Position numbers and translations under genes: made by a program | Source of the DNA: an uncultured Acidobacteriota bacterium | GTDB lineage: Bacteria; Acidobacteriota; UBA6911 | Assembly: GCA_963827655.1 (NCBI GenBank) | Contig: CAWHCF010000025.1 | Coordinates: forward strand, 73,189 to 137,188 | DNA length: 64,000 bases | Direction: 5' to 3' | Part shown: in pieces, positions 1 through 64,000 of the stretch | How positions within the stretch are numbered: position 1 is the stretch's first letter | Layout of the letters: the number at the start of each line of letters is the position of its first letter | The notes under the pieces: model-generated | Told to the model about the DNA's origin: nothing | What the model saw: the letters and a program-made list of their open reading frames with translations, nothing else | Database searches by the model: none

Positions 1-170
1 TCGCAAAAATTCAGCGAACGCCCTCGAGTTGACCTGAGCTCGTTTGGCTTGTCTGGCGCGGGTCTGATCACGACCTCAACCTTAAGAAGTTCATTTTAGT
101 GCCGCTGGGAAGGCCGGACGGGCTTGATAGCCAGTCCGCACATGAACCGGGCGAGTTTTGCGACCGCCTC
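1..170. repeat. REP/BIME-like palindromic composite repeat, copy A (cut by window edge)
   Basis: AAGTTC..GTGCC..GCCGGACGGGCTTGATAGCCAGTCCGCAC, shared with 48810-48860 and partly with 23530-23580. Confidence 0.6.
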
Positions 171-226
171 AACAGACCCGCGTCACAGACCAAATTATTT
201 CACAGCTTCTCAGGGCAAGGTGCGCT

Positions 227-3200
227 TCAAAAATAAAAGTGCAGCGCGAGCTGCATGATGCGCGAGAGACGCGTCGAGGTCACCTGACCGAACAACGGAT
301 TCACCTGGTTGCCTGCCGTATCAAACCTGGCCGTGGTGTCCAATCCGAAATACTGGGTGTGATTGAACGCATTGTACATCTCGCAGCGGAACTGCAAGGA
401 TTGGTGCTCGCTTCGCCCGAGCGGGATTCTCTTCAAAAAGATCAGATCCCAGTTGTGGATTCCCGGCCGGCGAAACACATCCTTGGGAGCGTTGCCGAAC
501 GTTCCGGTAGCCGGTCTGCCAAAGGCATTGGTGTTGAACCAGCGGTCGAAGCTCGCGCTCGTCCCGCCCGAGAATCGGATTCTGCAGCATCACCACACGG
601 GCGCCATCGCCGCCGCCCGTGATGTCCGCATTGTCCGTGGTGGTGAAGCCGATGCCCGAAGGGGTGCCGCTTGAAAACGTCGCGATGCCATTGAATTGCC
701 AGTTGTCGAACACCGCGCGCACGAACGCATTCGGGACCACTGTGCTCAGCTTCGGCAGATCCCACAGGTAGTTGCCCACCAGCTTGTGGGTCTGGTCAAA
801 CGAGAGCTTCCCGTAGTTCCAGATTCGGTAGTCTTGATACGTGGGAAGCGTCTGCTGGTCCGAATCGGTCAGTCCCATCGACTTCGCCCAGGTGTAGGCC
901 AAGCCGAACTGGAGGCCGCGCGAGAACTGTCGGTTCACGTATACGTGCAGCCCGTTGTAATTGGAGGTGCCGGAGTATTCCTGGTAAGTAAGGTTGGTGT
1001 ACCCGGGAAAGGGCCGGAAGAAATTGTCCGGCAGCGCGATGCTCGGATTCGTAGGATCGGCATTACTTGACTGGAATCGGGCGCCGTAGGGAACGACGTT
1101 GAGATTCCGTCTTTGAACCAGGTGGCGGCCCACGTTTCCAACGTAGGAAACATCCAGCACCGTGTTGAAGCCGAGCTCCTGCTGAATGCCGAAGCTGTAG
1201 TTATACACGCCCGGAGTGACTGGGTTCACTTCGTTCGCAAACACCGAGCTCGGGAACAGAACCCCCTGGGCGCTCAGGAACGTCTCCATGTTGTTGTAGA
1301 AAATGTTCGGGCTGAACGAGCGAGGAGGCTGCTGGGTCACCTGATTCATGATTTCATCGGACAGCATGGCCTGTTTGGTGATGCCGAAGCCCGCGCGAAC
1401 CGCGGTCTTGCCGTTGCCGAACAGGTCCAGGGCGAAGCCGATTCGGGGCGCAATCTGGATTGCTTCCTGTTCGACGAAGCCGTCGGGAACCGACGGATCG
1501 TTCGCCAGCACCATGCCGTTAGACGGGTCGCCGGTTCCGGGTACAAAAGCGCCGATAAACACGGCTGGAGCGAACTCACCTGTGGCCGGATTCTGGGCCA
1601 CGCGGACCCCACTGCCATCTCTCGCAGGCCGATAGAAAAGAGGGGCGCGCGCCGGATCGTAGCGGTCGAGAAGCAGGATAGAGCCTTCCCGCTCCGGCTC
1701 GCGCAGCAGCCACGGGCTGTAGCGCGAGAAGCGGAGTCCCGCGTTTATCGTCAACCTGCGAGTGGCCTTCCACGTGTCCTGGGCGAACCACTCCAGGAGG
1801 TCGCCGACGCCCCATCCGCGGACTCTCAGGGTCGGCTCGACATACGATCGGAAGTTGCCGGTCAGCGCATTGGAGAAGGCCCAGTTGGTATCGAGCGGGT
1901 TGTTGGGATCGCGGGCAAAGTCGAAGTTGCCGGAGAGATTGTTGGCGCGCGGGCCCTCGCTGACCCAGTTCCGCTCATAGTACACACCGAACTTGAGGGA
2001 GTGACTCCCGCGGATCCAACTGAAGTTGTTTACGATATCCAGTCTTTGATCGCCGGCGTCGATGGGAATGCGGGCGTCGAACGCAATGTTCACCGGGTTG
2101 GGGACTCCGCCGAAGGAAGCCGCGGGAATGAAGTTCGACGGATTCACTTCCGGGTTGAACTGGCCGAGCGTCATGCCGTTGGCGGACCGGATCAGCGGCT
2201 CGAAGCCAGCCGGGCTCTGATATCCACCATGGCCGCGCTCACCCAGGTCCCGGAACCCGATGCTGAATTCGTTTACCGTGCTCGGGCCGATCACGCGGGT
2301 CCAGCCCACCTTGACGCTGTCTTCCGTGAACAGGTAATGGTGCCGGAACTGCGGCCAGTTGGAGTTCACCGCCGCCATGCCGGCCGAGGAGCGACCATCC
2401 GACCAGTAGTTCCTGCCGCGAATCGTGATGGTGTCTTTCGGCGCGGGCATGAAATCCAATTTGAGCAGGTTGGTATTCTTGGGTTTGTCGCGGATCTCCT
2501 GAAACTGGTAATTGTAAGCCCCACCGGTAACACTCCGATCCGTGACGTTGGGCATCGGGAAAACATTCAGCAGCGCCTGACCGTTCCGGCTGATACGGCT
2601 CTGGGGAATCACATTGCCGGGGAAGGCCGATCCTGTCACCGGATCCCTGATGATGATCAGCCTGTTGTTCTGGTCGAGGGTCTGGGAGAAGTCCCCCTGG
2701 CGCTCCAGAGCCGTCGGCGTCGTTAACCGGCCAATGTTCAGAGGCTCTTTGACACGCCAGTCTTCCCGGGAATAGAAGAAGAACGCCTTCGACTTGCTGA
2801 CGTTCCATTTGCCCGGGATGTAGATGGGACCCCCAATGGTTCCGCCCAGGGTGTCGTAACGGAAAGGGGGCTTGGGCAGACCATCTCTGTTGTTAAAAAA
2901 ACCGTTCGCGTTGAATTGCTCGTGGCGCTTGTACCAGTACAGGCTGCCGTGAAACTCGCTCGATCCCGATTTCGAAACCATGTTGATCTGCGGCCCGGAG
3001 TTGCGGCCGTATTCGGCGTTGTAATTGGTGAGCACCACGTTGACCTCGCCGATTGCGTCCACGCTCGTGACCTCGTTGAAGAGCGAGACCAGGTGGGCGT
3101 CGCTTCCCATCTGCCCGTCGAGCGTCACCGTGTTCCAATAGGAACGAGTACCGGAAATGTTAGGCGTAAAGGTTCCATAGAGGCCGCCGAGGTCATTACC

Positions 3201-3758
3201 CAGCCCGGTGTCGGTTTCACCGGCCGGCGCGCCGTCGCGGATTGCGCCTTGCGAGACGCCGGGCAGCAGTTTGACCATGTTCATTACGTCGCGGCCCCTG
3301 ACAACCGTACGGTCGAGTTGCAGAGGAGTCAGCCGGGCGCTTGTCTGGACGCTCTCGGTAGAGATCTGTGAAGTGTCCGCTGATACGGTCACGATCTCGG
3401 CCGCAGCTCCCACCGAGAGCTGAATCTGCCCGACCGAAACCCGCTCATTGGCGGTGAGAACGATCCCGCTCTGCTCGAAGTTGCGGAAGCCGGCGCTGTT
3501 CACCTTGAGGGTGTACGTACCCGGCGGGAGCATCGCAAATACAAAGGTTCCCGACTGGTTTGTCACGCCGGAGCGCGCCGCGCCGATGCCTTCGCGAATA
3601 AGCTCCAAAGCAGCCCCGGCAACCATGGCGCCCGACTGGTCGGTAACCGTCCCGGTGATCTCGCCCGTTATGGTTTGCGCAGGCCCGAGGCCCGGAAAGC
3701 ACACAGCCCAGAACGCTGCCAGAACGAGCACACCCCTCGCATCTCGAAGTGTCCGCAT
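227..3758 (-). CDS. TonB-dependent receptor, carboxypeptidase-regulatory/Oar-like (one frameshift near 554)
   Basis: Signal peptide, ITGTVTDQSGA, NYNAEYGRNSG, SKSGSSEFHGS, QDTWK. The C-terminus (FRCEMYNAFNHTQY..RIMQLALHFYF) lies in another frame; one extra base at GAGCGC-G-AGCTTC. RBS GGAGG before ATG 3758. Confidence 0.9.
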
Positions 3759-3953
3759 AGGATTCCTCCTGGTCGGAATTACATCGGAGTTTCCATTGGG
3801 GGACTTGTGATTGCCGACCAGTATACACCCGATTAAACCGCCAAGACTCAAAGTTCTTCGACTTCGCCAGCAACGCCCCCGTACAACACGTCGATTCGAA
3901 CGTCCACAAGTGCAAAGACAGGCTGCATCTTCGCGGTTCGCTGCGGACGAGGT

Positions 3954-5407
3954 CTATCCCGTCGGGCGAGGCGTGGTATCCAACAGTGCGCCGAGCCAGG
4001 GCTGTTCGTAGACCTGGCGCACCCGGCGACCGAAGGCATTGCTCTGCGGCGCGCCGTGCGGCTTCGACCGCGCGAAGCCGATCTGATAGAGCGTGGCCAG
4101 AATGTCGGGGCGTCCTCGAAGGCCCCAGTCGGGGTTTGTTGCCTCCCACTGGTTCTGATAGAGGGCGAGGATCAGGGCGCACATGGCAAGGTTCGACTGG
4201 GCGTCCAGGAGCGCGTTGGCGACGATATGCCTCTCCGCGGGGACGGGAATCGGAGAGATCACAGAGGTCTGCACCGCGGCTGGCAGGGTCCACTCGTCAG
4301 GGACGGGCTCAACGTCTCGATACGAGTAGAACGCCGGCCTGGGGAGGTCGTCCGGCTTGTGCCCCGTTGCCAGCACGCTGGCTGTCTGCGCCGTGCGCGG
4401 CTTGATCTGTGCCAGGCCGACCGAGATATCAAGCGAGCGATTGAGCAAAGGATTTTCGTCCGTTCCGAGCTCGTCCATTCGATCGGGCGGTCCGAGCCCG
4501 AGATCCCCGCGCATATTCTTGCCCCATGCGCTGATGACGAGGCGCTCAAGCGCGCCCCGGAAGGGCGAAAGCTGGTCGCGATGGGTGACGTAGACGATTG
4601 AGGCGATCAACCGCGGGTCGACATCGTAGCGCGCTGCGGCCGCGCGGATGGAATCGCGATGGTCGCTCACCAGCCTCCGCACGGCCGCGTCCGACCGGCG
4701 GTGTGCGGCGAAGGCGAACGTGACGAGCGCCACACCCACCACGCCCGCTACGGCGACGCGCGCCGCGCGGTCCGGCAGGAGGAACAGGCCATGCCGTCCG
4801 GACGCCTGTCCCGAAGGAGTGGATGTCGAAAGAAGGTAGTCCCACAACAGGACAGCAGGAATGAGGTAGAGGGGGCAGAGTCTCAGGACGTTGAGCGCGA
4901 ACGGAACGGCGAAGTCTTGTTCCATTCCGTCACGATAAGCAACCAGGCGTCCTTGATGGTATAGATCAGCAGGCACGCGAGCCCGGCCACAAGCAGCGCG
5001 CGCACGCCGGCACGCAAGGCGCGCGAGCGAGGATCGAGCGCGGCACCGAATACCCTCACGGTCCAGAACAGCGTCAGCAGGATCCACGCGATGGTCGTCA
5101 GAGGCGCGAGCCACCAGTCGGCGCCGGATCGCAGCGTCGAAAGCGCAGGCTTGAAGATCGCAAGGTAAAGCACGGGGTTGATCAAGCCGAACCCGATCTC
5201 CAGCGCAAGCCGCACCCACCGGCGCATGAATGCCGGCACGGAGGGCCAGGGCTGCCGTCCGCGTGAGTGTGACGCTGCCGTCCAGATCACCGCCGCGAGC
5301 AACGCGAGGTTGACGAAAAAGACCGACGGAATAAGAAGGAAGGCCATACCGTAGAGGACATATGCCCTGGCGAGCCAGATGCCGGCGAGTTCGATCAGTC
5401 CGTCCAT
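3954..5407 (-). CDS. Multi-pass membrane protein with C-terminal lysozyme/SLT-like domain (frameshift near 4905)
   Basis: Hydrophobic helices in ORF 4883-5407 continue in ORF 3954-5480; IRAAAARYDVDPRLIASIVY, SVGLAQIK, LATLYQIG. Confidence 0.6.
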
Positions 5408-5420
5408 GCGCGTTCTCCCG

Positions 5421-5508
5421 TCGCGTTTCTTGGCGTCTTCGTGGCTTCGTGGTCAGCGCTGCCGAACAGAATACCACCAAGACTTAAAGACGCGAAGAAA
5501 CACCAGGA
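5421..5508. repeat. Octamer-based intergenic repeat, inverted pair
   Basis: CTTGGCGTCTTCGTGGCTTCGTGGT ... ACCACCAAGACTTAAAGACGCGAAGAAACACC. Confidence 0.8.
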
Positions 5509-5585
5509 CATTCCAAAACGATGTTGCGGGATATTGAGAAATAGCCTGGGGGTGCGGTAGCCTAATCGCCTGTGGAGATCGAACA

Positions 5586-6053
5586 ATGAAAGCCGAAACT
5601 AAGACTGAAACCAACGTCAAGCAAGCCGTGCCGTTTTTCGGAGTGACCAACATCGAAGAGTCCGTCCGCTATTACGTCGACGGCCTCGGCTTCGAGATGA
5701 CCCATAAATGGATAGACGAGGGAAAGCTCCGCTGGTGCTGGCTTCAACACGGGGGCGCGGCCCTGATGCTCCAGGAGATCGCGAAGGAAGGGCCCCATTC
5801 CCAAGTGCCGGAAGGGAAATTGGGCCAGGGCGTATCGATCTGCTTCATCTGCGAGGATGCCCTGGCTATCTACCGCGAGGTGACCTCGCGCGGGATTCAA
5901 GCCTCGAGACCCTTCGTAGGGAACGGGATGTGGGTCACTTCGCTGTCGGATCCCGACGGCTACATCATTGAGTTCGAGAGCTACACGGACGTACCCGAGG
6001 ACACGGAGTTCTCGGAGGACAAGGATGCTGAACCGTCAGGGAGACCAGAATGA
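5586..6053 (+). CDS. VOC/glyoxalase (bleomycin-resistance-like) protein
   Basis: VPFFGVTNIEESVRYYVDGLGF ... SLSDPDGYIIEF. Confidence 0.85.
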   Translation: MKAETKTETNVKQAVPFFGVTNIEESVRYYVDGLGFEMTHKWIDEGKLRWCWLQHGGAALMLQEIAKEGPHSQVPEGKLGQGVSICFICEDALAIYREVTSRGIQASRPFVGNGMWVTSLSDPDGYIIEFESYTDVPEDTEFSEDKDAEPSGRPE

Positions 6054-6436
6054 AAGCCGTATTCAAGACCGCCGTGCCTTACCAGGCAGACGAAATGAAC
6101 CTGCCAGTGGAGAATCTGGATGCCGCCATTCCTTTTTACGAAAGGATAATGGGGTTCCAGGTTGTATCACGGAAAGATTCCCCCTGTCAGTCCGCTGTTC
6201 TCGGTAGAGATGGCATTCAGATAGGTCTGGCCGAAAATGGGGGCGACCCATCCCAGGATGGATGCTTCTTCGAAGTTGATAATGCCGAAGCGGCCTTCGC
6301 GGAATTGAAGTCGAATGGCTTGGAAAAAGGGGAGGCCGGCTTCCGAATTGACCGTCACGGAGATACTTCTTACAAAGTTTTCTTTGTCATAGCACCGGAC
6401 GGGCTTTGTTACTGTCTGGGTGAACGGCAGAGTTGA
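6050..6436 (+). CDS. VOC family protein
   Basis: LPVENLDAAIPFYERIMGF ... FFVIAPDGLCY; ATGA overlap with the previous gene. Confidence 0.8.
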   Translation: MKAVFKTAVPYQADEMNLPVENLDAAIPFYERIMGFQVVSRKDSPCQSAVLGRDGIQIGLAENGGDPSQDGCFFEVDNAEAAFAELKSNGLEKGEAGFRIDRHGDTSYKVFFVIAPDGLCYCLGERQS

Positions 6437-6455
6437 GAGTCGCTTCGTATGATTC

Positions 6456-6495
6456 TTATGTTTCTTCGTGTCTTTGAGTCTTAGTGGTATTTGTT
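6456..6495. repeat. Octamer-based intergenic repeat, single copy
   Basis: TGTTTCTTCGTGTCTTTGAGTCTTAGTGGTATTTG. Confidence 0.75.
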
Positions 6496-6506
6496 AAACA
6501 GCTCTG

Positions 6507-7859
6507 TCATTTCTTCACTCCAGGTCTTGCGCCCTGCTCTACCAGAAACTTCACGACGGTCTCGTACTTCAAGGCCTGGGCAGCGTCGAGTGCCGTGCGG
6601 CCGTCGGTGTTGGCAGCATTGACATCGACGCCAAGTTCCTGCGCCAGTTTCACGGCCTCGAGGGTCAGCGCTTCGCGTTCGCCGGGGGCCGGCTGAACCC
6701 ATGGCGTTCCGCCGCCCATTCCGGTCGCAGCCATCAGGGCCGTCGTCACGTCCTTCCGCCGCCCACCACCCTCGCCCGCAGCGTACTCGGCGCGGTGTAC
6801 GAACAGCGGATCGGCGCCATGCTTCACCAGGAGGCGCATAACGCCCGGTTGGGTGAAACGCGCGGCCAGCCAGAACGGCGTCGCTCCTACCAGTGCGGGC
6901 GGGAAATTGAAGTCTTTCGAAGAGCGGCGAGTGGGAGTCCAGGTCCGAAGTGGAGCGCTCGGATCCGCGCCGCGCGCGAGAAGAGCGGTTACGGTCTTTT
7001 CGTCCCGGCGCATGATCGCCTCATGGAGCGCAGTAAAGCCGGCCGCAGCCGCGTTCGGGTCGGCGCCTTTCTCGAGCAGAAACTCGACCAGCTCTCCATA
7101 ACCGGAGTGAGCGGCGAGAACCGTGGCGCTGACTCCCCAGGCATCCGCGTCGTTGACGTTGGCGCCGGCAGCCACGAGGAGCCTGGCCGAGGCCAGGTCG
7201 CCCACTCGCGCGGCAAACATCAACGCGGTGTCGCCCCCATGCGGGATCGCGCGGTTGTATTCCGGAAGACCATGGGGAGGTACCGCCATCACCTGGCTCC
7301 AGACCTCCGAGCGGGCATGGATGTCCGCGCCGTGCGCGAGCAGCACCTCTACGACGTCGGGGTGTTTCTGCGCCACCGCCCACATGAGCGCGGTCTGACC
7401 GCGCGCGGCGCGCGCGTTCGCGTTGGCGCCCCTGACAAGCAGCTGTTTGACAACGTCCGGATTGCCCGAGCGACACGCGACCATCAGGGGGGTCTCGCCC
7501 AGCAGAAGCGCCGCATTCGGGTTCGCCCCAGCCTCCAGCAACCTCCGGACCATGGCCGCGCTGCCGTTCAGGCTGGCCGTCCAGAGCGGCGTGGCGCCAA
7601 GATCATTGGCCGCGTTCACCTTGGCGCCGGCGCGAATAAGCAGGTCGGCGCTTTCAACATCATCCCGGTAGCTCGCCCAATGAAGGGCGGTCGCGCCATC
7701 CACATCGGCTGCGTCGACGCCCGCTCCCTGCTTGAGCAGAGCTCGCAAGGCATCGCGGTCGGCGTTCTTGGCCGCCCGAATCAGCGGTGGCAATTCGCGG
7801 CCGGCGGCGCCGATGAGGAAGACGGCCAGCAGTGGGATCAGGCCGGATGCCCTGCGCAT
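6507..7859 (-). CDS. Secreted ankyrin-repeat protein
   Basis: Signal peptide; repeated GxTALHWA/GxTPL..GADVNA motifs. Confidence 0.9.
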   Translation of the reverse strand: MRRASGLIPLLAVFLIGAAGRELPPLIRAAKNADRDALRALLKQGAGVDAADVDGATALHWASYRDDVESADLLIRAGAKVNAANDLGATPLWTASLNGSAAMVRRLLEAGANPNAALLLGETPLMVACRSGNPDVVKQLLVRGANANARAARGQTALMWAVAQKHPDVVEVLLAHGADIHARSEVWSQVMAVPPHGLPEYNRAIPHGGDTALMFAARVGDLASARLLVAAGANVNDADAWGVSATVLAAHSGYGELVEFLLEKGADPNAAAAGFTALHEAIMRRDEKTVTALLARGADPSAPLRTWTPTRRSSKDFNFPPALVGATPFWLAARFTQPGVMRLLVKHGADPLFVHRAEYAAGEGGGRRKDVTTALMAATGMGGGTPWVQPAPGEREALTLEAVKLAQELGVDVNAANTDGRTALDAAQALKYETVVKFLVEQGARPGVKK

Positions 7860-7871
7860 CGTCCCTCCTTA

Positions 7872-8023
7872 GGGCTCGCGCAGAAATAACTTCACATTCT
7901 GGCGCGAGAGTCGGTGGTCAATCATGAACCGGTTTCTGTTCGCTAAGCACGCTGAGGATCGCGCCCCTTCGGGCTGCGGTCCCAGGCCCGCAGCAGAATG
8001 CGAACTTATTTCTGCGCGAACCC
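7872..8023. mobile_element. MITE, 152 bp, with TTA target-site duplication
   Basis: TIRs GGGCTCGCGCAGAAATAACTTCACATTCTG / CAGAATGCGAACTTATTTCTGCGCGAACCC; TTA at 7869-7871 and 8024-8026. Confidence 0.85.
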
Positions 8024-9364
8024 TTACACCCCGGAAAGCGTATCGATCGAGAGCCTGCCGGTGCTGCCGCCGTGCCGTTCGACCGGCACGGCGAGCTTGT
8101 CCATCAACGTCACCAGCAAATTGGCCATCGAGGGCTTGTCGGAATAGTTCAGATGCCGGCCGCCCTTGAGCCGTCCCGCCCCGCCCCCGATCACCAGCAG
8201 CGGCAGGTTGTCGCCCGAGTGCTTCGTGCTGTTGGAAATGCCCGAGCCGTACAGGATGGTCATGTGATCCAGCAGCGAGCCGTCGCCGTCGTTCGTCGCG
8301 CGAAGCTTGGCCAGGTACTGCGAGAACAACCGGGTGTGATAACAGTTGATCTTCGACATGCGCTCGATCAACTCGGGAATATCGTTGTGATGAGACAGCG
8401 GATGGTGCGCCTCCGGCACGCCGATTTGCGGGTATGGGCGGGCGCTCTGTTCCTTGCCGATCATGAACGAGATGACGCGGGTCAGGTCAGATTGAAGCGC
8501 CAGAAGCTGCAAGTCCAGCATCAGGGCCAGATGGTCTTCGAAAACCGCCGGTACGCCCTGAGGCTGCTCAATCGCCGGCAGCTCGACGTCGCGCTGTTCG
8601 TCCGCTTTCTGAATGCGCCGTTCGACGTCACGAATCGACTCCGTGTATTCATCGACCTTAACCCGGTCTTGCGGGCCCAGCTCCCTCTTGAGGTTCGCCA
8701 ACTTTTCCGTCACCGAGTCCAGAATGCTTTTCTGCTGCCGTAACCTCTCTTCCCGCGCCGCCCGCTCCGTGCTGCCGCTGTCGCCGAACAGCCTCTCGAA
8801 TACAGCCCGCGGGTTGTACTCCATGGGCAACGGCTGGGTCGGGCTGCGCCACGAGATCGTGTGGGTGTAGGCGCAACTCAGGTTGCCCGTGCATGCGCCG
8901 GCATTGGCGGGGGGATCCATAGCCAGCTCGAGCGATGCCACCTGCGTCTCGCTCGCGAATCGCCTCGCGAGCAGCTGGTCGATCGACACGTCCGCGATGA
9001 TCTCCACTTCGTTTCGTCCGCCGCGCGTCGTGCCCGTCAGAAATGACCCCGAGGCGCCCGCGTGAATGTAGTTCCAGCTCGCGCGGATGCCCGACAGCAC
9101 CAGCATCTGGTTCCGGAACGGCGCCAATGGCTCCAGAATGGGTGAGAGTTGGAAGTCGCTCCCCTCACCCTTGGGCGACCAATACTCCATGGCCATTCCG
9201 TTCGGCACATAGAACGTCTGGAACCGGTGCGCCGGCTTCGCGGCGGCCTGCCCCTTGCGCGAGATCGCGGGAAGCATCGCCTCCAGCAATGGCAGCGCCA
9301 TGGTTGCGCCCAGTCCCCGCAGGACGGTCCGCCGCGGCAGCGATTTTGCGGTCAGGAAATTCAT
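8024..9364 (-). CDS. DUF1552 (HXXSHH) protein with Tat-like signal
   Basis: LPRRTVLRGLGA, YVPNG, SLEL, NPRAVFERLFG, HHPLSHH, EGDGS-like DGDGSLLD. Confidence 0.9.
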   Translation of the reverse strand: MNFLTAKSLPRRTVLRGLGATMALPLLEAMLPAISRKGQAAAKPAHRFQTFYVPNGMAMEYWSPKGEGSDFQLSPILEPLAPFRNQMLVLSGIRASWNYIHAGASGSFLTGTTRGGRNEVEIIADVSIDQLLARRFASETQVASLELAMDPPANAGACTGNLSCAYTHTISWRSPTQPLPMEYNPRAVFERLFGDSGSTERAAREERLRQQKSILDSVTEKLANLKRELGPQDRVKVDEYTESIRDVERRIQKADEQRDVELPAIEQPQGVPAVFEDHLALMLDLQLLALQSDLTRVISFMIGKEQSARPYPQIGVPEAHHPLSHHNDIPELIERMSKINCYHTRLFSQYLAKLRATNDGDGSLLDHMTILYGSGISNSTKHSGDNLPLLVIGGGAGRLKGGRHLNYSDKPSMANLLVTLMDKLAVPVERHGGSTGRLSIDTLSGV

Positions 9365-9376
9365 GTCGGTCTCCAA

Positions 9377-9504
9377 GGCTCGCGCAGAAATAACTTCAGA
9401 TTCAGGCGCGAGAGCCGGTGATCAATTGTTGACCGTGTTCACTGTTACCTCCGCAGCCTGGCAACCTCAGTATCGCGAATGCGAACCTATTTCTGGGCGA
9501 TCCC
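9377..9504. mobile_element. MITE, second diverged copy
   Basis: GGCTCGCGCAGAAATAACTTCAGATTC ... GAATGCGAACCTATTTCTGGGCGATCCC; the first ~55 bp resemble the 7872 copy. Confidence 0.75.
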
Positions 9505-12024
9505 TTGGATCGCCGCGCGTGAGGTCCGCATCAGAAACGTGGGGCTTTTCACAATTCCCACGATGAGCGACGACCATCGGTAGTCACTGGCTGCTGCGTC
9601 GCGGACGATCTTGCGCACTGCCGGCCGATCGTAATAGTCGAGCCGGCGGCCGAGAGCGTACGCCAAAAGCTTTTCGGTGACGGTGCGGGGAAACTGATCG
9701 GGCTGCTCGAGCAACAGCGCACGCAAGCCCGAAAGGCCATCGACCCTGGCGCCGCTCACCGTGGTCCCGGTCGCGTCGACGGGCTTGCCCACTTCGTCAA
9801 CGGTTCTCCACGCGCCAATCGCGTCAAAGTTTTCCAGCGCAAACCCCAGGGAATCAATGACTGAATGACAACTGGCGCAGGCGGGATTCTGCCGATGCTG
9901 CGTCAGCCGCTCGCGTATCGACATCGGCATCGCGCCCGGCTTGTTCTCCGCCAGATTGGTGTCCACGCCTGGAGGAGGGGGCGGTACAGGCAAGCCGAAG
10001 ACATTGTTCAGCAGCCACTTGCCACGTAAGACCGGCGATGTTCGGTCGGGATAGGAGGTTGTCGTCAGCAGCGCTCCCTCCGCCAGCAACCCGCCCCGCT
10101 GATCGGGGTTCGGGAGAGTGACTCGCCGGAAGCGGCTGCCGTAAATCCCTGGAATTCCGTAGTGCCGCGCCAGCCGTTCGTTCACAAAAGTATAGTTGGC
10201 GCGCAAAAGATCGAGGACGCTGCGATCCTCCCGCAGCGTGCTGGCGACAAACAGCTCCGTTTCCCGTTTGAATGCCTCCAGCAGACTGGCGTCAAAACTC
10301 GGATAATGATCCGGATGGACCACCACTTCGCCGACGCGGCGCAGATTCAACCACTGCGCGGCGAAACCGTCCACCAGCGCACCCGTGGCGCGGGGATCGT
10401 CCAACATGCGCCGCACTTGCTGTTCCAGGATCAGCGGTTTGCTGAGCTGTCCGCGCACCGCCAAGTCGATCAGGGTGTCATCGGGAATGCTGCTCCACAA
10501 GAAAAACGACAAGCGCGAGGCGAGCTCCATGTCGCTCAGGCGATAGGTGGCTTGACCAGGCGCGGCGGGATCCCGATGGACGCGCAGCAGAAAGTCGGGG
10601 TCGACGAGAACTCGCTCGAGCGCGATCTGGATCCCGTTGTCAAAGCTTCCACCGTCCTGCCGGCCCCTGGAGAAGAATTCGAGCAGCGTCTGCACGTCGG
10701 CCTTGGTCACGGGCCGCCGATAAGCAAGCCGGGCGATCCTCGAAAGGATCTTTTGCGCGCACGCCTTTTCTTCCGCAGCAGTCCGGGGTTGACAGACGAA
10801 AATTGCGCGACGGCTGGGCGTGTCCTTTGCCGGTCCGGTGATTTGGAACGGGCCTCCGATCTGGACCGAGCCCACGCTTGCGTAATCCATGTATAGCTGG
10901 TCGTTTGTCAGCACCCTGCCTCGTTGCCGTGGCTGAGGGAGACCTTCCGGCTCCCACAGCTCTCTCACGAACGACACGCCGACGACGCGCCGTCCCGCCT
11001 CGACCGGCACGCGGATCTCCAGCCCGGCGTCGCCGGTGACCTGCATGTACTTCTCCCATTCGGGATCGCCGGCAAAGCCCGGTTCACCGTCGCCGGCGTA
11101 ACTGGCCGCGGCAGGCCTGCCCTGGGCTCCCCCTCCGACGGTGAATCGTTTCAGCAGCTTGCCATCAAGCCGGATGTCGAGCTGCTGCGGCCAGCCCATG
11201 CCCATGATGTAGTCCTGATACTGTCTTCGGAGACGAACTTTGATGAGATATTGGGCGTCGACTGGAAAGTCAAAGGGAATCGCGATGCCTCCACGGGATC
11301 CGAACGGCAGGTCTTCGCTCTGCCGGTCATCTTGAACCACGTGCAAGGGAATCGCGAAGGTCTCGATCCCGGGACTCGCGGGAGGCAGACCTATCGCGAG
11401 CCGCGTGACCTGACGGGCCACTGACAGATATCGCTCAAGGTGGGCCGTCGAAATCGTGAGCACATCCGCGAAATTGTCGAAACTGCCGTCCGCGGTCTCA
11501 TCCCCCGGCAGCAGCGGCCTCACATCGACCTCGAGCGCGAACAGGTCGCGAATCGCGTTGTTGTATTCCGTGCGATTGAGGCGGTGGATGGCGCTGATCC
11601 TGCCCGGATTGGGATTGGCCCCCCACGCCCGGTCGATTTCGGTCTCCAGCCAGCCGGCCGTCGCGTGATAGGTGGCCGCATCGGGCCGGGGCGTCCCGGG
11701 CGGCGGCATCGAGCCGGCGCGAAGCTTCGCTATGACTTTTTCCCACACCTCCGCATTGGAACCCGGGTTCTTGAGGTCCAGACGGTCGAGCTCGAGTCCA
11801 GCGGTCCGGAGCGTCTGGTTATGGCACGCGATGCAGTATTTCTCGAAGACCATCTGCGGGGCAGGAAACGTCGAGGAAGCGGGTTGCCTCTGCCAGGCCG
11901 AAGTCTGAACGCTGGATAAAATGACGACGATGCAGCCGCTGATCAAGAAGGCAGTGATTGATGGGCGCACCACAGCCGAGAGCCGCCTGAATCCATGCCG
12001 CATATCGTGCCCCAAAAACTGCAT
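9487..12024 (-). CDS. DUF1592/DUF1588 (PSD/PSCyt) diheme cytochrome c protein
   Basis: CIACH and CASCH heme motifs, RLNRTEYNNAIRDL, ELASRLSFFLWSSIPD, TSPVLRGKW; start 12024 chosen from RBS GGAGG. Confidence 0.9.
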   Translation of the reverse strand: MQFLGHDMRHGFRRLSAVVRPSITAFLISGCIVVILSSVQTSAWQRQPASSTFPAPQMVFEKYCIACHNQTLRTAGLELDRLDLKNPGSNAEVWEKVIAKLRAGSMPPPGTPRPDAATYHATAGWLETEIDRAWGANPNPGRISAIHRLNRTEYNNAIRDLFALEVDVRPLLPGDETADGSFDNFADVLTISTAHLERYLSVARQVTRLAIGLPPASPGIETFAIPLHVVQDDRQSEDLPFGSRGGIAIPFDFPVDAQYLIKVRLRRQYQDYIMGMGWPQQLDIRLDGKLLKRFTVGGGAQGRPAAASYAGDGEPGFAGDPEWEKYMQVTGDAGLEIRVPVEAGRRVVGVSFVRELWEPEGLPQPRQRGRVLTNDQLYMDYASVGSVQIGGPFQITGPAKDTPSRRAIFVCQPRTAAEEKACAQKILSRIARLAYRRPVTKADVQTLLEFFSRGRQDGGSFDNGIQIALERVLVDPDFLLRVHRDPAAPGQATYRLSDMELASRLSFFLWSSIPDDTLIDLAVRGQLSKPLILEQQVRRMLDDPRATGALVDGFAAQWLNLRRVGEVVVHPDHYPSFDASLLEAFKRETELFVASTLREDRSVLDLLRANYTFVNERLARHYGIPGIYGSRFRRVTLPNPDQRGGLLAEGALLTTTSYPDRTSPVLRGKWLLNNVFGLPVPPPPPGVDTNLAENKPGAMPMSIRERLTQHRQNPACASCHSVIDSLGFALENFDAIGAWRTVDEVGKPVDATGTTVSGARVDGLSGLRALLLEQPDQFPRTVTEKLLAYALGRRLDYYDRPAVRKIVRDAAASDYRWSSLIVGIVKSPTFLMRTSRAAIQGIAQK

Positions 12025-12243
12025 TGCCTCCTCCCAGCAAGAGCTCCTGCGGCCCTGTTCCTTGGGTTGTCCAGCGGAGCGTCGATGCCGATGGGCAGCG
12101 TTTGGGTATCGGTAGCCCGAACCCTGAGGGTATTTTGCCTCAGAAGTCGAGCACAAGTAAAGACACAGCAAACGGTGTTGGGCGAGAATCTGGATACCGA
12201 CGGGTTTCTCCCAGATTTTCCTTCAATCGCTGGTTGCGGCGAC

Positions 12244-12256
12244 TGTACAATGTACA
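12244..12256. promoter_or_regulatory. Putative TA autoregulatory operator
   Basis: TGTACA-A-TGTACA, ending 3 bp before the antitoxin ATG. Confidence 0.5.
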
Positions 12257-12259
12257 TCC

Positions 12260-12511
12260 ATGAAATGCTATACCATGGCACAGCTTCGCGAGCGTCTCGC
12301 GGATGTGCTGAACGAAGCGGAGCGGGGCGTCCCCGTGGTGATCGAGCGGCGGGGAGTCCGTTATGTGCTTAGAGCGGAACCCGCGCCGGCACGCCGGCAC
12401 ACTCGGCCCTCGGTCATCGAAATACTCGATCCTGCCGTAGCAGAAGGCCAGTGGCAATGGACCTGGGGCCGTGAAGGTCTGAGGTTCCGCTCAGGCCGCC
12501 GACACCGATGA
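12260..12511 (+). CDS. Phd/YefM family antitoxin
   Basis: YTMAQLRERLADVLNEAERGVPVVIERRG; ATGA overlap with a PIN gene. Confidence 0.8.
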   Translation: MKCYTMAQLRERLADVLNEAERGVPVVIERRGVRYVLRAEPAPARRHTRPSVIEILDPAVAEGQWQWTWGREGLRFRSGRRHR

Positions 12512-12879
12512 TCCTCCTCGACACCAATGCGCTCATCTGGCTCGAAGGAGGCCATGCGCGAATTCGGCGGCTTGCCCGCAGAGTCAGGCGGCTGTACATT
12601 TCTCCCGCTAATCTGCTGGAGATCCAACTCTTACTCGAAGCGGGCCGGATCCGTCTGCGACCGGGCGGTAGCATCGTCCGAATCGCACAAGACGAGCGCT
12701 GGGTCCTGGACGATCCGCCGGCTGCGGAGTGGTTCACAAAGGCGCTCGAGCTGGGGTGGACGCGTGACCCTTTCGACCGGCTACTCGTGGCGCACGCGCG
12801 ATTGCGGGGCTGGCGGCTGGCTACCGGGGACGCAAATCTACTCAAGCAACTCGAAAGCACCGAGGCGCTCGAAATCTAA
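12508..12879 (+). CDS. vapC: VapC-like PIN-domain toxin
   Basis: MILLDTNALIW ... RDPFDRLLVAHA ... LATGD. Confidence 0.9.
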   Translation: MILLDTNALIWLEGGHARIRRLARRVRRLYISPANLLEIQLLLEAGRIRLRPGGSIVRIAQDERWVLDDPPAAEWFTKALELGWTRDPFDRLLVAHARLRGWRLATGDANLLKQLESTEALEI

Positions 12880-12885
12880 AGCTCC

Positions 12886-12961
12886 GTATCTTGGCGTCTT
12901 AGTGGTATTAGTGTCGCGCCGCAAATACCACGAAGACGCGAAGACACGAAGAAACACCAAG
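12886..12961. repeat. Octamer-based intergenic repeat, inverted pair
   Basis: CTTGGCGTCTTAGTGGTATT ... AAATACCACGAAGACGCGAAGACACGAAGAAACACCAAG. Confidence 0.8.
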
Positions 12962-13037
12962 AATCTTGCGAGGGATAATTGCTGCTTCGGGCGGCAAGAA
13001 CGTCTATACTATTTGAATTCGCCGGAGGACCCTCCTG

Positions 13038-15429
13038 ATGCGTCGATGCGCTTTTCGGATACCACGCTGGATTCCAGTCTTATTCCTGACCGGCGGCTTC
13101 CTCGGCGTGCGTGGCCTCCAGCCTCAATCGAGGGATGGATCCGTCTCTCCGGAACGCGCCGTGGTCAATCGGTATTGCGTCAGCTGCCACAACAGCGCAT
13201 TGAAAGCGGGAGAGCTTGCGCTCGACACGATCAGCGCGCAGGACGTCGGCCAGCACCCTGAAGCGTGGGAGAAGGTCGTCCGCAAGCTTCGCGCCCGTCA
13301 TATGCCGCCGGCCGGAATGCCGCGGCCGGACGAGCGCACTTACGCGGCAGCAGTATCTTCGCTGGAGACCTCGCTGGACCGCGCGGCTGCGGCCAAGCCC
13401 AATCCCGGCCGAACCGATACGTTCCGGCGGCTCAATCGAACCGAATACCAGAACGCGATCCGCGACCTTCTTGGGCTGGACGTCGATGTTGCCTCGCTGC
13501 TGCCGATCGACGAGTCCAGTTATGGCTTTGACAATGTCACGGTCGGAGATCTCTCGCCGACGTTATTGGACCGCTATATATCGGCGGCGGAGAAGATCAG
13601 CCGGCTGGCGGTGGGGCGGCCCAGCCGTTCTCCGGGCGGCGATACTATCAAAATACCGCCGGACCTCACCCAGGAGGAGCACGTAGACGGGCTTCCGGTC
13701 GGCACCCGCGGCGGAGCGCTGATCCGTTATACCTTCCCGCTTGACGCCGAGTACGAGATCCAGATTCGACTGGCGCGTGACCGCAACGAGCACGTTGAGG
13801 GTTTGAACGAGACCCACGAAGTGGAGCTGCTTTTGGACAGGGAGCGGGTGCAGTTGTTCACGGTAAAGCCGCCCGCGCGAGACGGAATAAACTCTGAAGA
13901 GTATCAACCAGCCCACGACAACCTGGATCAGCACCTCAAGATCCGCGTTCCCGTGAAGGCCGGTCCGCACGCCATCGGGGTGACATTCCCGAAGAAGCCT
14001 TCGGCGCTCCTCGAAACTGCGCGCCAGCCCTACCAGGCACACTTCAATATCTACCGGCATCCTCGACTCCAGCCGGCAGTCTACTCGATCTCGATCATCG
14101 GTCCTTATGAAGCGAAGGGCCCCGGTGAGACGCCCAGCCGCCAGCGGATTTTTGTGTGCCGGCCGGCGCGCCCGGGCGAGGAAGAAGGCTGCGCCAAGAC
14201 CATCCTTGCCACCCTGATGCGACGGGCCTATCGGCGGCCGGTTATCGATGCGGACCTTCAAGGGCCGCTCGAGCTCTACCGCGAAGCGCGGGCAGATGGA
14301 GACTTTGACGCGGGCATCGAAATGGCTTTATCCGCGGTTCTGGTGAGCCCCCGGTTTCTGTTTCGTGTCGAGCAAGATCCTGCCGGCGTCGCGCCGAACG
14401 CCGCCTATCGCATCAGCGATCTGGAGCTGGCTTCCCGCCTGTCCTTCTTTCTGTGGAGCAGTATTCCGGACGATGAGCTGCTGAACGTAGCGATTGCCGG
14501 TAAACTCAAAGAGCCCATCGTGCTCGAACAACAGACGCGTCGAATGCTCGCGGACTCCCGGGCGCAGGCTCTGGTGACGAACTTCGCCGGGCAGTGGTTG
14601 CACTTGCGCAATCTGGCATCGATCACACCGGACATGCGTTTGTTTCCCGACTTCGACGACAATCTCCGGCAAGCGTTTCGCCAGGAAACGGAGCTCTTTT
14701 TTGAAAGCATCCTGCGCGAGGATCGGAGCGTGCTCGACCTGTTGAGCGCCAATTACACCTTCGTCAACGAACGGCTGGCCAAGCATTACGGCATCCCGCA
14801 TGTGTACGGCAGCCGGTTCCGGCGCATCACATTGGACGAAGACAGCACGCGAGGCGGGCTGCTGCGCCACGGAAGCATTCTCACGGTGACTTCGTACCCC
14901 ACCCGAACCTCGCCGGTAATACGGGGCAAGTGGATCCTGGACAATCTTCTCGGTGTCCCGCCGCCGCCGCCGCCGGAGGTGGTGCCGGCCTCTGAAGGAA
15001 AATACCAGCATAGGCAAGGGTCTTCCGGTCCGCGAACGGCTGGCCGAGCACCGCTCCAACCCCGCCTGTTCCGGCTGCCATAAGCTGATGGATCCTGTGG
15101 GCTTTTCGATGGAGAATTATGACGCCGTGGGCCGCTGGCGAACGCTCGAAGAAAGCAAGCGGATCGACGCCGGCGGCGGGCTTCCCGACGGCAGCCAGTT
15201 CTCGGGTGTGTCCGGACTCGAGCAGGCTTTGCTGAGCCGCCCGGAGGTTTTTCTCGGCACCTTTACCGAGAAACTTCTCACCTACGCTTTAGGCCGTGGA
15301 GTCGAGTACTACGACGCGCCGGCGGTCCGCAAGGTCGTGCGGGAGGCCCGGACCCAGGATTTCCGCTTCTCGTCATTCATCATGGGAATGGTAAAAAGCG
15401 CACCGTTTCAGATGAGGAGATCACAATGA
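13038..15429 (+). CDS. DUF1592/DUF1588 diheme cytochrome c protein, paralogue (frameshift near 14990)
   Basis: CVSCH, RLNRTEYQNAIRDL, ELASRLSFFLWSS; the C-terminal part with CSGCH is in ORF 14953-15429. Confidence 0.9.
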
Positions 15430-16754
15430 TCATCACCAAGAAGGCTCTGCCACGGCGAACGTTCCTGCGAGGCATCGGCGCCAGCCTGGCGCTCCCTGTG
15501 CTCGATGCGATGGTCCCCTCGATGACCGCCCTGGCCAAGACGCCTGCCAATCCGCCGCGGCGCCTGGGTTTTGTCTACATGCCGATGGGATGCGATATCT
15601 CCCGCTGGACTCCTCCAGGTGAGGGGAGACTGGCCGAGCTTTCGCCGGCCCTCCAGTCGCTGGCCCCGGTTGTGGATCACGTCACGGTTATCACAAACCT
15701 CGAGCTGAAGAACGCCTATCCCGGCACTCATGCGACCTCCAATGCCGCCTTCCTGAGCGCGGCCAAGGCGAAGTGGACCGAAAGCACGGACTACTACCTG
15801 GGGACGACGGTCGATCAGATCGCTGCGAGGCACATGGGCCAGGAAACGCAACTGCCGTCGCTGGAGCTGGCGATGGATTTGCTCCAGACCGTCGGCCAGT
15901 GCGATAACGGCTATGCCTGCGTTTACCAGAACAATCTTTCGTGGTCCTCGCCCACAACGCCTCTTCCGGCTGAGGCTCATCCGCGCATCGTTTTTGAGCG
16001 CCTGTTCGGCGAGGGGGGAAGCGCGGCGGACCGGCGCGCCGCATTGCGGAGAAGGGCCAGCCTCCTCGATTGGGTTCGTGAAGATATCGCTCGACTTCAG
16101 AGCAACCTCGGCCCGGCCGACCGCGCCAGGGTCAGCCAATATCTTGATACCGTCCGCGAGGTGGAGCGCCGCATTCAGAAGGCGGAGACCGACACGGCGG
16201 ACAACCGGCTGCCCGATCTGGATCGCCCCCTGGGCGCACCGGCCGCTTATGCCGACCACGCGCGATTGATGTTCGACTTGCAGGTATTGGCTCTTCAGGG
16301 GGATGTCACCCGGGTGATCACCTTCCAGCTCGCTCGTGAAACAAGCACGAGAACTTACAACGAGATCGGCGTCTCCGATCCGCATCACCCCCTCACGCAT
16401 CACGGAAACGATCCGGAAAAGATCGCGAAGGTTGCCAAGATCAATGCCTTTCACGTCTCGCTGTTCGCCTACTTCCTGGAGAAGCTGAAGTCCACGCCCG
16501 AGGGCGAGGGCTCTCTGCTGGAGCATTCCTTCTACCTGTATGGCAGCGGGATGGGCAATCCTAACGTGCACGACCACCTGAACCTGCCGATTCTTGTCGC
16601 GGGCGGCGGAGCGCGCAAGGGAGGGCGTCACATCAAGTATGCGGAACCGACGCCGCTGGCCAACCTTCACCTGACACTGCTCGAAAAAGCGGGGGTTCGT
16701 CTTGAGGCCTTCGCCGACAGCAAAGGCAAGGTCGAGGAATTGCTCTCGGTGTGA
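15426..16754 (+). CDS. DUF1552 protein
   Basis: LPRRTFLRGIGA, HPRIVFERLFG, HHPLTHH, EGEGSLL. Confidence 0.9.
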   Translation: MIITKKALPRRTFLRGIGASLALPVLDAMVPSMTALAKTPANPPRRLGFVYMPMGCDISRWTPPGEGRLAELSPALQSLAPVVDHVTVITNLELKNAYPGTHATSNAAFLSAAKAKWTESTDYYLGTTVDQIAARHMGQETQLPSLELAMDLLQTVGQCDNGYACVYQNNLSWSSPTTPLPAEAHPRIVFERLFGEGGSAADRRAALRRRASLLDWVREDIARLQSNLGPADRARVSQYLDTVREVERRIQKAETDTADNRLPDLDRPLGAPAAYADHARLMFDLQVLALQGDVTRVITFQLARETSTRTYNEIGVSDPHHPLTHHGNDPEKIAKVAKINAFHVSLFAYFLEKLKSTPEGEGSLLEHSFYLYGSGMGNPNVHDHLNLPILVAGGGARKGGRHIKYAEPTPLANLHLTLLEKAGVRLEAFADSKGKVEELLSV

Positions 16755-16777
16755 TTTACCCGGACGAAACGTCGCGC

Positions 16778-18268
16778 ATGCGTATGAAACCGCTCGTTGT
16801 ATGGGGTCTGGCTTTGCTGTTTCCGCTCCGCCTGAGCGCGGCCGATTCCAATGCGCCGCTGGCAGACGCAGCGGAGAAGATGGATCGCTCGAGCATTCGC
16901 ATCCTGCTGGAACAGCGCGCGGATGTAAACGCGCCGCAGACCGATGGGATGACGGCGCTGCACTGGGCGGCATACCAGGACGATCTGGAAACGGTGGAAC
17001 TGCTGGTGCGCTCACGCGCCAACGTGAAAGCTGCGAACCGCTATGGCGTGACGCCGCTTTCTCTGGCCTGCACCAATGGAAATGCCGCGATGGTCGAGCT
17101 GCTCTTGAAGGCCGGGGCCGATCCGAACACCGCCCTCCCGGGAGGGGAAACCGCGCTGATGACGGCAGCGCGCACCGGGAAGGTCGAAGCCGTGAAGACT
17201 CTGCTATCCCAGGGCGCCGACGTTAACGCAAAAGAAGGGCGGCAGGGACAGACGGCACTGATGTGGGCGGCGGCCGAAGGTCAGGTAGAGGTTGTGAAGG
17301 AGCTCATCAAGAGCGGCGCAGATTTCCGTACCCGTTTGGACTCGGGGTTTACCCCTCTGATGTTTGCCGTGAGGGAGGGCCGGATCCCGGTTGTAAAGGT
17401 TCTGCTCGAGGCAGGAGTGGATGTGAACGAGACCGTGCCGGCCGAGGCCGCGCGCAGGCGCGGCTACGGCGGGCGGCGGCCCCCGGCCGGCGCCGGCGCG
17501 CTGCTCCTGGCGATCACCAACGCTCATTTCGAACTGGCGGCAGCTCTGCTGGATGCCGGCGCAGATCCGAATGCCGCCCTGCCGGGTTACACGCCCTTGC
17601 ATGCGATTGTGCCGGTCCGCAAGCCGGGCGTCGGCGACAACGATCCGGCTCCCGAAGGATCCGGAAACATGACCAGCATGGAGCTGGTCAAGAAGCTTGC
17701 GGCGCGTGGAGCCAACTTGAATGCCAGGATGACCAGGCGCGTGAATTTGACCAATACACGCCTGAACGAGATCGGGGCGACACCTTTCCTGCTGGCCGCC
17801 CAGACGTCGGACGCCGAGTTGATGAGGACGCTGGCCGCGCTGGGCGCCGACCCGCTGCTGCCGAATGCCGACAACACCACGCCTCTGATAGTAGCGTCCG
17901 GACTGGCAACGCGATCCCCCGGCGAGGACGCCGGCACCGAGAGCGAAGTGTTGGAGGCGGTGCAACTGGCATTGGAGCTAGGCAACGACATCAATGCGGT
18001 CGACAACAACGGTGAAACCGCCGTGCATGGCGCGGCCTACAAGAACCTCCCCAAGGTCGTGCAGTTCCTCGCCGGCAAGGGGGCCAAGATCGAAATCTGG
18101 AATCGGAGCAACAAGTTCGGATGGACGCCCTTAGCGATCGCCGTGGGTTATAGATTCGGGAATTTCAAGCCTTCGCCCGACACGGAGGCCGCGCTTCGTG
18201 AAGTGATGATCGCCGCAGGAGTAACTCCGCCGAAAACCGTCACTGCCAAGACCCAGCAGATTTACTAG
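16778..18268 (+). CDS. Secreted ankyrin-repeat protein
   Basis: Signal peptide; DGMTALHWAA, GETALMTAA, GQTALMWAA; start approximate. Confidence 0.9.
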   Translation: MRMKPLVVWGLALLFPLRLSAADSNAPLADAAEKMDRSSIRILLEQRADVNAPQTDGMTALHWAAYQDDLETVELLVRSRANVKAANRYGVTPLSLACTNGNAAMVELLLKAGADPNTALPGGETALMTAARTGKVEAVKTLLSQGADVNAKEGRQGQTALMWAAAEGQVEVVKELIKSGADFRTRLDSGFTPLMFAVREGRIPVVKVLLEAGVDVNETVPAEAARRRGYGGRRPPAGAGALLLAITNAHFELAAALLDAGADPNAALPGYTPLHAIVPVRKPGVGDNDPAPEGSGNMTSMELVKKLAARGANLNARMTRRVNLTNTRLNEIGATPFLLAAQTSDAELMRTLAALGADPLLPNADNTTPLIVASGLATRSPGEDAGTESEVLEAVQLALELGNDINAVDNNGETAVHGAAYKNLPKVVQFLAGKGAKIEIWNRSNKFGWTPLAIAVGYRFGNFKPSPDTEAALREVMIAAGVTPPKTVTAKTQQIY

Positions 18269-18679
18269 GCCTCTTGTTTTAATTGCGCGACCCTGTACGG
18301 CCATCATGGTGGCTCGCTCTCTGGAGAACTTCGTTGCAACGATTGGAAGTCGGACTAACGAAGCGCAAACGGCGCCGTAGGCGAGCACCATTGGCAATGA
18401 TAGATGAGACAATGAATGAGAAGATGACATGCACGATTAGTCACTTTGTCGCATTTCCCGAGGTTATGGTACGCCGTCTCCTTCGCTGCATGCCACGGGA
18501 TCCGGTCCAAGTCTCTTCTCGGCTCATCCTCGAAATCGGACGACTTTCATCCGGCAGGAGCCCGACCTAGCGATCGTCGCCGGTTTCGCCGTGCGGTGCG
18601 GGATCTGCAAGCACGATCGCTTCTGGCACCGCTGCGCCCGGCCGCACAGCGCCGTGGCGTCGGTCTTCGATTCACCCGT

Positions 18680-19015
18680 ATGAGCCCGCGCCCCCGCTCG
18701 CTCACGATCATCGGCTGGCTGTTCGTCGCCGTGGGCGCCACCGGACTCGTGTACGGGTTGCTGGACCTCGACAACGCGACCGCCTCGCGCCGGGAGCTGC
18801 TCGACCTGGGCTACGCCACGGTGTCGCGCCTGGTCGCGATTCTCGGCGGGGCGTTCCTGCTCCGCGGCGCCCCCTGGGCGCGCTGGATCCTCGTCGCGTG
18901 GCTCGCCTTTCACGTCGTGCTCGGCGCGTTCCATTCCCTCATCCAATTCGCCGTGCACGCCGTGTTGATGGCGATCGTGTGCTTCTTCCTGTTCCGCGCC
19001 GGGAGCGGGCGTTGA
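18680..19015 (+). CDS. Small four-TM hypothetical membrane protein
   Basis: MSPRPRSLTIIGWLFVAVG..., GAPWARW; strong GC3 bias. Confidence 0.7.
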   Translation: MSPRPRSLTIIGWLFVAVGATGLVYGLLDLDNATASRRELLDLGYATVSRLVAILGGAFLLRGAPWARWILVAWLAFHVVLGAFHSLIQFAVHAVLMAIVCFFLFRAGSGR

Positions 19016-19234
19016 CCTGGCGACCCGCGAAACGCAGCGGGAAGTGGCTCGTCATCTCGCGGACCACGATCCAAGCGTGACCGGACCGTGTGCGAGAAAC
19101 TGCCACTGCTTGTCGGCATCGATCGAGTTAGAGATCACGCGCGCCGCAGGCTCGGCATCGGGCGATGGTCGTTCACCGAGCTCGACCGGAAGTTGAAGCC
19201 CGTTCAGGGAGGCCGCAGCCGAAGAGGTGCTTGT

Positions 19235-19348
19235 TCCGTGACTTCCTTGCATTTTGCGAAGAGGTTTTCGCTGACTGCTGAAGGCTGAATGCTGATAGCG
19301 CGCGGCGTCGACTGATCTCAAATACTTGATTTGCGGCCTCAGCCGCGC
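19235..19348. repeat. ~110-bp element with (GCTGANN)x4 core, copy 1
   Basis: TCCGTGAC..TTGCATTTTGCGAAGA..GCTGACTGCTGAAGGCTGAATGCTGATAGCGCGCGGCGTC..TTGCGGCCTCAGCCGCGC. Confidence 0.8.
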
Positions 19349-19384
19349 TATCCGCTTACTCGTTGGTAGGAGATCCGCGAGCCC

Positions 19385-19936
19385 ATGAGCCAATATGTAG
19401 CCCTCCTGCGCGGGATCAACGTCGGCGGGAAGAATCTGATCAAGATGACCGAGCTCAAGATCTGCTTCGAGCAGCAAGGCTTCCGGGACGTGACCACCTA
19501 CATCCAGAGCGGCAACGTACTCTTCAAGTCGGGCGAGTCGGCACCCGCCAAGCTGACCCGTCGGATCGAATCTGTGGTCGCTGAGACGTTCAACTGCCGA
19601 GCGAGCGTGGTGCTGCGCTCCCAGAAGCAGATGCGGGACATCGTCGAGCGAGCTCCACAAGGCTTCGGCGCGCATCCGGCGAAGTACCGCTACGACGTCA
19701 TCTTCTTGAAAGAGCCGCTCACGGCCTCGACCGCAATGAAGAGCGTGCTTACCAGGCAAGGAGTGGACCAGGCGCACGCGGGAATCGGCGTCCTATACTT
19801 CTCGAGACTCATCAGCAAAGCATCCCAGAGCCAGCTCAGCAGGCTCGTCTCCCTGCCGATCTACAAGAGCATGACAATCCGCAACTGGAACACGACGACG
19901 AAGCTCGCGCAGATGATGGACGGCCCGCAGAAGTGA
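19385..19936 (+). CDS. DUF1697 domain protein
   Basis: YVALLRGINVGGKN, TYIQSGNVLF, TIRNWNT. Confidence 0.9.
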   Translation: MSQYVALLRGINVGGKNLIKMTELKICFEQQGFRDVTTYIQSGNVLFKSGESAPAKLTRRIESVVAETFNCRASVVLRSQKQMRDIVERAPQGFGAHPAKYRYDVIFLKEPLTASTAMKSVLTRQGVDQAHAGIGVLYFSRLISKASQSQLSRLVSLPIYKSMTIRNWNTTTKLAQMMDGPQK

Positions 19937-19974
19937 TTGGGCAACGATGCCCTCTTCAGGCCCTTCGCGACCGG

Positions 19975-20098
19975 GCGGCGCAGCCGTGATTCAAATAGAG
20001 GGTGCTCAACGCAAAGATCAGCACGTGTGGACCGATGAAGATCCAAGGTAAAGATGGAGCTTTCGGGTCCAGGAGTAAGAACTGCGCTTCTTATTCAT
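19975..20098 (-). pseudogene. 5' relic of a PepSY-associated TM-helix gene
   Basis: MNKKRSSYSWTRKLHLYLG-(frameshift)-FIGPHVLIFALSTLYLNHG, then similarity ends. Confidence 0.5.
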
Positions 20099-20279
20099 GT
20101 CAGGGTTCCCCGGGACGGGGTCGAAGGGCTAGTTTGCGGACGGACCAAACAGAAGCTCGAGTCACCGGATCTCATCTGCGTGGAAAGGCCAACGCCAAAG
20201 CGCTCGACTCGCCCACCCCGGGCGGATCTGTAGATCATTTACAGCAGTTTTGGAACTGATGTCAATCCGTCCACTCTCT

Positions 20280-23168
20280 TCACCGCTTGCGCGTGATCCA
20301 GATCGGGCTGCCCCAGGCGATCTGGTGGTCGTCTTGAACAACCCGGACATAATAGTAGCTTGTCCCTTCGTTCACGTTTTGATCCCGATACACGACTTTC
20401 ACATCCTTTTGATTTGGGTTGGTGGAATAAATCACCTTCGCGTCCTTGACAATCTCGACCAGCGCCACCCCGCTGGTTCCGATTACCCGGATCTCCAGAG
20501 GCGGCACGCTTGAATCGGTGAACTCTTCCCCCATGAAATGATCACCCATCCGATAGTCCAGGATGATGTTGTCGGTTGCCCCGTAAGTATGGCGCTTCTT
20601 GATGGCATCAAGGATCGCCTTGCGGGTCGGCTGCTCGGTATAGACCATGGCGTAGGAGATGTGGGTCGACCAGTGGTCGGAACTCGCGATGCTGCCGATT
20701 CGGATTCCCTTGCGGTAAGCATTCCAGAGAAAGCCCTCTTCCCTGAAACCCCCGATCGTCTTGTCCTCGGCGCGGCGAGCCGCGCGGGGAGCGCCTGCAT
20801 GTTCCGAAGAGTTTCGGTCTCCCTGGAATATCTCGACCACCGGTTCGACTTCCGGATCGTTATCGCGCCAGTCGGTGCCCATATTGGTGGCTGATGTGTG
20901 AGGGATGGAGATTCCTTTGGTCCGGCGAAGAGACTCGTACAGGAGCTTCGTGTCGTTTTCGAGTACCTCTCCGGTCTGCGCGGCTATTCCTGGGCGGGGA
21001 CGACTCAGGCCAGACTTGGTGAAGAATGAGACAATGGGATGCCCGCGATTGGCGTGGAAAATGTTGCGGTGACCGTTCGGGTACGCAACGCTGCGCTCGT
21101 ACGCGTAAAGAGTCGCGAAGGCCCCAGGAACGTTATACATATCGCAGCTTTTCTCGATCAGCCACCAGAAGTATTCATAATCGCCGCCGGAATTGTGATC
21201 CGTCAGCCCGCCAAAATCCATGGCGGCTCCGTCGAGCATGTAGCGGTAATAATCGAAAAGTGAGCCGTCGGTTAGACCCCCGCCGCTGTCCCAGGAAAAC
21301 TCCGCATGCCGGTGCAGGTCTCCCCGTACAATCCGGTTTTCGACCCCATGAACGGACGTCCGATAGCCGCGGGCCGCGGCCACATCTTCGGCCTCCCTGG
21401 GATGAACCGTTGGTTTTTGCTCCGATGGGGCTTCCTTCCAGTCGGTCAACTGTGCCGCGCTGGTTCCTTTTTCAAGTGGAATGCGTGCGGCGAAGACACT
21501 CGCCACCGGCGCGAGAAATGATCTCTTGTAGAGGCGGGCATCCATTGGCCAGGCGACCCAAAGGCTGCCAGCGGGCCCGAAAGCGGCTTGCGCGCGCATG
21601 GAAATCCGCCCCCAGCTTTCTGGTAAAACGGCTGGGGAGGTCCAGCGATCACCCTCGTAGAACATCAGCGCCTGTTCCCAGTAGGCGGCCCTTGGGTAGA
21701 GGTGTTTGACCGGTGGACCCATCTGACCCCAGCGATGGAACAATAGGGCCATACGTCCGGAGCTCGGATCGGCGAACAGTTGCGGATAATCGTGATCGGT
21801 TTCCCCGTGTTCTGCCAGAGCTGTTTGCAGATCCTGGGCGAGCGACTTGCGTTGGTTTCCCTCGAACACCGCCAAGTTCAGTTTGCGGGATTCGTAAAGA
21901 CGGGCTCCCGGAGTCGAAGGTTGCCTGATCCAGGTATCCCAGGTCGCCTGCCCTTTCTCCAGCCATTTCGGATCGGTTGTCGGGCCGCTGTCTTTGCCCC
22001 AGTTTGCGGCGCCCTCATCCCAGGCGACCCAGACCCGATCCTGATTATCTACGGCTACGGAGGCATGCGCCTCGAACCGGCTCGTGTGGGCCACTGGAAC
22101 TTCCGGCCCCGGACGACCACCCTCCAGAATCCGCATGTAGACGTCATAGTTTCCGTTGCGATATGTGTCCCAGACAATGTGCGCCCGGCCTCGGCTGTCG
22201 AGCGCAATCCGAGGCTCCCAATCGTTGGCGGCGTTGTCGGTTATTCTTGTCTCTTCCGACCATCCCGATCCGTTGTGATGCCTTAGAAAGACATCCGAGT
22301 TCTGTCCGTGAAAGCCCTGCCACACGACCCAAAGACCTCCTTTGCGGTCCGCGACAAAGTGGTGGTCAATGTCCGGACCTGGATCGGAGCTCAGACGAAC
22401 AGTCTCGAGCCAGGTGTCCTGCTTGTCATCCAGCGCGCGCGCGTAAATATCGAAATTGCCATCGACCTGCTGGGACCAAGCCACCCAGACGAGTCCTTGT
22501 CCATCGATCGCAATCTGGGGACGCCACAAGTCACCCGTGGCCCCCGGAACCCGCGTAAAAGTGTGCCACCCTTTGTTGTCGTGCTTCGAGAGTCGGATTT
22601 CATCCATCTGCCCGCTGTATGATTGCCAGACCGCCCACGCCGTGGTGTCATTCATCGTCGCGATGGAGGGGTAGTCGTCGTTTCGAGAGTCGTCGGTCAG
22701 CTTCCAGACTTCCGTCAGCCCGGTCACGCGAGTTTTGGAATCCAGAAACTCCAGGGTCACACCCGCTTTGATCTCGGAGATTCGAAAAGAAAACTGGCCG
22801 TGATTGGTGGTAACCGCAAATCGGCCGGACGGTGGACCGGTGCCTCTTAGTATGATTCCCTTAAAAACCGCTGCTTTCGTATTAGGATTCAGGGTCTGGA
22901 TGTCAAAGGCATTCAACGAGACCCGATCCTCGTTTTGAATAAGCCAGCCGCTAGCTTCCGATACCTGAAGGTTCTCGAAGCTGATCGAACCCGTCCATCG
23001 TTCCTGGGGTTCTTTTCCATACCCGAAGGCCAGGCGAATCGAAAAAGGCAAGGTATCCGGGATCGCAGAAGAAACTTGGGGCTCAGGGTTGCGCGGTACG
23101 CGTGCGAGCGCCGCAACTCCCAGCAGAAGAAGAGCACATGCCACAGCGACCTTTGCGTATTTCATCAT
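20280..23168 (-). CDS. Large secreted protein: beta-propeller-like repeats plus CehA/McbA- or DUF3604-like PHP metallohydrolase domain
   Basis: Signal peptide; WVAW repeats; GDLHRHAEFS, TDHN, GHRN, IPHT, ASSDH, TYGATD, YYYVRVVQDD. Confidence 0.75.
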   Translation of the reverse strand: MMKYAKVAVACALLLLGVAALARVPRNPEPQVSSAIPDTLPFSIRLAFGYGKEPQERWTGSISFENLQVSEASGWLIQNEDRVSLNAFDIQTLNPNTKAAVFKGIILRGTGPPSGRFAVTTNHGQFSFRISEIKAGVTLEFLDSKTRVTGLTEVWKLTDDSRNDDYPSIATMNDTTAWAVWQSYSGQMDEIRLSKHDNKGWHTFTRVPGATGDLWRPQIAIDGQGLVWVAWSQQVDGNFDIYARALDDKQDTWLETVRLSSDPGPDIDHHFVADRKGGLWVVWQGFHGQNSDVFLRHHNGSGWSEETRITDNAANDWEPRIALDSRGRAHIVWDTYRNGNYDVYMRILEGGRPGPEVPVAHTSRFEAHASVAVDNQDRVWVAWDEGAANWGKDSGPTTDPKWLEKGQATWDTWIRQPSTPGARLYESRKLNLAVFEGNQRKSLAQDLQTALAEHGETDHDYPQLFADPSSGRMALLFHRWGQMGPPVKHLYPRAAYWEQALMFYEGDRWTSPAVLPESWGRISMRAQAAFGPAGSLWVAWPMDARLYKRSFLAPVASVFAARIPLEKGTSAAQLTDWKEAPSEQKPTVHPREAEDVAAARGYRTSVHGVENRIVRGDLHRHAEFSWDSGGGLTDGSLFDYYRYMLDGAAMDFGGLTDHNSGGDYEYFWWLIEKSCDMYNVPGAFATLYAYERSVAYPNGHRNIFHANRGHPIVSFFTKSGLSRPRPGIAAQTGEVLENDTKLLYESLRRTKGISIPHTSATNMGTDWRDNDPEVEPVVEIFQGDRNSSEHAGAPRAARRAEDKTIGGFREEGFLWNAYRKGIRIGSIASSDHWSTHISYAMVYTEQPTRKAILDAIKKRHTYGATDNIILDYRMGDHFMGEEFTDSSVPPLEIRVIGTSGVALVEIVKDAKVIYSTNPNQKDVKVVYRDQNVNEGTSYYYVRVVQDDHQIAWGSPIWITRKR

Positions 23169-23382
23169 CCCCTCAAAGACAAAAAGCCCGGTGTCGACGC
23201 TGCTCGCCAAAGTGACACGGCAATCAAATACCTACGAACCACAAAACGGCCATCGCAGCTCCGGGCCCCGTAATGCTCCATTGGAAGGCTGCCGGAGCAG
23301 CCCTGGACTTTGGACATTTCGAAGGTCCGGAAAAACTCAGATTCCCCTGGTAGTGTGGCTCAGACATTCTATTAGAGCACCC

Positions 23383-23580
23383 TGTGGCGACGGGCTCATC
23401 TGAGCCCGTCGCAAGTATACGTGAATCCGCTATGCGCTTGAGTACTTGAAGCTTCAAGCGAGACGCTCCAAACTCGTCCGAATGCCGGACGGGCTCATCT
23501 AGCCCGTCGCACAGTACGTAATCGGTAGGCTTTAGCCTAGACAAGTTCAGTTGTGTCCCCTCGGAAGCCGGACGGGCCTA
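23383..23580. repeat. REP/BIME-like palindromic composite repeat, copy B
   Basis: GCGACGGGCTCATCTGAGCCCGTCGC, GACGGGCTCATCTAGCCCGTC and a half copy GCCGGACGGGC; linker shared with copy C. Confidence 0.75.
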
Positions 23581-23685
23581 CTCTCTTTCGGCTCTTCAGG
23601 CCTCAACGCTCCACAATACGTTACGGTAATTGCGAACAGGCAAGGCTGGCTTGGGCGTTGAGATACCTCATTCGAGGACCACGGT

Positions 23686-26600
23686 TCAGAACTGATACTT
23701 CAGAGCAAACTGTATCAGCCGGGGATCCGACACGCTGCTGATAATCCCGGCTCCGGCGGCGCTGAGATTCAGACCGGGGCTGCCAAAGTGGGGCGTGTTG
23801 GTGAAATTGAAGGCCTCGAAGCGAAACTGCAGATAACGCCCTTCCGCGCCCATGGGGAAGTCCTTCGAGGCAAGAAAATCCAGGTTCTTCCAGCCGGGAC
23901 CGTCGATCAGGTTGCGCCCTGAATTGCCGTACTCTCCGCGAGCGATCTGGTCGGCGGTAACCGGCACGACGAAACCGGTGTTGAACCAGCGGTCGATCGT
24001 ACGCTCGGATTCAGGCAGATTGGGATCCCCCACGACGGAGCCGCGCGCCTTGCACACACAGTTCAGGTTGTTGAGAAGCGCCTGGTCTAAAGGCGGCCCC
24101 GAGATCATCGAAAGGATGCCGCCCAGCTGCCATCCCCCGAGAAACCAGCTCGCGGTTCCGGACTGCAGCCAGCGCCTGCCGCGCCCCCAGGGTAGTTCGT
24201 AAAGGAAGCTGAGGTTGTACGCCAGGGTCCGGTCCAGACTGCCGCGGGCGCGATCCCGGTAGAGGTCCTTTACGTACTGCGTCACCCTCCCTCCCTCACC
24301 CTGATTGAGGATCTCGCTGCCATAGTCGATCGCATGCTGCCAGGTAAAGGAGTTGAGGAAGGTGAGTCCGTCGCTGAAGCGCTTTTCCGCCTTGAGACTC
24401 AACGCGTGATAATTGGCGTTCAGAATGTTGTCGTACTTCGTGATCGTCTGAATGAGCGGATAACGAAGGCGAGCCGGCCAGTTGATGGTCGGGTGCGGCC
24501 CCGGGTCGGTTGTGTTCCGTCCGAGCGAAAGGTGAGAGCTCTTGCTTCCGTTATAGCCGACTGTCACAACGGTGCTCCAGGGCAGCATGTGCTGCACATC
24601 CAGGAACCACTGGCCGGTATACGAAGTGGGGAGAAACTCGGGGACCACAACCGGACGGGGCGTTCCGGGGGGATCGTTTTCAGATCGAAGACGGGCGACA
24701 GGTTGGGTAATCCTTCGCTGATCCGGTATACAGCATTGACGAAATCGGGTGTCGACACGTTGCCGCGCACGCGGGGTGGATTGTTGCCGTAAAACCGGCC
24801 GTTCTCGATCCCGAGATAGTCAACGTCACCGAAGTAGATTCCACCTCCGGCACGAATCACCGAGTTCCTGGCCAGTTGATAGGCGATCCCGAGCCGGGGA
24901 GCGAAGTTGTTCTTGTCAGTCTTGCAGGCGCAGTCGCTGTCATCTTTGGGAAAGGCCCATTCCTGGAACTGGATGTTGAGCAGGGCCGAGGTCTCATCAT
25001 CGAGCCCCAGATAGTTGGGGTCGTCTCTCAGGACGAAGCGGCTGCCGAGTGTGTCGGGACCGTCCGGATGGAACGGGCCTCGAAAGAGCTCATAACGCAG
25101 CCCCATGTTCAATGTGAGCCTGGGTGTGATCTTCCAGTCGTCCTGGACGTAAAAGCCCCAGTATGGGTGGTTCGTGTCTTCCCCGGCCGGGCTGAGGCTG
25201 GCACCCGAGCTGGCCCACCCCAGCAGGAAGTCCGCGAAACTGTGGCCCGTCTGGGTGCGGCTTGGACCGGAATTGGGCAGCTCCGCCGTGTACTGGCCTG
25301 TGAAGCCGAAGCTGCCGCGGCTGTCGCGAGCCGAGAGTGAGTATTTGTTCAAGAACTTGTACTCTACTCCGAACTTCACGTTGTGCTTTCCGGACTGCCA
25401 GAGAACGTTGTCACTGAATTGATGGGTGATAAGGTCGTCGTCGTTGGGCCAGCAGCAGCGCGAACCGATGGCGGAGAAGGCGCCCGGTGAGAACGTGGCG
25501 AGTCCATTGTCGTGCTGGCCGAACGCGGTTCCCACGGCGTTCTTGACCCCGAACTGAGCGTTGAGATTCTCGGTGGCGGGGATGTCGAACGCAGTGATAA
25601 ACCGCGTCCAGCCGTAGCGGAATTCGTTGTGCAATCTCGGCCCCAGGATAGTGCTGTAGTTGACCGAGAGGTTATGGCCCAGCATGTCGGTTAGGTCACC
25701 CATGTTCTCATTCGCGGGCAGACTGAACGGACCTGGTTGCGAGCGCAGTTCATCTCTGAGCGAATAACGGACAAAGAATCGGTTGGATTGGTTCAGGTTG
25801 TGGTCCACGCGGAAGTCGTACTGATCGAAGTCGCTCGCCAGCCCCGGGGAAGAGAAGTAGTTGTTGGGCAGGTTCTCCCGGCCCGCGATGTTCGGCAGGG
25901 GATAAAGATCGATGATCCGCCGGGCGAGCGGATCGATCCGGTTGGCCGGGATCCGGTTGCCCGGGAAAGGCTGCCGGACCGCGGCGGCGCCACTCCCGGA
26001 GATCGTGAGGGGATCGTAAATGGTCACGTTTCTCCCGGCGCCTCCGGGCTCCTGCGAGAAGTCCCCCTGGCGCACGGCCGCGCTTGGAACGGTCGTGGTA
26101 TTGGAAAACCCCTCGCGAATGCGCGTGCCTTGAAAGCTCGCAAAGAAGAAGGTCCTGTCGCGCGCAATCGGGCCGCCCACCGTGGCGCCGTACTGGTTTC
26201 GGATGTAGTTCGGCGACTTGGTGCCGGTCTCTCCGGGCCGGGCATTACGGTTGAAAAAGAAGTCGTTCGCCGAACAGGCGCTGTTGCGGTGGAACGCGAA
26301 GATCGAGCCGTGGAAGCCGTTGGTGCCCGACTTGGTCGAGACAACGACGCTGGCGCCCTGACGGAATCCAAACTCGGCCGACGTGTTGTTGGTGAGCACC
26401 TTGAATTCCGAGAGAGCCTCGACGTTAGGCACTACCGCCTGAGCCTGGAAGCCGAGTGGGCCGCGGCTGGTCTTGGAGGTGATGTCGGAACCGTCGAGCA
26501 GCAGATTGTTCTGCGCGACGTGCTGGCCGGCGCTGCGAAACCCGCCTTCCTCCGCCGTCCGATGGCCGCGCCCGGCCTGGCTGGAAGGTACTACACCGGC

Positions 26601-27125
26601 GCTGAGCTGGGCCAGCTCAAGGTAGTTGCGGCCGTTCAGGGGAAGCTCTCGAATGCGTTTTTCGTCGATAACCTGTCCCACGTCCTGAGCCTTCGACTGT
26701 ACCAGCTCGGCCTCGGCCGATACTTGAACCACGTCCGACATCTCGCCCAGCTGGAGTTGAAAGTTGACCCGGGCCACCTGCGCGACCTGCACACGGATCT
26801 CGGCCTGTTGCGAGGAGAACCCGCTCCCACGGCACGTGACCCTGTAGCGGCCCTCCTTCAGCAACGGCACCGTGTAGAGTCCCGCATCGTTGGAGATCAC
26901 GGTCCTCACCACGCCGGTGTCCAGGTTCGTGACGCTGACTTCGGCACTTGGAACTACCGCTCCCGACTGGTCCTTGACCACGCCTTCGATCGAGGCTTCC
27001 TGCCCCCATACTATTCCCGGTCCGAACAGGCAGCCGAGCATGAAGGAAACCCTGACAATCCATTGCAGCGCATGGGCTCCCGGCCACTGCCTCCCCGGGA
27101 TCCGAACTTGCTCAAAAATGTTCAT
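23686..27125 (-). CDS. TonB-dependent receptor, Oar-like (frameshift near 24660-24672)
   Basis: LPLNGRNYLELAQL, TKSGTNGFHGS, QDDWK, DKNNFAPRLG, C-terminal QFALKYQF; RBS GAGGAGG. Confidence 0.9.
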
Positions 27126-27285
27126 TGTGTCCTCCTCGTTGTGGGAAGGCTGGTCGGGCTTACGCCTAAGCACCGGCGTGCCGGCGAATCCTCAGGTTGC
27201 CCGAACCGTCCAACGGTGCTGCTGGGGCAATTACCTGAGTCGAGTCCAGACATACAGTAATTAGTTTATTGAAAGAACTAACCTG

Positions 27286-27315
27286 ACCGTACCAAAAGGT
27301 ACTCGCGGTTGTCAA
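27286..27315 (-). promoter_or_regulatory. Candidate sigma70 promoter with overlapping palindrome
   Basis: Minus strand TTGACA-18 nt-TACGGT; GTACCAAAAGGTAC inverted repeat at 27289-27302. Confidence 0.4.
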
Positions 27316-27693
27316 GTTTCTCACCAAGCCCGATGGGGCGCGACTTTACATCGACGGATGACTGCGAAGCAAGCGTTGCGGCGCCGACGCGTCTGTGGCA
27401 AGAGACCTGGCCGGCAGAATCGTCGGCCCCTACCCCAGAATTCGCTTGACCCTCTGACGGCTTCGCACTAAAAACACGGCATAAGCTTCGTAAGGACGCG
27501 TTCGTCTCCCCTGGTCCTGCAGTGGATTAGCAGGAAAATACGCCGACGCGCGCCTCTTCGTGGCGCCGTACCAGGAGAACACCGTGATGCCTTCCGGCGA
27601 CGTCAGCCATCCTGCCGATCTTGATCTCCTCCCGGGCGAGCCGGCATTGGCGAAGGGGGAGGGGGAACCGCCCTCGGCTCAAGCGCCGTCTGA

Positions 27694-29235
27694 CGAGTAC
27701 CAGATAGCGAGGGGCGGCCTCTTTTCGCGCGCAGTGAACAAGCTGTAGTTCTCACCCGGCGAGTGCGGCACGACTTCTCCGAGAGCAGGACACGCTGGCC
27801 CGTTTCTCCGCGGATCCTTTACGCCTGGGCCTCCCCGTCGGGCATGGAAGTGCCATTCCAGGAGCACGAGCGTGCCTTGCTCGCCGCCCTGGAGCCCTGG
27901 ATTCCGGCACAGAAAGGGAGCGGGAGCGTGCCCGACCCGGGCGGCGTGATGACGACGCTGCCCGAGGTAAGCCTTCCCGCGCTCGCGAGGGCGTGCCAGG
28001 CTGCGGTCGACGAGGGGAAGCCGTACACCCATGTGCATGTGCTGGCGCACGGTTATCCGATTGGACGTGCACATAAAGCGCGATTCGGCATGGCGCTGCA
28101 CGCGGAGAATGAGGACCTGCAGGCAGTGACACCAGAGGAACTCGAGAAAGCCCTCGCTCCCCTTGTTGGTCACGCGGTCGTGGTGACGCTGGCGACCTGC
28201 GACGCGGCCAGCTCGACCAATACCGCAACGTCGAAGCGCAGCATTGCCCACAACCTCCATATACTGGGATTCCCGATTGTGGTGGCCTCGCAGCTTCCCT
28301 TCACAAAGCCAGGGTCCACCCTGACGATCGAGACCTTCTACAAGGCACAGCTGGCAGGCGAGGACGTGAGGCTGGCGTTGCATCAGGCGCGTGTCGCCTT
28401 GTACCAGAGCCAGTCGAAGACCGGTCATGACTGGGCCAGCCTTGTCGGATACGTGCAGTTGCCCGAAGGCTATGCCGACCACCTGCGAGACGTCAGGCTC
28501 CAATCCGTACTGGCCTCGCTGAAGACGATGCAGGGGTGGTCTGACAAGCTCGTGGAGGAAGGCAACAAGGATTCAGCACTCTTCGATCGTGTGGCGCAGC
28601 AGTTGCAAGAACGCATTGTGGCGCTCGACCGCTTCCGGAAAGACGCTGAGAACATCGGCCGGCCCGGCGTACTCGGAGAGAATTTGGGCCTCCTGGGAAG
28701 CGCCGAAAAGCGCCTGGCCGAGCTTTGCTTCGTACGCAGCAAGCTGGGCGAAGCCGCTCGCTGGCAACAGTCCATGAGGGAGGCTCTGCAACGCTCGCGC
28801 GACTGGTACCGGAAATGCGCCCTAAAAAACCTCTCGCACCACTGGACCGGGGTCCAGTATCTGTCGCTCGAGGCCATACTCGACGGCAGGATAGCGAATC
28901 CGGGCCGGTGGTACGCCGGCGTTGAAGCCGCAAACCTGGACAGGGAAAACGGGACGCCGATCGATGGCATCTGGGCACTTGGGTCGCTGGCCGAGCTCTA
29001 CCTGCTCGCGCCCCTGGCCGGTCAGACTTTACCTGCCGGCTCGGCAAAGAAGGCCCTGGTGGAGATGAAGGCGCGAGTAGTGGCGGAAGCCGGCGGCGAC
29101 ACGTTTCCCCTCGAGTCGACCGAACGCCAACTCCGCCGCTACGTCGACTGGTGGACCACAGCGAATGGCTTCTTTCCCGGCACGTCGGATCTCGCTGCCG
29201 AGGCGGGGAACCTGTTGCAGGAGCTCCGGCGGTAG
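27694..29235 (+). CDS. CHAT (caspase-like) protease with C-terminal helical TPR-like domain; probably 5'-truncated
   Basis: HVHVLAHG (catalytic His) and VVTLATCD (catalytic Cys), PIVVASQLP, DWASL. The frame is open from 27694 with no start codon until GTG 27763. Confidence 0.75.
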   Translation, partial: RVPDSEGRPLFARSEQAVVLTRRVRHDFSESRTRWPVSPRILYAWASPSGMEVPFQEHERALLAALEPWIPAQKGSGSVPDPGGVMTTLPEVSLPALARACQAAVDEGKPYTHVHVLAHGYPIGRAHKARFGMALHAENEDLQAVTPEELEKALAPLVGHAVVVTLATCDAASSTNTATSKRSIAHNLHILGFPIVVASQLPFTKPGSTLTIETFYKAQLAGEDVRLALHQARVALYQSQSKTGHDWASLVGYVQLPEGYADHLRDVRLQSVLASLKTMQGWSDKLVEEGNKDSALFDRVAQQLQERIVALDRFRKDAENIGRPGVLGENLGLLGSAEKRLAELCFVRSKLGEAARWQQSMREALQRSRDWYRKCALKNLSHHWTGVQYLSLEAILDGRIANPGRWYAGVEAANLDRENGTPIDGIWALGSLAELYLLAPLAGQTLPAGSAKKALVEMKARVVAEAGGDTFPLESTERQLRRYVDWWTTANGFFPGTSDLAAEAGNLLQELRR

Positions 29236-29248
29236 ATTAGATTCTTTG

Positions 29249-29349
29249 TCCGTGACCCCTTTGCATTTTGCGAAGAAATTTTGGCTGACTGCTGAAAGCT
29301 GAAGGCTGAAAGCGCGCGGCGTCCATCTCATTGCGGCCTCAGCCGCGCC
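29249..29349. repeat. ~100-bp (GCTGANN)x4 element, copy 2
   Basis: Near-identical to 19235-19348, with a short internal deletion. Confidence 0.8.
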
Positions 29350-29461
29350 AGGAGTAACGAGAACATGCCCGTCGTGACCTGTTGAACAGGCGGTCGACGG
29401 ACGTGGAACAGGGCTCCACGCTGCTCTCCGCGTGGCCGGTCCTAAATTGCCGGAGACACAG

Positions 29462-30529
29462 ATGGCCGACTCCCGCGTTTACAAATTCGGTGACTCGCAG
29501 CTCACGCTGGCTTTCGGCGATATCACGACGTCGGAGGCTCAGGTTCTCGTCAGCTCCGACGATTCCTACCTGACCATGAGCGGCGGCGTCTCGGCCGCCA
29601 TTCGACGCGCGGGCGGAAACGCTATTGCCCTGGATGCGGCCAAGAAAGTGCCGGTCCCTCTCGGCAATGTGGCGGTGACGACTGCCGGCACCTTGCCGGC
29701 CCACCACATTTTTCACGCAGCCACGATCGGCCCCTCACCCACCCCGATGCCCCCAACCGAGATTCTGGGGAATGCGACGCGGCGGTCCATGGAGTTGCTC
29801 GACGCGTTGCAGCTGAGCTCGATTGCGTTTCCTGCGCTCGGTGCCGGAACCGCGAAGTTCAGCTACGAAGAAGTCGCCGCGCGGATGGCCGACGTCATCG
29901 CCGACGCCCTGCTCAACCGGAAGCGGCCCGTCGACGTCACCATATATCTGTTTGATGACTCGGGTCGCAAGCAGCCCTTTGACTACATCCGGTTCTTCGA
30001 AGAGTTCGCCGCGCGCGTCCCGCGAATCGCGGCCCATGAAGCTCCCGTCCAGCCCTCAACAATCGCGGCCGACGCGGCTGGCGAGCATGTGTTCATCAGT
30101 TACAGCCACCAGGACAAAGCCTGGTTGAAGCGGCTGCAGGACATGCTGCAACCGCTGCTGCGCAAGAACAGCATCGCTCTCTGGAGCGACACCGGGATCA
30201 AGCCTGGGTCGCAGTGGAAAGATGAAATCGAACGCGCGCTGGCAACAGCAAAGGTGGCCGTACTCCTCGTGAGCCCCGGGTTTCTGGCGTCGGACTTCAT
30301 CGCGCAGCACGAGCTTCCGCCGCTCCTCGACAAAGCAAAACAGCTGGGCGTCCGCATCCTCTGGGTCTACGTGAGCGCCTGCTTGTACAAGGAAACGGAA
30401 ATCGCAGCCTACCAGGCGGCGCACGATATCGCACACCCGCTGGATAAACTGCGGACGGCCAAACGCAACGAGGTGCTGGTACAGGTCTGCCAGCAGATCA
30501 AGGCCGCGGTGAATCCGCAGGAGCCGTAG
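29462..30529 (+). CDS. Macro domain-TIR domain fusion protein
   Basis: Macro: GDIT, GGVSAAIRRAGG, HIFHAA, SIAFPALGAG. TIR: VFISYSHQD, WSDTGIKPG, LLVSPGFLASDFIAQHELP. Confidence 0.9.
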   Translation: MADSRVYKFGDSQLTLAFGDITTSEAQVLVSSDDSYLTMSGGVSAAIRRAGGNAIALDAAKKVPVPLGNVAVTTAGTLPAHHIFHAATIGPSPTPMPPTEILGNATRRSMELLDALQLSSIAFPALGAGTAKFSYEEVAARMADVIADALLNRKRPVDVTIYLFDDSGRKQPFDYIRFFEEFAARVPRIAAHEAPVQPSTIAADAAGEHVFISYSHQDKAWLKRLQDMLQPLLRKNSIALWSDTGIKPGSQWKDEIERALATAKVAVLLVSPGFLASDFIAQHELPPLLDKAKQLGVRILWVYVSACLYKETEIAAYQAAHDIAHPLDKLRTAKRNEVLVQVCQQIKAAVNPQEP

Positions 30530-30582
30530 TGCAGTCTTTGCCGGGCATCCAACCTGATCAGCGGCAGAATAGCAGGATGTTC

Positions 30583-30610
30583 GAATGTGAACCTGTTTCT
30601 GCGCGAACTC
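30583..30610. mobile_element. Solo MITE end
   Basis: GAATGTGAACCTGTTTCTGCGCGAACTC, directly abutting TCA (stop codon of the cyclase gene). Confidence 0.6.
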
Positions 30611-31561
30611 TCAGCGTATGGCGACCGGCGCCACCGTGGAACCCGTACCCCCTCTGATTTTCAGGGGCTGAACCACAAATGCGAACTCGTAGATGCGCCT
30701 GGCCGCAAGATCGTCGAGTTTGAGATTCTCGAGCAGAAAGATTCCGTTCACGACCAATGCGATCTGGTGGACCGGGAGGTTCAGGTTCTTGTCGGGGTTG
30801 GGTGAGATCTCCACGGGAGAAGTGTCGGCCCCGATCAGCATCACGTCCTGCCTGGCCAGCCACTCGGCCGCGGCTACGCCGATGCCCGGCGAGCTGGCGG
30901 CATATTTCGCGTTGTCGGCACCCCAAAGCTTTCCCCAACCGGAGTGCAGCAGCAAGGCATCACCGGCTTGAATCTTGACGCCCTGCCGCGCCAGGGCCGC
31001 CTGGATCTCCTCGACGCCGATCTCGTGGTCGGCGGGCAGCATCTCGACGCCCTTCAGGCCCGCGACGTCCACAAGCACGCCGCGCGTGAACAGCATGCCG
31101 ATCTTCTCGACGCCGAGTTTGCTGAAGCCGTTCCGCGTGCCCACGTCGTCGATCCTCACGCAGTTGTAGAGCAGGCCGTCGATGCCTTGATGGGAGAACA
31201 TGTCGAATTGAGTACCCACCTGGCCCAGCTCTGTGACCATCAGTTCTTCGTTGCTATAGCGCTTGTTCGCGCCCAATGGCCCGTTCGTTCGCTTGGTATG
31301 GAGATCGAAGCGCCGCCCGACGCCGAGCGGCATGTCGGACGAAAGCACGCGGCCCAGCTCGATCACTTCACCGGTCCGGATGAGTCGTGACGCGCGCAGC
31401 ACTGTCTCCGGCTTCATATGATTAGCTGCCCCGCGCTCGTCGCCGGCGCCCCATTTGGTCGGACACCGCTGCTGCGAAGCAGGTGGTTGCCAGGATTGGG
31501 CAAGCGCGCCTGCGGAGCAGGCGAGCAATAAGACATTGAATACTGATGTCACGGTTCGCAT
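30611..31561 (-). CDS. Secreted cyclase family (kynurenine formamidase-like) protein
   Basis: WGAGDERGAAN, QVGTQFDMFSH, TRGVLVDV, LLENL, GGTGSTVAPVAI. Confidence 0.85.
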   Translation of the reverse strand: MRTVTSVFNVLLLACSAGALAQSWQPPASQQRCPTKWGAGDERGAANHMKPETVLRASRLIRTGEVIELGRVLSSDMPLGVGRRFDLHTKRTNGPLGANKRYSNEELMVTELGQVGTQFDMFSHQGIDGLLYNCVRIDDVGTRNGFSKLGVEKIGMLFTRGVLVDVAGLKGVEMLPADHEIGVEEIQAALARQGVKIQAGDALLLHSGWGKLWGADNAKYAASSPGIGVAAAEWLARQDVMLIGADTSPVEISPNPDKNLNLPVHQIALVVNGIFLLENLKLDDLAARRIYEFAFVVQPLKIRGGTGSTVAPVAIR

Positions 31562-31624
31562 AGTCTCCTCCCTCTGAGCGTGAGATGGTATGCCGGGCGG
31601 GCCAGCGACTTCAATAATCGAGGG

Positions 31625-31648
31625 GAAAATGGGGACGTCCCCATTTTC
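31625..31648. repeat. 24-bp perfect palindrome between divergent cyclase genes
   Basis: GAAAATGGGGACGTCCCCATTTTC. Confidence 0.8.
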
Positions 31649-31724
31649 GAAAGAGTTGAGCGCGGCGCGATCCGGCATTAAAGTGGGGTGTCGACATGCC
31701 ATGCGAAACTTCTCGGAGGTTCCC

Positions 31725-32726
31725 GTGAAAAAGGTAATAGCGATATTCGTTTTGACGACGGGTTTGCTATCAGCGCAGACCCCTCAAGGCTGGGTGAAGG
31801 GGAAGGGCTGGGGCTGGACATGGGGTAAGGAAGACGAAGTAGGAGCGCTTAATGCGGTCAAGAGTCCCGCCGCGGTGCTGCGCGCCCTGCGCCAGGTGAA
31901 AACCGGCAAGGTTTATGATCTTGGGGTCCGTGTCGATCAGACCTCTTACAAGTGGCCGGGCCATTCGCCCACCCAGATAATGTCCTATCGCAGCCCGGAG
32001 GGTGTGAAACGGGGGAAGGATATTGAGTCTTTTGCCCAAAGCAAGAAGCAAATTGCCTTTCATAGCTGCGCCCTGTTCATCTCCGACAATGTTGGAACCC
32101 AGATTGACGGGCTTGGACACATCACCACCGGGGCCGACAATCACTGGTACAACGGCTTTCGGGAGCAGGATTACGGCGGCGACTTCGGCATCGGCAAGGC
32201 CGACGCCGACACGATACCGCCGGTGATTGCCCGCGGCGTAATGATTGACGTGAGTGCCTGGAAGGGAGTCGAGGCTCTCCCCTCCAACTTCGCCATCGGA
32301 CCGAAGGAACTCCAGGGAGCGCTTGCCGCGCAGAAAGTTGACGTCGAGCCCGGCGACGTCGTCCTGATTCGCACCGGCACGCTGCGCTACTGGGGCAATA
32401 CCGGGGCCGATCATGCGAAAATTGCGCAGCACGACTCAGCCGGCATCACGCTGGAGGGCGCAAAGTGGCTGGTGCAAGAAAAGGGAGCCGTCCTGATCGG
32501 GGCCGACACCAGCGGGCTCGAGGTCGGCCAGGACCCCGCGCTGCCCGGCGCAGCGATTCCGGTGCACGAGTACCTCCTGATCGAACAGGGCGTCCACGTC
32601 GGCGAGTTTCATTATCTCGAGGATCTGTCGCGAGACAAGGTTTACCGCTTCACCTACGTTGTTGCGACCAACCGGCTGAAGGGAGCGGTCGCGGGAACGG
32701 CCTTGCGCCCGCTCGCGATCGAGTGA
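31725..32726 (+). CDS. Secreted cyclase family protein
   Basis: GTG start after GGAGG; WGKEDEVGALN, VGTQIDGLGH, GDVVLIRTG, PVHEYLL. Confidence 0.85.
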   Translation: MKKVIAIFVLTTGLLSAQTPQGWVKGKGWGWTWGKEDEVGALNAVKSPAAVLRALRQVKTGKVYDLGVRVDQTSYKWPGHSPTQIMSYRSPEGVKRGKDIESFAQSKKQIAFHSCALFISDNVGTQIDGLGHITTGADNHWYNGFREQDYGGDFGIGKADADTIPPVIARGVMIDVSAWKGVEALPSNFAIGPKELQGALAAQKVDVEPGDVVLIRTGTLRYWGNTGADHAKIAQHDSAGITLEGAKWLVQEKGAVLIGADTSGLEVGQDPALPGAAIPVHEYLLIEQGVHVGEFHYLEDLSRDKVYRFTYVVATNRLKGAVAGTALRPLAIE

Positions 32727-32780
32727 AGCTGGATCGATCGTCTCTGACGCGCGCCTTCTGACTTCAATCGGGGACGGTTC

Positions 32781-33971
32781 TCACCCAGAAAGCTGTTTCC
32801 CCCGGCAAATCGCCCCGCGGCAGACGACTCGCTGGCGCGCAGTCACTTTGTTTCGCTGCGAGTCGACGAGCGGAAACTCCCCTTCTTCGATGGCAAGCAG
32901 CGCGATATCGGCGGGCGCGCCAATCTGCAGCGTACCCAGCATCGGCACGCGATTGACAACCTTGGCCGGAGCCGCCGTCACCCGCAGCAGGACATCGTCG
33001 AAGCTCATCCCCAGATACATCAACTTCGACATGGTGGTGGGCATGTCGAAGACCGGTCCGTTGATATTCAGGTTATAGATATCGGTTGAGATGGTATCCG
33101 CGACAAACCCGGCGGCCAGGGCCTTGCGGGCCGCTTCGAAATTGAAGCTGCCCAGTCCGTGCCCGATATCGAACAGGATGCCGCGAGTCCGCGCCTCCAA
33201 CACGCTCGCCTTGATCTTCCCATTGGCATCAACGATGCCCAACGTGTGCCCGTTGTAGGAGTGCGTCACGACGTCGCCTGGGCGCATCAATGCCATCACT
33301 TCGTCTGTCTCGGGTGGCGCGAAGCTGATATGAGCCATCAGCGGCAGCTTGTAGTCGTCGCACAGCTGGCGGGCGATCTTCAGGAATTCCAGGCTGTATT
33401 TTCCATTCATGTTGGAGCCAACCTGGAATTTCACTCCCAGGATGATGTCGCGGTTTTTCACCGCCGCTTCGCCCGTGGCACGCATCATCCGGCGCGCGTA
33501 CTGTACCGGGTCGATGTCAGGATTCCGGCTGCTGGGATAGAGATAGACATATCCGAAAATCCGCGACCTGGATGGCGTGACGACGAATCGGCGGAAGCCC
33601 TCGACCTGATCATGGCCGAAACTTCCCGCATCAACCCACGTGGTCACGCCCGAGCGCGCGGCAATCGGGTCGGGCTCCACGCCAAGCCCGGTTGCGCCGA
33701 AGTAGCAGTGGGTGTGCAGGTCGACCAGGCCGGGCGCAACATACATGCCCTTTGCCTCGACTACCTGGAGGCCCTTGGAGGCCGGGATCTGCGCCTCTAT
33801 GGCGGCGATCTTGCCGTCCGAAATGCCCACATCGGCGCGGCGGCTCAGCCGCTGGCTCGGATCGCGCACTTCCCCGCCGCGGATCAGAATCTCATAACGG
33901 TCTTGCTGCAGCAGCGCCGCGCTTCCCGCAAGCGCGCCCAGAAACGTCCTGCGGCTCATCTCTTCAGGCAT
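32781..33971 (-). CDS. Amidohydrolase/deacetylase (dihydroorotase-like) with Tat-like N-terminus
   Basis: PGLVDLHTH, GVTTWVDAGS, DIGHGLGSF, ISTD; SRRTFLG. Confidence 0.85.
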   Translation of the reverse strand: MPEEMSRRTFLGALAGSAALLQQDRYEILIRGGEVRDPSQRLSRRADVGISDGKIAAIEAQIPASKGLQVVEAKGMYVAPGLVDLHTHCYFGATGLGVEPDPIAARSGVTTWVDAGSFGHDQVEGFRRFVVTPSRSRIFGYVYLYPSSRNPDIDPVQYARRMMRATGEAAVKNRDIILGVKFQVGSNMNGKYSLEFLKIARQLCDDYKLPLMAHISFAPPETDEVMALMRPGDVVTHSYNGHTLGIVDANGKIKASVLEARTRGILFDIGHGLGSFNFEAARKALAAGFVADTISTDIYNLNINGPVFDMPTTMSKLMYLGMSFDDVLLRVTAAPAKVVNRVPMLGTLQIGAPADIALLAIEEGEFPLVDSQRNKVTARQRVVCRGAICRGKQLSG

Positions 33972-34375
33972 TGTTCCATCCTTTCGCCAAAAAAAGCCTG
34001 GATCGGGGGCCAGCCGCCTTGGGCTGTCCAGCTTGCTTACACAAGCCGCCGCACCCTGAATATGTCACCGTAAATGCGAAATACACTACTAAGATCTCAG
34101 CCGAAAAGACGTGCCGTCCGCCGACGCTCGACGAGCTCAACCTCCTGTGCAGGAATCAGGATCGATACAGTCAATTCCAAGTCGTTCAGGTTATTTGACT
34201 GCTCCAGTCACTAACTACACGTCAGAGACGCTCGGTGACCAGAACCCGACCCTTGGCACCGACGGCGGTCTGACCGTCCTGGCCTTTGATACGCCCTCCC
34301 AATTCAACGATGTCTCCACCGAGACGCGCATTCGCTGTGACCTTGATCACCAGCCTCTCGGGCGAGCCCGTGGAC

Positions 34376-34404
34376 TTGACAGAGTATACGAATACTTGCA
34401 TATT
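34376..34404 (+). promoter_or_regulatory. Sigma70 promoter of the TA operon, probably leaderless
   Basis: TTGACA-17 nt-CATATT, then 5 nt to ATG 34410; imperfect inverted repeat TATACG..TGCATA in the spacer. Confidence 0.6.
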
Positions 34405-34409
34405 GTCGC

Positions 34410-34766
34410 ATGTCCGGCAAGCCTCTCCACTGGCTCGGCTCTTCGAGGACTGACATCCGTGCCTTCCCGCGGGATGCCCGGCGCATCGCGGGCGTGGAAC
34501 TGAGGCGTGTTCAGCAAGGGCTGGATCCACTGGACTGGAAACCCATGACCAGCGTTGGGCCGGGCGTCCGAGAGATTCGGGTTCATACGGGATTGGAACA
34601 TCGGGTTGTGTATGTCGCCAAGTTCGCCGAGGCCATCTACGTGCTGCACGCGTTCGAGAAACGCGCGAGGAAGACGCCCGCGCGGGATGTGGACCTCGCG
34701 CGGCAACGATTCCGGGCTTTCTTGCGGCAGCGGCGTCTCGGCGATCCCTCGGGAGGATTGGGTTGA
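34410..34766 (+). CDS. higB: RelE/ParE (HigB/Gp49-like) toxin
   Basis: WLGSSRTDIRAFP, VQQGLDPLDWKPM, GVREIR, YVLHAFEK. Confidence 0.85.
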   Translation: MSGKPLHWLGSSRTDIRAFPRDARRIAGVELRRVQQGLDPLDWKPMTSVGPGVREIRVHTGLEHRVVYVAKFAEAIYVLHAFEKRARKTPARDVDLARQRFRAFLRQRRLGDPSGGLG

Positions 34767-34768
34767 CG

Positions 34769-35078
34769 ATGAAACTCAAGGTAACACCATCGAGCTGGTA
34801 ACGTGTTCCGTGACTTGGGATTTCGTCGCGAGGAAGCCGAGCATCTTCTGGTACGCGCGGATCTGATGATCCAGGTCCAGAGGCTGATCGCGTCTCGCCG
34901 ACTGAAACAGAGAGAGGCCGCTGAGATCCTGCGCGTGTCCCAGCCACGCGTGAGCGATCTTCTCCGCGGGCGGATTGATCTCTTCAGTACCGACGCACTC
35001 ATTGACATGCTGGCGCGCCTGGGAGCCCGCGTTCGCTTGACCGTCAAGGCCGGTCGTCGCAGCCTCAAGGTCGCATAA
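34769..35078 (+). CDS. higA: XRE-HTH HigA-like antitoxin (frameshift near 34796)
   Basis: MKLKVTPSS-(extra T)-GNVFRDLGF ... QREAAEILRVSQPRVSDLLRG ... FSTDAL. Confidence 0.85.
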
Positions 35079-35272
35079 CCGACCGCGCTTGCGGCAGCCG
35101 TGCAGAGCCGGTTGACGCGAATGAGCCATCGGCCAGCTCTCACACCTCTCTCGACGCCGGGCTAACCGACCGGAATGAGCATCGGCCGTCAACTCCCGAA
35201 GAGTCGCTATCAGCCTGGAGCCCGGCCACGGAAGCGCCCGGCCGGCGGTTCCAGCGACCTTTGAGACCGCCA

Positions 35273-35773
35273 TTACTTTTTATCCCCGGAGTCTTCCAGG
35301 ATCTTGCCGTCTGGCGCCACCGTGACTTCGACTTCCTTTTTGCCGGCGGTTTCAAGAACGATTTCGTATCCTTCCAGTTCTTCCTTCCCGTTCTTCACAG
35401 CGGTGATCTGCATGATCTCCTTGGGATTGGACCTGGCGTACTTCTTTTCCACGGCCTTCTTGACGGCATCGGGCATGTCCTTGAGCGCAACCTCTTTCTC
35501 CCAGTTATGGATCGTGCCGTCCTCCTTTATGTCCGCCTCGAACTTCCGCCCCTCCTGCTTGAACTCGAGGTCGTAGACAACCACGTCGCCTTCTTTCTCC
35601 TTGGTCCACTTGTGGATCTCAGCCTTGGGGAACTTGGCCATCAGGGTGTCCATCACCTTCTTGGGAATCTTGTCTTTCTCCTGGCCGGAGGGGGCCGGCT
35701 GCGCCAGAAGTAACCCGGCAAAGACAGCCATGAACAACCCTCCGACCGAACACTTGAAACGATACATGCTCAT
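35273..35773 (-). CDS. Periplasmic PepSY-like/BLIP-like protein
   Basis: Signal peptide; two repeats IPKKVMDTL/MPDAVKKAV ... YE ... DG. Confidence 0.7.
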   Translation of the reverse strand: MSMYRFKCSVGGLFMAVFAGLLLAQPAPSGQEKDKIPKKVMDTLMAKFPKAEIHKWTKEKEGDVVVYDLEFKQEGRKFEADIKEDGTIHNWEKEVALKDMPDAVKKAVEKKYARSNPKEIMQITAVKNGKEELEGYEIVLETAGKKEVEVTVAPDGKILEDSGDKK

Positions 35774-35950
35774 AGACCCTCCTTTGGCCGCGCGTTCGTT
35801 ATGACCGCGACGACCGAAGTCGGAATCGCTCCAACGTTCACGCTGGTGCCAGCGGGTAGTTCGACCCCCACGAGACGGTTGCGCGGCTCACCCCAGCTAG
35901 CCGTCCGCTCTGGCGCTGCCGGGCGGCCTCGATCAGCCCTCGGCCAAGTA

Positions 35951-36739
35951 TCACACCTCTTCAAGCGTGAGTGGACGAGGCTGCTTTCCATCAATGTCCG
36001 CGAACCCGTACTCTTGAGCTATGGCTGCCGCCACGAGCACCTGCCCCGATTTCTGCATGACGTTCGGGTCAGCGGCCAATGCCGCGACCGCGCGACCGAT
36101 GAACTGAGGCGACTCGGAATTGCTCAGGTCAAGGAAGGCGGCGGCCTCCATTACGCTCTCCGTTCTCACAAGGCCCGGATACATCGAGACAACGGCTACG
36201 TTGTGGCGACGAAGTTCGTGCGCCATGTCGAAGGTTAACTTATCGGTGGCGGCCTTCGATACTCCATAAGCGACATTGCCGATGTGCTTCTGCGCGGCCC
36301 AGAATGAAATGTTGACGATCAAGCCGCTGCCCTGCTTGACCATTGTGCGGGCGGCGTGGATGCCGGCGACGTAGTGCGCGCGGACGCCGGCCTGGAACAT
36401 CGCGTCCCAGCGCCAGAGCGGTTGCTCCCAAAAGGGACGCGGCCAGGTAAACTCGCCGCTTTCGACCATGCCCGCATAGCCGCCCCACACATTGTTCACC
36501 AGAATATCCAGACGCTCGTGTTCGTCAAGGATGCGCTGAAATGCTGCTTCAACCTCACGGTCGTTGGTGTGGTCGCAACGGACCGCGACGATCTTATCCG
36601 TTGCAAAAGCTTCTTTCGAGACGCTGCGGCCGGTCGCGTATACGATAGCGCCGGCCTCGGCAAGCTCGAGTGCTACGCCCCTGCCTACCCCTCGACTGGC
36701 GCCGGTCACAACAGCAACTTTTCCGTTTAGATCGGGCAT
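35951..36739 (-). CDS. SDR family oxidoreductase
   Basis: TGASRGVG, LVNN, YGVSK. Confidence 0.9.
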   Translation of the reverse strand: MPDLNGKVAVVTGASRGVGRGVALELAEAGAIVYATGRSVSKEAFATDKIVAVRCDHTNDREVEAAFQRILDEHERLDILVNNVWGGYAGMVESGEFTWPRPFWEQPLWRWDAMFQAGVRAHYVAGIHAARTMVKQGSGLIVNISFWAAQKHIGNVAYGVSKAATDKLTFDMAHELRRHNVAVVSMYPGLVRTESVMEAAAFLDLSNSESPQFIGRAVAALAADPNVMQKSGQVLVAAAIAQEYGFADIDGKQPRPLTLEEV

Positions 36740-36767
36740 AAGTGGCACGAGGTTTGACCCCAAGGGG

Positions 36768-36852
36768 CTTCTTGGTGTTTTATTCGTGTCGTCGAGTCTT
36801 CATGGTACTTGATTAGACAGTTCTAACCGCAAAGGCACGAAGACGCCAAGAT
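36768..36852. repeat. Octamer-based intergenic repeat, degenerate inverted pair
   Basis: CTTGGTGTTTTATTCGTGTCGTCGAGTCTTCATGGTA ... AACCGCAAAGGCACGAAGACGCCAAG. Confidence 0.6.
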
Positions 36853-37012
36853 GCCGCTTGCCAAATTAGAACGATTGTACCACGGCCTATTCTTGCCGCC
36901 TGGTTTGACGTTCAAAATGTCGGAATGGTAGATTGCGATTCCCTCTCAGTTTGTGGCAGAACTGAGAACGCATTCATAGGTCGCTAATTCCCGCGTTAGC
37001 CCGAGGTGAGAG

Positions 37013-39799
37013 ATGGCCACACTGCATCCACGCGTTCAAGCCACCCACGAACATGAAGCACAGGCGAACGTTCAAAGACGACAGAAGTCTGAAGACCCCA
37101 ATACATGGACACACGAGTCCCAGCCACTGGACGAGTTCACCGGTCCATTCGAAGGCACCGTAAAACAGGCCACCGTCACAGAGCGCACCGGGCTATTCCA
37201 CCGGATGAACGAACGCCACAAAATCCGATCGCTGCGTAAACTCCAGCGGCATTACGGGAACAGGTTTGTTCAGCGGCTCATCGCGCAACATACCGTCCAA
37301 ACCAGGCTGACGGTGGGACACTCGGGGGACGTCTATGAGCAAGAGGCAGACCGGGTCGCGGATGCCGTTATGCAGATGTCACAACCTCGATCTGCAGCGC
37401 AAGCGATTGTTTCCAGGCCGGCTGCAGGCGCTTCGTATCCAGCGGATATGCGGCGGTTGTGAGAAAGAGCTACGCCAACAGCCGATAACGGAAGAGAAGG
37501 AGGAAGAACTTCACAGGCAGCCTCTAGAAGAGGAGGTGGAAGAAGAACCCATACAAGCTAAGGCCATCTCGAACAGGATGGATATGGCCCTTCAAAGACA
37601 GATCAGCAATGAAGATGAACGCGAGAGGCAGGGCCAACCTGGGGCAATGCGCAATCACCTGGCGTGTTCAAAGGCAGGCAGATGACGAGAATGAGGAGAG
37701 CGAATCTGTCCAGGCGCAATCTATCGCACCAGCCGAGGAACGACACCAGGTTGGCGTGGATGTTGAAACCCACGTTTCCCATTCTAAAGGTGGAGGGCAC
37801 CCCCTGCCGCGCGAAGTGAGGGCTTTTATGGAGCCCAGGTTTGGGCTTAGTTTTGATGGGGTTCGCATTCACAATGACACGGCGGCGGCTGAGTCTGCTA
37901 AACACATCGGGGCTGCCGCTTATACCTCGGAGAATGATATCTATTTCGGCTCCGGACAGTATCAGCCGCACACGCCGCAAGGAAAAGAACTCATCGCTCA
38001 TGAACTGGTTCATGTTGTCCAGCAAGATAAAGGTGGGATGAAAAGGTCTCTCGACCCGGGTAAGTCCGATGGGCAAACGGTCGCCGACGGTGTAAATCGT
38101 AATACCGACGATGATCGCCACCGGGGGATGTCTTCTTCAATTCGCCCTTATTCTCGCTCGCCGGTTCAGTTAGTTCCCAATGTAACGGCTGTTGCGGCCC
38201 CGGCGGAACTGGCTGCTGGACGTGGGCGTACCGCCCGCGCCCGGGCAACGGCAGGTGGCGGCATCACCGTCGCCTGGAGTATTGAGGGAAATGCCCGTGG
38301 AGCGACCATCGTAGGCAGCGGGCGCAGCGCCACTATCACAGCGCCGGCCGGCAGCACCGGTGGTCCGATTACAGTTCGCGCTGCCGATGCGGCCAATCCT
38401 TTAGTAGATTTTGCAGATGCCAATATCGTGCTGGTCGAGATACAACAGCCCATTTTTGCTTTCGCGCCACCGATGCCTGGGGGTGCCCCTGCGAATACGA
38501 TGGACTCATCGGTTTGCAATAACACGGCGACGGCGAACGCGGTGACCGTTCCCGCAGGACGGGCGGTTCGGTGGAGCCTTCGTGGCAACGCGCGCGGAGC
38601 AACCATCGACGCGGCGACCGGTGTGGTTAACCCCTCAGCGACGCAGACTGGCGCTGTTACGGTGCGTGCTACGGACAATACATTGCGCGATGCCCTGGCC
38701 GAACAGGCGTTAACAATTCGCGCGCATCCAACCAGGATCATACGCACGTTCAATACGGGCGCTATTCCCCTTGCTGCCGGAGGTCCTTATGGCGCTGTTT
38801 ATGATCACCTGCTTCGCGAGTTCCGGGGGTTCTCTTCTCAACGTTGATGTTAGCGAAACAGGTATTCAATGAGCAGCGATCCATTTAATTTCTGCCCAGG
38901 AGTTGCTGCCGGTTGCTTCCCGGCCCTCCTAATATATGGCCATTGAATGCGGCTGGAAGGATGATTGGAGATTTCATGTTCAGCTCGGGCCGGCAATCCG
39001 GGAATCGATGTCAATCGTTTTCTGCCTAGCCCGCCTAATCCTGGACTACCACAGATCCTGGCATACGCCGCAGATTCTTTACTGGCAGCAGCATACAGTG
39101 TGGTGGCCAGTGGGTGCCATTTGCTAATATTCCCATCACAGCTACCTTGCTTCAGCGGGGAGCAAACTTCCGCTTTGTCACAATCAACAATGGTATACGC
39201 CATGATGAGGCCTTACATCGGGCCCAGCTTTAGCCGCTGCTCCAGTAGTTGCCTCGGTATGTCCTCGCGGGAATTCGTGTCTCCAAAGTTCGTCTCGTCC
39301 CCTCGGTCCTGGCAGCCGATGGTAATGCCGCCACGACCGCTGCTGCGACGGCGCAGGTTAGACCTGCAGCCACCGCGTTGCAATGGTCATTCACAGGGAT
39401 TGAATTTTGGGGCTGTTGTTGTCACTCCGACTCCCGGCGCAGGGAATCCAGGCCAAATTCAGACCGGAAATGTTGCGGGTAAAATCACAGTGAGAGCCGC
39501 CGTTGTGGGGACGCCAGGCTGTTTTGCCGAAGGCCGGTTAACGTTACAGCGAAGTTCATATCGGTCCCATCTCGTTGAAGCCCCGCTATCATACCTGCCG
39601 GTGCTCGGGAATAGCGTCTCGAGCGACAGTAGGGACCCAACCGGGTCGAAGGGAAGTCGATTGGACCATTCAGGGACCGGCTCTTGGTTGTGTAATCACC
39701 CGGAATCCTGATAATTCGGCGAACATTGTGCGTGGAGCGCAGCGAGGCCGGGTTACAGTCAGGGCCACGGATCACCGGGATATTACCCGAGTTCAGTGA
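37013..39799 (+). pseudogene. DUF4157 (eCIS core domain) protein with repeated beta-rich modules, multiply frameshifted
   Basis: LQRHYGNRFVQR, QTRLTVG..DVYEQEADRVADAV, EEE..QAK linkers, MEPRFG..FDGVRIH, LIAHELVHVVQQ; repeats WSIEGNARGA/WSLRGNARGA/WTIQGPALG..VTVRA. 3' end approximate. Confidence 0.8.
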
Positions 39800-39843
39800 A
39801 GCCTCCCTGGTATTGAGTTAGGGTTCTGCATCGCGCGGTACGT

Positions 39844-40401
39844 ATGACGGTCGGACTCAGCATTAAGTCAAAGAAGAAACGGTATGCGATTGGCGAACCG
39901 ATTCTTCTCGACGTCACGATCAAGAATCTGAGTTCCAAGGAAATATTGCTAAGAAAATTTCTTCTGCTACCCGCGGATGATGCAAGAAATACCATCAGGT
40001 TTGATGTAACTGATGATAAAGGACGATACCTATAAGAAGAATAAGCCATACCATGACAGGACGCGCAGCTTGGCCAGCCCTGGTGGATGATCCATAAGCT
40101 TGGAGGAAAGCAGACCTATAATCAGACATTTCAACTCGCAGGAATGTATAAGAGACAATCAAATCGAAAGACTGCTATTGAACCACTGTGGTCACTGGGA
40201 GAGGATCCGGAAGTTATCCGGGCCAATGAATATACTGTTCAACAGCCGGGAAAATACCGGATCGTCGCTATCTATCAGAATCGGGAGGATGGCAGCAGCT
40301 GGCCCGAGCAATTCTGGGATCGAAAACAAGCTGTATGGACAGGAGAGGTTATTTCTAACCCGATTGACATCGAAGTATCTCAACGAGTCGCGAAGCGCTG
40401 A
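39844..40401 (+). CDS. Hypothetical Ig-like partner protein (interrupted near 40035)
   Basis: YAIGEPILLDVTIKN ... PGKYRIVAIY ... WTGEVISNPIDIEV, split across two ORFs; AT-rich. Confidence 0.5.
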
Positions 40402-40564
40402 TCACTCGCCTTGCGTCCTTGTCAGCATCAAGAACCTTCTTGCTTTCCTCAGCCATTCTGCACAAGGGACGAGACCGTCGATTCCCTCCCTGTTGACAGC
40501 CGGTGGTGGTCGTGGCGGTTCCTGTGATATCCATAAGGGGCTGCACACTTCAAGGAGCAACCCA

Positions 40565-41113
40565 ATGAAAAGTCTGCTAACGATACTGATTCTTGCTGCA
40601 ATGACCGGAACGCTGCCGGCTCAAAGAAGTCGAGTCGAAGTGACCAAGCCCACAACCCCGGAGGATGATTCCAAGGGGAATAGCGCCGAAGTTCCCGACG
40701 CCTATGCGATGTCGGGCCAGTTCGAACGCGTCGTCGTTCTCCGGTTCAAGTACCAGGCCGACTTGCTGGCGGGCATCGAGAATATGGTCAAAGAGCAAAA
40801 GATACGCAATGCCGTATTCCTTTCCGGCATCGGATCGGTACGGAATTACCACATCCACACGGTCAGCAATCGGACCTTCCCATCCAAGAACGTCTTCGTG
40901 AAGGACCCCACAGCGCCTGCAGATATCGTGAGTGTCAACGGATATGTAATCGACGGACGCGTGCACGCACACATGACCTTGACGGACGAGAACAAGGCCT
41001 TCGGCGGGCATATCGAGCCCGGCAATAATGTCTTCACCTTCGCGATCATCACGCTCGGGGTTTTTGGCGACGCGGTGAGTCTGAGCCGCGTGGATGACAA
41101 AACCCATCGCTGA
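40565..41113 (+). CDS. PPC/DUF296 domain protein with signal peptide
   Basis: GIGSV, IVSVNG, VHAHMTL, FGGH. Confidence 0.8.
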   Translation: MKSLLTILILAAMTGTLPAQRSRVEVTKPTTPEDDSKGNSAEVPDAYAMSGQFERVVVLRFKYQADLLAGIENMVKEQKIRNAVFLSGIGSVRNYHIHTVSNRTFPSKNVFVKDPTAPADIVSVNGYVIDGRVHAHMTLTDENKAFGGHIEPGNNVFTFAIITLGVFGDAVSLSRVDDKTHR

Positions 41114-41124
41114 TCTACGGCACT

Positions 41125-41161
41125 AACCACGAAGACTCGAAGACACAAGGAAACGCGAAGC
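41125..41161. repeat. Octamer-based intergenic repeat, single copy
   Basis: AACCACGAAGACTCGAAGACACAAGGAAACGCGAAG. Confidence 0.8.
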
Positions 41162-41264
41162 ATTAACGGGAACTCGTTAATCGTTGCCAGGGTTCCGCGG
41201 CTTCCATATAATGCTGTCGATCCCTCGCCTGACGATAACCCGCCTGGTCTCCCCGGAGGTCTCT

Positions 41265-44200
41265 ATGCGTCGAGCTTTCTCCCTGCTGTTGTTGGGCTCT
41301 ATTGTCGCTGTGGCGGTACCCGCCTCGGCCCAGGATGTACGTGCCTCGATCTCCGGCATCGTGACCGACCAGTCTGGCTCGGTTGTGCCAGGGGCTACGG
41401 TCACGGCGACCAGCGTCGAACGCAACACGCCGAGCTCGACGGTCACATCCGAAACCGGCAACTACCTCGTTCAATTTCTGCTGCCGGGAATGTACCGCAT
41501 CTCGGCCGAGCTTCCGGGGTTCAAGAGATTCGTGCGGGAGAACATCCTGCTTCAGATCGGAGACAGAGCGCGCATCGACATCGCGCTCGAAGTGGGAGGG
41601 AGCTCGGAATCCGTCGTCGTCAGCGAGGCGTCGGCCTTGCTCGAGACTGAGACCGGAACTCTCGGCCAGGTCATCACGAGCCAGCAGATCGTCGACCTTC
41701 CGAACAACGGGCGCAACGTCTTCCAGCTTGTGTGGGCCGTGCCGGGAGTGATCAAGACCAGCACCTACTGGGGCTCGATGGAAAACTACGCAGTCGGCAA
41801 TGCTTCCGGCGCCTCTATCAACGGCGGCAAGCAGAAGGAAAACGAAACCCTGCTCGACGGTACCACCGACACGGTTGCAAATCGCGACGTGAACTTTCAG
41901 CCGCCGCTCGAGTCGGTCAAGGAATTCAAGGTCAACACGGGCTTGTATGACGCCCAGCACGGCCGGACCGGCGGCGGTGTCACGACCATCATCACCAAGT
42001 CGGGCACCAACGCCTTTCACGGTTCGCTGTACGAGTTCAACAAGAACGATGCCCTGGGCGCCAATCCGTGGGTCTTGAACTACCTGGGCGAGCCGAAGCC
42101 GCACTTCATCAACAATACCTTCGGTTTCGAGGTCGACGGCCCTCTCTATATTCCGAAGCTGTTTGACGGGCGCAACCGCGTCTTTTTCATGGTGGCGTAC
42201 GAGGGGTTGCAGGAGCGTTCGGCCGGCGGCGACTCGACCGTGGTTCCGACCGACGCGCTGCGCGAGGGAGACTTCTCCGCGCTCGGGCGAGCAGTTTATG
42301 ACCCCCTAACCACTCAGACCGTGGGCGGGCAGATCGTGCGCGACCCGTTCCCCGGCAACCGGATTTCCTCGAGCCGCATCAGCCCGGTTGCCCGGAACGT
42401 GCTGGGGTATATCCCCAAGCCCAATCGTGTAACCGCAAATCCGGCCGAAGATAATTACGCCGTCTCGCTCGGCGCCAAGAACTATTACAACCAGATTCTG
42501 ACCAGGGTCGACTGGGCGCTCAACTCGAAGAACACAGTTTACGTCCGCTACGGCCGGCTCCCCTTCACCGAGTTTGACGACATTCTCTTCGGCGGCGACA
42601 GCCCCGCCGAACCGAGTACCGAGAACCCGCTCCACCGTAACTTCTACAATTGGAACGCCGACTGGACTTCGGTCCTGAGTCCGTCGACGGTCTTCAACCT
42701 GCGTGCAGGGCTGGCCCGCTACGTTAACACCGGCGGCAGCCCGCCGGCCGTCGGCTTTGACCCGCGCCAGCTCGGGTTCGCCGACAGTCTGGTCGCCCAG
42801 TTCACGTCGCGCAACTTCCCGCGCTTCGATATCGGCGGCGTCTACACGCCGGTCGGAAGCACCACGATCATCAACAAGAGCGTCAATGACGCGTACAGCT
42901 ACCAGGCGAATCTGAACCGGGTGCAGGGAAATCATCAGTGGAAGTCTGGCGCCGAGTTCCGAATCTACAACCAGAACGTGATCAGCCCCGGCCTCGCAAG
43001 CGGCCAGTACGGGTTCTCGAGAGTTTTCACGCAGCGTGATCCCAACCGCGCCGACGCCACTTCGGGGGATGAGTTCGCCGCATTTCTGCTAGGCTATCCG
43101 TCGAGCGGGCGCGTCGACGTCAATATCGACCCCGCCTACCAGAACCACTACTACGCGCTCTATTTTCAGGACGACTGGAAGCTGACGCGCCGCCTCACGG
43201 TCAATCTCGGACTGCGCTGGGACTACGAGCAGCCGCCGGCCGAGCGCTTCGATCGGATGACCCGCGGGTTCGCGTTCAACGAGGCACACCCGCTCGCCAG
43301 CCAGGTACCTTCTCTCAACCTCAAGGGGGGCATCCTCTATGTCGACCCCGACGAGCGCCTCGCCTTCGACACAGACAAGAACAACTTCCAGCCGCGGGCC
43401 GGCTTAGCCTACCGTCTGGGCGAGAACTGGGTATTGCGCGGCGGTTACGGCCTCTTCTACCTGGGTGCGGCGGAGAGGGGAGGATCCGACGGCTTCAGCC
43501 GCCCAACCCCGTTGATCGCGAGCTCCGACAGCAACCAGACTCCGCGCGTCAATCTCACGAATTCCTTCCCGGAGGGTCTGTTGAGCCCCGTCGGCAACAG
43601 CCTGGGACGCAACACCAACACCGGTCTCGGGATCGGCACCAACTTTCTGGACCGGCCGCTCCCCTACTCACACCAGTACTCGTTCGGCGTCCAGCGCGAG
43701 TTTCCGGGCCAGTGGCTGGTCGAGGTAGCCTACGCGGCCAATTTCACGCGCCGCTTGCCGGTGGCGGCCAACATCAACGTCCTGCCGGTCAGCGAGCTCG
43801 GGCGCGAAATCACCTACTACACGACGCGCGTTCAGAACCCGATGGCGGGCTTGATCCCGAACAACGCCGCGCTCAACGGCGACACGATCCCGCGCGAGCA
43901 ACTCCTGCTCCCCTTCCCTCACTACGGCGCCATCACGGTCAACAACAACCCGATCGGGCGGCAGGACTACCATTCCATGCAGAGCCGGCTGACGAAGCGT
44001 TTCAGTTATGGGATGTCGCTGCTTGTGGCCTACACGATCTCCAAGAACCTGGAGCAGGTGAGCTTCCTCAACAATCAGGACTTCAACCTGCAGGACCCCG
44101 ACGCGTCGAAGCTCGAGAAGCGCCTCACCCAGTTCGACGCGCCGCAGAAGTTCGTGGCGCTGCTGACAGCCGAGCTCCCGTTCGGCCATAACCGGCGCTT

Positions 44201-44675
44201 CGGCGCGAACGCGGCCCCGGTACTCGACAAACTGATCGGCGGCTGGCAGATCAACCTTGACGCGACGCTGCAGCGCGGTTTCCCGGCGAACTATCCGAAT
44301 GCCGCCCAGATCGACGCGCGCAGTGCAAAGCTGCCCAGCGACCGGATCGACCTGGAGCACGCGTTCGACACCTCGCTCTTCCCGAGCACAGTGCCCGACC
44401 TGGCGCATAATCTGCGCACGTTCCCGACCCGCTTTCCCGACGTGCGGCTGCAGCCGCTGCAGAACATTGACTTCTCGGCCTACAAGAACACGCGGTTGAC
44501 CGAGGCGCTGACCTTCCAGTTCCGGGTCGAGTTCCTGAACGGGTTCAACCATCCCTGGTTCGCCGCCCTTGACGCCAACGGCCTGAACGTCACCAACTCG
44601 CGCTTCGGCTGGTATCGGCACGAAGAGACGAACCAGAACCGGCTGATTGCGCTGGTCGCGAAGATTTTCTGGTGA
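41265..44675 (+). CDS. TonB-dependent receptor, Oar-like (intact)
   Basis: ISGIVTDQSG, YDAQHGRTGGG, TKSGTNAFHG, QDDWK, C-terminal AKIFW. Confidence 0.9.
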   Translation: MRRAFSLLLLGSIVAVAVPASAQDVRASISGIVTDQSGSVVPGATVTATSVERNTPSSTVTSETGNYLVQFLLPGMYRISAELPGFKRFVRENILLQIGDRARIDIALEVGGSSESVVVSEASALLETETGTLGQVITSQQIVDLPNNGRNVFQLVWAVPGVIKTSTYWGSMENYAVGNASGASINGGKQKENETLLDGTTDTVANRDVNFQPPLESVKEFKVNTGLYDAQHGRTGGGVTTIITKSGTNAFHGSLYEFNKNDALGANPWVLNYLGEPKPHFINNTFGFEVDGPLYIPKLFDGRNRVFFMVAYEGLQERSAGGDSTVVPTDALREGDFSALGRAVYDPLTTQTVGGQIVRDPFPGNRISSSRISPVARNVLGYIPKPNRVTANPAEDNYAVSLGAKNYYNQILTRVDWALNSKNTVYVRYGRLPFTEFDDILFGGDSPAEPSTENPLHRNFYNWNADWTSVLSPSTVFNLRAGLARYVNTGGSPPAVGFDPRQLGFADSLVAQFTSRNFPRFDIGGVYTPVGSTTIINKSVNDAYSYQANLNRVQGNHQWKSGAEFRIYNQNVISPGLASGQYGFSRVFTQRDPNRADATSGDEFAAFLLGYPSSGRVDVNIDPAYQNHYYALYFQDDWKLTRRLTVNLGLRWDYEQPPAERFDRMTRGFAFNEAHPLASQVPSLNLKGGILYVDPDERLAFDTDKNNFQPRAGLAYRLGENWVLRGGYGLFYLGAAERGGSDGFSRPTPLIASSDSNQTPRVNLTNSFPEGLLSPVGNSLGRNTNTGLGIGTNFLDRPLPYSHQYSFGVQREFPGQWLVEVAYAANFTRRLPVAANINVLPVSELGREITYYTTRVQNPMAGLIPNNAALNGDTIPREQLLLPFPHYGAITVNNNPIGRQDYHSMQSRLTKRFSYGMSLLVAYTISKNLEQVSFLNNQDFNLQDPDASKLEKRLTQFDAPQKFVALLTAELPFGHNRRFGANAAPVLDKLIGGWQINLDATLQRGFPANYPNAAQIDARSAKLPSDRIDLEHAFDTSLFPSTVPDLAHNLRTFPTRFPDVRLQPLQNIDFSAYKNTRLTEALTFQFRVEFLNGFNHPWFAALDANGLNVTNSRFGWYRHEETNQNRLIALVAKIFW

Positions 44676-44774
44676 TTGACCTCCCGAGTGAGTCCACCGC
44701 TCCGATCCTGGGCGGAGGCGCTACTTCGAGTTTGGGCTTGAGAGCGAGGCTTGCCGGAAGCTATATTCTTGGTT

Positions 44775-45287
44775 ATGACGACCAGGGTTTTGATGGGTGT
44801 AGATGAATACCTGCGCACCAGTTTCGAGGGAGCCGACTGCGAGTTTCTGGACGGCGAGGTGGTGGAGCGCAACCTGGGCGAGTTGCCACACAGCACGGCA
44901 CAGGCCAGGCTGATCTACCTGCTTATGCTGATCGCGGAAAAAACGGGCATCCGTGTACAGTCAGAGATTCGAATTCAGATAAATCCACGCCGCTTTCGCG
45001 TGGCGGACATTGCTGTATGGCGCGCCGGCAACATCGGAACTCGTGTTCCTTCAGTGCCTCCTTTCCTGGTAATCGAAATCCTCTCCGCCGAAGACCGGAT
45101 GGTGCGGATGCAACCGAAAATTCAGGAATACCTATCGATTGGAGTGGAGTATGTCTGGCTGGTTGACCCGCAAGAAGGCCAGGCATTGCTATACTCGCAG
45201 CAGGCTCCGGCGGGACGTCTGGATGACATACTGAGGACGGAAAACCCTAGCCTCGAGATCCCCCTGGAATCGGTGCTCTCCGCATAG
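44775..45287 (+). CDS. Uma2 family (DUF820) endonuclease-fold protein
   Basis: CEFLDGEVVER, PPFLVIEILS, EYLSIGVEYVWLVDP. Confidence 0.9.
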   Translation: MTTRVLMGVDEYLRTSFEGADCEFLDGEVVERNLGELPHSTAQARLIYLLMLIAEKTGIRVQSEIRIQINPRRFRVADIAVWRAGNIGTRVPSVPPFLVIEILSAEDRMVRMQPKIQEYLSIGVEYVWLVDPQEGQALLYSQQAPAGRLDDILRTENPSLEIPLESVLSA

Positions 45288-45410
45288 CCTTCAAGTCAGA
45301 CCCGGTCAAGAATCCCTTTGCCTGTCCAGCCCCAATAGCAACCTCACGCAGCGCCGAAAGTGTGCTCGAGTCGGCGCCTCCGATGCATGAGCGATCGCCC
45401 GCATTCATGC

Positions 45411-48400
45411 TCAGAAAACAATTTTCGCCCCGAACTGGAACTGCCGCTGGTCCTGAATCGCCGTCGTGACCTCGCCGAAGCCCGCGCCGCCGAAAGTCGA
45501 GCCCGGATTGTTGAAGTGCGGAGTGTTGGTGACGTTGAACGACTCGACGCGCAGCTCGAAGGCGAACTGTTCGCCGATCTGGAACTTACGAAACACCGAG
45601 AGGTCCAGATTGACGAATCCCGGCCCGGTGAGGATGTTTCGTCCGACGTTGCCGAATGTGCTCGGGGCGGGCGCCGAGAATTTCGATGTGTCGAACCAGA
45701 GACTGCCGCGCCCGACGCCGCCGAGGATCTCGGGACTGCCGGCGACGTTGGGGCGGTTTCCGTTGCCCGGGGCGTTCAGCGTCGTAGCGCTGAACGTGAT
45801 GTTCAGGGGCAGGCCCGTCTGGCCACGGAAGATTCCATTGATCTGCCATCCGCCCAGCAGCCAGCTGGCTGGCCCGCTCTTGAGCCAAGCGCTTGGTCGG
45901 CCCGAACGGAAGGTCGTAGATGTAGCTCTGGACAAAGACGTGAGTCCGGTCGAAATTGGAGCGCGCCCGGTTCTCCCGAACGCGAATGTGGTCGAACAGG
46001 CCGCCGTTGTCGGCCGAGTAATCAATCGCCTTGCCGTAGGTGTAGGCGGTCGTCAAGAGGAAATCGGCCGAAAGGCGGCGGTCCAGCTTGACCTGGAGCG
46101 ACTGGTAGTTGGTATCCGTCCGGACCCAGGTCCGGGTTTCGGCGCGCCGGCCGAACAGGAGGTTGAGCGGCTGGCCGGCGGCGCCGGCGCCCGGAATGAA
46201 GCCGGCGTTGACGTTCCGGCGGGCCAGGATGCCGACTCCGTGATTGCCGACGTATGCCAGCTCGAGAGTGAACTGCCAGGGGAGAGCCCGCTGAAGCGCC
46301 ACGTTCCACGACTGAAGATAAGCCTCCCTGAGGTTGAGCGGAACGATGTCATAGGTAAAATCCGGCGCGCTGGTAATGATGCCGTCGGGCGGAATCACGG
46401 CCGTCCTCGGCGGAGGGAAGCCGGACGCGAGCGAACCGGCAGCCGAGTATGAGTTCAACGGGTTAAAGGCGTTGTTCTGAAGCACCGGGTAGTTAAAAGC
46501 GTAGCTGTTGTCGGGAAACGGAACGGTGCTGATGCCATAGCCGCCCCGGAGCACGGTCCGATCGTTCCAGCGGTACGCCACGCCGAACCGCGGACCGAAG
46601 TTAGTCCACGGGGTCTTGCGCCCCAGGTTCATGGGGTTGTCGCCGATGCCGGCCAGGATCAGCGCATTCGTTTGCGGGTCGTAGTTCGAAAAGCCGCCGG
46701 GAAACTGCGGATCGGGTGGAGGCCACAACTCATGCCGCAGACCGAGGTCGAGGGTCAGCGTGGGTGAGACCTGCCACTTGTCCTGGACGTAGGTGAAGAC
46801 CGGCATCTGGCGGATCGACGAAAAAAGACTGGGCAGATCGCGGATGAGAGCCGTCGGCTGGTCGAGGAGGAACGAGGCGAATGAGTTCGCGAAGCTCGTC
46901 TGCGGATCTCCGTTGCGAGCCGTCGGACCGGCGCCGAAGGTCCACTGGCCGCGCGGATTGAAGATGCCCGCCTGCAGGTCGTCGCGCAGCCGGCGTATGT
47001 CGACGCCCCACTTGAGCGTGTGGTTGCCCAGGACCCGGGTCCAGTTATTCACCAGGTTGAAGTTAGTCTCCGCGCGCTTCCAGGGCTGGTTGGTGGCGAA
47101 CCCGACCGTCGGGTTCGAGAAACCGTCGATGCTGATGGAGGTCAGGCCGCTGGTCGAAAGGTCGAGGTTGATGCCCGGGATGCCGATGTCCTTCGATGTC
47201 GTCGAGCCGTAGTCTTCCTGCTGCGTGACATTCAGATAGCGCGAGAAGCCGAGCCGGATCTCCGTGATCAGCCTGGGACTGAAGATGCGGGTGTAGCTGA
47301 TGGCGCCGCTCTGGGTTTTGTTCGTCCCGTCTCCCGCAAATCCGCTGTTCTTCGGGCCGCCGTAGGGCGGATAGAGACTGGGATCGAACACGCGAGGTTC
47401 CTGGAAACTGTAGCGCGCTGAGGCGTTGTCCTTCGGGGTGAACTGGTGGTCCACCTTGACGTCGAATGAGTCGGTATTCTTCACACGGGTGGTCGCCTTT
47501 TCCAGGTTCGTGCTCAGGCCGGGAAAGGTGGGGGGCGGAATGAACGCCAGCAGCCGCTGGGCGATCGGGCTGATCCGGTTCGATGGAATGATCTTGTCTG
47601 CGAACGCTTGCCGTCCGGTCCCGTCGGGGTTGCCGGTCGCCGGATCGTATATCGTCGTGGTGGACGCGCTGAGGTCGCCCGAGCGGAAGGCCATCGTCGG
47701 GATGGTGACCCGGGTCACATCGCCCCGATGGTCTCGCGTCCCCTGGTAGTCGCCGAAGAAGAACGTCCGGTTCCGCCGGATCGGGCCGCCCAGCGTGAAG
47801 CCGAACTGGTTGTAGACCGTGGGCGCCTTGGTTAATGCAAACACATTGCGCGCCGAAGTGGCGCTCGTGCGGTTGAACTCGAAGACGCTTCCGTGAATCT
47901 CGTTGGTGCCGGATCGCAGCACGACATTGAGAACAGCCCCGCCCGCGCGCCCCAGCTCGGCCTCGTAGTTCGAGGTCGTGATATCGACAGTCTGGATGGC
48001 CTCGATCGGCGGGATCAGGACCTGCAGCAGGCCGCTGCGGTGGTTGTCGTCGATTCCCTCGAGCTGAACGTTGTTGGCCATGCGCGACTGGCCGTTGACG
48101 TTCGTGGCCAGGCTGTCCTGCGAGTTGAAAAACTCCGAGTGCTCGCGCGTCAATCGCGTCGCGCCTGGCACCAGGATGACCAGGCTCTGGAAGTTGCGGT
48201 TGTAAAGCAGCGGCATGTCCTGGAGCTGGCGGGTCTCGATCTTGATTCCGGTGTCGGCGCGGTCGGTCTGCAGTGTCAGCGGCGCCGCCGTCACCTCGAT
48301 GGTCTCACTCGCGGCGCCCGGCTCGAGCACCGCATCCGCCCGGATCGTGCTATTGACCTGAACTTCGACGCCGTCACGCACCGCCTTGCGAAACCCCGGC

Positions 48401-48639
48401 AGCTCGACCGCGACACGGTATGTCCCGGTCTCCAGGTTCGCAAAGACGTAATAGCCGCTCGCGTTCGTCTCGGTCGAGCGGCTGATGCCGGTGTTCACCT
48501 CGGTGATCGTTATCCCTGCCCCGGGAACGACGGCGCCCGACCCGTCGGTCACGGTTCCGAGCAGCGTTCCCTTCACCGCCTGCCCGTATGCCATCGGGCA
48601 CACGAGCGCCACGACAATCAGCAGAATCTTGGGTCTCAT
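45411..48639 (-). CDS. TonB-dependent receptor, Oar-like (frameshift near 45888)
   Basis: LLGTVTDGSGA, NYEAELGRAGG, QDKW; C-terminus RQFQFGAKIVF in ORF 45411-46025. Confidence 0.9.
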
Positions 48640-48753
48640 AGCAATCCTCCCTGACAGGCGACCAGAATGGGGCCAACATAACACACCCATGAATTCGCCG
48701 TCGTCAGAATTCAGGCAAGACTGAAAAAATGCTCGGACAAGCTTCCAGCTTCA

Positions 48754-48905
48754 TGTGGCGACGGGTCATTGACCCGTCGCAAGTAACGTGATCGGGAGGA
48801 TTAGCCTAAAAAGTTCCTTTGTGCCATGTGGGCCGGACGGGCTTGATAGCCCGTCCGCACAGGTATCGGGAGGTTTTGCTTTGCGCCTTGAGTTGTGGAA
48901 GCTTG
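48754..48905. repeat. REP/BIME-like palindromic composite repeat, copy C
   Basis: GCGACGGGTCATTGACCCGTCGC-linker-CGGACGGGCTTGATAGCCCGTCCG. Confidence 0.75.
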
Positions 48906-48920
48906 CGGCCGGTGCGCGGG

Positions 48921-49481
48921 TCAGGGCGACTCCCGCTCGGCTCCGCGGCTGAGCCGCTCGAGCCGCTGGAGCAGGCGCCGCGCGGGTTTCCCGTCGATCC
49001 GGGGCTTCGATGCATAGCGCCGCAGGATCTTTAGCTCGTCCTTCGGGCGGCGCCGGCGGTGGTAAAGGTTGGCGAGTTGCTCGTAGTACCAGTGAGGGAC
49101 TGGCCGGGCCTGGGCGCGCGCCTTCTCCTCTACGGTGTCGACGAGCACGAGAAGCATCTCAATAGCCTCGTCGATCCGCCCCTGACGTCGCAGCTCCGCT
49201 AGCTCACGGCCGAAGGCCGGCCGGGCCAGCGGGTCGAGCGGCCGGGTGGAGAGCGGGGGAGAGGCGGCCGGCGCGCGGGCGAAGAGCGATACGCGCGGGC
49301 CGCGCCCATGCAGGAAGAGGCTCGTCACCAGGGCGAGTGGACCGAACGCCACACTCAGCGCCAGCCATTGCCAAGTGTGCAGACCGCGCAGGAATCCATT
49401 CACGAACGACAGCAGCGCGCAGCAGACCCACACCAGTGCCCCGAGTACGGCGAGCTCCCTTCCACCCAGGGAGTCGATCAT
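48921..49481 (-). CDS. Hypothetical membrane protein with TPR-like C-terminus
   Basis: Two N-terminal TM helices; WYYEQLANLYHRRRRPKDELKILRRY. Confidence 0.55.
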   Translation of the reverse strand: MIDSLGGRELAVLGALVWVCCALLSFVNGFLRGLHTWQWLALSVAFGPLALVTSLFLHGRGPRVSLFARAPAASPPLSTRPLDPLARPAFGRELAELRRQGRIDEAIEMLLVLVDTVEEKARAQARPVPHWYYEQLANLYHRRRRPKDELKILRRYASKPRIDGKPARRLLQRLERLSRGAERESP

Positions 49482-49518
49482 GATCGATGCTGAATTCTAG
49501 CACGCACCCCTCTCGCTC

Positions 49519-49589
49519 TAACCCCGAAGACACAAAGACCCGAAGAAACGCGAAAGCATCTCTTCGAGTCTTTGAGTCTTGGTGGTTTG
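49519..49589. repeat. Octamer-based intergenic repeat, inverted pair (heads outward)
   Basis: AACCCCGAAGACACAAAGACCCGAAGAAACGCGAAAG..CTTCGAGTCTTTGAGTCTTGGTGGTTT. Confidence 0.8.
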
Positions 49590-49683
49590 GTCTTTGTTTC
49601 GGGTCAGAGGGCGAGGCACTGCGAGGCGCCCTGATCAGGCGTCCTTAGTGCGTCGCCCTCTGTGCCCGTCGTACCCGCGAGGA

Positions 49684-51090
49684 TTAGGTTTCCTCGAGCG
49701 CGGACTTGGGAATCATCAAACCGTCGGGTGCCGGGGTCTTCGCCAGCTGCGGAGCCTCACTACGTCCCGTCACGCCGAAAGCATAGGCATTTTCAGTGTG
49801 CTGGCTGAGGTCCAGCCCGAGCCGCTCTTCATTCTCCGTGACGCGCAGCCCCATAACCGCCTTCACCACTACAAGAATCACAAGGGTTCCCAGCGATGCA
49901 AATGCAATGGTAGCGATCACGGCTATGAACTGCACCCGGAGGAGGTCCCAGTTTCCATAGAGCAGTCCGTCGGCGCCGGCCGGGTTAATGAGCTTCGACG
50001 CGAATATTCCGGTTGCCAGCGCGCCCCAGGTACCACCAACTCCGTGGACCCCCACAACATCCAGAGAGTCATCGTATCCGAACTTCGATTTGAGCATGCA
50101 AGCCGAATAGCAGAAGACTCCTGCGCAGCCCCCGATCACGATGGCTGCAAGCGGTCCCACGAAGCCGGAGGCCGGAGTAATGGCCACCAGACCGGCAACG
50201 GCGCCGCTGGCCGCTCCAAGAACGGTAGGCTTTCCTTTCAAGATCCACTCACTGAACATCCACGACAGTGTCGCCGCGGCGGCAGCGGTATGCGTGACCA
50301 CGAAGGCGCTGGTTGCCAGGCCGGAGCCTGACAAGGCGGATCCGGCGTTGAAGCCGAACCAGCCGACCCAAAGCAACGAGGCTCCCAGTACCGTGAACGG
50401 AAGATTATGAGGAGGCGCCGGTTCGACTCCGTATCCGACGCGCTTGCCGATGAACATCGCGCAGACCAACGCCGAGAAGCCCGAGCTGATGTGAACGACC
50501 GTCCCTCCGGCAAAGTCCAGAGCGCCCAGGTTGCGCAGCCAGCCTCCCACTCCCCAAACCCAGTGCGCGAGCGGATCATAGATGAAGGTTGCCCACAACA
50601 GCGTCAACACCAGGAAGCTGCTGAATTTCATCCTTTCGGCGAAAGCGCCTGTCATCAACGCCGGCGTGATCACGGCAAACATCAGCTGAAAGATCATGAA
50701 GGCCTGATGGGGAATCGTCGCCGCATAGTCTGCATTTGGAGCGGCTCCCACACCGCTCAATCCCAGCCACTGCAGGCCTCCGATTATGCTCGTTCCAGGG
50801 GCGAACGAAAGACTGTATCCGATCAGGACCCACTGGATGCTGATCAGAGCGGAAATGATGAAGCTCTGCATGATCGTCCCCAGCACGTTCTTGGTCCTCA
50901 CCATTCCGCCGTAGAAGAGGGCCAGCCCCGGGATTGTCATGAGCAGAACCAGGGCCGAAGAGAGCAATACCCAAGCGGTATCTCCCGTATCCACAGCCGG
51001 CGCTTGTCCCGCGTCTTGGGCGAAAACCGAGCTTCCCATGCCCACGAGCGCGAGCATGAGAAGACTGAATGCGAAACTCCTCTTTGTCAT
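49684..51090 (-). CDS. amtB: Ammonium transporter
   Basis: PGLALFYGG, FQLMFA, DFAGGTVVH, WFGFNAGS, DDSLDVVGVHG; RBS AAGGAGG before ATG 51090. Confidence 0.95.
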   Translation of the reverse strand: MTKRSFAFSLLMLALVGMGSSVFAQDAGQAPAVDTGDTAWVLLSSALVLLMTIPGLALFYGGMVRTKNVLGTIMQSFIISALISIQWVLIGYSLSFAPGTSIIGGLQWLGLSGVGAAPNADYAATIPHQAFMIFQLMFAVITPALMTGAFAERMKFSSFLVLTLLWATFIYDPLAHWVWGVGGWLRNLGALDFAGGTVVHISSGFSALVCAMFIGKRVGYGVEPAPPHNLPFTVLGASLLWVGWFGFNAGSALSGSGLATSAFVVTHTAAAAATLSWMFSEWILKGKPTVLGAASGAVAGLVAITPASGFVGPLAAIVIGGCAGVFCYSACMLKSKFGYDDSLDVVGVHGVGGTWGALATGIFASKLINPAGADGLLYGNWDLLRVQFIAVIATIAFASLGTLVILVVVKAVMGLRVTENEERLGLDLSQHTENAYAFGVTGRSEAPQLAKTPAPDGLMIPKSALEET

Positions 51091-51114
51091 CGTTCCAGGC
51101 CTCCTTACAGGCGC

Positions 51115-51262
51115 AAAAAAAAAGTCCAGTGGCATAGAAAGGCAACTGCGCCACTGGACTCCGTTGTCTGAGTAAACTTCGGGCCTAAAAACAAAAAAGT
51201 CTTCAGACTCCAAGAGCCCGAAGACTTCGTCGTCACACAAATTCGGCACGCCTTTGTGCCGA
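51115..51262 (-). promoter_or_regulatory. Leader with ANTAR-type hairpins overlapping two intrinsic terminators
   Basis: GGCAC-AAAGGC-GTGCC; GAC-GACGAA-GTC overlapping terminator 51197-51227; GAC-AACGGA-GTC overlapping terminator 51123-51160; both terminators followed by U-runs. Confidence 0.75.
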
Positions 51263-51357
51263 TTGCGGAACTTTTAAGGCAGCCGGAAGGAATAGTCAAG
51301 AATTATTTCGGGATTCATAGAAAAGCAGTAGGCAGTAAGTCAGGCCGGGGAATCTTG

Positions 51358-53803
51358 CTACTCCTGGTGCAGCGCCGTGAGCGGGTCGAGTCTCGCAGCG
51401 CGGCGAGCCGGCACGTAGCACGCCAGAAGCGCCACAGCCGTCAAGACCAGAGAGACAACCACAAAGGTCCATGGATCGGTTGGCTCAACCCCGAACAGCA
51501 GACGCTCGAGGAATCTTGTCAATGCAAGCGAGACCGCCAGTCCGATTGCAACTCCGATAAGGACCAGGCCCATTCCCCGGGTGAGCACGAGCGACAGCAC
51601 ATCGCTTCCGCGAGCGCCCAATGCCATTCGGATGCCGATCTCGTGCGTGCGCTGGGCCGCCGTGTGCGAGACCACGCCATAGATCCCGATCGACGCCAGA
51701 ACCAGGGCCAAAGCAGCGAAGAGCGTGATCAGCAACGCGTTGAATCGTTGTCCCGATGTGGACTCGCCGACGCGCTCCTCCATGGTCCTGACGTGGGTCA
51801 CCGGCAGGGTCTTGTCCATCGTCATGACCTCGCGCCGCACGTCGCGGATGAGGCTTTCCGGATTGGCCTGGGTGCGCACGACCAGAGTAAGCGATCTCCG
51901 GAGAGCGCTCAGGGTCGGGCTGCGCGCGATCCAGTTCTGGGAATACACCCAGTACATCTCCGGCTCCGGCTCTGTTCCCATCGACCATTGCCGCACATCG
52001 CCCGCCACTCCGACGATTTCCCCCCACGCATCGTCATATCCACCGATGGTAATCCGCTTGCCTACCGGATCTTCGCCAGGAAAATACTTGTTCGCCAGGC
52101 TGTCGTTGATGATGATCGTGCCGGGAGCCCCGCCACTGTCCTGTTGAGTGAACTCCCGCCCCTTCAGAACCGGGATTCTCATGGTCCGGAAATAGCCCGG
52201 GCTAACAATGCGATATTGCACGACCGGGCCCTTCCCGGGCTCGGGACGGGGATGCCCTTCAATCATAAACGGACGATTGCCGCCGAACCCGCCCAGAGGA
52301 ATCGCATGGGTGGCGCCGACTGCCTCCACCCTCGGCAAATCGGCCAGCCGCTGAATGATCTGATCGTAGAACCCCGAGACCTGGTGTCCCTGACTGTAGC
52401 CGGCTTCCGGCAACCGGACCCGGAACGTAAGCAGGTTACCCGGATCGAAGCCCGTGTTCTGCGCCGTCAGATTCAGAAAGCTGCGTATCATGAGTCCTGC
52501 TCCGATCAACAACACGAGAGACAGCGCAACCTCGGCCACGACCAGCGCACCCCGAACGCGCACTCGCGCCGTCCCGCTGGAGCCGCGGCTACCCTCCTTG
52601 AGCGCCTGGTTCAAATCAGGTCCGGAGCCTTGCCAGGCCGGCATCAGCCCGAACAGCAGACTGGTCGCGAGCGCCAGCGCGATCGTGAAGCCCACCACGG
52701 TCGCATCAATCTTGATTCTCCAGTTGCCCAGCACCCCTGAGGACTGAGAGCCACCAGACCGTCTACACTCCAGACGGCAAGCAGGAGCCCCAGACTGCCT
52801 CCGAACAGTGCCAGCAGCAGACTTTCCACCAGAAGCAACCGTATAATCCGTGATCGGCGCGCCCCAAGCGCGGCCCGGATCGCCAGTCGCGGGCGCGCCC
52901 AGAGGCCCGCGCCAGCAGAAGATTAGCGACGTTCGCGCACCCTATGAACAGGACAAAGCCGACTGCGCCCAGCAGCGCCAGAAGAATCGGGACGCAGCCC
53001 TCTTACCATGATCTCGCGGACCGGGACGATGTTCACGCTGATATTGGCGTTGAAGGCCGGATTGGCCTGCGCCAGTTGTTTCGCGATCACGTCCATCTCG
53101 GCGCGGGCCTGGTCAAGCGTGATCCCCGGCTTGAGCCGTGCGATGGTTTGAAGGATGCGACCGCTCATTCCGTCCATTCCGCGTTCGGGATCCAGGGCGG
53201 CGGGCATCCATAGCTCCGTGGTTCGCTTCGGAAAGTGAAACTCCTCGGGCATCACCCCGACAATCGTATATGGACGGTTGTCAAGGACGAGAGTCTGGCC
53301 GAGGACATCGGCCCTGGCATTGAAGCGGCGCCGCCACAGGGCATGGCTCAAAATGGCAACTTGCTCGCTCCCGGGCCTGTCCTCCTCGACCGAGGAACGT
53401 CCGGCCCAGGACCGGTGTTGCGCGCAGGATCTGGAAGACATTAGCCGATACCCGGGCCCCCTCGAGCAGTTCGGGGGTTTCAAAGCCCGTCAGCGTGACG
53501 TTACGCTCTGCCGTAGGCCGCGATATCTTCGAAAACCTTCTGACGAGCCTTCCACGCGAGATAGTTGCCCGGCGCGACAGTGCTCTGGGTGAATCCTCGC
53601 ACCAGATTGGCTTCGTAAAGCACGACGTACCGGTTCGCCTCGGGCATCGGCAACGAGCGCAGCAGCACGGCATGAACCACGCTGAAGAGGGCGGAATTGG
53701 CCCCGATTCCCAACGCGAGGGTCAGGACCGAGATGAGCGTAAAGCCGGGACTCCGGACCAGCATCCGGAAACCAAAGCGCAGATCCTGAAGCAAGCCATT
53801 CAT
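51358..53803 (-). CDS. ADOP-type duplicated ABC permease (MacB/FtsX), several frameshifts in 52740-53500
   Basis: [68 protein letters not shown]. Confidence 0.9.
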
Positions 53804-53844
53804 CAGAACCTCCCGCGGAATCGTTTACCAGAGCCTGGGCTAAG

Positions 53845-53972
53845 ACAAGAAACGTGCCACAAATCGAGCGGACGCTAATTTATTGAAAAGCCTGAAAATT
53901 GAAGAGTCCTGCCGCGGGAAGCCGGAATCGGAAGCGTCCGTTTTTGGGAATTTCATTTCCAGAATAGGGACG
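53845..53972 (-). promoter_or_regulatory. Sigma54-type promoter with IHF-like site and upstream inverted repeat
   Basis: TGGCACGTTTCTTGT (53845-53859); TTTCAATAAATTA (53876-53888); CGTCCGTTTTTGGGAA..TTCCAGAATAGGGACG (53935-53972). Confidence 0.55.
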
Positions 53973-54035
53973 TTTCTTCGTGTCTTCGTGGTTGGAGCTA
54001 CAAATACCACGAAGACTCAGAAGAAACACAAGAAG
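53971..54035. repeat. Octamer-based intergenic repeat, inverted pair
   Basis: CGTTTCTTCGTGTCTTCGTGGTT..AAATACCACGAAGACTCAGAAGAAACACAAG. Confidence 0.8.
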
Positions 54036-54079
54036 CGGAGGGCGGAGTTGATGCCCGCCTCCGTGCCGACGCTCTCTGA

Positions 54080-57000
54080 TCAGAAACTGAATCGAGCGCC
54101 CAACTGCATCTGCCGCTCGCGCACAAGATTGGTTCCGGTCGCGCTCGCCGTCCCGAATTCCGCGCGGGGGAATAGAGTGGTGCCGACCACGTTGTATTGC
54201 AGAGTATTGAGCCCGGTGACATTCGTGCGGTTGAGGAGATTGAAAGCCTCCCAGATCAGCTCGAGCTTCATCCGTTCCGACAGCCGAAACGCGCGGGCGA
54301 GACGAACGTCCACCGAAGCAAACCCTGGCGACGTGAATGTGTTCCGGCCGACAAACGGAACTCGGTTGCTTCCACCGACTCCGAGGATTCCGCCGGATTG
54401 GACGAAGCTGGGTCCGGGATTTCCATTGATCCCACCCGAGTACGGTCGGCCATCCGCCAGGTTCAGAATTCCCGAGAGCTGGAAGCCGTTGAGAATCGCG
54501 CGGACAGGGCGCGATTCGATTCCGCCGAACGGCAGGATCCAGTATCCCGACATTGAGAACCGCTTCCTCTGATCGAAGTCCGAGAGCGAACGATCGCCGC
54601 GGACGTCAAAGGGATTCAACGGCTGATTGAACGTCGAAAAAGTAATGGAGCTCTGGTCATCGTCAATGGCCTTGGATATCGTCAGCGACGCCTGCATCTG
54701 GAATCCCTTCGAGAAGCGTTGCTTGGCCTGGAAAACGAAGCCGTGATACCAGGTGTTGACCACGCTGTCGACCACCGTGATGCGCCCGTAGGCCGCATTG
54801 GGCCGGTTCGTGCTGGGACCCGGGAAGAAGGGGACCGACGCCGTCTGCTGGATCTGAGAACAGGTTGTGCTTCCGGTAACCTGAGGAGCCCCGCACACAG
54901 CGTAAACCACCTCCTGGGTTGACGGGAAAAGATTGGTGTCGCGGAAGAGCGGCATTCGCTGGCCACGCGTCGCCAGGTAAATCCCGGTTACAGTGAAATT
55001 CTGGAACAGTTCCTGCTCGATGGAGAACTGGCCCTGGTAAATGAGAGGGTTACTGAAATCGGATGATGCGACGACAACATCCGGGCGCGCGGAAGTTCCC
55101 TGAGGGATGGCTGCGAACACCTGCGGGAACAAGGGGGAACCGGCCGTCGCGGGCTGGAAGGAGAAGCTCTGGAAGCGCACGCCGTCCACCGTCAGCAGGT
55201 TGAACAGCGTCGAGTTCTGGGTGCGCCCGTTGTACAGGCCGAAGCCGCCGCGGATTGCGAACTTGCGGTTGCTGAAAGGATCCCAGGCAAACCCGAAGCG
55301 GGGACCGAGGTTATTCTTGTCGGTATTGATCCGCTGCGTTGCCGGAACTGCGGGATTCCCGATTGGCGTGGGCATCGTCTGGAGTTCGTAGCGAAGCCCA
55401 AAATTGAACGTCAGGTTGTTGCGGGCTTTCCACGAATCCTCAACGAAGAGGGCAAAGTCCTCGTTCGTCAACTCCGTCGCACCCGCCAGGCCCAGCGAAT
55501 CAAACTGCTGCGCGAAGCTGGTGTAGTTCCTTCCCGGGTTGGTTCCCGGAGTCGCCGCGCAGGCGCCCAGCGGCAGGGTGATGTTCGGGCAATCCAGTGC
55601 CAGATTGTTCGCGCTGGGGTAACTGTAGACGCCTCCTCCCGAAAAGAGGTTGATGACCTCGTCACGAAGCCAGTTCATGTCGTATCCGAAGCTCACGGAG
55701 TGACGGCCGCGCAGCCACGAAAGGTTTTGCGAGACCTGCCAGCGGCGCTCGTTCGGGTAGGCTGCGCGCGGCAGGAAATTCGGCATGCCGAAGTTGATGC
55801 CATTGGTAACCGAAACCGAAGGTCCCGGCGCGTTCGGTTCCTGCGCCTCGAAATCGCGCCCCCACTGGAAGCGCAGCTCGCTCACGAAATTCCGGCTGAC
55901 GGTGGAATTCCACCGCGCGATTACGGTCTCGTTCTCGACGATATCGCTTCCGTTCGCCGTGGCATGGTTCGCGTGCGTCGGCGCCGTCTGAATTCCATTG
56001 GGCGAATCCCAGCGCAGAATGTTGATCGTGGTGGAAAACTGATTCCTCTGATTGATGTTCCAATCGGCGCGACCCAGATAAAGGGATTGATCACCCTCAC
56101 GGTCTTGAGGCCCTTGCAGGCCACGATAGAAGTTGAGCACGTTGCTCAATCCGGGCGCTGTTCCCGTCGAATCAAAGAACGTCGGCGACCCCGGAACGAT
56201 AATGGCCGGGAAGGTGCGCAGCTGCTGGTCATAGCTGAGGAAGTAGAAGATCTTGTCTTTCTTGAGCGCGCCCCCTACGGACGGCCCGAACTGCTGGCGC
56301 GTATCCTTGGGCTTGGCAATTCCGGCAGCTTTTGCGGTCGGATTCTCCGCATTCAGTCCGTCGTCGCGGATCAGATAGAAGAACGTCCCATGGACGTCGT
56401 TGGTCCCGGATTTCGTGACCGCATTAACGACGCCTCCCGCCGCGCGCCCGTACTGGGCCGAGAAATTGCTCGTGCCAACCTGGAATTCCTGAATGGCCTC
56501 GGAGCTGACGCCATAGGCCAGGCGTGTCCTCCCCTTGGCTTCGGAGAAAAACGCCTGGTTGTTGTCCATGCCGTCGATCATGTTGTTGTTGTAAAGCCCG
56601 GACAACCCGCGGAATGTCACCAACCCGAATCCGCCGTCGTTGGAGGCGCCCGGCGTCGTCATGACGAAGTTGTCCCAGCGCCTCCCGTTGAGCGGGAGGT
56701 TCCGCATGTCGTTCAGGTTGATAACAGTGCTGACTTCGCTCTTGTCGGTTTCGACGGCAGGGGAATCGGACGTCACCGTGATGACCTCCTGTCCGGCCGA
56801 AACGGTCAGCGCGAGATCGACAACAGCCCTTTGGCCCACCGAAACCGTGATCCCCTTGCGCAGGAGGGTAGAAAACCCCGCGAGCGTCGCGGAGACCTCG
56901 TATTCGCCGGGCCACAGTGCGACAACATCGTACCGACCCACCTCATTTGTGATTACTGTGCGCGACACGTTCGTCGCCGCACTCCGCACAGTCACTTCGA

Positions 57001-57151
57001 CACCGGGAAGCACGCCACCGGTGGCGTCCGTCACGGCTCCGGTAATGGCTCCCGTCCCGGCCGACACCTGTGCGAACAGTAAAGAAGGGCCGATCAGGAA
57101 CGCCGCTAAGATGACAAGACCTGACTTTCGGCCGAACACTCTGGTAATCAT
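54080..57151 (-). CDS. TonB-dependent receptor, Oar-like (intact)
   Basis: LPLNGRRWDNF, FSAQYGRAAGGVVNAVTKSGTN, EDSWK, RQMQLGARFSF. Confidence 0.9.
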   Translation of the reverse strand: MITRVFGRKSGLVILAAFLIGPSLLFAQVSAGTGAITGAVTDATGGVLPGVEVTVRSAATNVSRTVITNEVGRYDVVALWPGEYEVSATLAGFSTLLRKGITVSVGQRAVVDLALTVSAGQEVITVTSDSPAVETDKSEVSTVINLNDMRNLPLNGRRWDNFVMTTPGASNDGGFGLVTFRGLSGLYNNNMIDGMDNNQAFFSEAKGRTRLAYGVSSEAIQEFQVGTSNFSAQYGRAAGGVVNAVTKSGTNDVHGTFFYLIRDDGLNAENPTAKAAGIAKPKDTRQQFGPSVGGALKKDKIFYFLSYDQQLRTFPAIIVPGSPTFFDSTGTAPGLSNVLNFYRGLQGPQDREGDQSLYLGRADWNINQRNQFSTTINILRWDSPNGIQTAPTHANHATANGSDIVENETVIARWNSTVSRNFVSELRFQWGRDFEAQEPNAPGPSVSVTNGINFGMPNFLPRAAYPNERRWQVSQNLSWLRGRHSVSFGYDMNWLRDEVINLFSGGGVYSYPSANNLALDCPNITLPLGACAATPGTNPGRNYTSFAQQFDSLGLAGATELTNEDFALFVEDSWKARNNLTFNFGLRYELQTMPTPIGNPAVPATQRINTDKNNLGPRFGFAWDPFSNRKFAIRGGFGLYNGRTQNSTLFNLLTVDGVRFQSFSFQPATAGSPLFPQVFAAIPQGTSARPDVVVASSDFSNPLIYQGQFSIEQELFQNFTVTGIYLATRGQRMPLFRDTNLFPSTQEVVYAVCGAPQVTGSTTCSQIQQTASVPFFPGPSTNRPNAAYGRITVVDSVVNTWYHGFVFQAKQRFSKGFQMQASLTISKAIDDDQSSITFSTFNQPLNPFDVRGDRSLSDFDQRKRFSMSGYWILPFGGIESRPVRAILNGFQLSGILNLADGRPYSGGINGNPGPSFVQSGGILGVGGSNRVPFVGRNTFTSPGFASVDVRLARAFRLSERMKLELIWEAFNLLNRTNVTGLNTLQYNVVGTTLFPRAEFGTASATGTNLVRERQMQLGARFSF

Positions 57152-57467
57152 TGAAACTCCCTTTCCGGCATTGGCTTCGAGCTTACCCACTAACAACGAA
57201 AAGCGAATGCTCCTTCTCCACATGCCTGCATTGTGCCTGCCAAAACTCGCGTAACAGCCAGGTTTTCTCGACTTTCGCAGGCGCGATCAATCAAATCCCT
57301 TCATGCGGCTAAACGGAATCCCATACCTCCACCCCGAATTGCACATCTGCCCTGGAGGGCTGCACTCCACATGAGCCGGTGTCCAAATAATAGCGCATCT
57401 GGTTCGAAAAGGATGTTAACTTCGTGTGAATCGTACTTCGGGCTCGCGCTCGGGATCGGCAAAGACT

Positions 57468-57511
57468 CCTGGCGTTTCTTCGTGTCTTCGTGTCCTGGTG
57501 GTATATTTGTT
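57468..57511. repeat. Octamer-based intergenic repeat, single copy
   Basis: CCTGGCGTTTCTTCGTGTCTTCGTGTCCTGGTGGTATATTTG. Confidence 0.8.
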
Positions 57512-57569
57512 TGGTAAACTTCCAGCCGGAACCAGATGGCGCAGCTGCCGATAGCCAAGGGCTGAACTA

Positions 57570-58925
57570 ATGGCGTATTCGAAAGACGAGATCAAGCGGA
57601 TCACCGACAAAGTACTCAACATGTGCAAGGCCGACGCCGTGGAGGTGCGGTTCTCCGGCGGAGAGCGGTCGGCGACGCGGTATGCGAACTCGAGCATCAC
57701 CGCGAATCTGATCGAGCACGATCAAGAAGCGCAAATCACGGTTCGGTTTGGGCAAAAGTCGGCGACCGCGACGACACATCAGTTTGACGATGACACGTTG
57801 AAGCGAACCATCGAACATGTGCAGATGTTGGCCAGGCGGAAGCCCGACAATCCGGAGTTGATGCCACTGGTGAAACCGCCGCAGAGCTATGTCGAGATCG
57901 ACGCGGCGTTGCCTTCAGCGGTGAACTTCGGGCCGGCCGAGCGAGCGAAGATGGTGAAGATCAGTACTGACATCTGCGAGAAGCGTGGTGTGCTCGGTGC
58001 CGGGTTCATTCCGAAGTTCGATTGGGTCGATGCCAGCGCCAACTCCGAAGGTCTCTTCACGTATTTCCACTACGCCGATGCCAGCTTCATCCTCACGTGC
58101 CGCACGCCCGATCAAACCGGATCGGGATGGGCCGGGACGACCGGCGTCAAGGACATGAAGAATATCGACGCCGAGGCGTTGACCAACGTGGCCGCCGACA
58201 AGGCGCTGAGGTCACGCAAGCCGCGGCCCCTCGAGCCCGGCAACTACACGGTCATCCTGGAGCCGCGCCCGGCGGCCCGCTACCTCTCGTTGATGCTGGG
58301 CTCGCTCAACGCCCGCAACGCCGAAGAGGGCCGCAGTTTCATGAGCGGCAAAAATCGCGGCGACTCGAAGCTTGGTGAGAAGGTGTTCGGCGACAACTTC
58401 ACACTGCGCAGCGAGATCGGCAATCCGGTGCTGCGTCAATCGCCGATCGGTCAGGATGGTCTGCCCGCCAGGAGCATCACCTGGGTGGAAAAGGGCGTGG
58501 TCAAGAATCTGTTCTACGACCGGTTCTGGGCGCAGCGGCAAAAGAAAGAACCGACTGGGACCACGCCCGGCATGAGCCTGGTCATGGAAGGCGGCACCGC
58601 GACGGTCGATGAGATGATCAAGGCGACCAAACGGGGCCTGCTCGTCTCGTTCTTCTGGTATATCCGCCCGGTTGACAACATGACGCTGCTCAATACGGGA
58701 ATGACACGTGACGGGCTGTTCCTGATCGAGAACGGAAAGATCGTCGGACCGGTGCAGAACTTCCGCTGGAACGAGTCGCCGGCCGTGAGCTTCAACAACA
58801 TCACCATGCTCGGCAAACCGGTGCCGATGCACACCGGCGAGGCCTACGACAACCCCGGCACGGCGCTCGTGCCGCCGATGATGCTCGAAGACTTCACCAT
58901 GACATCCATTTCACCCGCAGTGTAG
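57570..58925 (+). CDS. TldD/PmbA family protein (PmbA/TldE-like, no HExxxH)
   Basis: TRYANSSIT, LEPGNYTVILEP, TGMTRDGLFLIENG, NFRWNES. Confidence 0.85.
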   Translation: MAYSKDEIKRITDKVLNMCKADAVEVRFSGGERSATRYANSSITANLIEHDQEAQITVRFGQKSATATTHQFDDDTLKRTIEHVQMLARRKPDNPELMPLVKPPQSYVEIDAALPSAVNFGPAERAKMVKISTDICEKRGVLGAGFIPKFDWVDASANSEGLFTYFHYADASFILTCRTPDQTGSGWAGTTGVKDMKNIDAEALTNVAADKALRSRKPRPLEPGNYTVILEPRPAARYLSLMLGSLNARNAEEGRSFMSGKNRGDSKLGEKVFGDNFTLRSEIGNPVLRQSPIGQDGLPARSITWVEKGVVKNLFYDRFWAQRQKKEPTGTTPGMSLVMEGGTATVDEMIKATKRGLLVSFFWYIRPVDNMTLLNTGMTRDGLFLIENGKIVGPVQNFRWNESPAVSFNNITMLGKPVPMHTGEAYDNPGTALVPPMMLEDFTMTSISPAV

Positions 58926-58952
58926 CGTGCGCCAACCGGTTGGAGACCGACG

Positions 58953-60533
58953 ATGAAACGACGTGAGTTCGTGAAGACTCTCAGCGCGACAGGCGTTGCG
59001 CTCTATGCCAGCGATCTGGTCGGCGATCTGATCGCACAATCGCCAAAGGCGCGCGTGATGGAGTCGCGCTTCAAGGGTCTGTCTGACGTCGCGCTGACAG
59101 AAGCGAAGCGCCTGGGCTGCACATACGCCGATATCCGCTTCACGCGCAACATCAACGACAGCGTCGCCGTTCGCGATCGCATCGTCACCGACTCGTTCGG
59201 CTTTGGCGCCGGTGGCCACGAAGAGAGCGCCGGCTTCGGCGTTCGTGTCATTCACAGCGGCGTGTGGGGATTTGCCAGCAGTCCGTTCGTGACCGAGGCG
59301 GAGATCAAACGAATCACCGCGCAAGCCACCGAGGTCGCCAAGGCGAGCGCCGTGAGCAAGCGATTCGAGGTGAAGCTCGCGCCGGTCGAGGCCTATCAGG
59401 ACTACTGGGCCGTCGCCGTGAAGATCAAGCCGGAGGATGTGCCGCTCGACGACAAGATCAACTTCCTTATGACGATCAATGAAGCCGCTCTGAAGGCGCC
59501 AGGCATCATCCGGGTACAGTCGAACATGGCATTCGACTTCGAGTGGAAGTATCTGGCGACCTCGGAAGGTTCCTACATCGAGCAGGAGATTTGGCGCTCG
59601 CTTTCGGGGTTTACCGTCACCGCATTCAAGGATGGCAAGGCCAAGCAGCGAACTTTCTCAGTGGCGCCGAAGACGGCCGGCTACGAGGTGATTCTCGACG
59701 CGAAGATGCACGAAAACGTCGAGCGAATCTGTGCCGAGGCGGTGGAGCATTGCGCGGCGCCGCCGGTTGGCGTCGGGCTCAAGGATCTCGTGATGACGCC
59801 GGCACATGCCATGCTCACGATTCACGAGATTGTCGCGCACCCGACGGAGCTCGATCGCGTGGTCGGCTATGAGGCTAACTATGCCGGCACCAGTTTCGTG
59901 AAGCTCGGCGACATCGGCAAGCTCACGATGGGCTCGAAGCTCTTCAACGTGACCTGCGATCGCACGCATGTGGGGGGCATGTGCACCGTGGGCTACGACG
60001 ATGACGGGGTGAAATCGCAGTCGTGGCCGATCGTCCGCGAAGGCAAGCTCGTAGACCTGCAGACGAATCGGGAGACCGCGCACTACATCGGCAAGAACTT
60101 CTCGCGCGGTTGCACGTTCGCGACGTCGTGGAGGAACTATCCGTTCCTGCGCATGCCAAACGTGCACCTCGAGCCAGGGCCCCCAGGATCGCCGACGCCG
60201 GAAGAGATCATCGCCGACACCAAGGATGGCGTGCTGATCGATGGCCGAGGTAGCTATTCGATCGATCAACAGCGCATCAACGGCCAGTTCGGCGGCGACG
60301 CGTTCTGGGAAATCAAGAACGGCAAGAAGACGCGGATGCTGAGCAACGTGACCTACAACGCTATCACGACGGACTTCTGGCAGAACCTCGACGCGACGTC
60401 AGGCAAAGAGTCGTGGGAAATGTTCGGGACCACCGGTGATGCCAAGGGCCAGCCGACGCAAATCAATCACCCGTCACACGGATCGCCCTGGGTCCGGATC
60501 CGGCGTATCATGGTCGCTGCAGCTTATTCGTAA
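58953..60533 (+). CDS. tldD: TldD-like metalloprotease with twin-arginine signal
   Basis: MKRREFVK; GVWGFA; HEIVAHPTELDR; YDDDGV; RMPNV; AKGQP..SHG. Confidence 0.85.
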   Translation: MKRREFVKTLSATGVALYASDLVGDLIAQSPKARVMESRFKGLSDVALTEAKRLGCTYADIRFTRNINDSVAVRDRIVTDSFGFGAGGHEESAGFGVRVIHSGVWGFASSPFVTEAEIKRITAQATEVAKASAVSKRFEVKLAPVEAYQDYWAVAVKIKPEDVPLDDKINFLMTINEAALKAPGIIRVQSNMAFDFEWKYLATSEGSYIEQEIWRSLSGFTVTAFKDGKAKQRTFSVAPKTAGYEVILDAKMHENVERICAEAVEHCAAPPVGVGLKDLVMTPAHAMLTIHEIVAHPTELDRVVGYEANYAGTSFVKLGDIGKLTMGSKLFNVTCDRTHVGGMCTVGYDDDGVKSQSWPIVREGKLVDLQTNRETAHYIGKNFSRGCTFATSWRNYPFLRMPNVHLEPGPPGSPTPEEIIADTKDGVLIDGRGSYSIDQQRINGQFGGDAFWEIKNGKKTRMLSNVTYNAITTDFWQNLDATSGKESWEMFGTTGDAKGQPTQINHPSHGSPWVRIRRIMVAAAYS

Positions 60534-60546
60534 GGCCTTCGGCAGG

Positions 60547-60575
60547 CCGGCGGTCGTCGATTTTCAGACCGCCGG
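60547..60575 (+). terminator. Hairpin downstream of tldD
   Basis: CCGGCGGTC-11 nt-GACCGCCGG; weak U tract. Confidence 0.4.
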
Positions 60576-60962
60576 TAGGCTTTCAGTACGCGGTCGGGCC
60601 GTGCGAGTCATTGTATGGGCCGACCGTTGGTTGAGCACTCGAACGGGACGGAGCGGTGACCCCTCAAGCCCCAAGCTCGCTCTTTCACTCTCGTCCCGCT
60701 CCAATCGCCCTCCCAAACAGGCCCTCTCACCCAGACCGTCGAGATATTTCGGCCGACCATCCAGCCCGACTTATGCTATTCTTCCACCTTCACCGAAAAG
60801 CAATTTCCTATTCCCTTCCTTCAGGGCGGGCCGGGAGAATGCCCTGAGCGAGCGCACGTTTGCGCGCGAGTCGAAGGACAACTGACGATCGCTCAAGCAA
60901 ATCGGCGTGAGGTGACGTCGCGATTCACCGATTGCCGCTTGGTATTATCCAGTGCCTCAACG

Positions 60963-63602
60963 ATGACCGAACAAGTGCTCACCCCAGGAACACGCCTGGG
61001 CCCGTACGAGATCAAGGCCCTCATTGGACAGGGCGGCATGGGCGAGGTGTATCGCGCCCGTGATACGAAACTCGATCGGGACGTCGCCATCAAGATTTTG
61101 CCGGCAGGGTTTGCGACCGACCCCGATCGGCTCGCGCGTTTCGAACGCGAAGCCAAGACTCTCGCATCCCTGAATCATCCTAACATCGCTCACATTCACG
61201 GCGCCGAGGACGCGGGATCGACGCGCGCCCTCGTGATGGAGCTTGTCGAAGGCGAAGACCTGTCGCAGCGCATCGCACGCGGCCCGATGGCGCTCGCCGA
61301 AGCCCTGGCGATCGCGCGCCAGATTGCCGAGGCGATGCAGACCGCGCACGACCACGGCATCATCCATCGTGATCTAAAGCCTGCCAACGTCAAGGTAAAG
61401 GCCGACGGGACGGTCAAGATCCTCGATTTCGGCCTCGCTAAAGCAGCCGACGCACAGCCGGTGGACGACTCGCTGTCTCACTCACCAACGATGATGGCGA
61501 CCATGCCGGGCACCTTGCTCGGCACCGCGGCGTACATGTCGCCCGAGCAGGTCAAGGGCCAGACTGCCGACGCTCGATCGGATGTGTGGGCCTTCGGCTG
61601 CCTGCTGTTCGAGATGCTGACCGGCCGCCCCGCATTCGCGGCGGCGACGAGAAGCGAGATCCTGGCCAGCGTGCTCACGACGGAACCCGATTGGCGGCAT
61701 CTTCCGCCAGACACGCCCGAGTCCGTTCGACGGTTGCTCCGGCGGTGTCTGGAGAAGAATGAAACCAATCGATTGCGCTCCATCGCCGACGCGCGGCTCG
61801 AGATCGATGACGCGCAGCAGCCGGACCGCGACCCGGCGCATTCGCGGACCGCGCCACGGTCCCGCACCGAGCGGCTCGCGTGGGCAAGTCTGGTGGCGCT
61901 CCTTGGCGTTGCCGCGCTGGCATGGGGCGTGTGGTCCAGTCGACGACTTCCTGCACCGCCCGAGGTCCGATTCGACATCGCCACACCGGAAGTCGCTGAT
62001 CCATTCCTTCTCCCATCGGTCGCTCTTTCCGCAGACGGACGACAGATCCTGTTCGTCGCCGACTCGGACGGCCAGCCTCATGTCTGGTTACGAGCCATCG
62101 ACTCTGTATCGGCGCGCCCGCTGGCCGGGACCGGCGGTGCGGCTTTTCCCTTCTGGTCTCCGGATGGCCGTTCCGTTGCGTTTTATGCGGACGGCTTTCT
62201 CAAGCGGCTCGATCTCGATGGTGGCCTGGTCCGCACATTGGCAAAAGCGACGGTGGGAGTAGGCGGGACCTGGAGCCGCGACGGGGTGATTCTCTTCGTT
62301 CGCAATCCAGCGAGCGCGATCGTGCGCGTCTCGGCAGAAGGCGGTCCGGTGGTTGACGCGACACGGCTCGACGCCGGGCAGGTGGGACACTCCTTCCCCC
62401 ACTTTCTTCCCGATGGGAAGCACTTCTTGTATTACGTCGCCGCTGCCCCGGACTCGCGAGGAATCCACGTCGGGCAGCTCGACGGCTCGTCGTCGCGCCG
62501 CCTCGTCGATGCCGATGCGGGTGGTGTGTATACGAACGGCCATTTGCTGTTCATTCGACAGACCAACGTCTACGCGCAAGCGTTCGATGCCGAACGCCTC
62601 GAGTTGAGAGGGAATCCGTTTCAAATCGCCGACGGAGTCTACAGCTCCGCGGGCTGGCATTCGGTGACGCTCTCGGCGGGCCCAGCGGCGTTCGCATTTC
62701 GCACAGGTGCAGCCCGCTTCGCGCGGCAATTTACGTGGGTCGATCGATCGGGCAATCAGATCGCGACCGTGGGAGACCGTCTCGGCAACCCGGACGGAGT
62801 CTCGTACTCACCCGATCGCAGTCAACTTGTCTTCTTCGAACGGGGCGCGGCGAGCTCCGATCTCTGGATGCTCGATACCCGCCGTGGCCTCGTGAGCCGC
62901 TTCACAGACGATGCCGACGAGGACATCTTTCCGCTCTGGGCTCGCGATACCAACCGAATCATTTACACCGCGGTTCGGAACGGGCAGTGTTCCATCTACC
63001 AAAGACACACCGGCACCGGCCGTAAGGAGTTGCTGATTCCGCCCCAGACCGAAGAGACATTCACTTGTGATACCTCACCGGACGGACGTTCCCTTGTCTA
63101 TCAGCGGATGAACGCGAAAACAGGGTGGGATATCTGGGCGCTGCCGCTCGGAGGCGACGGCAAGCCGGTGCCAGTCGTTCAAACTGACGCGGACGAGCGT
63201 ACGGCGCGGCTTTCGCCGGATGGTCGATGGGTCGCCTTCGTGGCGAACACGTCGGGCGTGTTCGAGGTTTACGTACAGCCATTCCCGGGACCCGGACGGC
63301 GGTTGCAAGTCTCCACCAGGGGCGGCGATCAGCCGCAATGGCGGGCGGATGGTGCGGAGCTGTTCTATATCGCGCTCGATGGAAAACTCACGGCGACGTC
63401 AATCAAACCGGCAGCGGATCACCAATCCATCGATGTCGGTCCACCACTCCCTCTCTTTGTCGCCCAAGTCGGTTTCGTTGGTGTGCATGGGGCCAATTAC
63501 GCCCCGTCGGTCGATGGGCAGCGTTTTCTGGTAAACCGGCTCCTGCGCGATGCAGGCGGCACGCCGCTGAGGGTCGTGCTGAACTGGGGTGCCGGCCGGT
63601 AA
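60963..63602 (+). CDS. Ser/Thr protein kinase with TM helix and TolB/PD40-like beta-propeller
   Basis: GQGGMGEVY, VAIK, HRDLKPAN, DFG, YMSPEQ; SPDG repeats; VVLNW. Confidence 0.95.
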   Translation: MTEQVLTPGTRLGPYEIKALIGQGGMGEVYRARDTKLDRDVAIKILPAGFATDPDRLARFEREAKTLASLNHPNIAHIHGAEDAGSTRALVMELVEGEDLSQRIARGPMALAEALAIARQIAEAMQTAHDHGIIHRDLKPANVKVKADGTVKILDFGLAKAADAQPVDDSLSHSPTMMATMPGTLLGTAAYMSPEQVKGQTADARSDVWAFGCLLFEMLTGRPAFAAATRSEILASVLTTEPDWRHLPPDTPESVRRLLRRCLEKNETNRLRSIADARLEIDDAQQPDRDPAHSRTAPRSRTERLAWASLVALLGVAALAWGVWSSRRLPAPPEVRFDIATPEVADPFLLPSVALSADGRQILFVADSDGQPHVWLRAIDSVSARPLAGTGGAAFPFWSPDGRSVAFYADGFLKRLDLDGGLVRTLAKATVGVGGTWSRDGVILFVRNPASAIVRVSAEGGPVVDATRLDAGQVGHSFPHFLPDGKHFLYYVAAAPDSRGIHVGQLDGSSSRRLVDADAGGVYTNGHLLFIRQTNVYAQAFDAERLELRGNPFQIADGVYSSAGWHSVTLSAGPAAFAFRTGAARFARQFTWVDRSGNQIATVGDRLGNPDGVSYSPDRSQLVFFERGAASSDLWMLDTRRGLVSRFTDDADEDIFPLWARDTNRIIYTAVRNGQCSIYQRHTGTGRKELLIPPQTEETFTCDTSPDGRSLVYQRMNAKTGWDIWALPLGGDGKPVPVVQTDADERTARLSPDGRWVAFVANTSGVFEVYVQPFPGPGRRLQVSTRGGDQPQWRADGAELFYIALDGKLTATSIKPAADHQSIDVGPPLPLFVAQVGFVGVHGANYAPSVDGQRFLVNRLLRDAGGTPLRVVLNWGAGR

Positions 63603-63688
63603 CCCGCCAGCGCATCCGCCGATGGCGACGAAAGAGCTGGGCGGATATAGTGTCCCTAAGTAATCGCGGGCCGCGCGGTCTCCGGGGT

Positions 63689-63780
63689 ATGGTCGCAGAC
63701 GACGTCTCGCATTTCCACGTCCTCGAACGCCTCGGCGACGGCTACCAGGCCGAGTACACGCGGCTACGGCGTGCGAGCGG
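63689..63780 (+). pseudogene. Relic of a kinase N-terminus
   Basis: MVADDVSHFHVLERLGDG-YQAEYTRLRRA resembles ISHYRILEKLGxGGMGVVYKAEDTRLxR with GMGVV missing. Confidence 0.5.
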
Positions 63781-63812
63781 GCTACGGAACATCTTGGAAG
63801 AGGGTAAGGGCT

Positions 63813-64000
63813 ATGAAGACCATAGGGACTAATCGGGGCCGGGCACATCGGAAGCCAGCTGGCGCGACTCGGTGTCGCACACGGCTACAACGTAGTGATC
63901 AGCAACTCGCGCGGGCCAGAGACCCTGTCCGCGCTCGTCGAAGAGCTCGGACCCAAAGCGCGTGCAGCGACCGCGGCCGGCGCGGCTGAGGCGGGAGACA
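63813..64000 (+). CDS. NADPH-dependent F420 reductase-like oxidoreductase (partial; frameshift near 63825)
   Basis: MKTIG-(extra G)-LIGAGHIGSQLARL..VISNSRGPETL. Confidence 0.75.

Follow-up and report, generated by a model that had tools for sequence, protein, structure and literature searches.

A 5'-truncated CHAT-TPR-S protease gene beside an intact Macro-TIR gene in an uncultured Acidobacteriota bacterium: a probable decayed effector-protease module and an independent neighbour

Type IV Thoeris is described as a conserved two-gene operon of a short, separate TIR and a caspase-like protease, where the TIR makes N7-cADPR and this molecule activates the protease (10.1101/2024.10.24.620036). 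In type II Thoeris the TIR is also found on a separate gene, the ThsA protein begins with two transmembrane helices and ends in a Macro domain, and His-ADPR is produced and bound (10.1101/2024.01.03.573942). Within canu, CanA is described as a paracaspase-like protein with an Ig-like fold at its C-terminus, and the nuclease is encoded downstream (PMC12799240). Proteases of the CHAT type are known from the bacterial gasdermin-CHAT operons (10.1101/2021.06.07.447441), as well as from Csx29 (TPR-CHAT) and the SAVED-CHAT of type III CRISPR.

The locus considered here lies in a window of 64,000 nucleotides, the whole stretch of DNA that was analysed, from an uncultured Acidobacteriota bacterium (contig CAWHCF010000025.1). 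A gene for a CHAT protease with a TPR-S-like region is followed by a gene that joins a Macro domain to a TIR domain (Table 1), and an earlier note, made from the letters of the window, had proposed that the two form an undescribed immune module. The domain calls and the general immune flavour of that proposal hold, and the pairing of the two genes is not supported. The locus probably represents a decayed effector-protease module of a known, protease-activated kind, separated by a dispersed repeat from an independent and intact Macro-TIR gene.

Table 1. Positions of the features of the locus within the window
Feature	Position	Strand	Remarks
Short ORF, 62 aa	27560..27748	+	Crosses the deletion junction; different frame from the CHAT remnant
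CHAT-TPR-S protease remnant, 5'-deleted	27703..29235	+	Keeps residues 115-624; the family form has 624 aa
CHAT catalytic dyad	28048..28200	+	His 28048-28050, Cys 28198-28200
TPR-S-like helical region	28597..28869	+	Within the all-helical C-terminal third
Dispersed intergenic repeat	29249..29348	.	Copied also at 19235-19348, there flanked by unrelated genes
Macro-TIR gene, intact, 354 aa	29465..30529	+	Pfam; 99% homologue P0121 shares the start
Macro domain, MacroD fold	~29465-30034	+	VSSDD replaces VNAAN
TIR domain	~30077-30514	+	After a flexible linker; Glu283 at 30311-30313

The first gene was described in the earlier note as a CHAT protease with a His/Cys dyad and a TPR-S-like helical C-terminus, and Pfam, alignment and structure model all agree with this. 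The match to CHAT (PF12770, E=2.6e-17) contains the His-Gly and Cys dyad, which corresponds to H230 and C280 of alignment A1 and is invariant in 54/54 homologues. That to TPR-S (E=5.4e-6) reaches 27.4 bits and just misses the cut-off of 27.6, which the homologue P0001 clears. In the model of a full-length homologue helices run from residue 371 to 623, making the C-terminal third all-helical, and the nearest folds are Csx29, SAVED-CHAT and separase. The first two are the nearest solved folds (Foldseek E 6e-7 and 9e-7), although in CHAT-TPR-S the helical repeat region is C-terminal; a search of the family profile against PDB sequences returned only chance coiled-coil matches. The TPR-S region is a putative sensor or regulator. 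The family spans about ten phyla, and 109 of 120 homologues among the matches listed are 600-650 aa long.

The window copy, however, is not a complete member of this family. Its CHAT match is limited to profile positions 104-285 of 289, whereas that of P0001 begins at position 29. With P0001 (624 aa) as a tblastn query, 495 of 510 residues are identical (97%), but the match begins abruptly at residue 115, position 27703, which bears out the earlier suspicion that the gene is headless. Residues 1-114 have no match anywhere in the window, so that a complete CHAT domain with its N-terminal subdomain was not found in this copy. The lost stretch, the first 114 of 624 codons, holds 12 invariant columns of alignment A1 and, in the structure model, four strands plus helices from the N-terminal subdomain of the protease. 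A frameshift that masks the N-terminus was ruled out, as tblastn and profile searches of the six upstream frames gave nothing before 27703. The short ORF across the junction has no Pfam match and no counterpart in 83 loci of CHAT-TPR-S relatives or in plasmids; it may be what is left of the 5' end of a different gene.

What the window copy has lost can be judged from its relatives. An effector gene coupled to the protease lies directly before it in 70 of the 80 loci with upstream sequence, usually with a gap of a few bases and often with the effector stop codon overlapping the protease start codon. Across all 83 loci the upstream partner is an Avs1a/LmuA-type MBL-fold enzyme in 26, a gasdermin-like protein (f3) in 25, a metallophosphoesterase (MPE) in 19 and an S8 protein in three; five are singles or others, a further two are unassigned and three lie at a contig edge. 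One CHAT-TPR-S family is found with four or more effectors of unrelated kinds, namely MBL, gasdermin-like, metallophosphoesterase and subtilase. In a FastTree phylogeny, from which the short rows L042, L072 and L082 were excluded, the window copy falls within a supported clade of 14 rows, and 10 of the other 13 have the MBL partner. No significant remnant of an MBL, f3, MPE, S8 or Tle1 partner was detected in the window, nor does any Avs1a/LmuA-type MBL stand next to a protease there.

The MBL partner scores 1e-68 against LmuA in PADLOC and 1e-61 against Avs1a in NCBIfam, the latter under the equivalog cut-off. A caspase-fold cysteine protease likewise adjoins such an MBL in canu (PMC12799240) and in MBL clade 2 (10.1101/2025.11.14.688446), and with two candidate gating loops in the MBL, proteolytic activation is the likely logic. 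These loops hold the candidate site [VILT]L[GA] in 20/20 and 15/20 sequences. Compared with canu, the CHAT-TPR-S protease has a modelled all-helical C-terminal third and the MBL is upstream rather than downstream; compared with both systems, CHAT-TPR-S swaps among MBL, gasdermin-like, MPE and S8 partners, and the module in the window is broken. A complex prediction for the CHAT and MBL proteins of L016 lends weak support to their association, with a score of 0.55 against a best control of 0.00, contacts that agree to at least 86% and a partner pLDDT of at least 83. The mark for such scores is passed by 116/157 solved and 2/215 mismatched pairs, but scores that pass it and are no higher than 0.60 comprise only 18/157 of the solved pairs and both of the mismatches.

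The f3 partner, found for instance upstream of the protease in L017 and L019, is likened to the gasdermin-CHAT operons by its size of ~240-250 aa, a short tail after a Leu site and its place beside CHAT (25/83 loci). Its putative identity as a gasdermin comes from Atlas features (score 0.98, 231/256 shared features, with Bact_GSDM assigned to 12% and 33% of the proteins in its clusters); Pfam, NCBIfam and PDB sequences gave no such match, and the partner is absent from the window. All 23 parsed sequences, and by eye two more, have a [VIL]L pair 19-28 residues before the C-terminus, followed by Gly in eight and Ala in six of the 23. As read from sequence, f3 has the gasdermin trait of a short peptide at the C-terminus, set off by a candidate Leu cleavage site; no N-terminal Cys was seen in the f3 sequences inspected. 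The candidate sites of f3 and MBL resemble the Leu-Gly site of the Runella gasdermin, and a candidate Leu cleavage site appears to be what the swapped effectors have in common, where this was checked.

The first gene is thus probably what remains, much like a pseudogene, of an effector-protease module of two genes. When such a module is intact, the helical TPR-S part would sense infection, the CHAT dyad would cleave at an exposed loop or tail of the effector, behind a Leu, and the effector so freed, here most likely an MBL pro-nuclease, would kill or arrest the cell. A deletion in this genome appears to have taken the effector together with the first 114 protease codons, and the module would therefore be dead.

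How, then, does the Macro-TIR gene relate to this remnant? Both genes are on the + strand, as the earlier note had said, with 229 nt between the stop codon at 29235 and the ATG at 29465. The repeat element that it had noticed in this gap is also real: positions 29249-29348 match 19235-19348 at 79% identity (blastn, E=2e-24), with an 85-nt core at 85%, and the repeat has no match in the 83 loci or in Rfam. Promoter and terminator scans were at or below chance. PADLOC, run on the 39 window ORFs, returned these two genes, generic matches to ankyrin (two), kinase (one) and PDC-S03 (one), and no CRISPR-type match except the CHAT domain itself. The defence-island setting that the earlier note had suggested checking was thus ruled out.

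The test of the pairing lies in the relatives. A profile search found a Macro domain in 0/83 CHAT-TPR-S loci, counted from the CHAT-TPR-S side in GTDB genomes whose proteins are at most ~68% identical to that of the window, with at least 1.5 kb of downstream sequence in 70 loci and at least 5 kb in 62. The profile detects 125 fetched proteins, its own building sequences included. The closest relatives of the window protein, P0001-P0007, are 78-97% identical to it. A TIR-containing gene directly flanks CHAT-TPR-S in 9/83 loci as a raw count, in about four independent architectures and none with Macro. The earlier note had taken homologues that are never adjacent elsewhere as a reason to give up its proposal, and on the loci examined that is the outcome; the two neighbours probably do not form one immune system.

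An unlikely explanation, though the best placed of the others, is that the Macro-TIR gene occupies the variable downstream slot of an MBL/CHAT-TPR-S operon as part of a lineage-specific three-gene cassette, an accessory defence gene acquired together with the rest and acting in parallel without signalling to the protease, the front having been deleted later. The shared strand and 229-nt gap fit this, as does the presence of two conflict-type genes in an otherwise defence-poor window, and the slot does carry TIR fusions in eight loci, while other loci have a Tle1-like, S8 or TPR-S gene there. The absence of Macro from the 83 loci argues against it, the genes are separated by a repeat dispersed in the genome, and the gap far exceeds the few bases that usually lie between protease and upstream partner.

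It is highly improbable that the locus is a module resembling type IV Thoeris, as the earlier note had it, in which the Macro-TIR protein makes an ADPR-derived signal that TPR-S reads and that activates CHAT. The likeness is that of a Glu-bearing TIR beside a caspase-fold protease; both the TIR Glu and the His/Cys dyad are retained, TIR-to-caspase signalling is itself described (10.1101/2024.10.24.620036), natural CHAT-Macro-TIR fusions exist (P0389, P0390) and L011 has a short TIR gene immediately upstream of CHAT-TPR-S. Unlike in type IV, however, the TIR forms one chain with Macro and stands beside a truncated protease of the CHAT type, and the pair is seen again in none of the 83 loci. In most intact loci no TIR gene adjoins the protease; what does is a gene for a dedicated substrate, the upstream effector that the window lacks. 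The CHAT domains of the fusions, moreover, come from a remote subfamily that has no TPR-S (27% identity; E with the A1 profile ~1e-11 to 1e-13).

The remnant frame stays open to the stop codon at 29235, its first GTG being at 27763, and this freedom from internal stops means either a recent deletion or an assembly join. That the genome has an intact MBL/CHAT-TPR-S module and the contig was mis-joined at ~27700 is nevertheless scarcely credible, for all the abrupt junction in an otherwise unbroken, 97%-identical reading frame and the frameshift-split receptor gene nearby, as indel errors would not take out 342 nt and a 1.1-kb gene, composition is smooth across the junction, and L010 shows a parallel loss of the MBL and the protease N-terminus relative to L013, though L010 is also a MAG.

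With the decayed module set apart, the Macro-TIR gene seems to encode a candidate immune protein in its own right, of a kind that has received little study. The earlier description of a Macro domain fused to a TIR with a Glu is upheld by Pfam (Macro E=2.2e-19, TIR_2 E=2.7e-15) and by the invariance of Glu283 in 52/52 aligned homologues. The model (pLDDT 82) is of a single chain that opens with strands, with Macro at residues 1-190 and TIR at 205-350, and scores Z 23.3 against the O. iheyensis macrodomain and Z 15.1 against the RPP1 TIR. Glu283 aligns, with a one-residue insertion, to the EL motif of the solved bacterial TIRs 7uxr and 3h16, and this Glu at the catalytic position in helix C makes the domain a putative NADase. 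In the Macro domain VSSDD aligns with VNAAN of TTHA0132, Ser43 is conserved in 52/52, and [VI]S[ST]D occurs in 121/125 Macro proteins and NAAN in 0/125. The combination of a NAAN loop and a catalytic Asp after GGV that marks MacroD-type hydrolases was not found in Macro-TIR, and its NCBIfam scores are far under the cut-offs. Rather than act as a typical MacroD hydrolase, the domain would bind ADP-ribose or targets that carry it, and ligand binding might cluster the TIR domains and lead to NAD+ cleavage. Macro and TIR domains in one locus recall type II Thoeris, but here Macro is N-terminal and TIR-fused, the type II effector architecture is lacking, and the Macro fold is nearer to MacroD and PARP9-14 (Z 20-23) than to EcThsA (Z 14.1).

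The fusion is found in 107/120 homologues among the matches listed and in Atlas clusters of 144, 64 and 57 members. None of the 46 matching plasmid records covers 80% of the query, and phages gave no match. The VSSDD Macro subfamily is fused to TIR, DUF4062 or CHAT, the CHAT forms being the two CHAT-Macro-TIR proteins and one Macro-CHAT. A literature search found no description of bacterial Macro-TIR fusions; nothing turned up for TPR-S, CHAT and TIR together, and only unrelated papers for TPR-S with caspase. A speculative proposal, more doubtful than credible, is that the VSSDD Macro is a non-catalytic sensor of ADP-ribose or ADP-ribosylation and heads immune receptors that are each encoded by one gene, can exchange their output domain and make up an undescribed family: Macro-TIR, Macro-coil-TIR, Macro-coil-DUF4062, Macro-coil-CHAT, and cassettes on nSTAND1, CHAT or sigma-like domains. 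The Macro-TIR protein would then respond to ADP-ribosylation caused by phage, or in a positive feedback to the ADPR that it makes itself, and deplete NAD+, and the CHAT-fused forms would tie ADP-ribose sensing to proteolysis. The second idea of the earlier note, that sensing by Macro gates the TIR, fits the domain shuffling seen.

As for what this means, the two genes most likely came to be neighbours by chance or through decay, and their expression would probably yield nothing. If the receptor proposal is true, the CHAT-fused forms would be what the earlier note guessed at, though as a single chain and with another kind of CHAT, and if Macro gates the TIR it would represent a new bacterial way of sensing infection; the Macro-TIR fusions are a sizeable family and a testable lead. 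The CHAT-TPR-S family, for its part, is well suited as a model of how effectors are swapped, and through it the signal that TPR-S senses could be sought and the MPE effector tested.

Both co-oriented genes carry the domains and catalytic residues that the earlier note had read from them. In the first, the protease gene (gene 1), Pfam picks up CHAT (E 2.6e-17, beginning at profile position 104) and, slightly below the cut-off, TPR-S (E 5.4e-6), which we take, partly from its Pfam name, to be the sensor part; the CHAT His/Cys dyad is kept in 54/54 aligned homologues. Pfam matches in the second (gene 2) are to Macro (2.2e-19) and TIR_2 (2.7e-15), with the TIR Glu283 kept in 52/52. The suspicion that the protease is headless also holds. 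Homologues are 600-650 aa long in 109 of the best 120 of 347, and the nearest one listed, P0001 (624 aa), shares 495 of 510 residues with the window protein; this homology sets in suddenly at residue 115 of P0001 (position 27703), four codons after a stop codon. Nothing in the window gives a credible tblastn match to P0001 residues 1-114, nor does a profile search find the missing N-terminus in the upstream frames. These residues contain 12 invariant columns of the homologue alignment and, in a confident model (pLDDT 89.7), make up a number of strands and helices in the protease's N-terminal subdomain; among solved structures, Csx29, SAVED-CHAT and separase come closest to the fold of this protease. 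The window copy is presumably inactive. Since the remaining frame is free of internal stops, the loss is either recent or an assembly join. An independent, parallel loss is seen in locus L010, where, compared with L013, about 2 kb is gone and with it the gene for an MBL-fold protein and the protease N-terminus.

Location of features in the window and in the loci with CHAT-TPR-S homologues (L numbers)
Feature	Location	Strand or position	Remark
Gene 1 ORF	27763-29235	+	ORF call; co-oriented with gene 2
Gene 2 ORF	29465-30529	+	ORF call; co-oriented with gene 1
Short ORF	27560-27748	+	out of frame, spans deletion junction; GGAG about 10 nt before ATG at 27587
Intergenic repeat, second copy	19235-19348		first copy between genes 1 and 2
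TonB-type receptor gene	23686-27173	-	two overlapping ORFs, apparent frameshift near 24600-24650; 13038-15426 may be similar
Dispersed intergenic repeats, first family	5421-5521, 6440-6493, 12878-12967, 36778-36851, 41110-41161, 49515-49588, 57462-57512		partly inverted
Dispersed intergenic repeats, second family	7871-8025, 9377-9506, 30583-30612		partly inverted
Small genes	34410-35078, 12508-12876	+	presumably toxin-antitoxin-like (RelE/HigB-like plus HTH; PIN-like)
Deletion in L010	L010:2426-2577; L013:8436-10552		
f3	L015, L017-L019, L021, L025, L026, L029, L033, L034, L037, L039-L041, L043, L048, L049, L051-L054, L061, L064, L066, L068	directly upstream	
MPE	L001-L003, L055-L058, L060, L067, L069-L071, L073, L074, L076, L079, L081-L083	coupled to CHAT-TPR-S	roughly 500 aa
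Flanking TIR genes	L011	upstream	
Flanking TIR genes	L031, L032, L034, L055-L057, L059, L060	downstream	
Tle1-like hydrolase genes	L022, L023, L027, L028, L030-L032, L035, L045	upstream	
Tle1-like hydrolase genes	L005, L031, L032	downstream	
f229	L046:9157-9945	upstream or nearby	
f229	L005:7934-8719	upstream or nearby	
Five-gene cassette	L055-L057, L060		partial copy in L059

What, then, do other members of this protease family travel with? Scanning GTDB with an alignment of CHAT-TPR-S proteins yielded 91 pattern matches and 80 loci, to which 3 of 8 plasmid matches were added, making 83; homologues in the scanned loci share 27-68% identity with the window protein, with many near-duplicates within genera, and at least 1.5 kb lies downstream of the protease in 70 loci and at least 5 kb in 62. 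The gene directly upstream, usually at a spacing of a few to 60 bases, belongs in most loci to one of four families: MBL-fold proteins (26 loci), f3 (25), calcineurin-like metallophosphoesterase (MPE; 19) and, in 3 loci of the same deep clade as MPE, an S8 subtilase in its place. A CCA enzyme, a TIR, a patatin and family f229 occur as single families in 4 loci, 3 loci have an upstream gene placed in no family and 3 stop at a contig edge. None of these partner families is detectable in the window. In a FastTree tree of 81 rows the partner labels cluster (13 changes against a minimum of 9 and a shuffled mean of 43), and the window copy belongs to a supported 14-row clade in which 10 rows have an MBL partner. 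By type the MBL partner belongs with the LmuA / Avs1a / RT-associated proteins (PADLOC E 3e-68), and it scores 206-215 bits against NCBIfam Avs1a, below the cut-off of 420. By its features in Atlas, a protein-cluster resource, family f3 (about 240-250 aa) resembles gasdermins (0.98), and in two of its top three clusters there Bact_GSDM marks 12% and 33% of the members; sequence profiles (Pfam copy, NCBIfam) and a PDB sequence search do not confirm it as a gasdermin. It shows no N-terminal Cys in the sequences inspected, and it carries an acidic tail beyond its Leu site.

Other genes are found around these partners. Tle1-like alpha/beta hydrolases, some TIR-fused, lie beside MBL / CHAT-TPR-S and are possibly a second substrate of the protease. 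Family f229 (260 aa) has no Pfam or PADLOC match and no convincing NCBIfam match. Smithellaceae and a Dehalococcoidales MAG share a near-identical cassette (f6 gene, TIR-patatin, MPE, CHAT-TPR-S, TIR-TPR) in the roughly 12 kb surrounding the protease match; a Cloacimonadaceae MAG carries part of it, and the pattern hints at a mobile conflict island.

The intact CHAT-TPR-S protease would cut the latent effector encoded upstream, a mode of working like that of canu and gasdermin-CHAT, from which the family differs by its TPR-S tail, gene order and partner range. In published systems, the caspase-fold protease of canu cuts a latent MBL nuclease (PMC12799240), protease modules occur with MBL, hydrolase and EACC1, with MPE and gasdermin among the protease-associated effectors (10.1101/2025.11.14.688446), an MBL is cleaved at two loops (10.1101/2025.09.03.673762), and a CHAT protease cleaves gasdermin at Leu-Gly, 21 residues before the C-terminal end (10.1101/2021.06.07.447441). 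With motifs that are short and chosen by eye, f3 has [VIL]L at 19-28 residues from the C-terminus (23/23 parsed), two loop regions of the MBLs contain [VILT]L[GA] (20/20 and 15/20) and the Macro-TIR linker has no conserved site of either kind. A predicted complex of CHAT domain and MBL from locus L016 is weakly supported, with a score of 0.55 (best control 0.00), contact agreement of at least 86% and partner pLDDT of at least 83, on a scale where 116/157 solved and 2/215 mismatched pairs reached the mark; at 0.60 or under, only 18 of the 157 and both mismatches did so.

Gene 2 is intact, sharing its start with a 99%-identical homologue. Both Macro and TIR are present in 107 of 120 near-length homologues (best 120 of 820), joined by a short linker in 59 and by a longer, often coil-like insert in 48, and Atlas, queried with homologue P0126, holds clusters of 144, 64 and 57 members with this architecture. 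By fold the Macro domain belongs to the MacroD type (Z 23.3 to 5fud, 22.0 to PARP9 macro 2, 14.1 to EcThsA), with VSSDD where VNAAN stands in MacroD (121/125 vs 0). Because of this motif, of Ser (52/52 Macro-TIR homologues) in the column that we take to be the catalytic Asp position, and of the retained GDI and GAG pocket motifs, the domain likely binds without hydrolysis, to judge from its sequence. This Macro also occurs in fusions with DUF4062 and with CHAT (P0391), and the Macro-TIR unit is found attached to nSTAND1 (P0388, whose Macro-TIR part shares 87% identity with the window protein), to CHAT (P0389, P0390) and to a sigma-like domain (P0392). Domain shuffling of this sort is typical of counter-invader proteins, according to PMC8195603. 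Plasmids and phages gave no full-length Macro-TIR match. The flanking genes are of the TonB-type receptor, cyclase and amidohydrolase kinds, and PADLOC on 39 window ORFs picks out only genes 1 and 2 and, beyond them, matches to generic models (ankyrin, kinase, PDC-S03). The gene content suggests an Acidobacteriota-like host.

Do the two genes belong together? The earlier note had proposed a module in which a TIR signal reaches the CHAT protease, or Macro sensing triggers TIR NADase activity. From the CHAT-TPR-S side, among these homologues of 27-68% identity, the pairing does not recur: an unfiltered profile search of ORFs in the 83 loci finds no Macro domain at E < 0.05, and the whole Macro-TIR protein gives weak tblastn matches, to TIR parts only. 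With Macro absent and an upstream effector the usual partner, the module is very improbable; with looser co-inheritance counted in, its chances are somewhat better and still poor. Against the separateness of the genes it can be argued that CHAT-Macro-TIR combinations are real, occurring as single chains, and that TIR fusions seem drawn to the slot downstream of CHAT-TPR-S, because TIR-containing genes directly flank the protease gene in 9/83 loci, downstream in 8 of them. The CHATs fused to Macro(-TIR) are without TPR-S and distant from gene 1 (27% identity). The intergenic repeat (about 100 nt), a caveat raised at the outset and borne out by its second copy, is absent from all 83 loci.

The pair is neither type II nor type IV Thoeris by the definitions in the available parts of 10.1101/2024.01.03.573942 and 10.1101/2024.10.24.620036, respectively. 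The accessible text of a systematic TIR screen mentions Macro only as a separate type II effector (10.64898/2025.12.03.692087), and the text examined of PMC13069673 and PMC9503650 contains no Macro-TIR fusion. A keyword search of the literature, spanning few subscription papers and main texts rather than supplements, finds no description of CHAT-TPR-S or Macro-TIR; CHAT-TPR-S loci may already stand in the tables of papers on protease-effector systems and on gasdermins. The interest lies less in the pair than in two by-products, the swapping of partners by CHAT-TPR-S and the Macro-TIR family.
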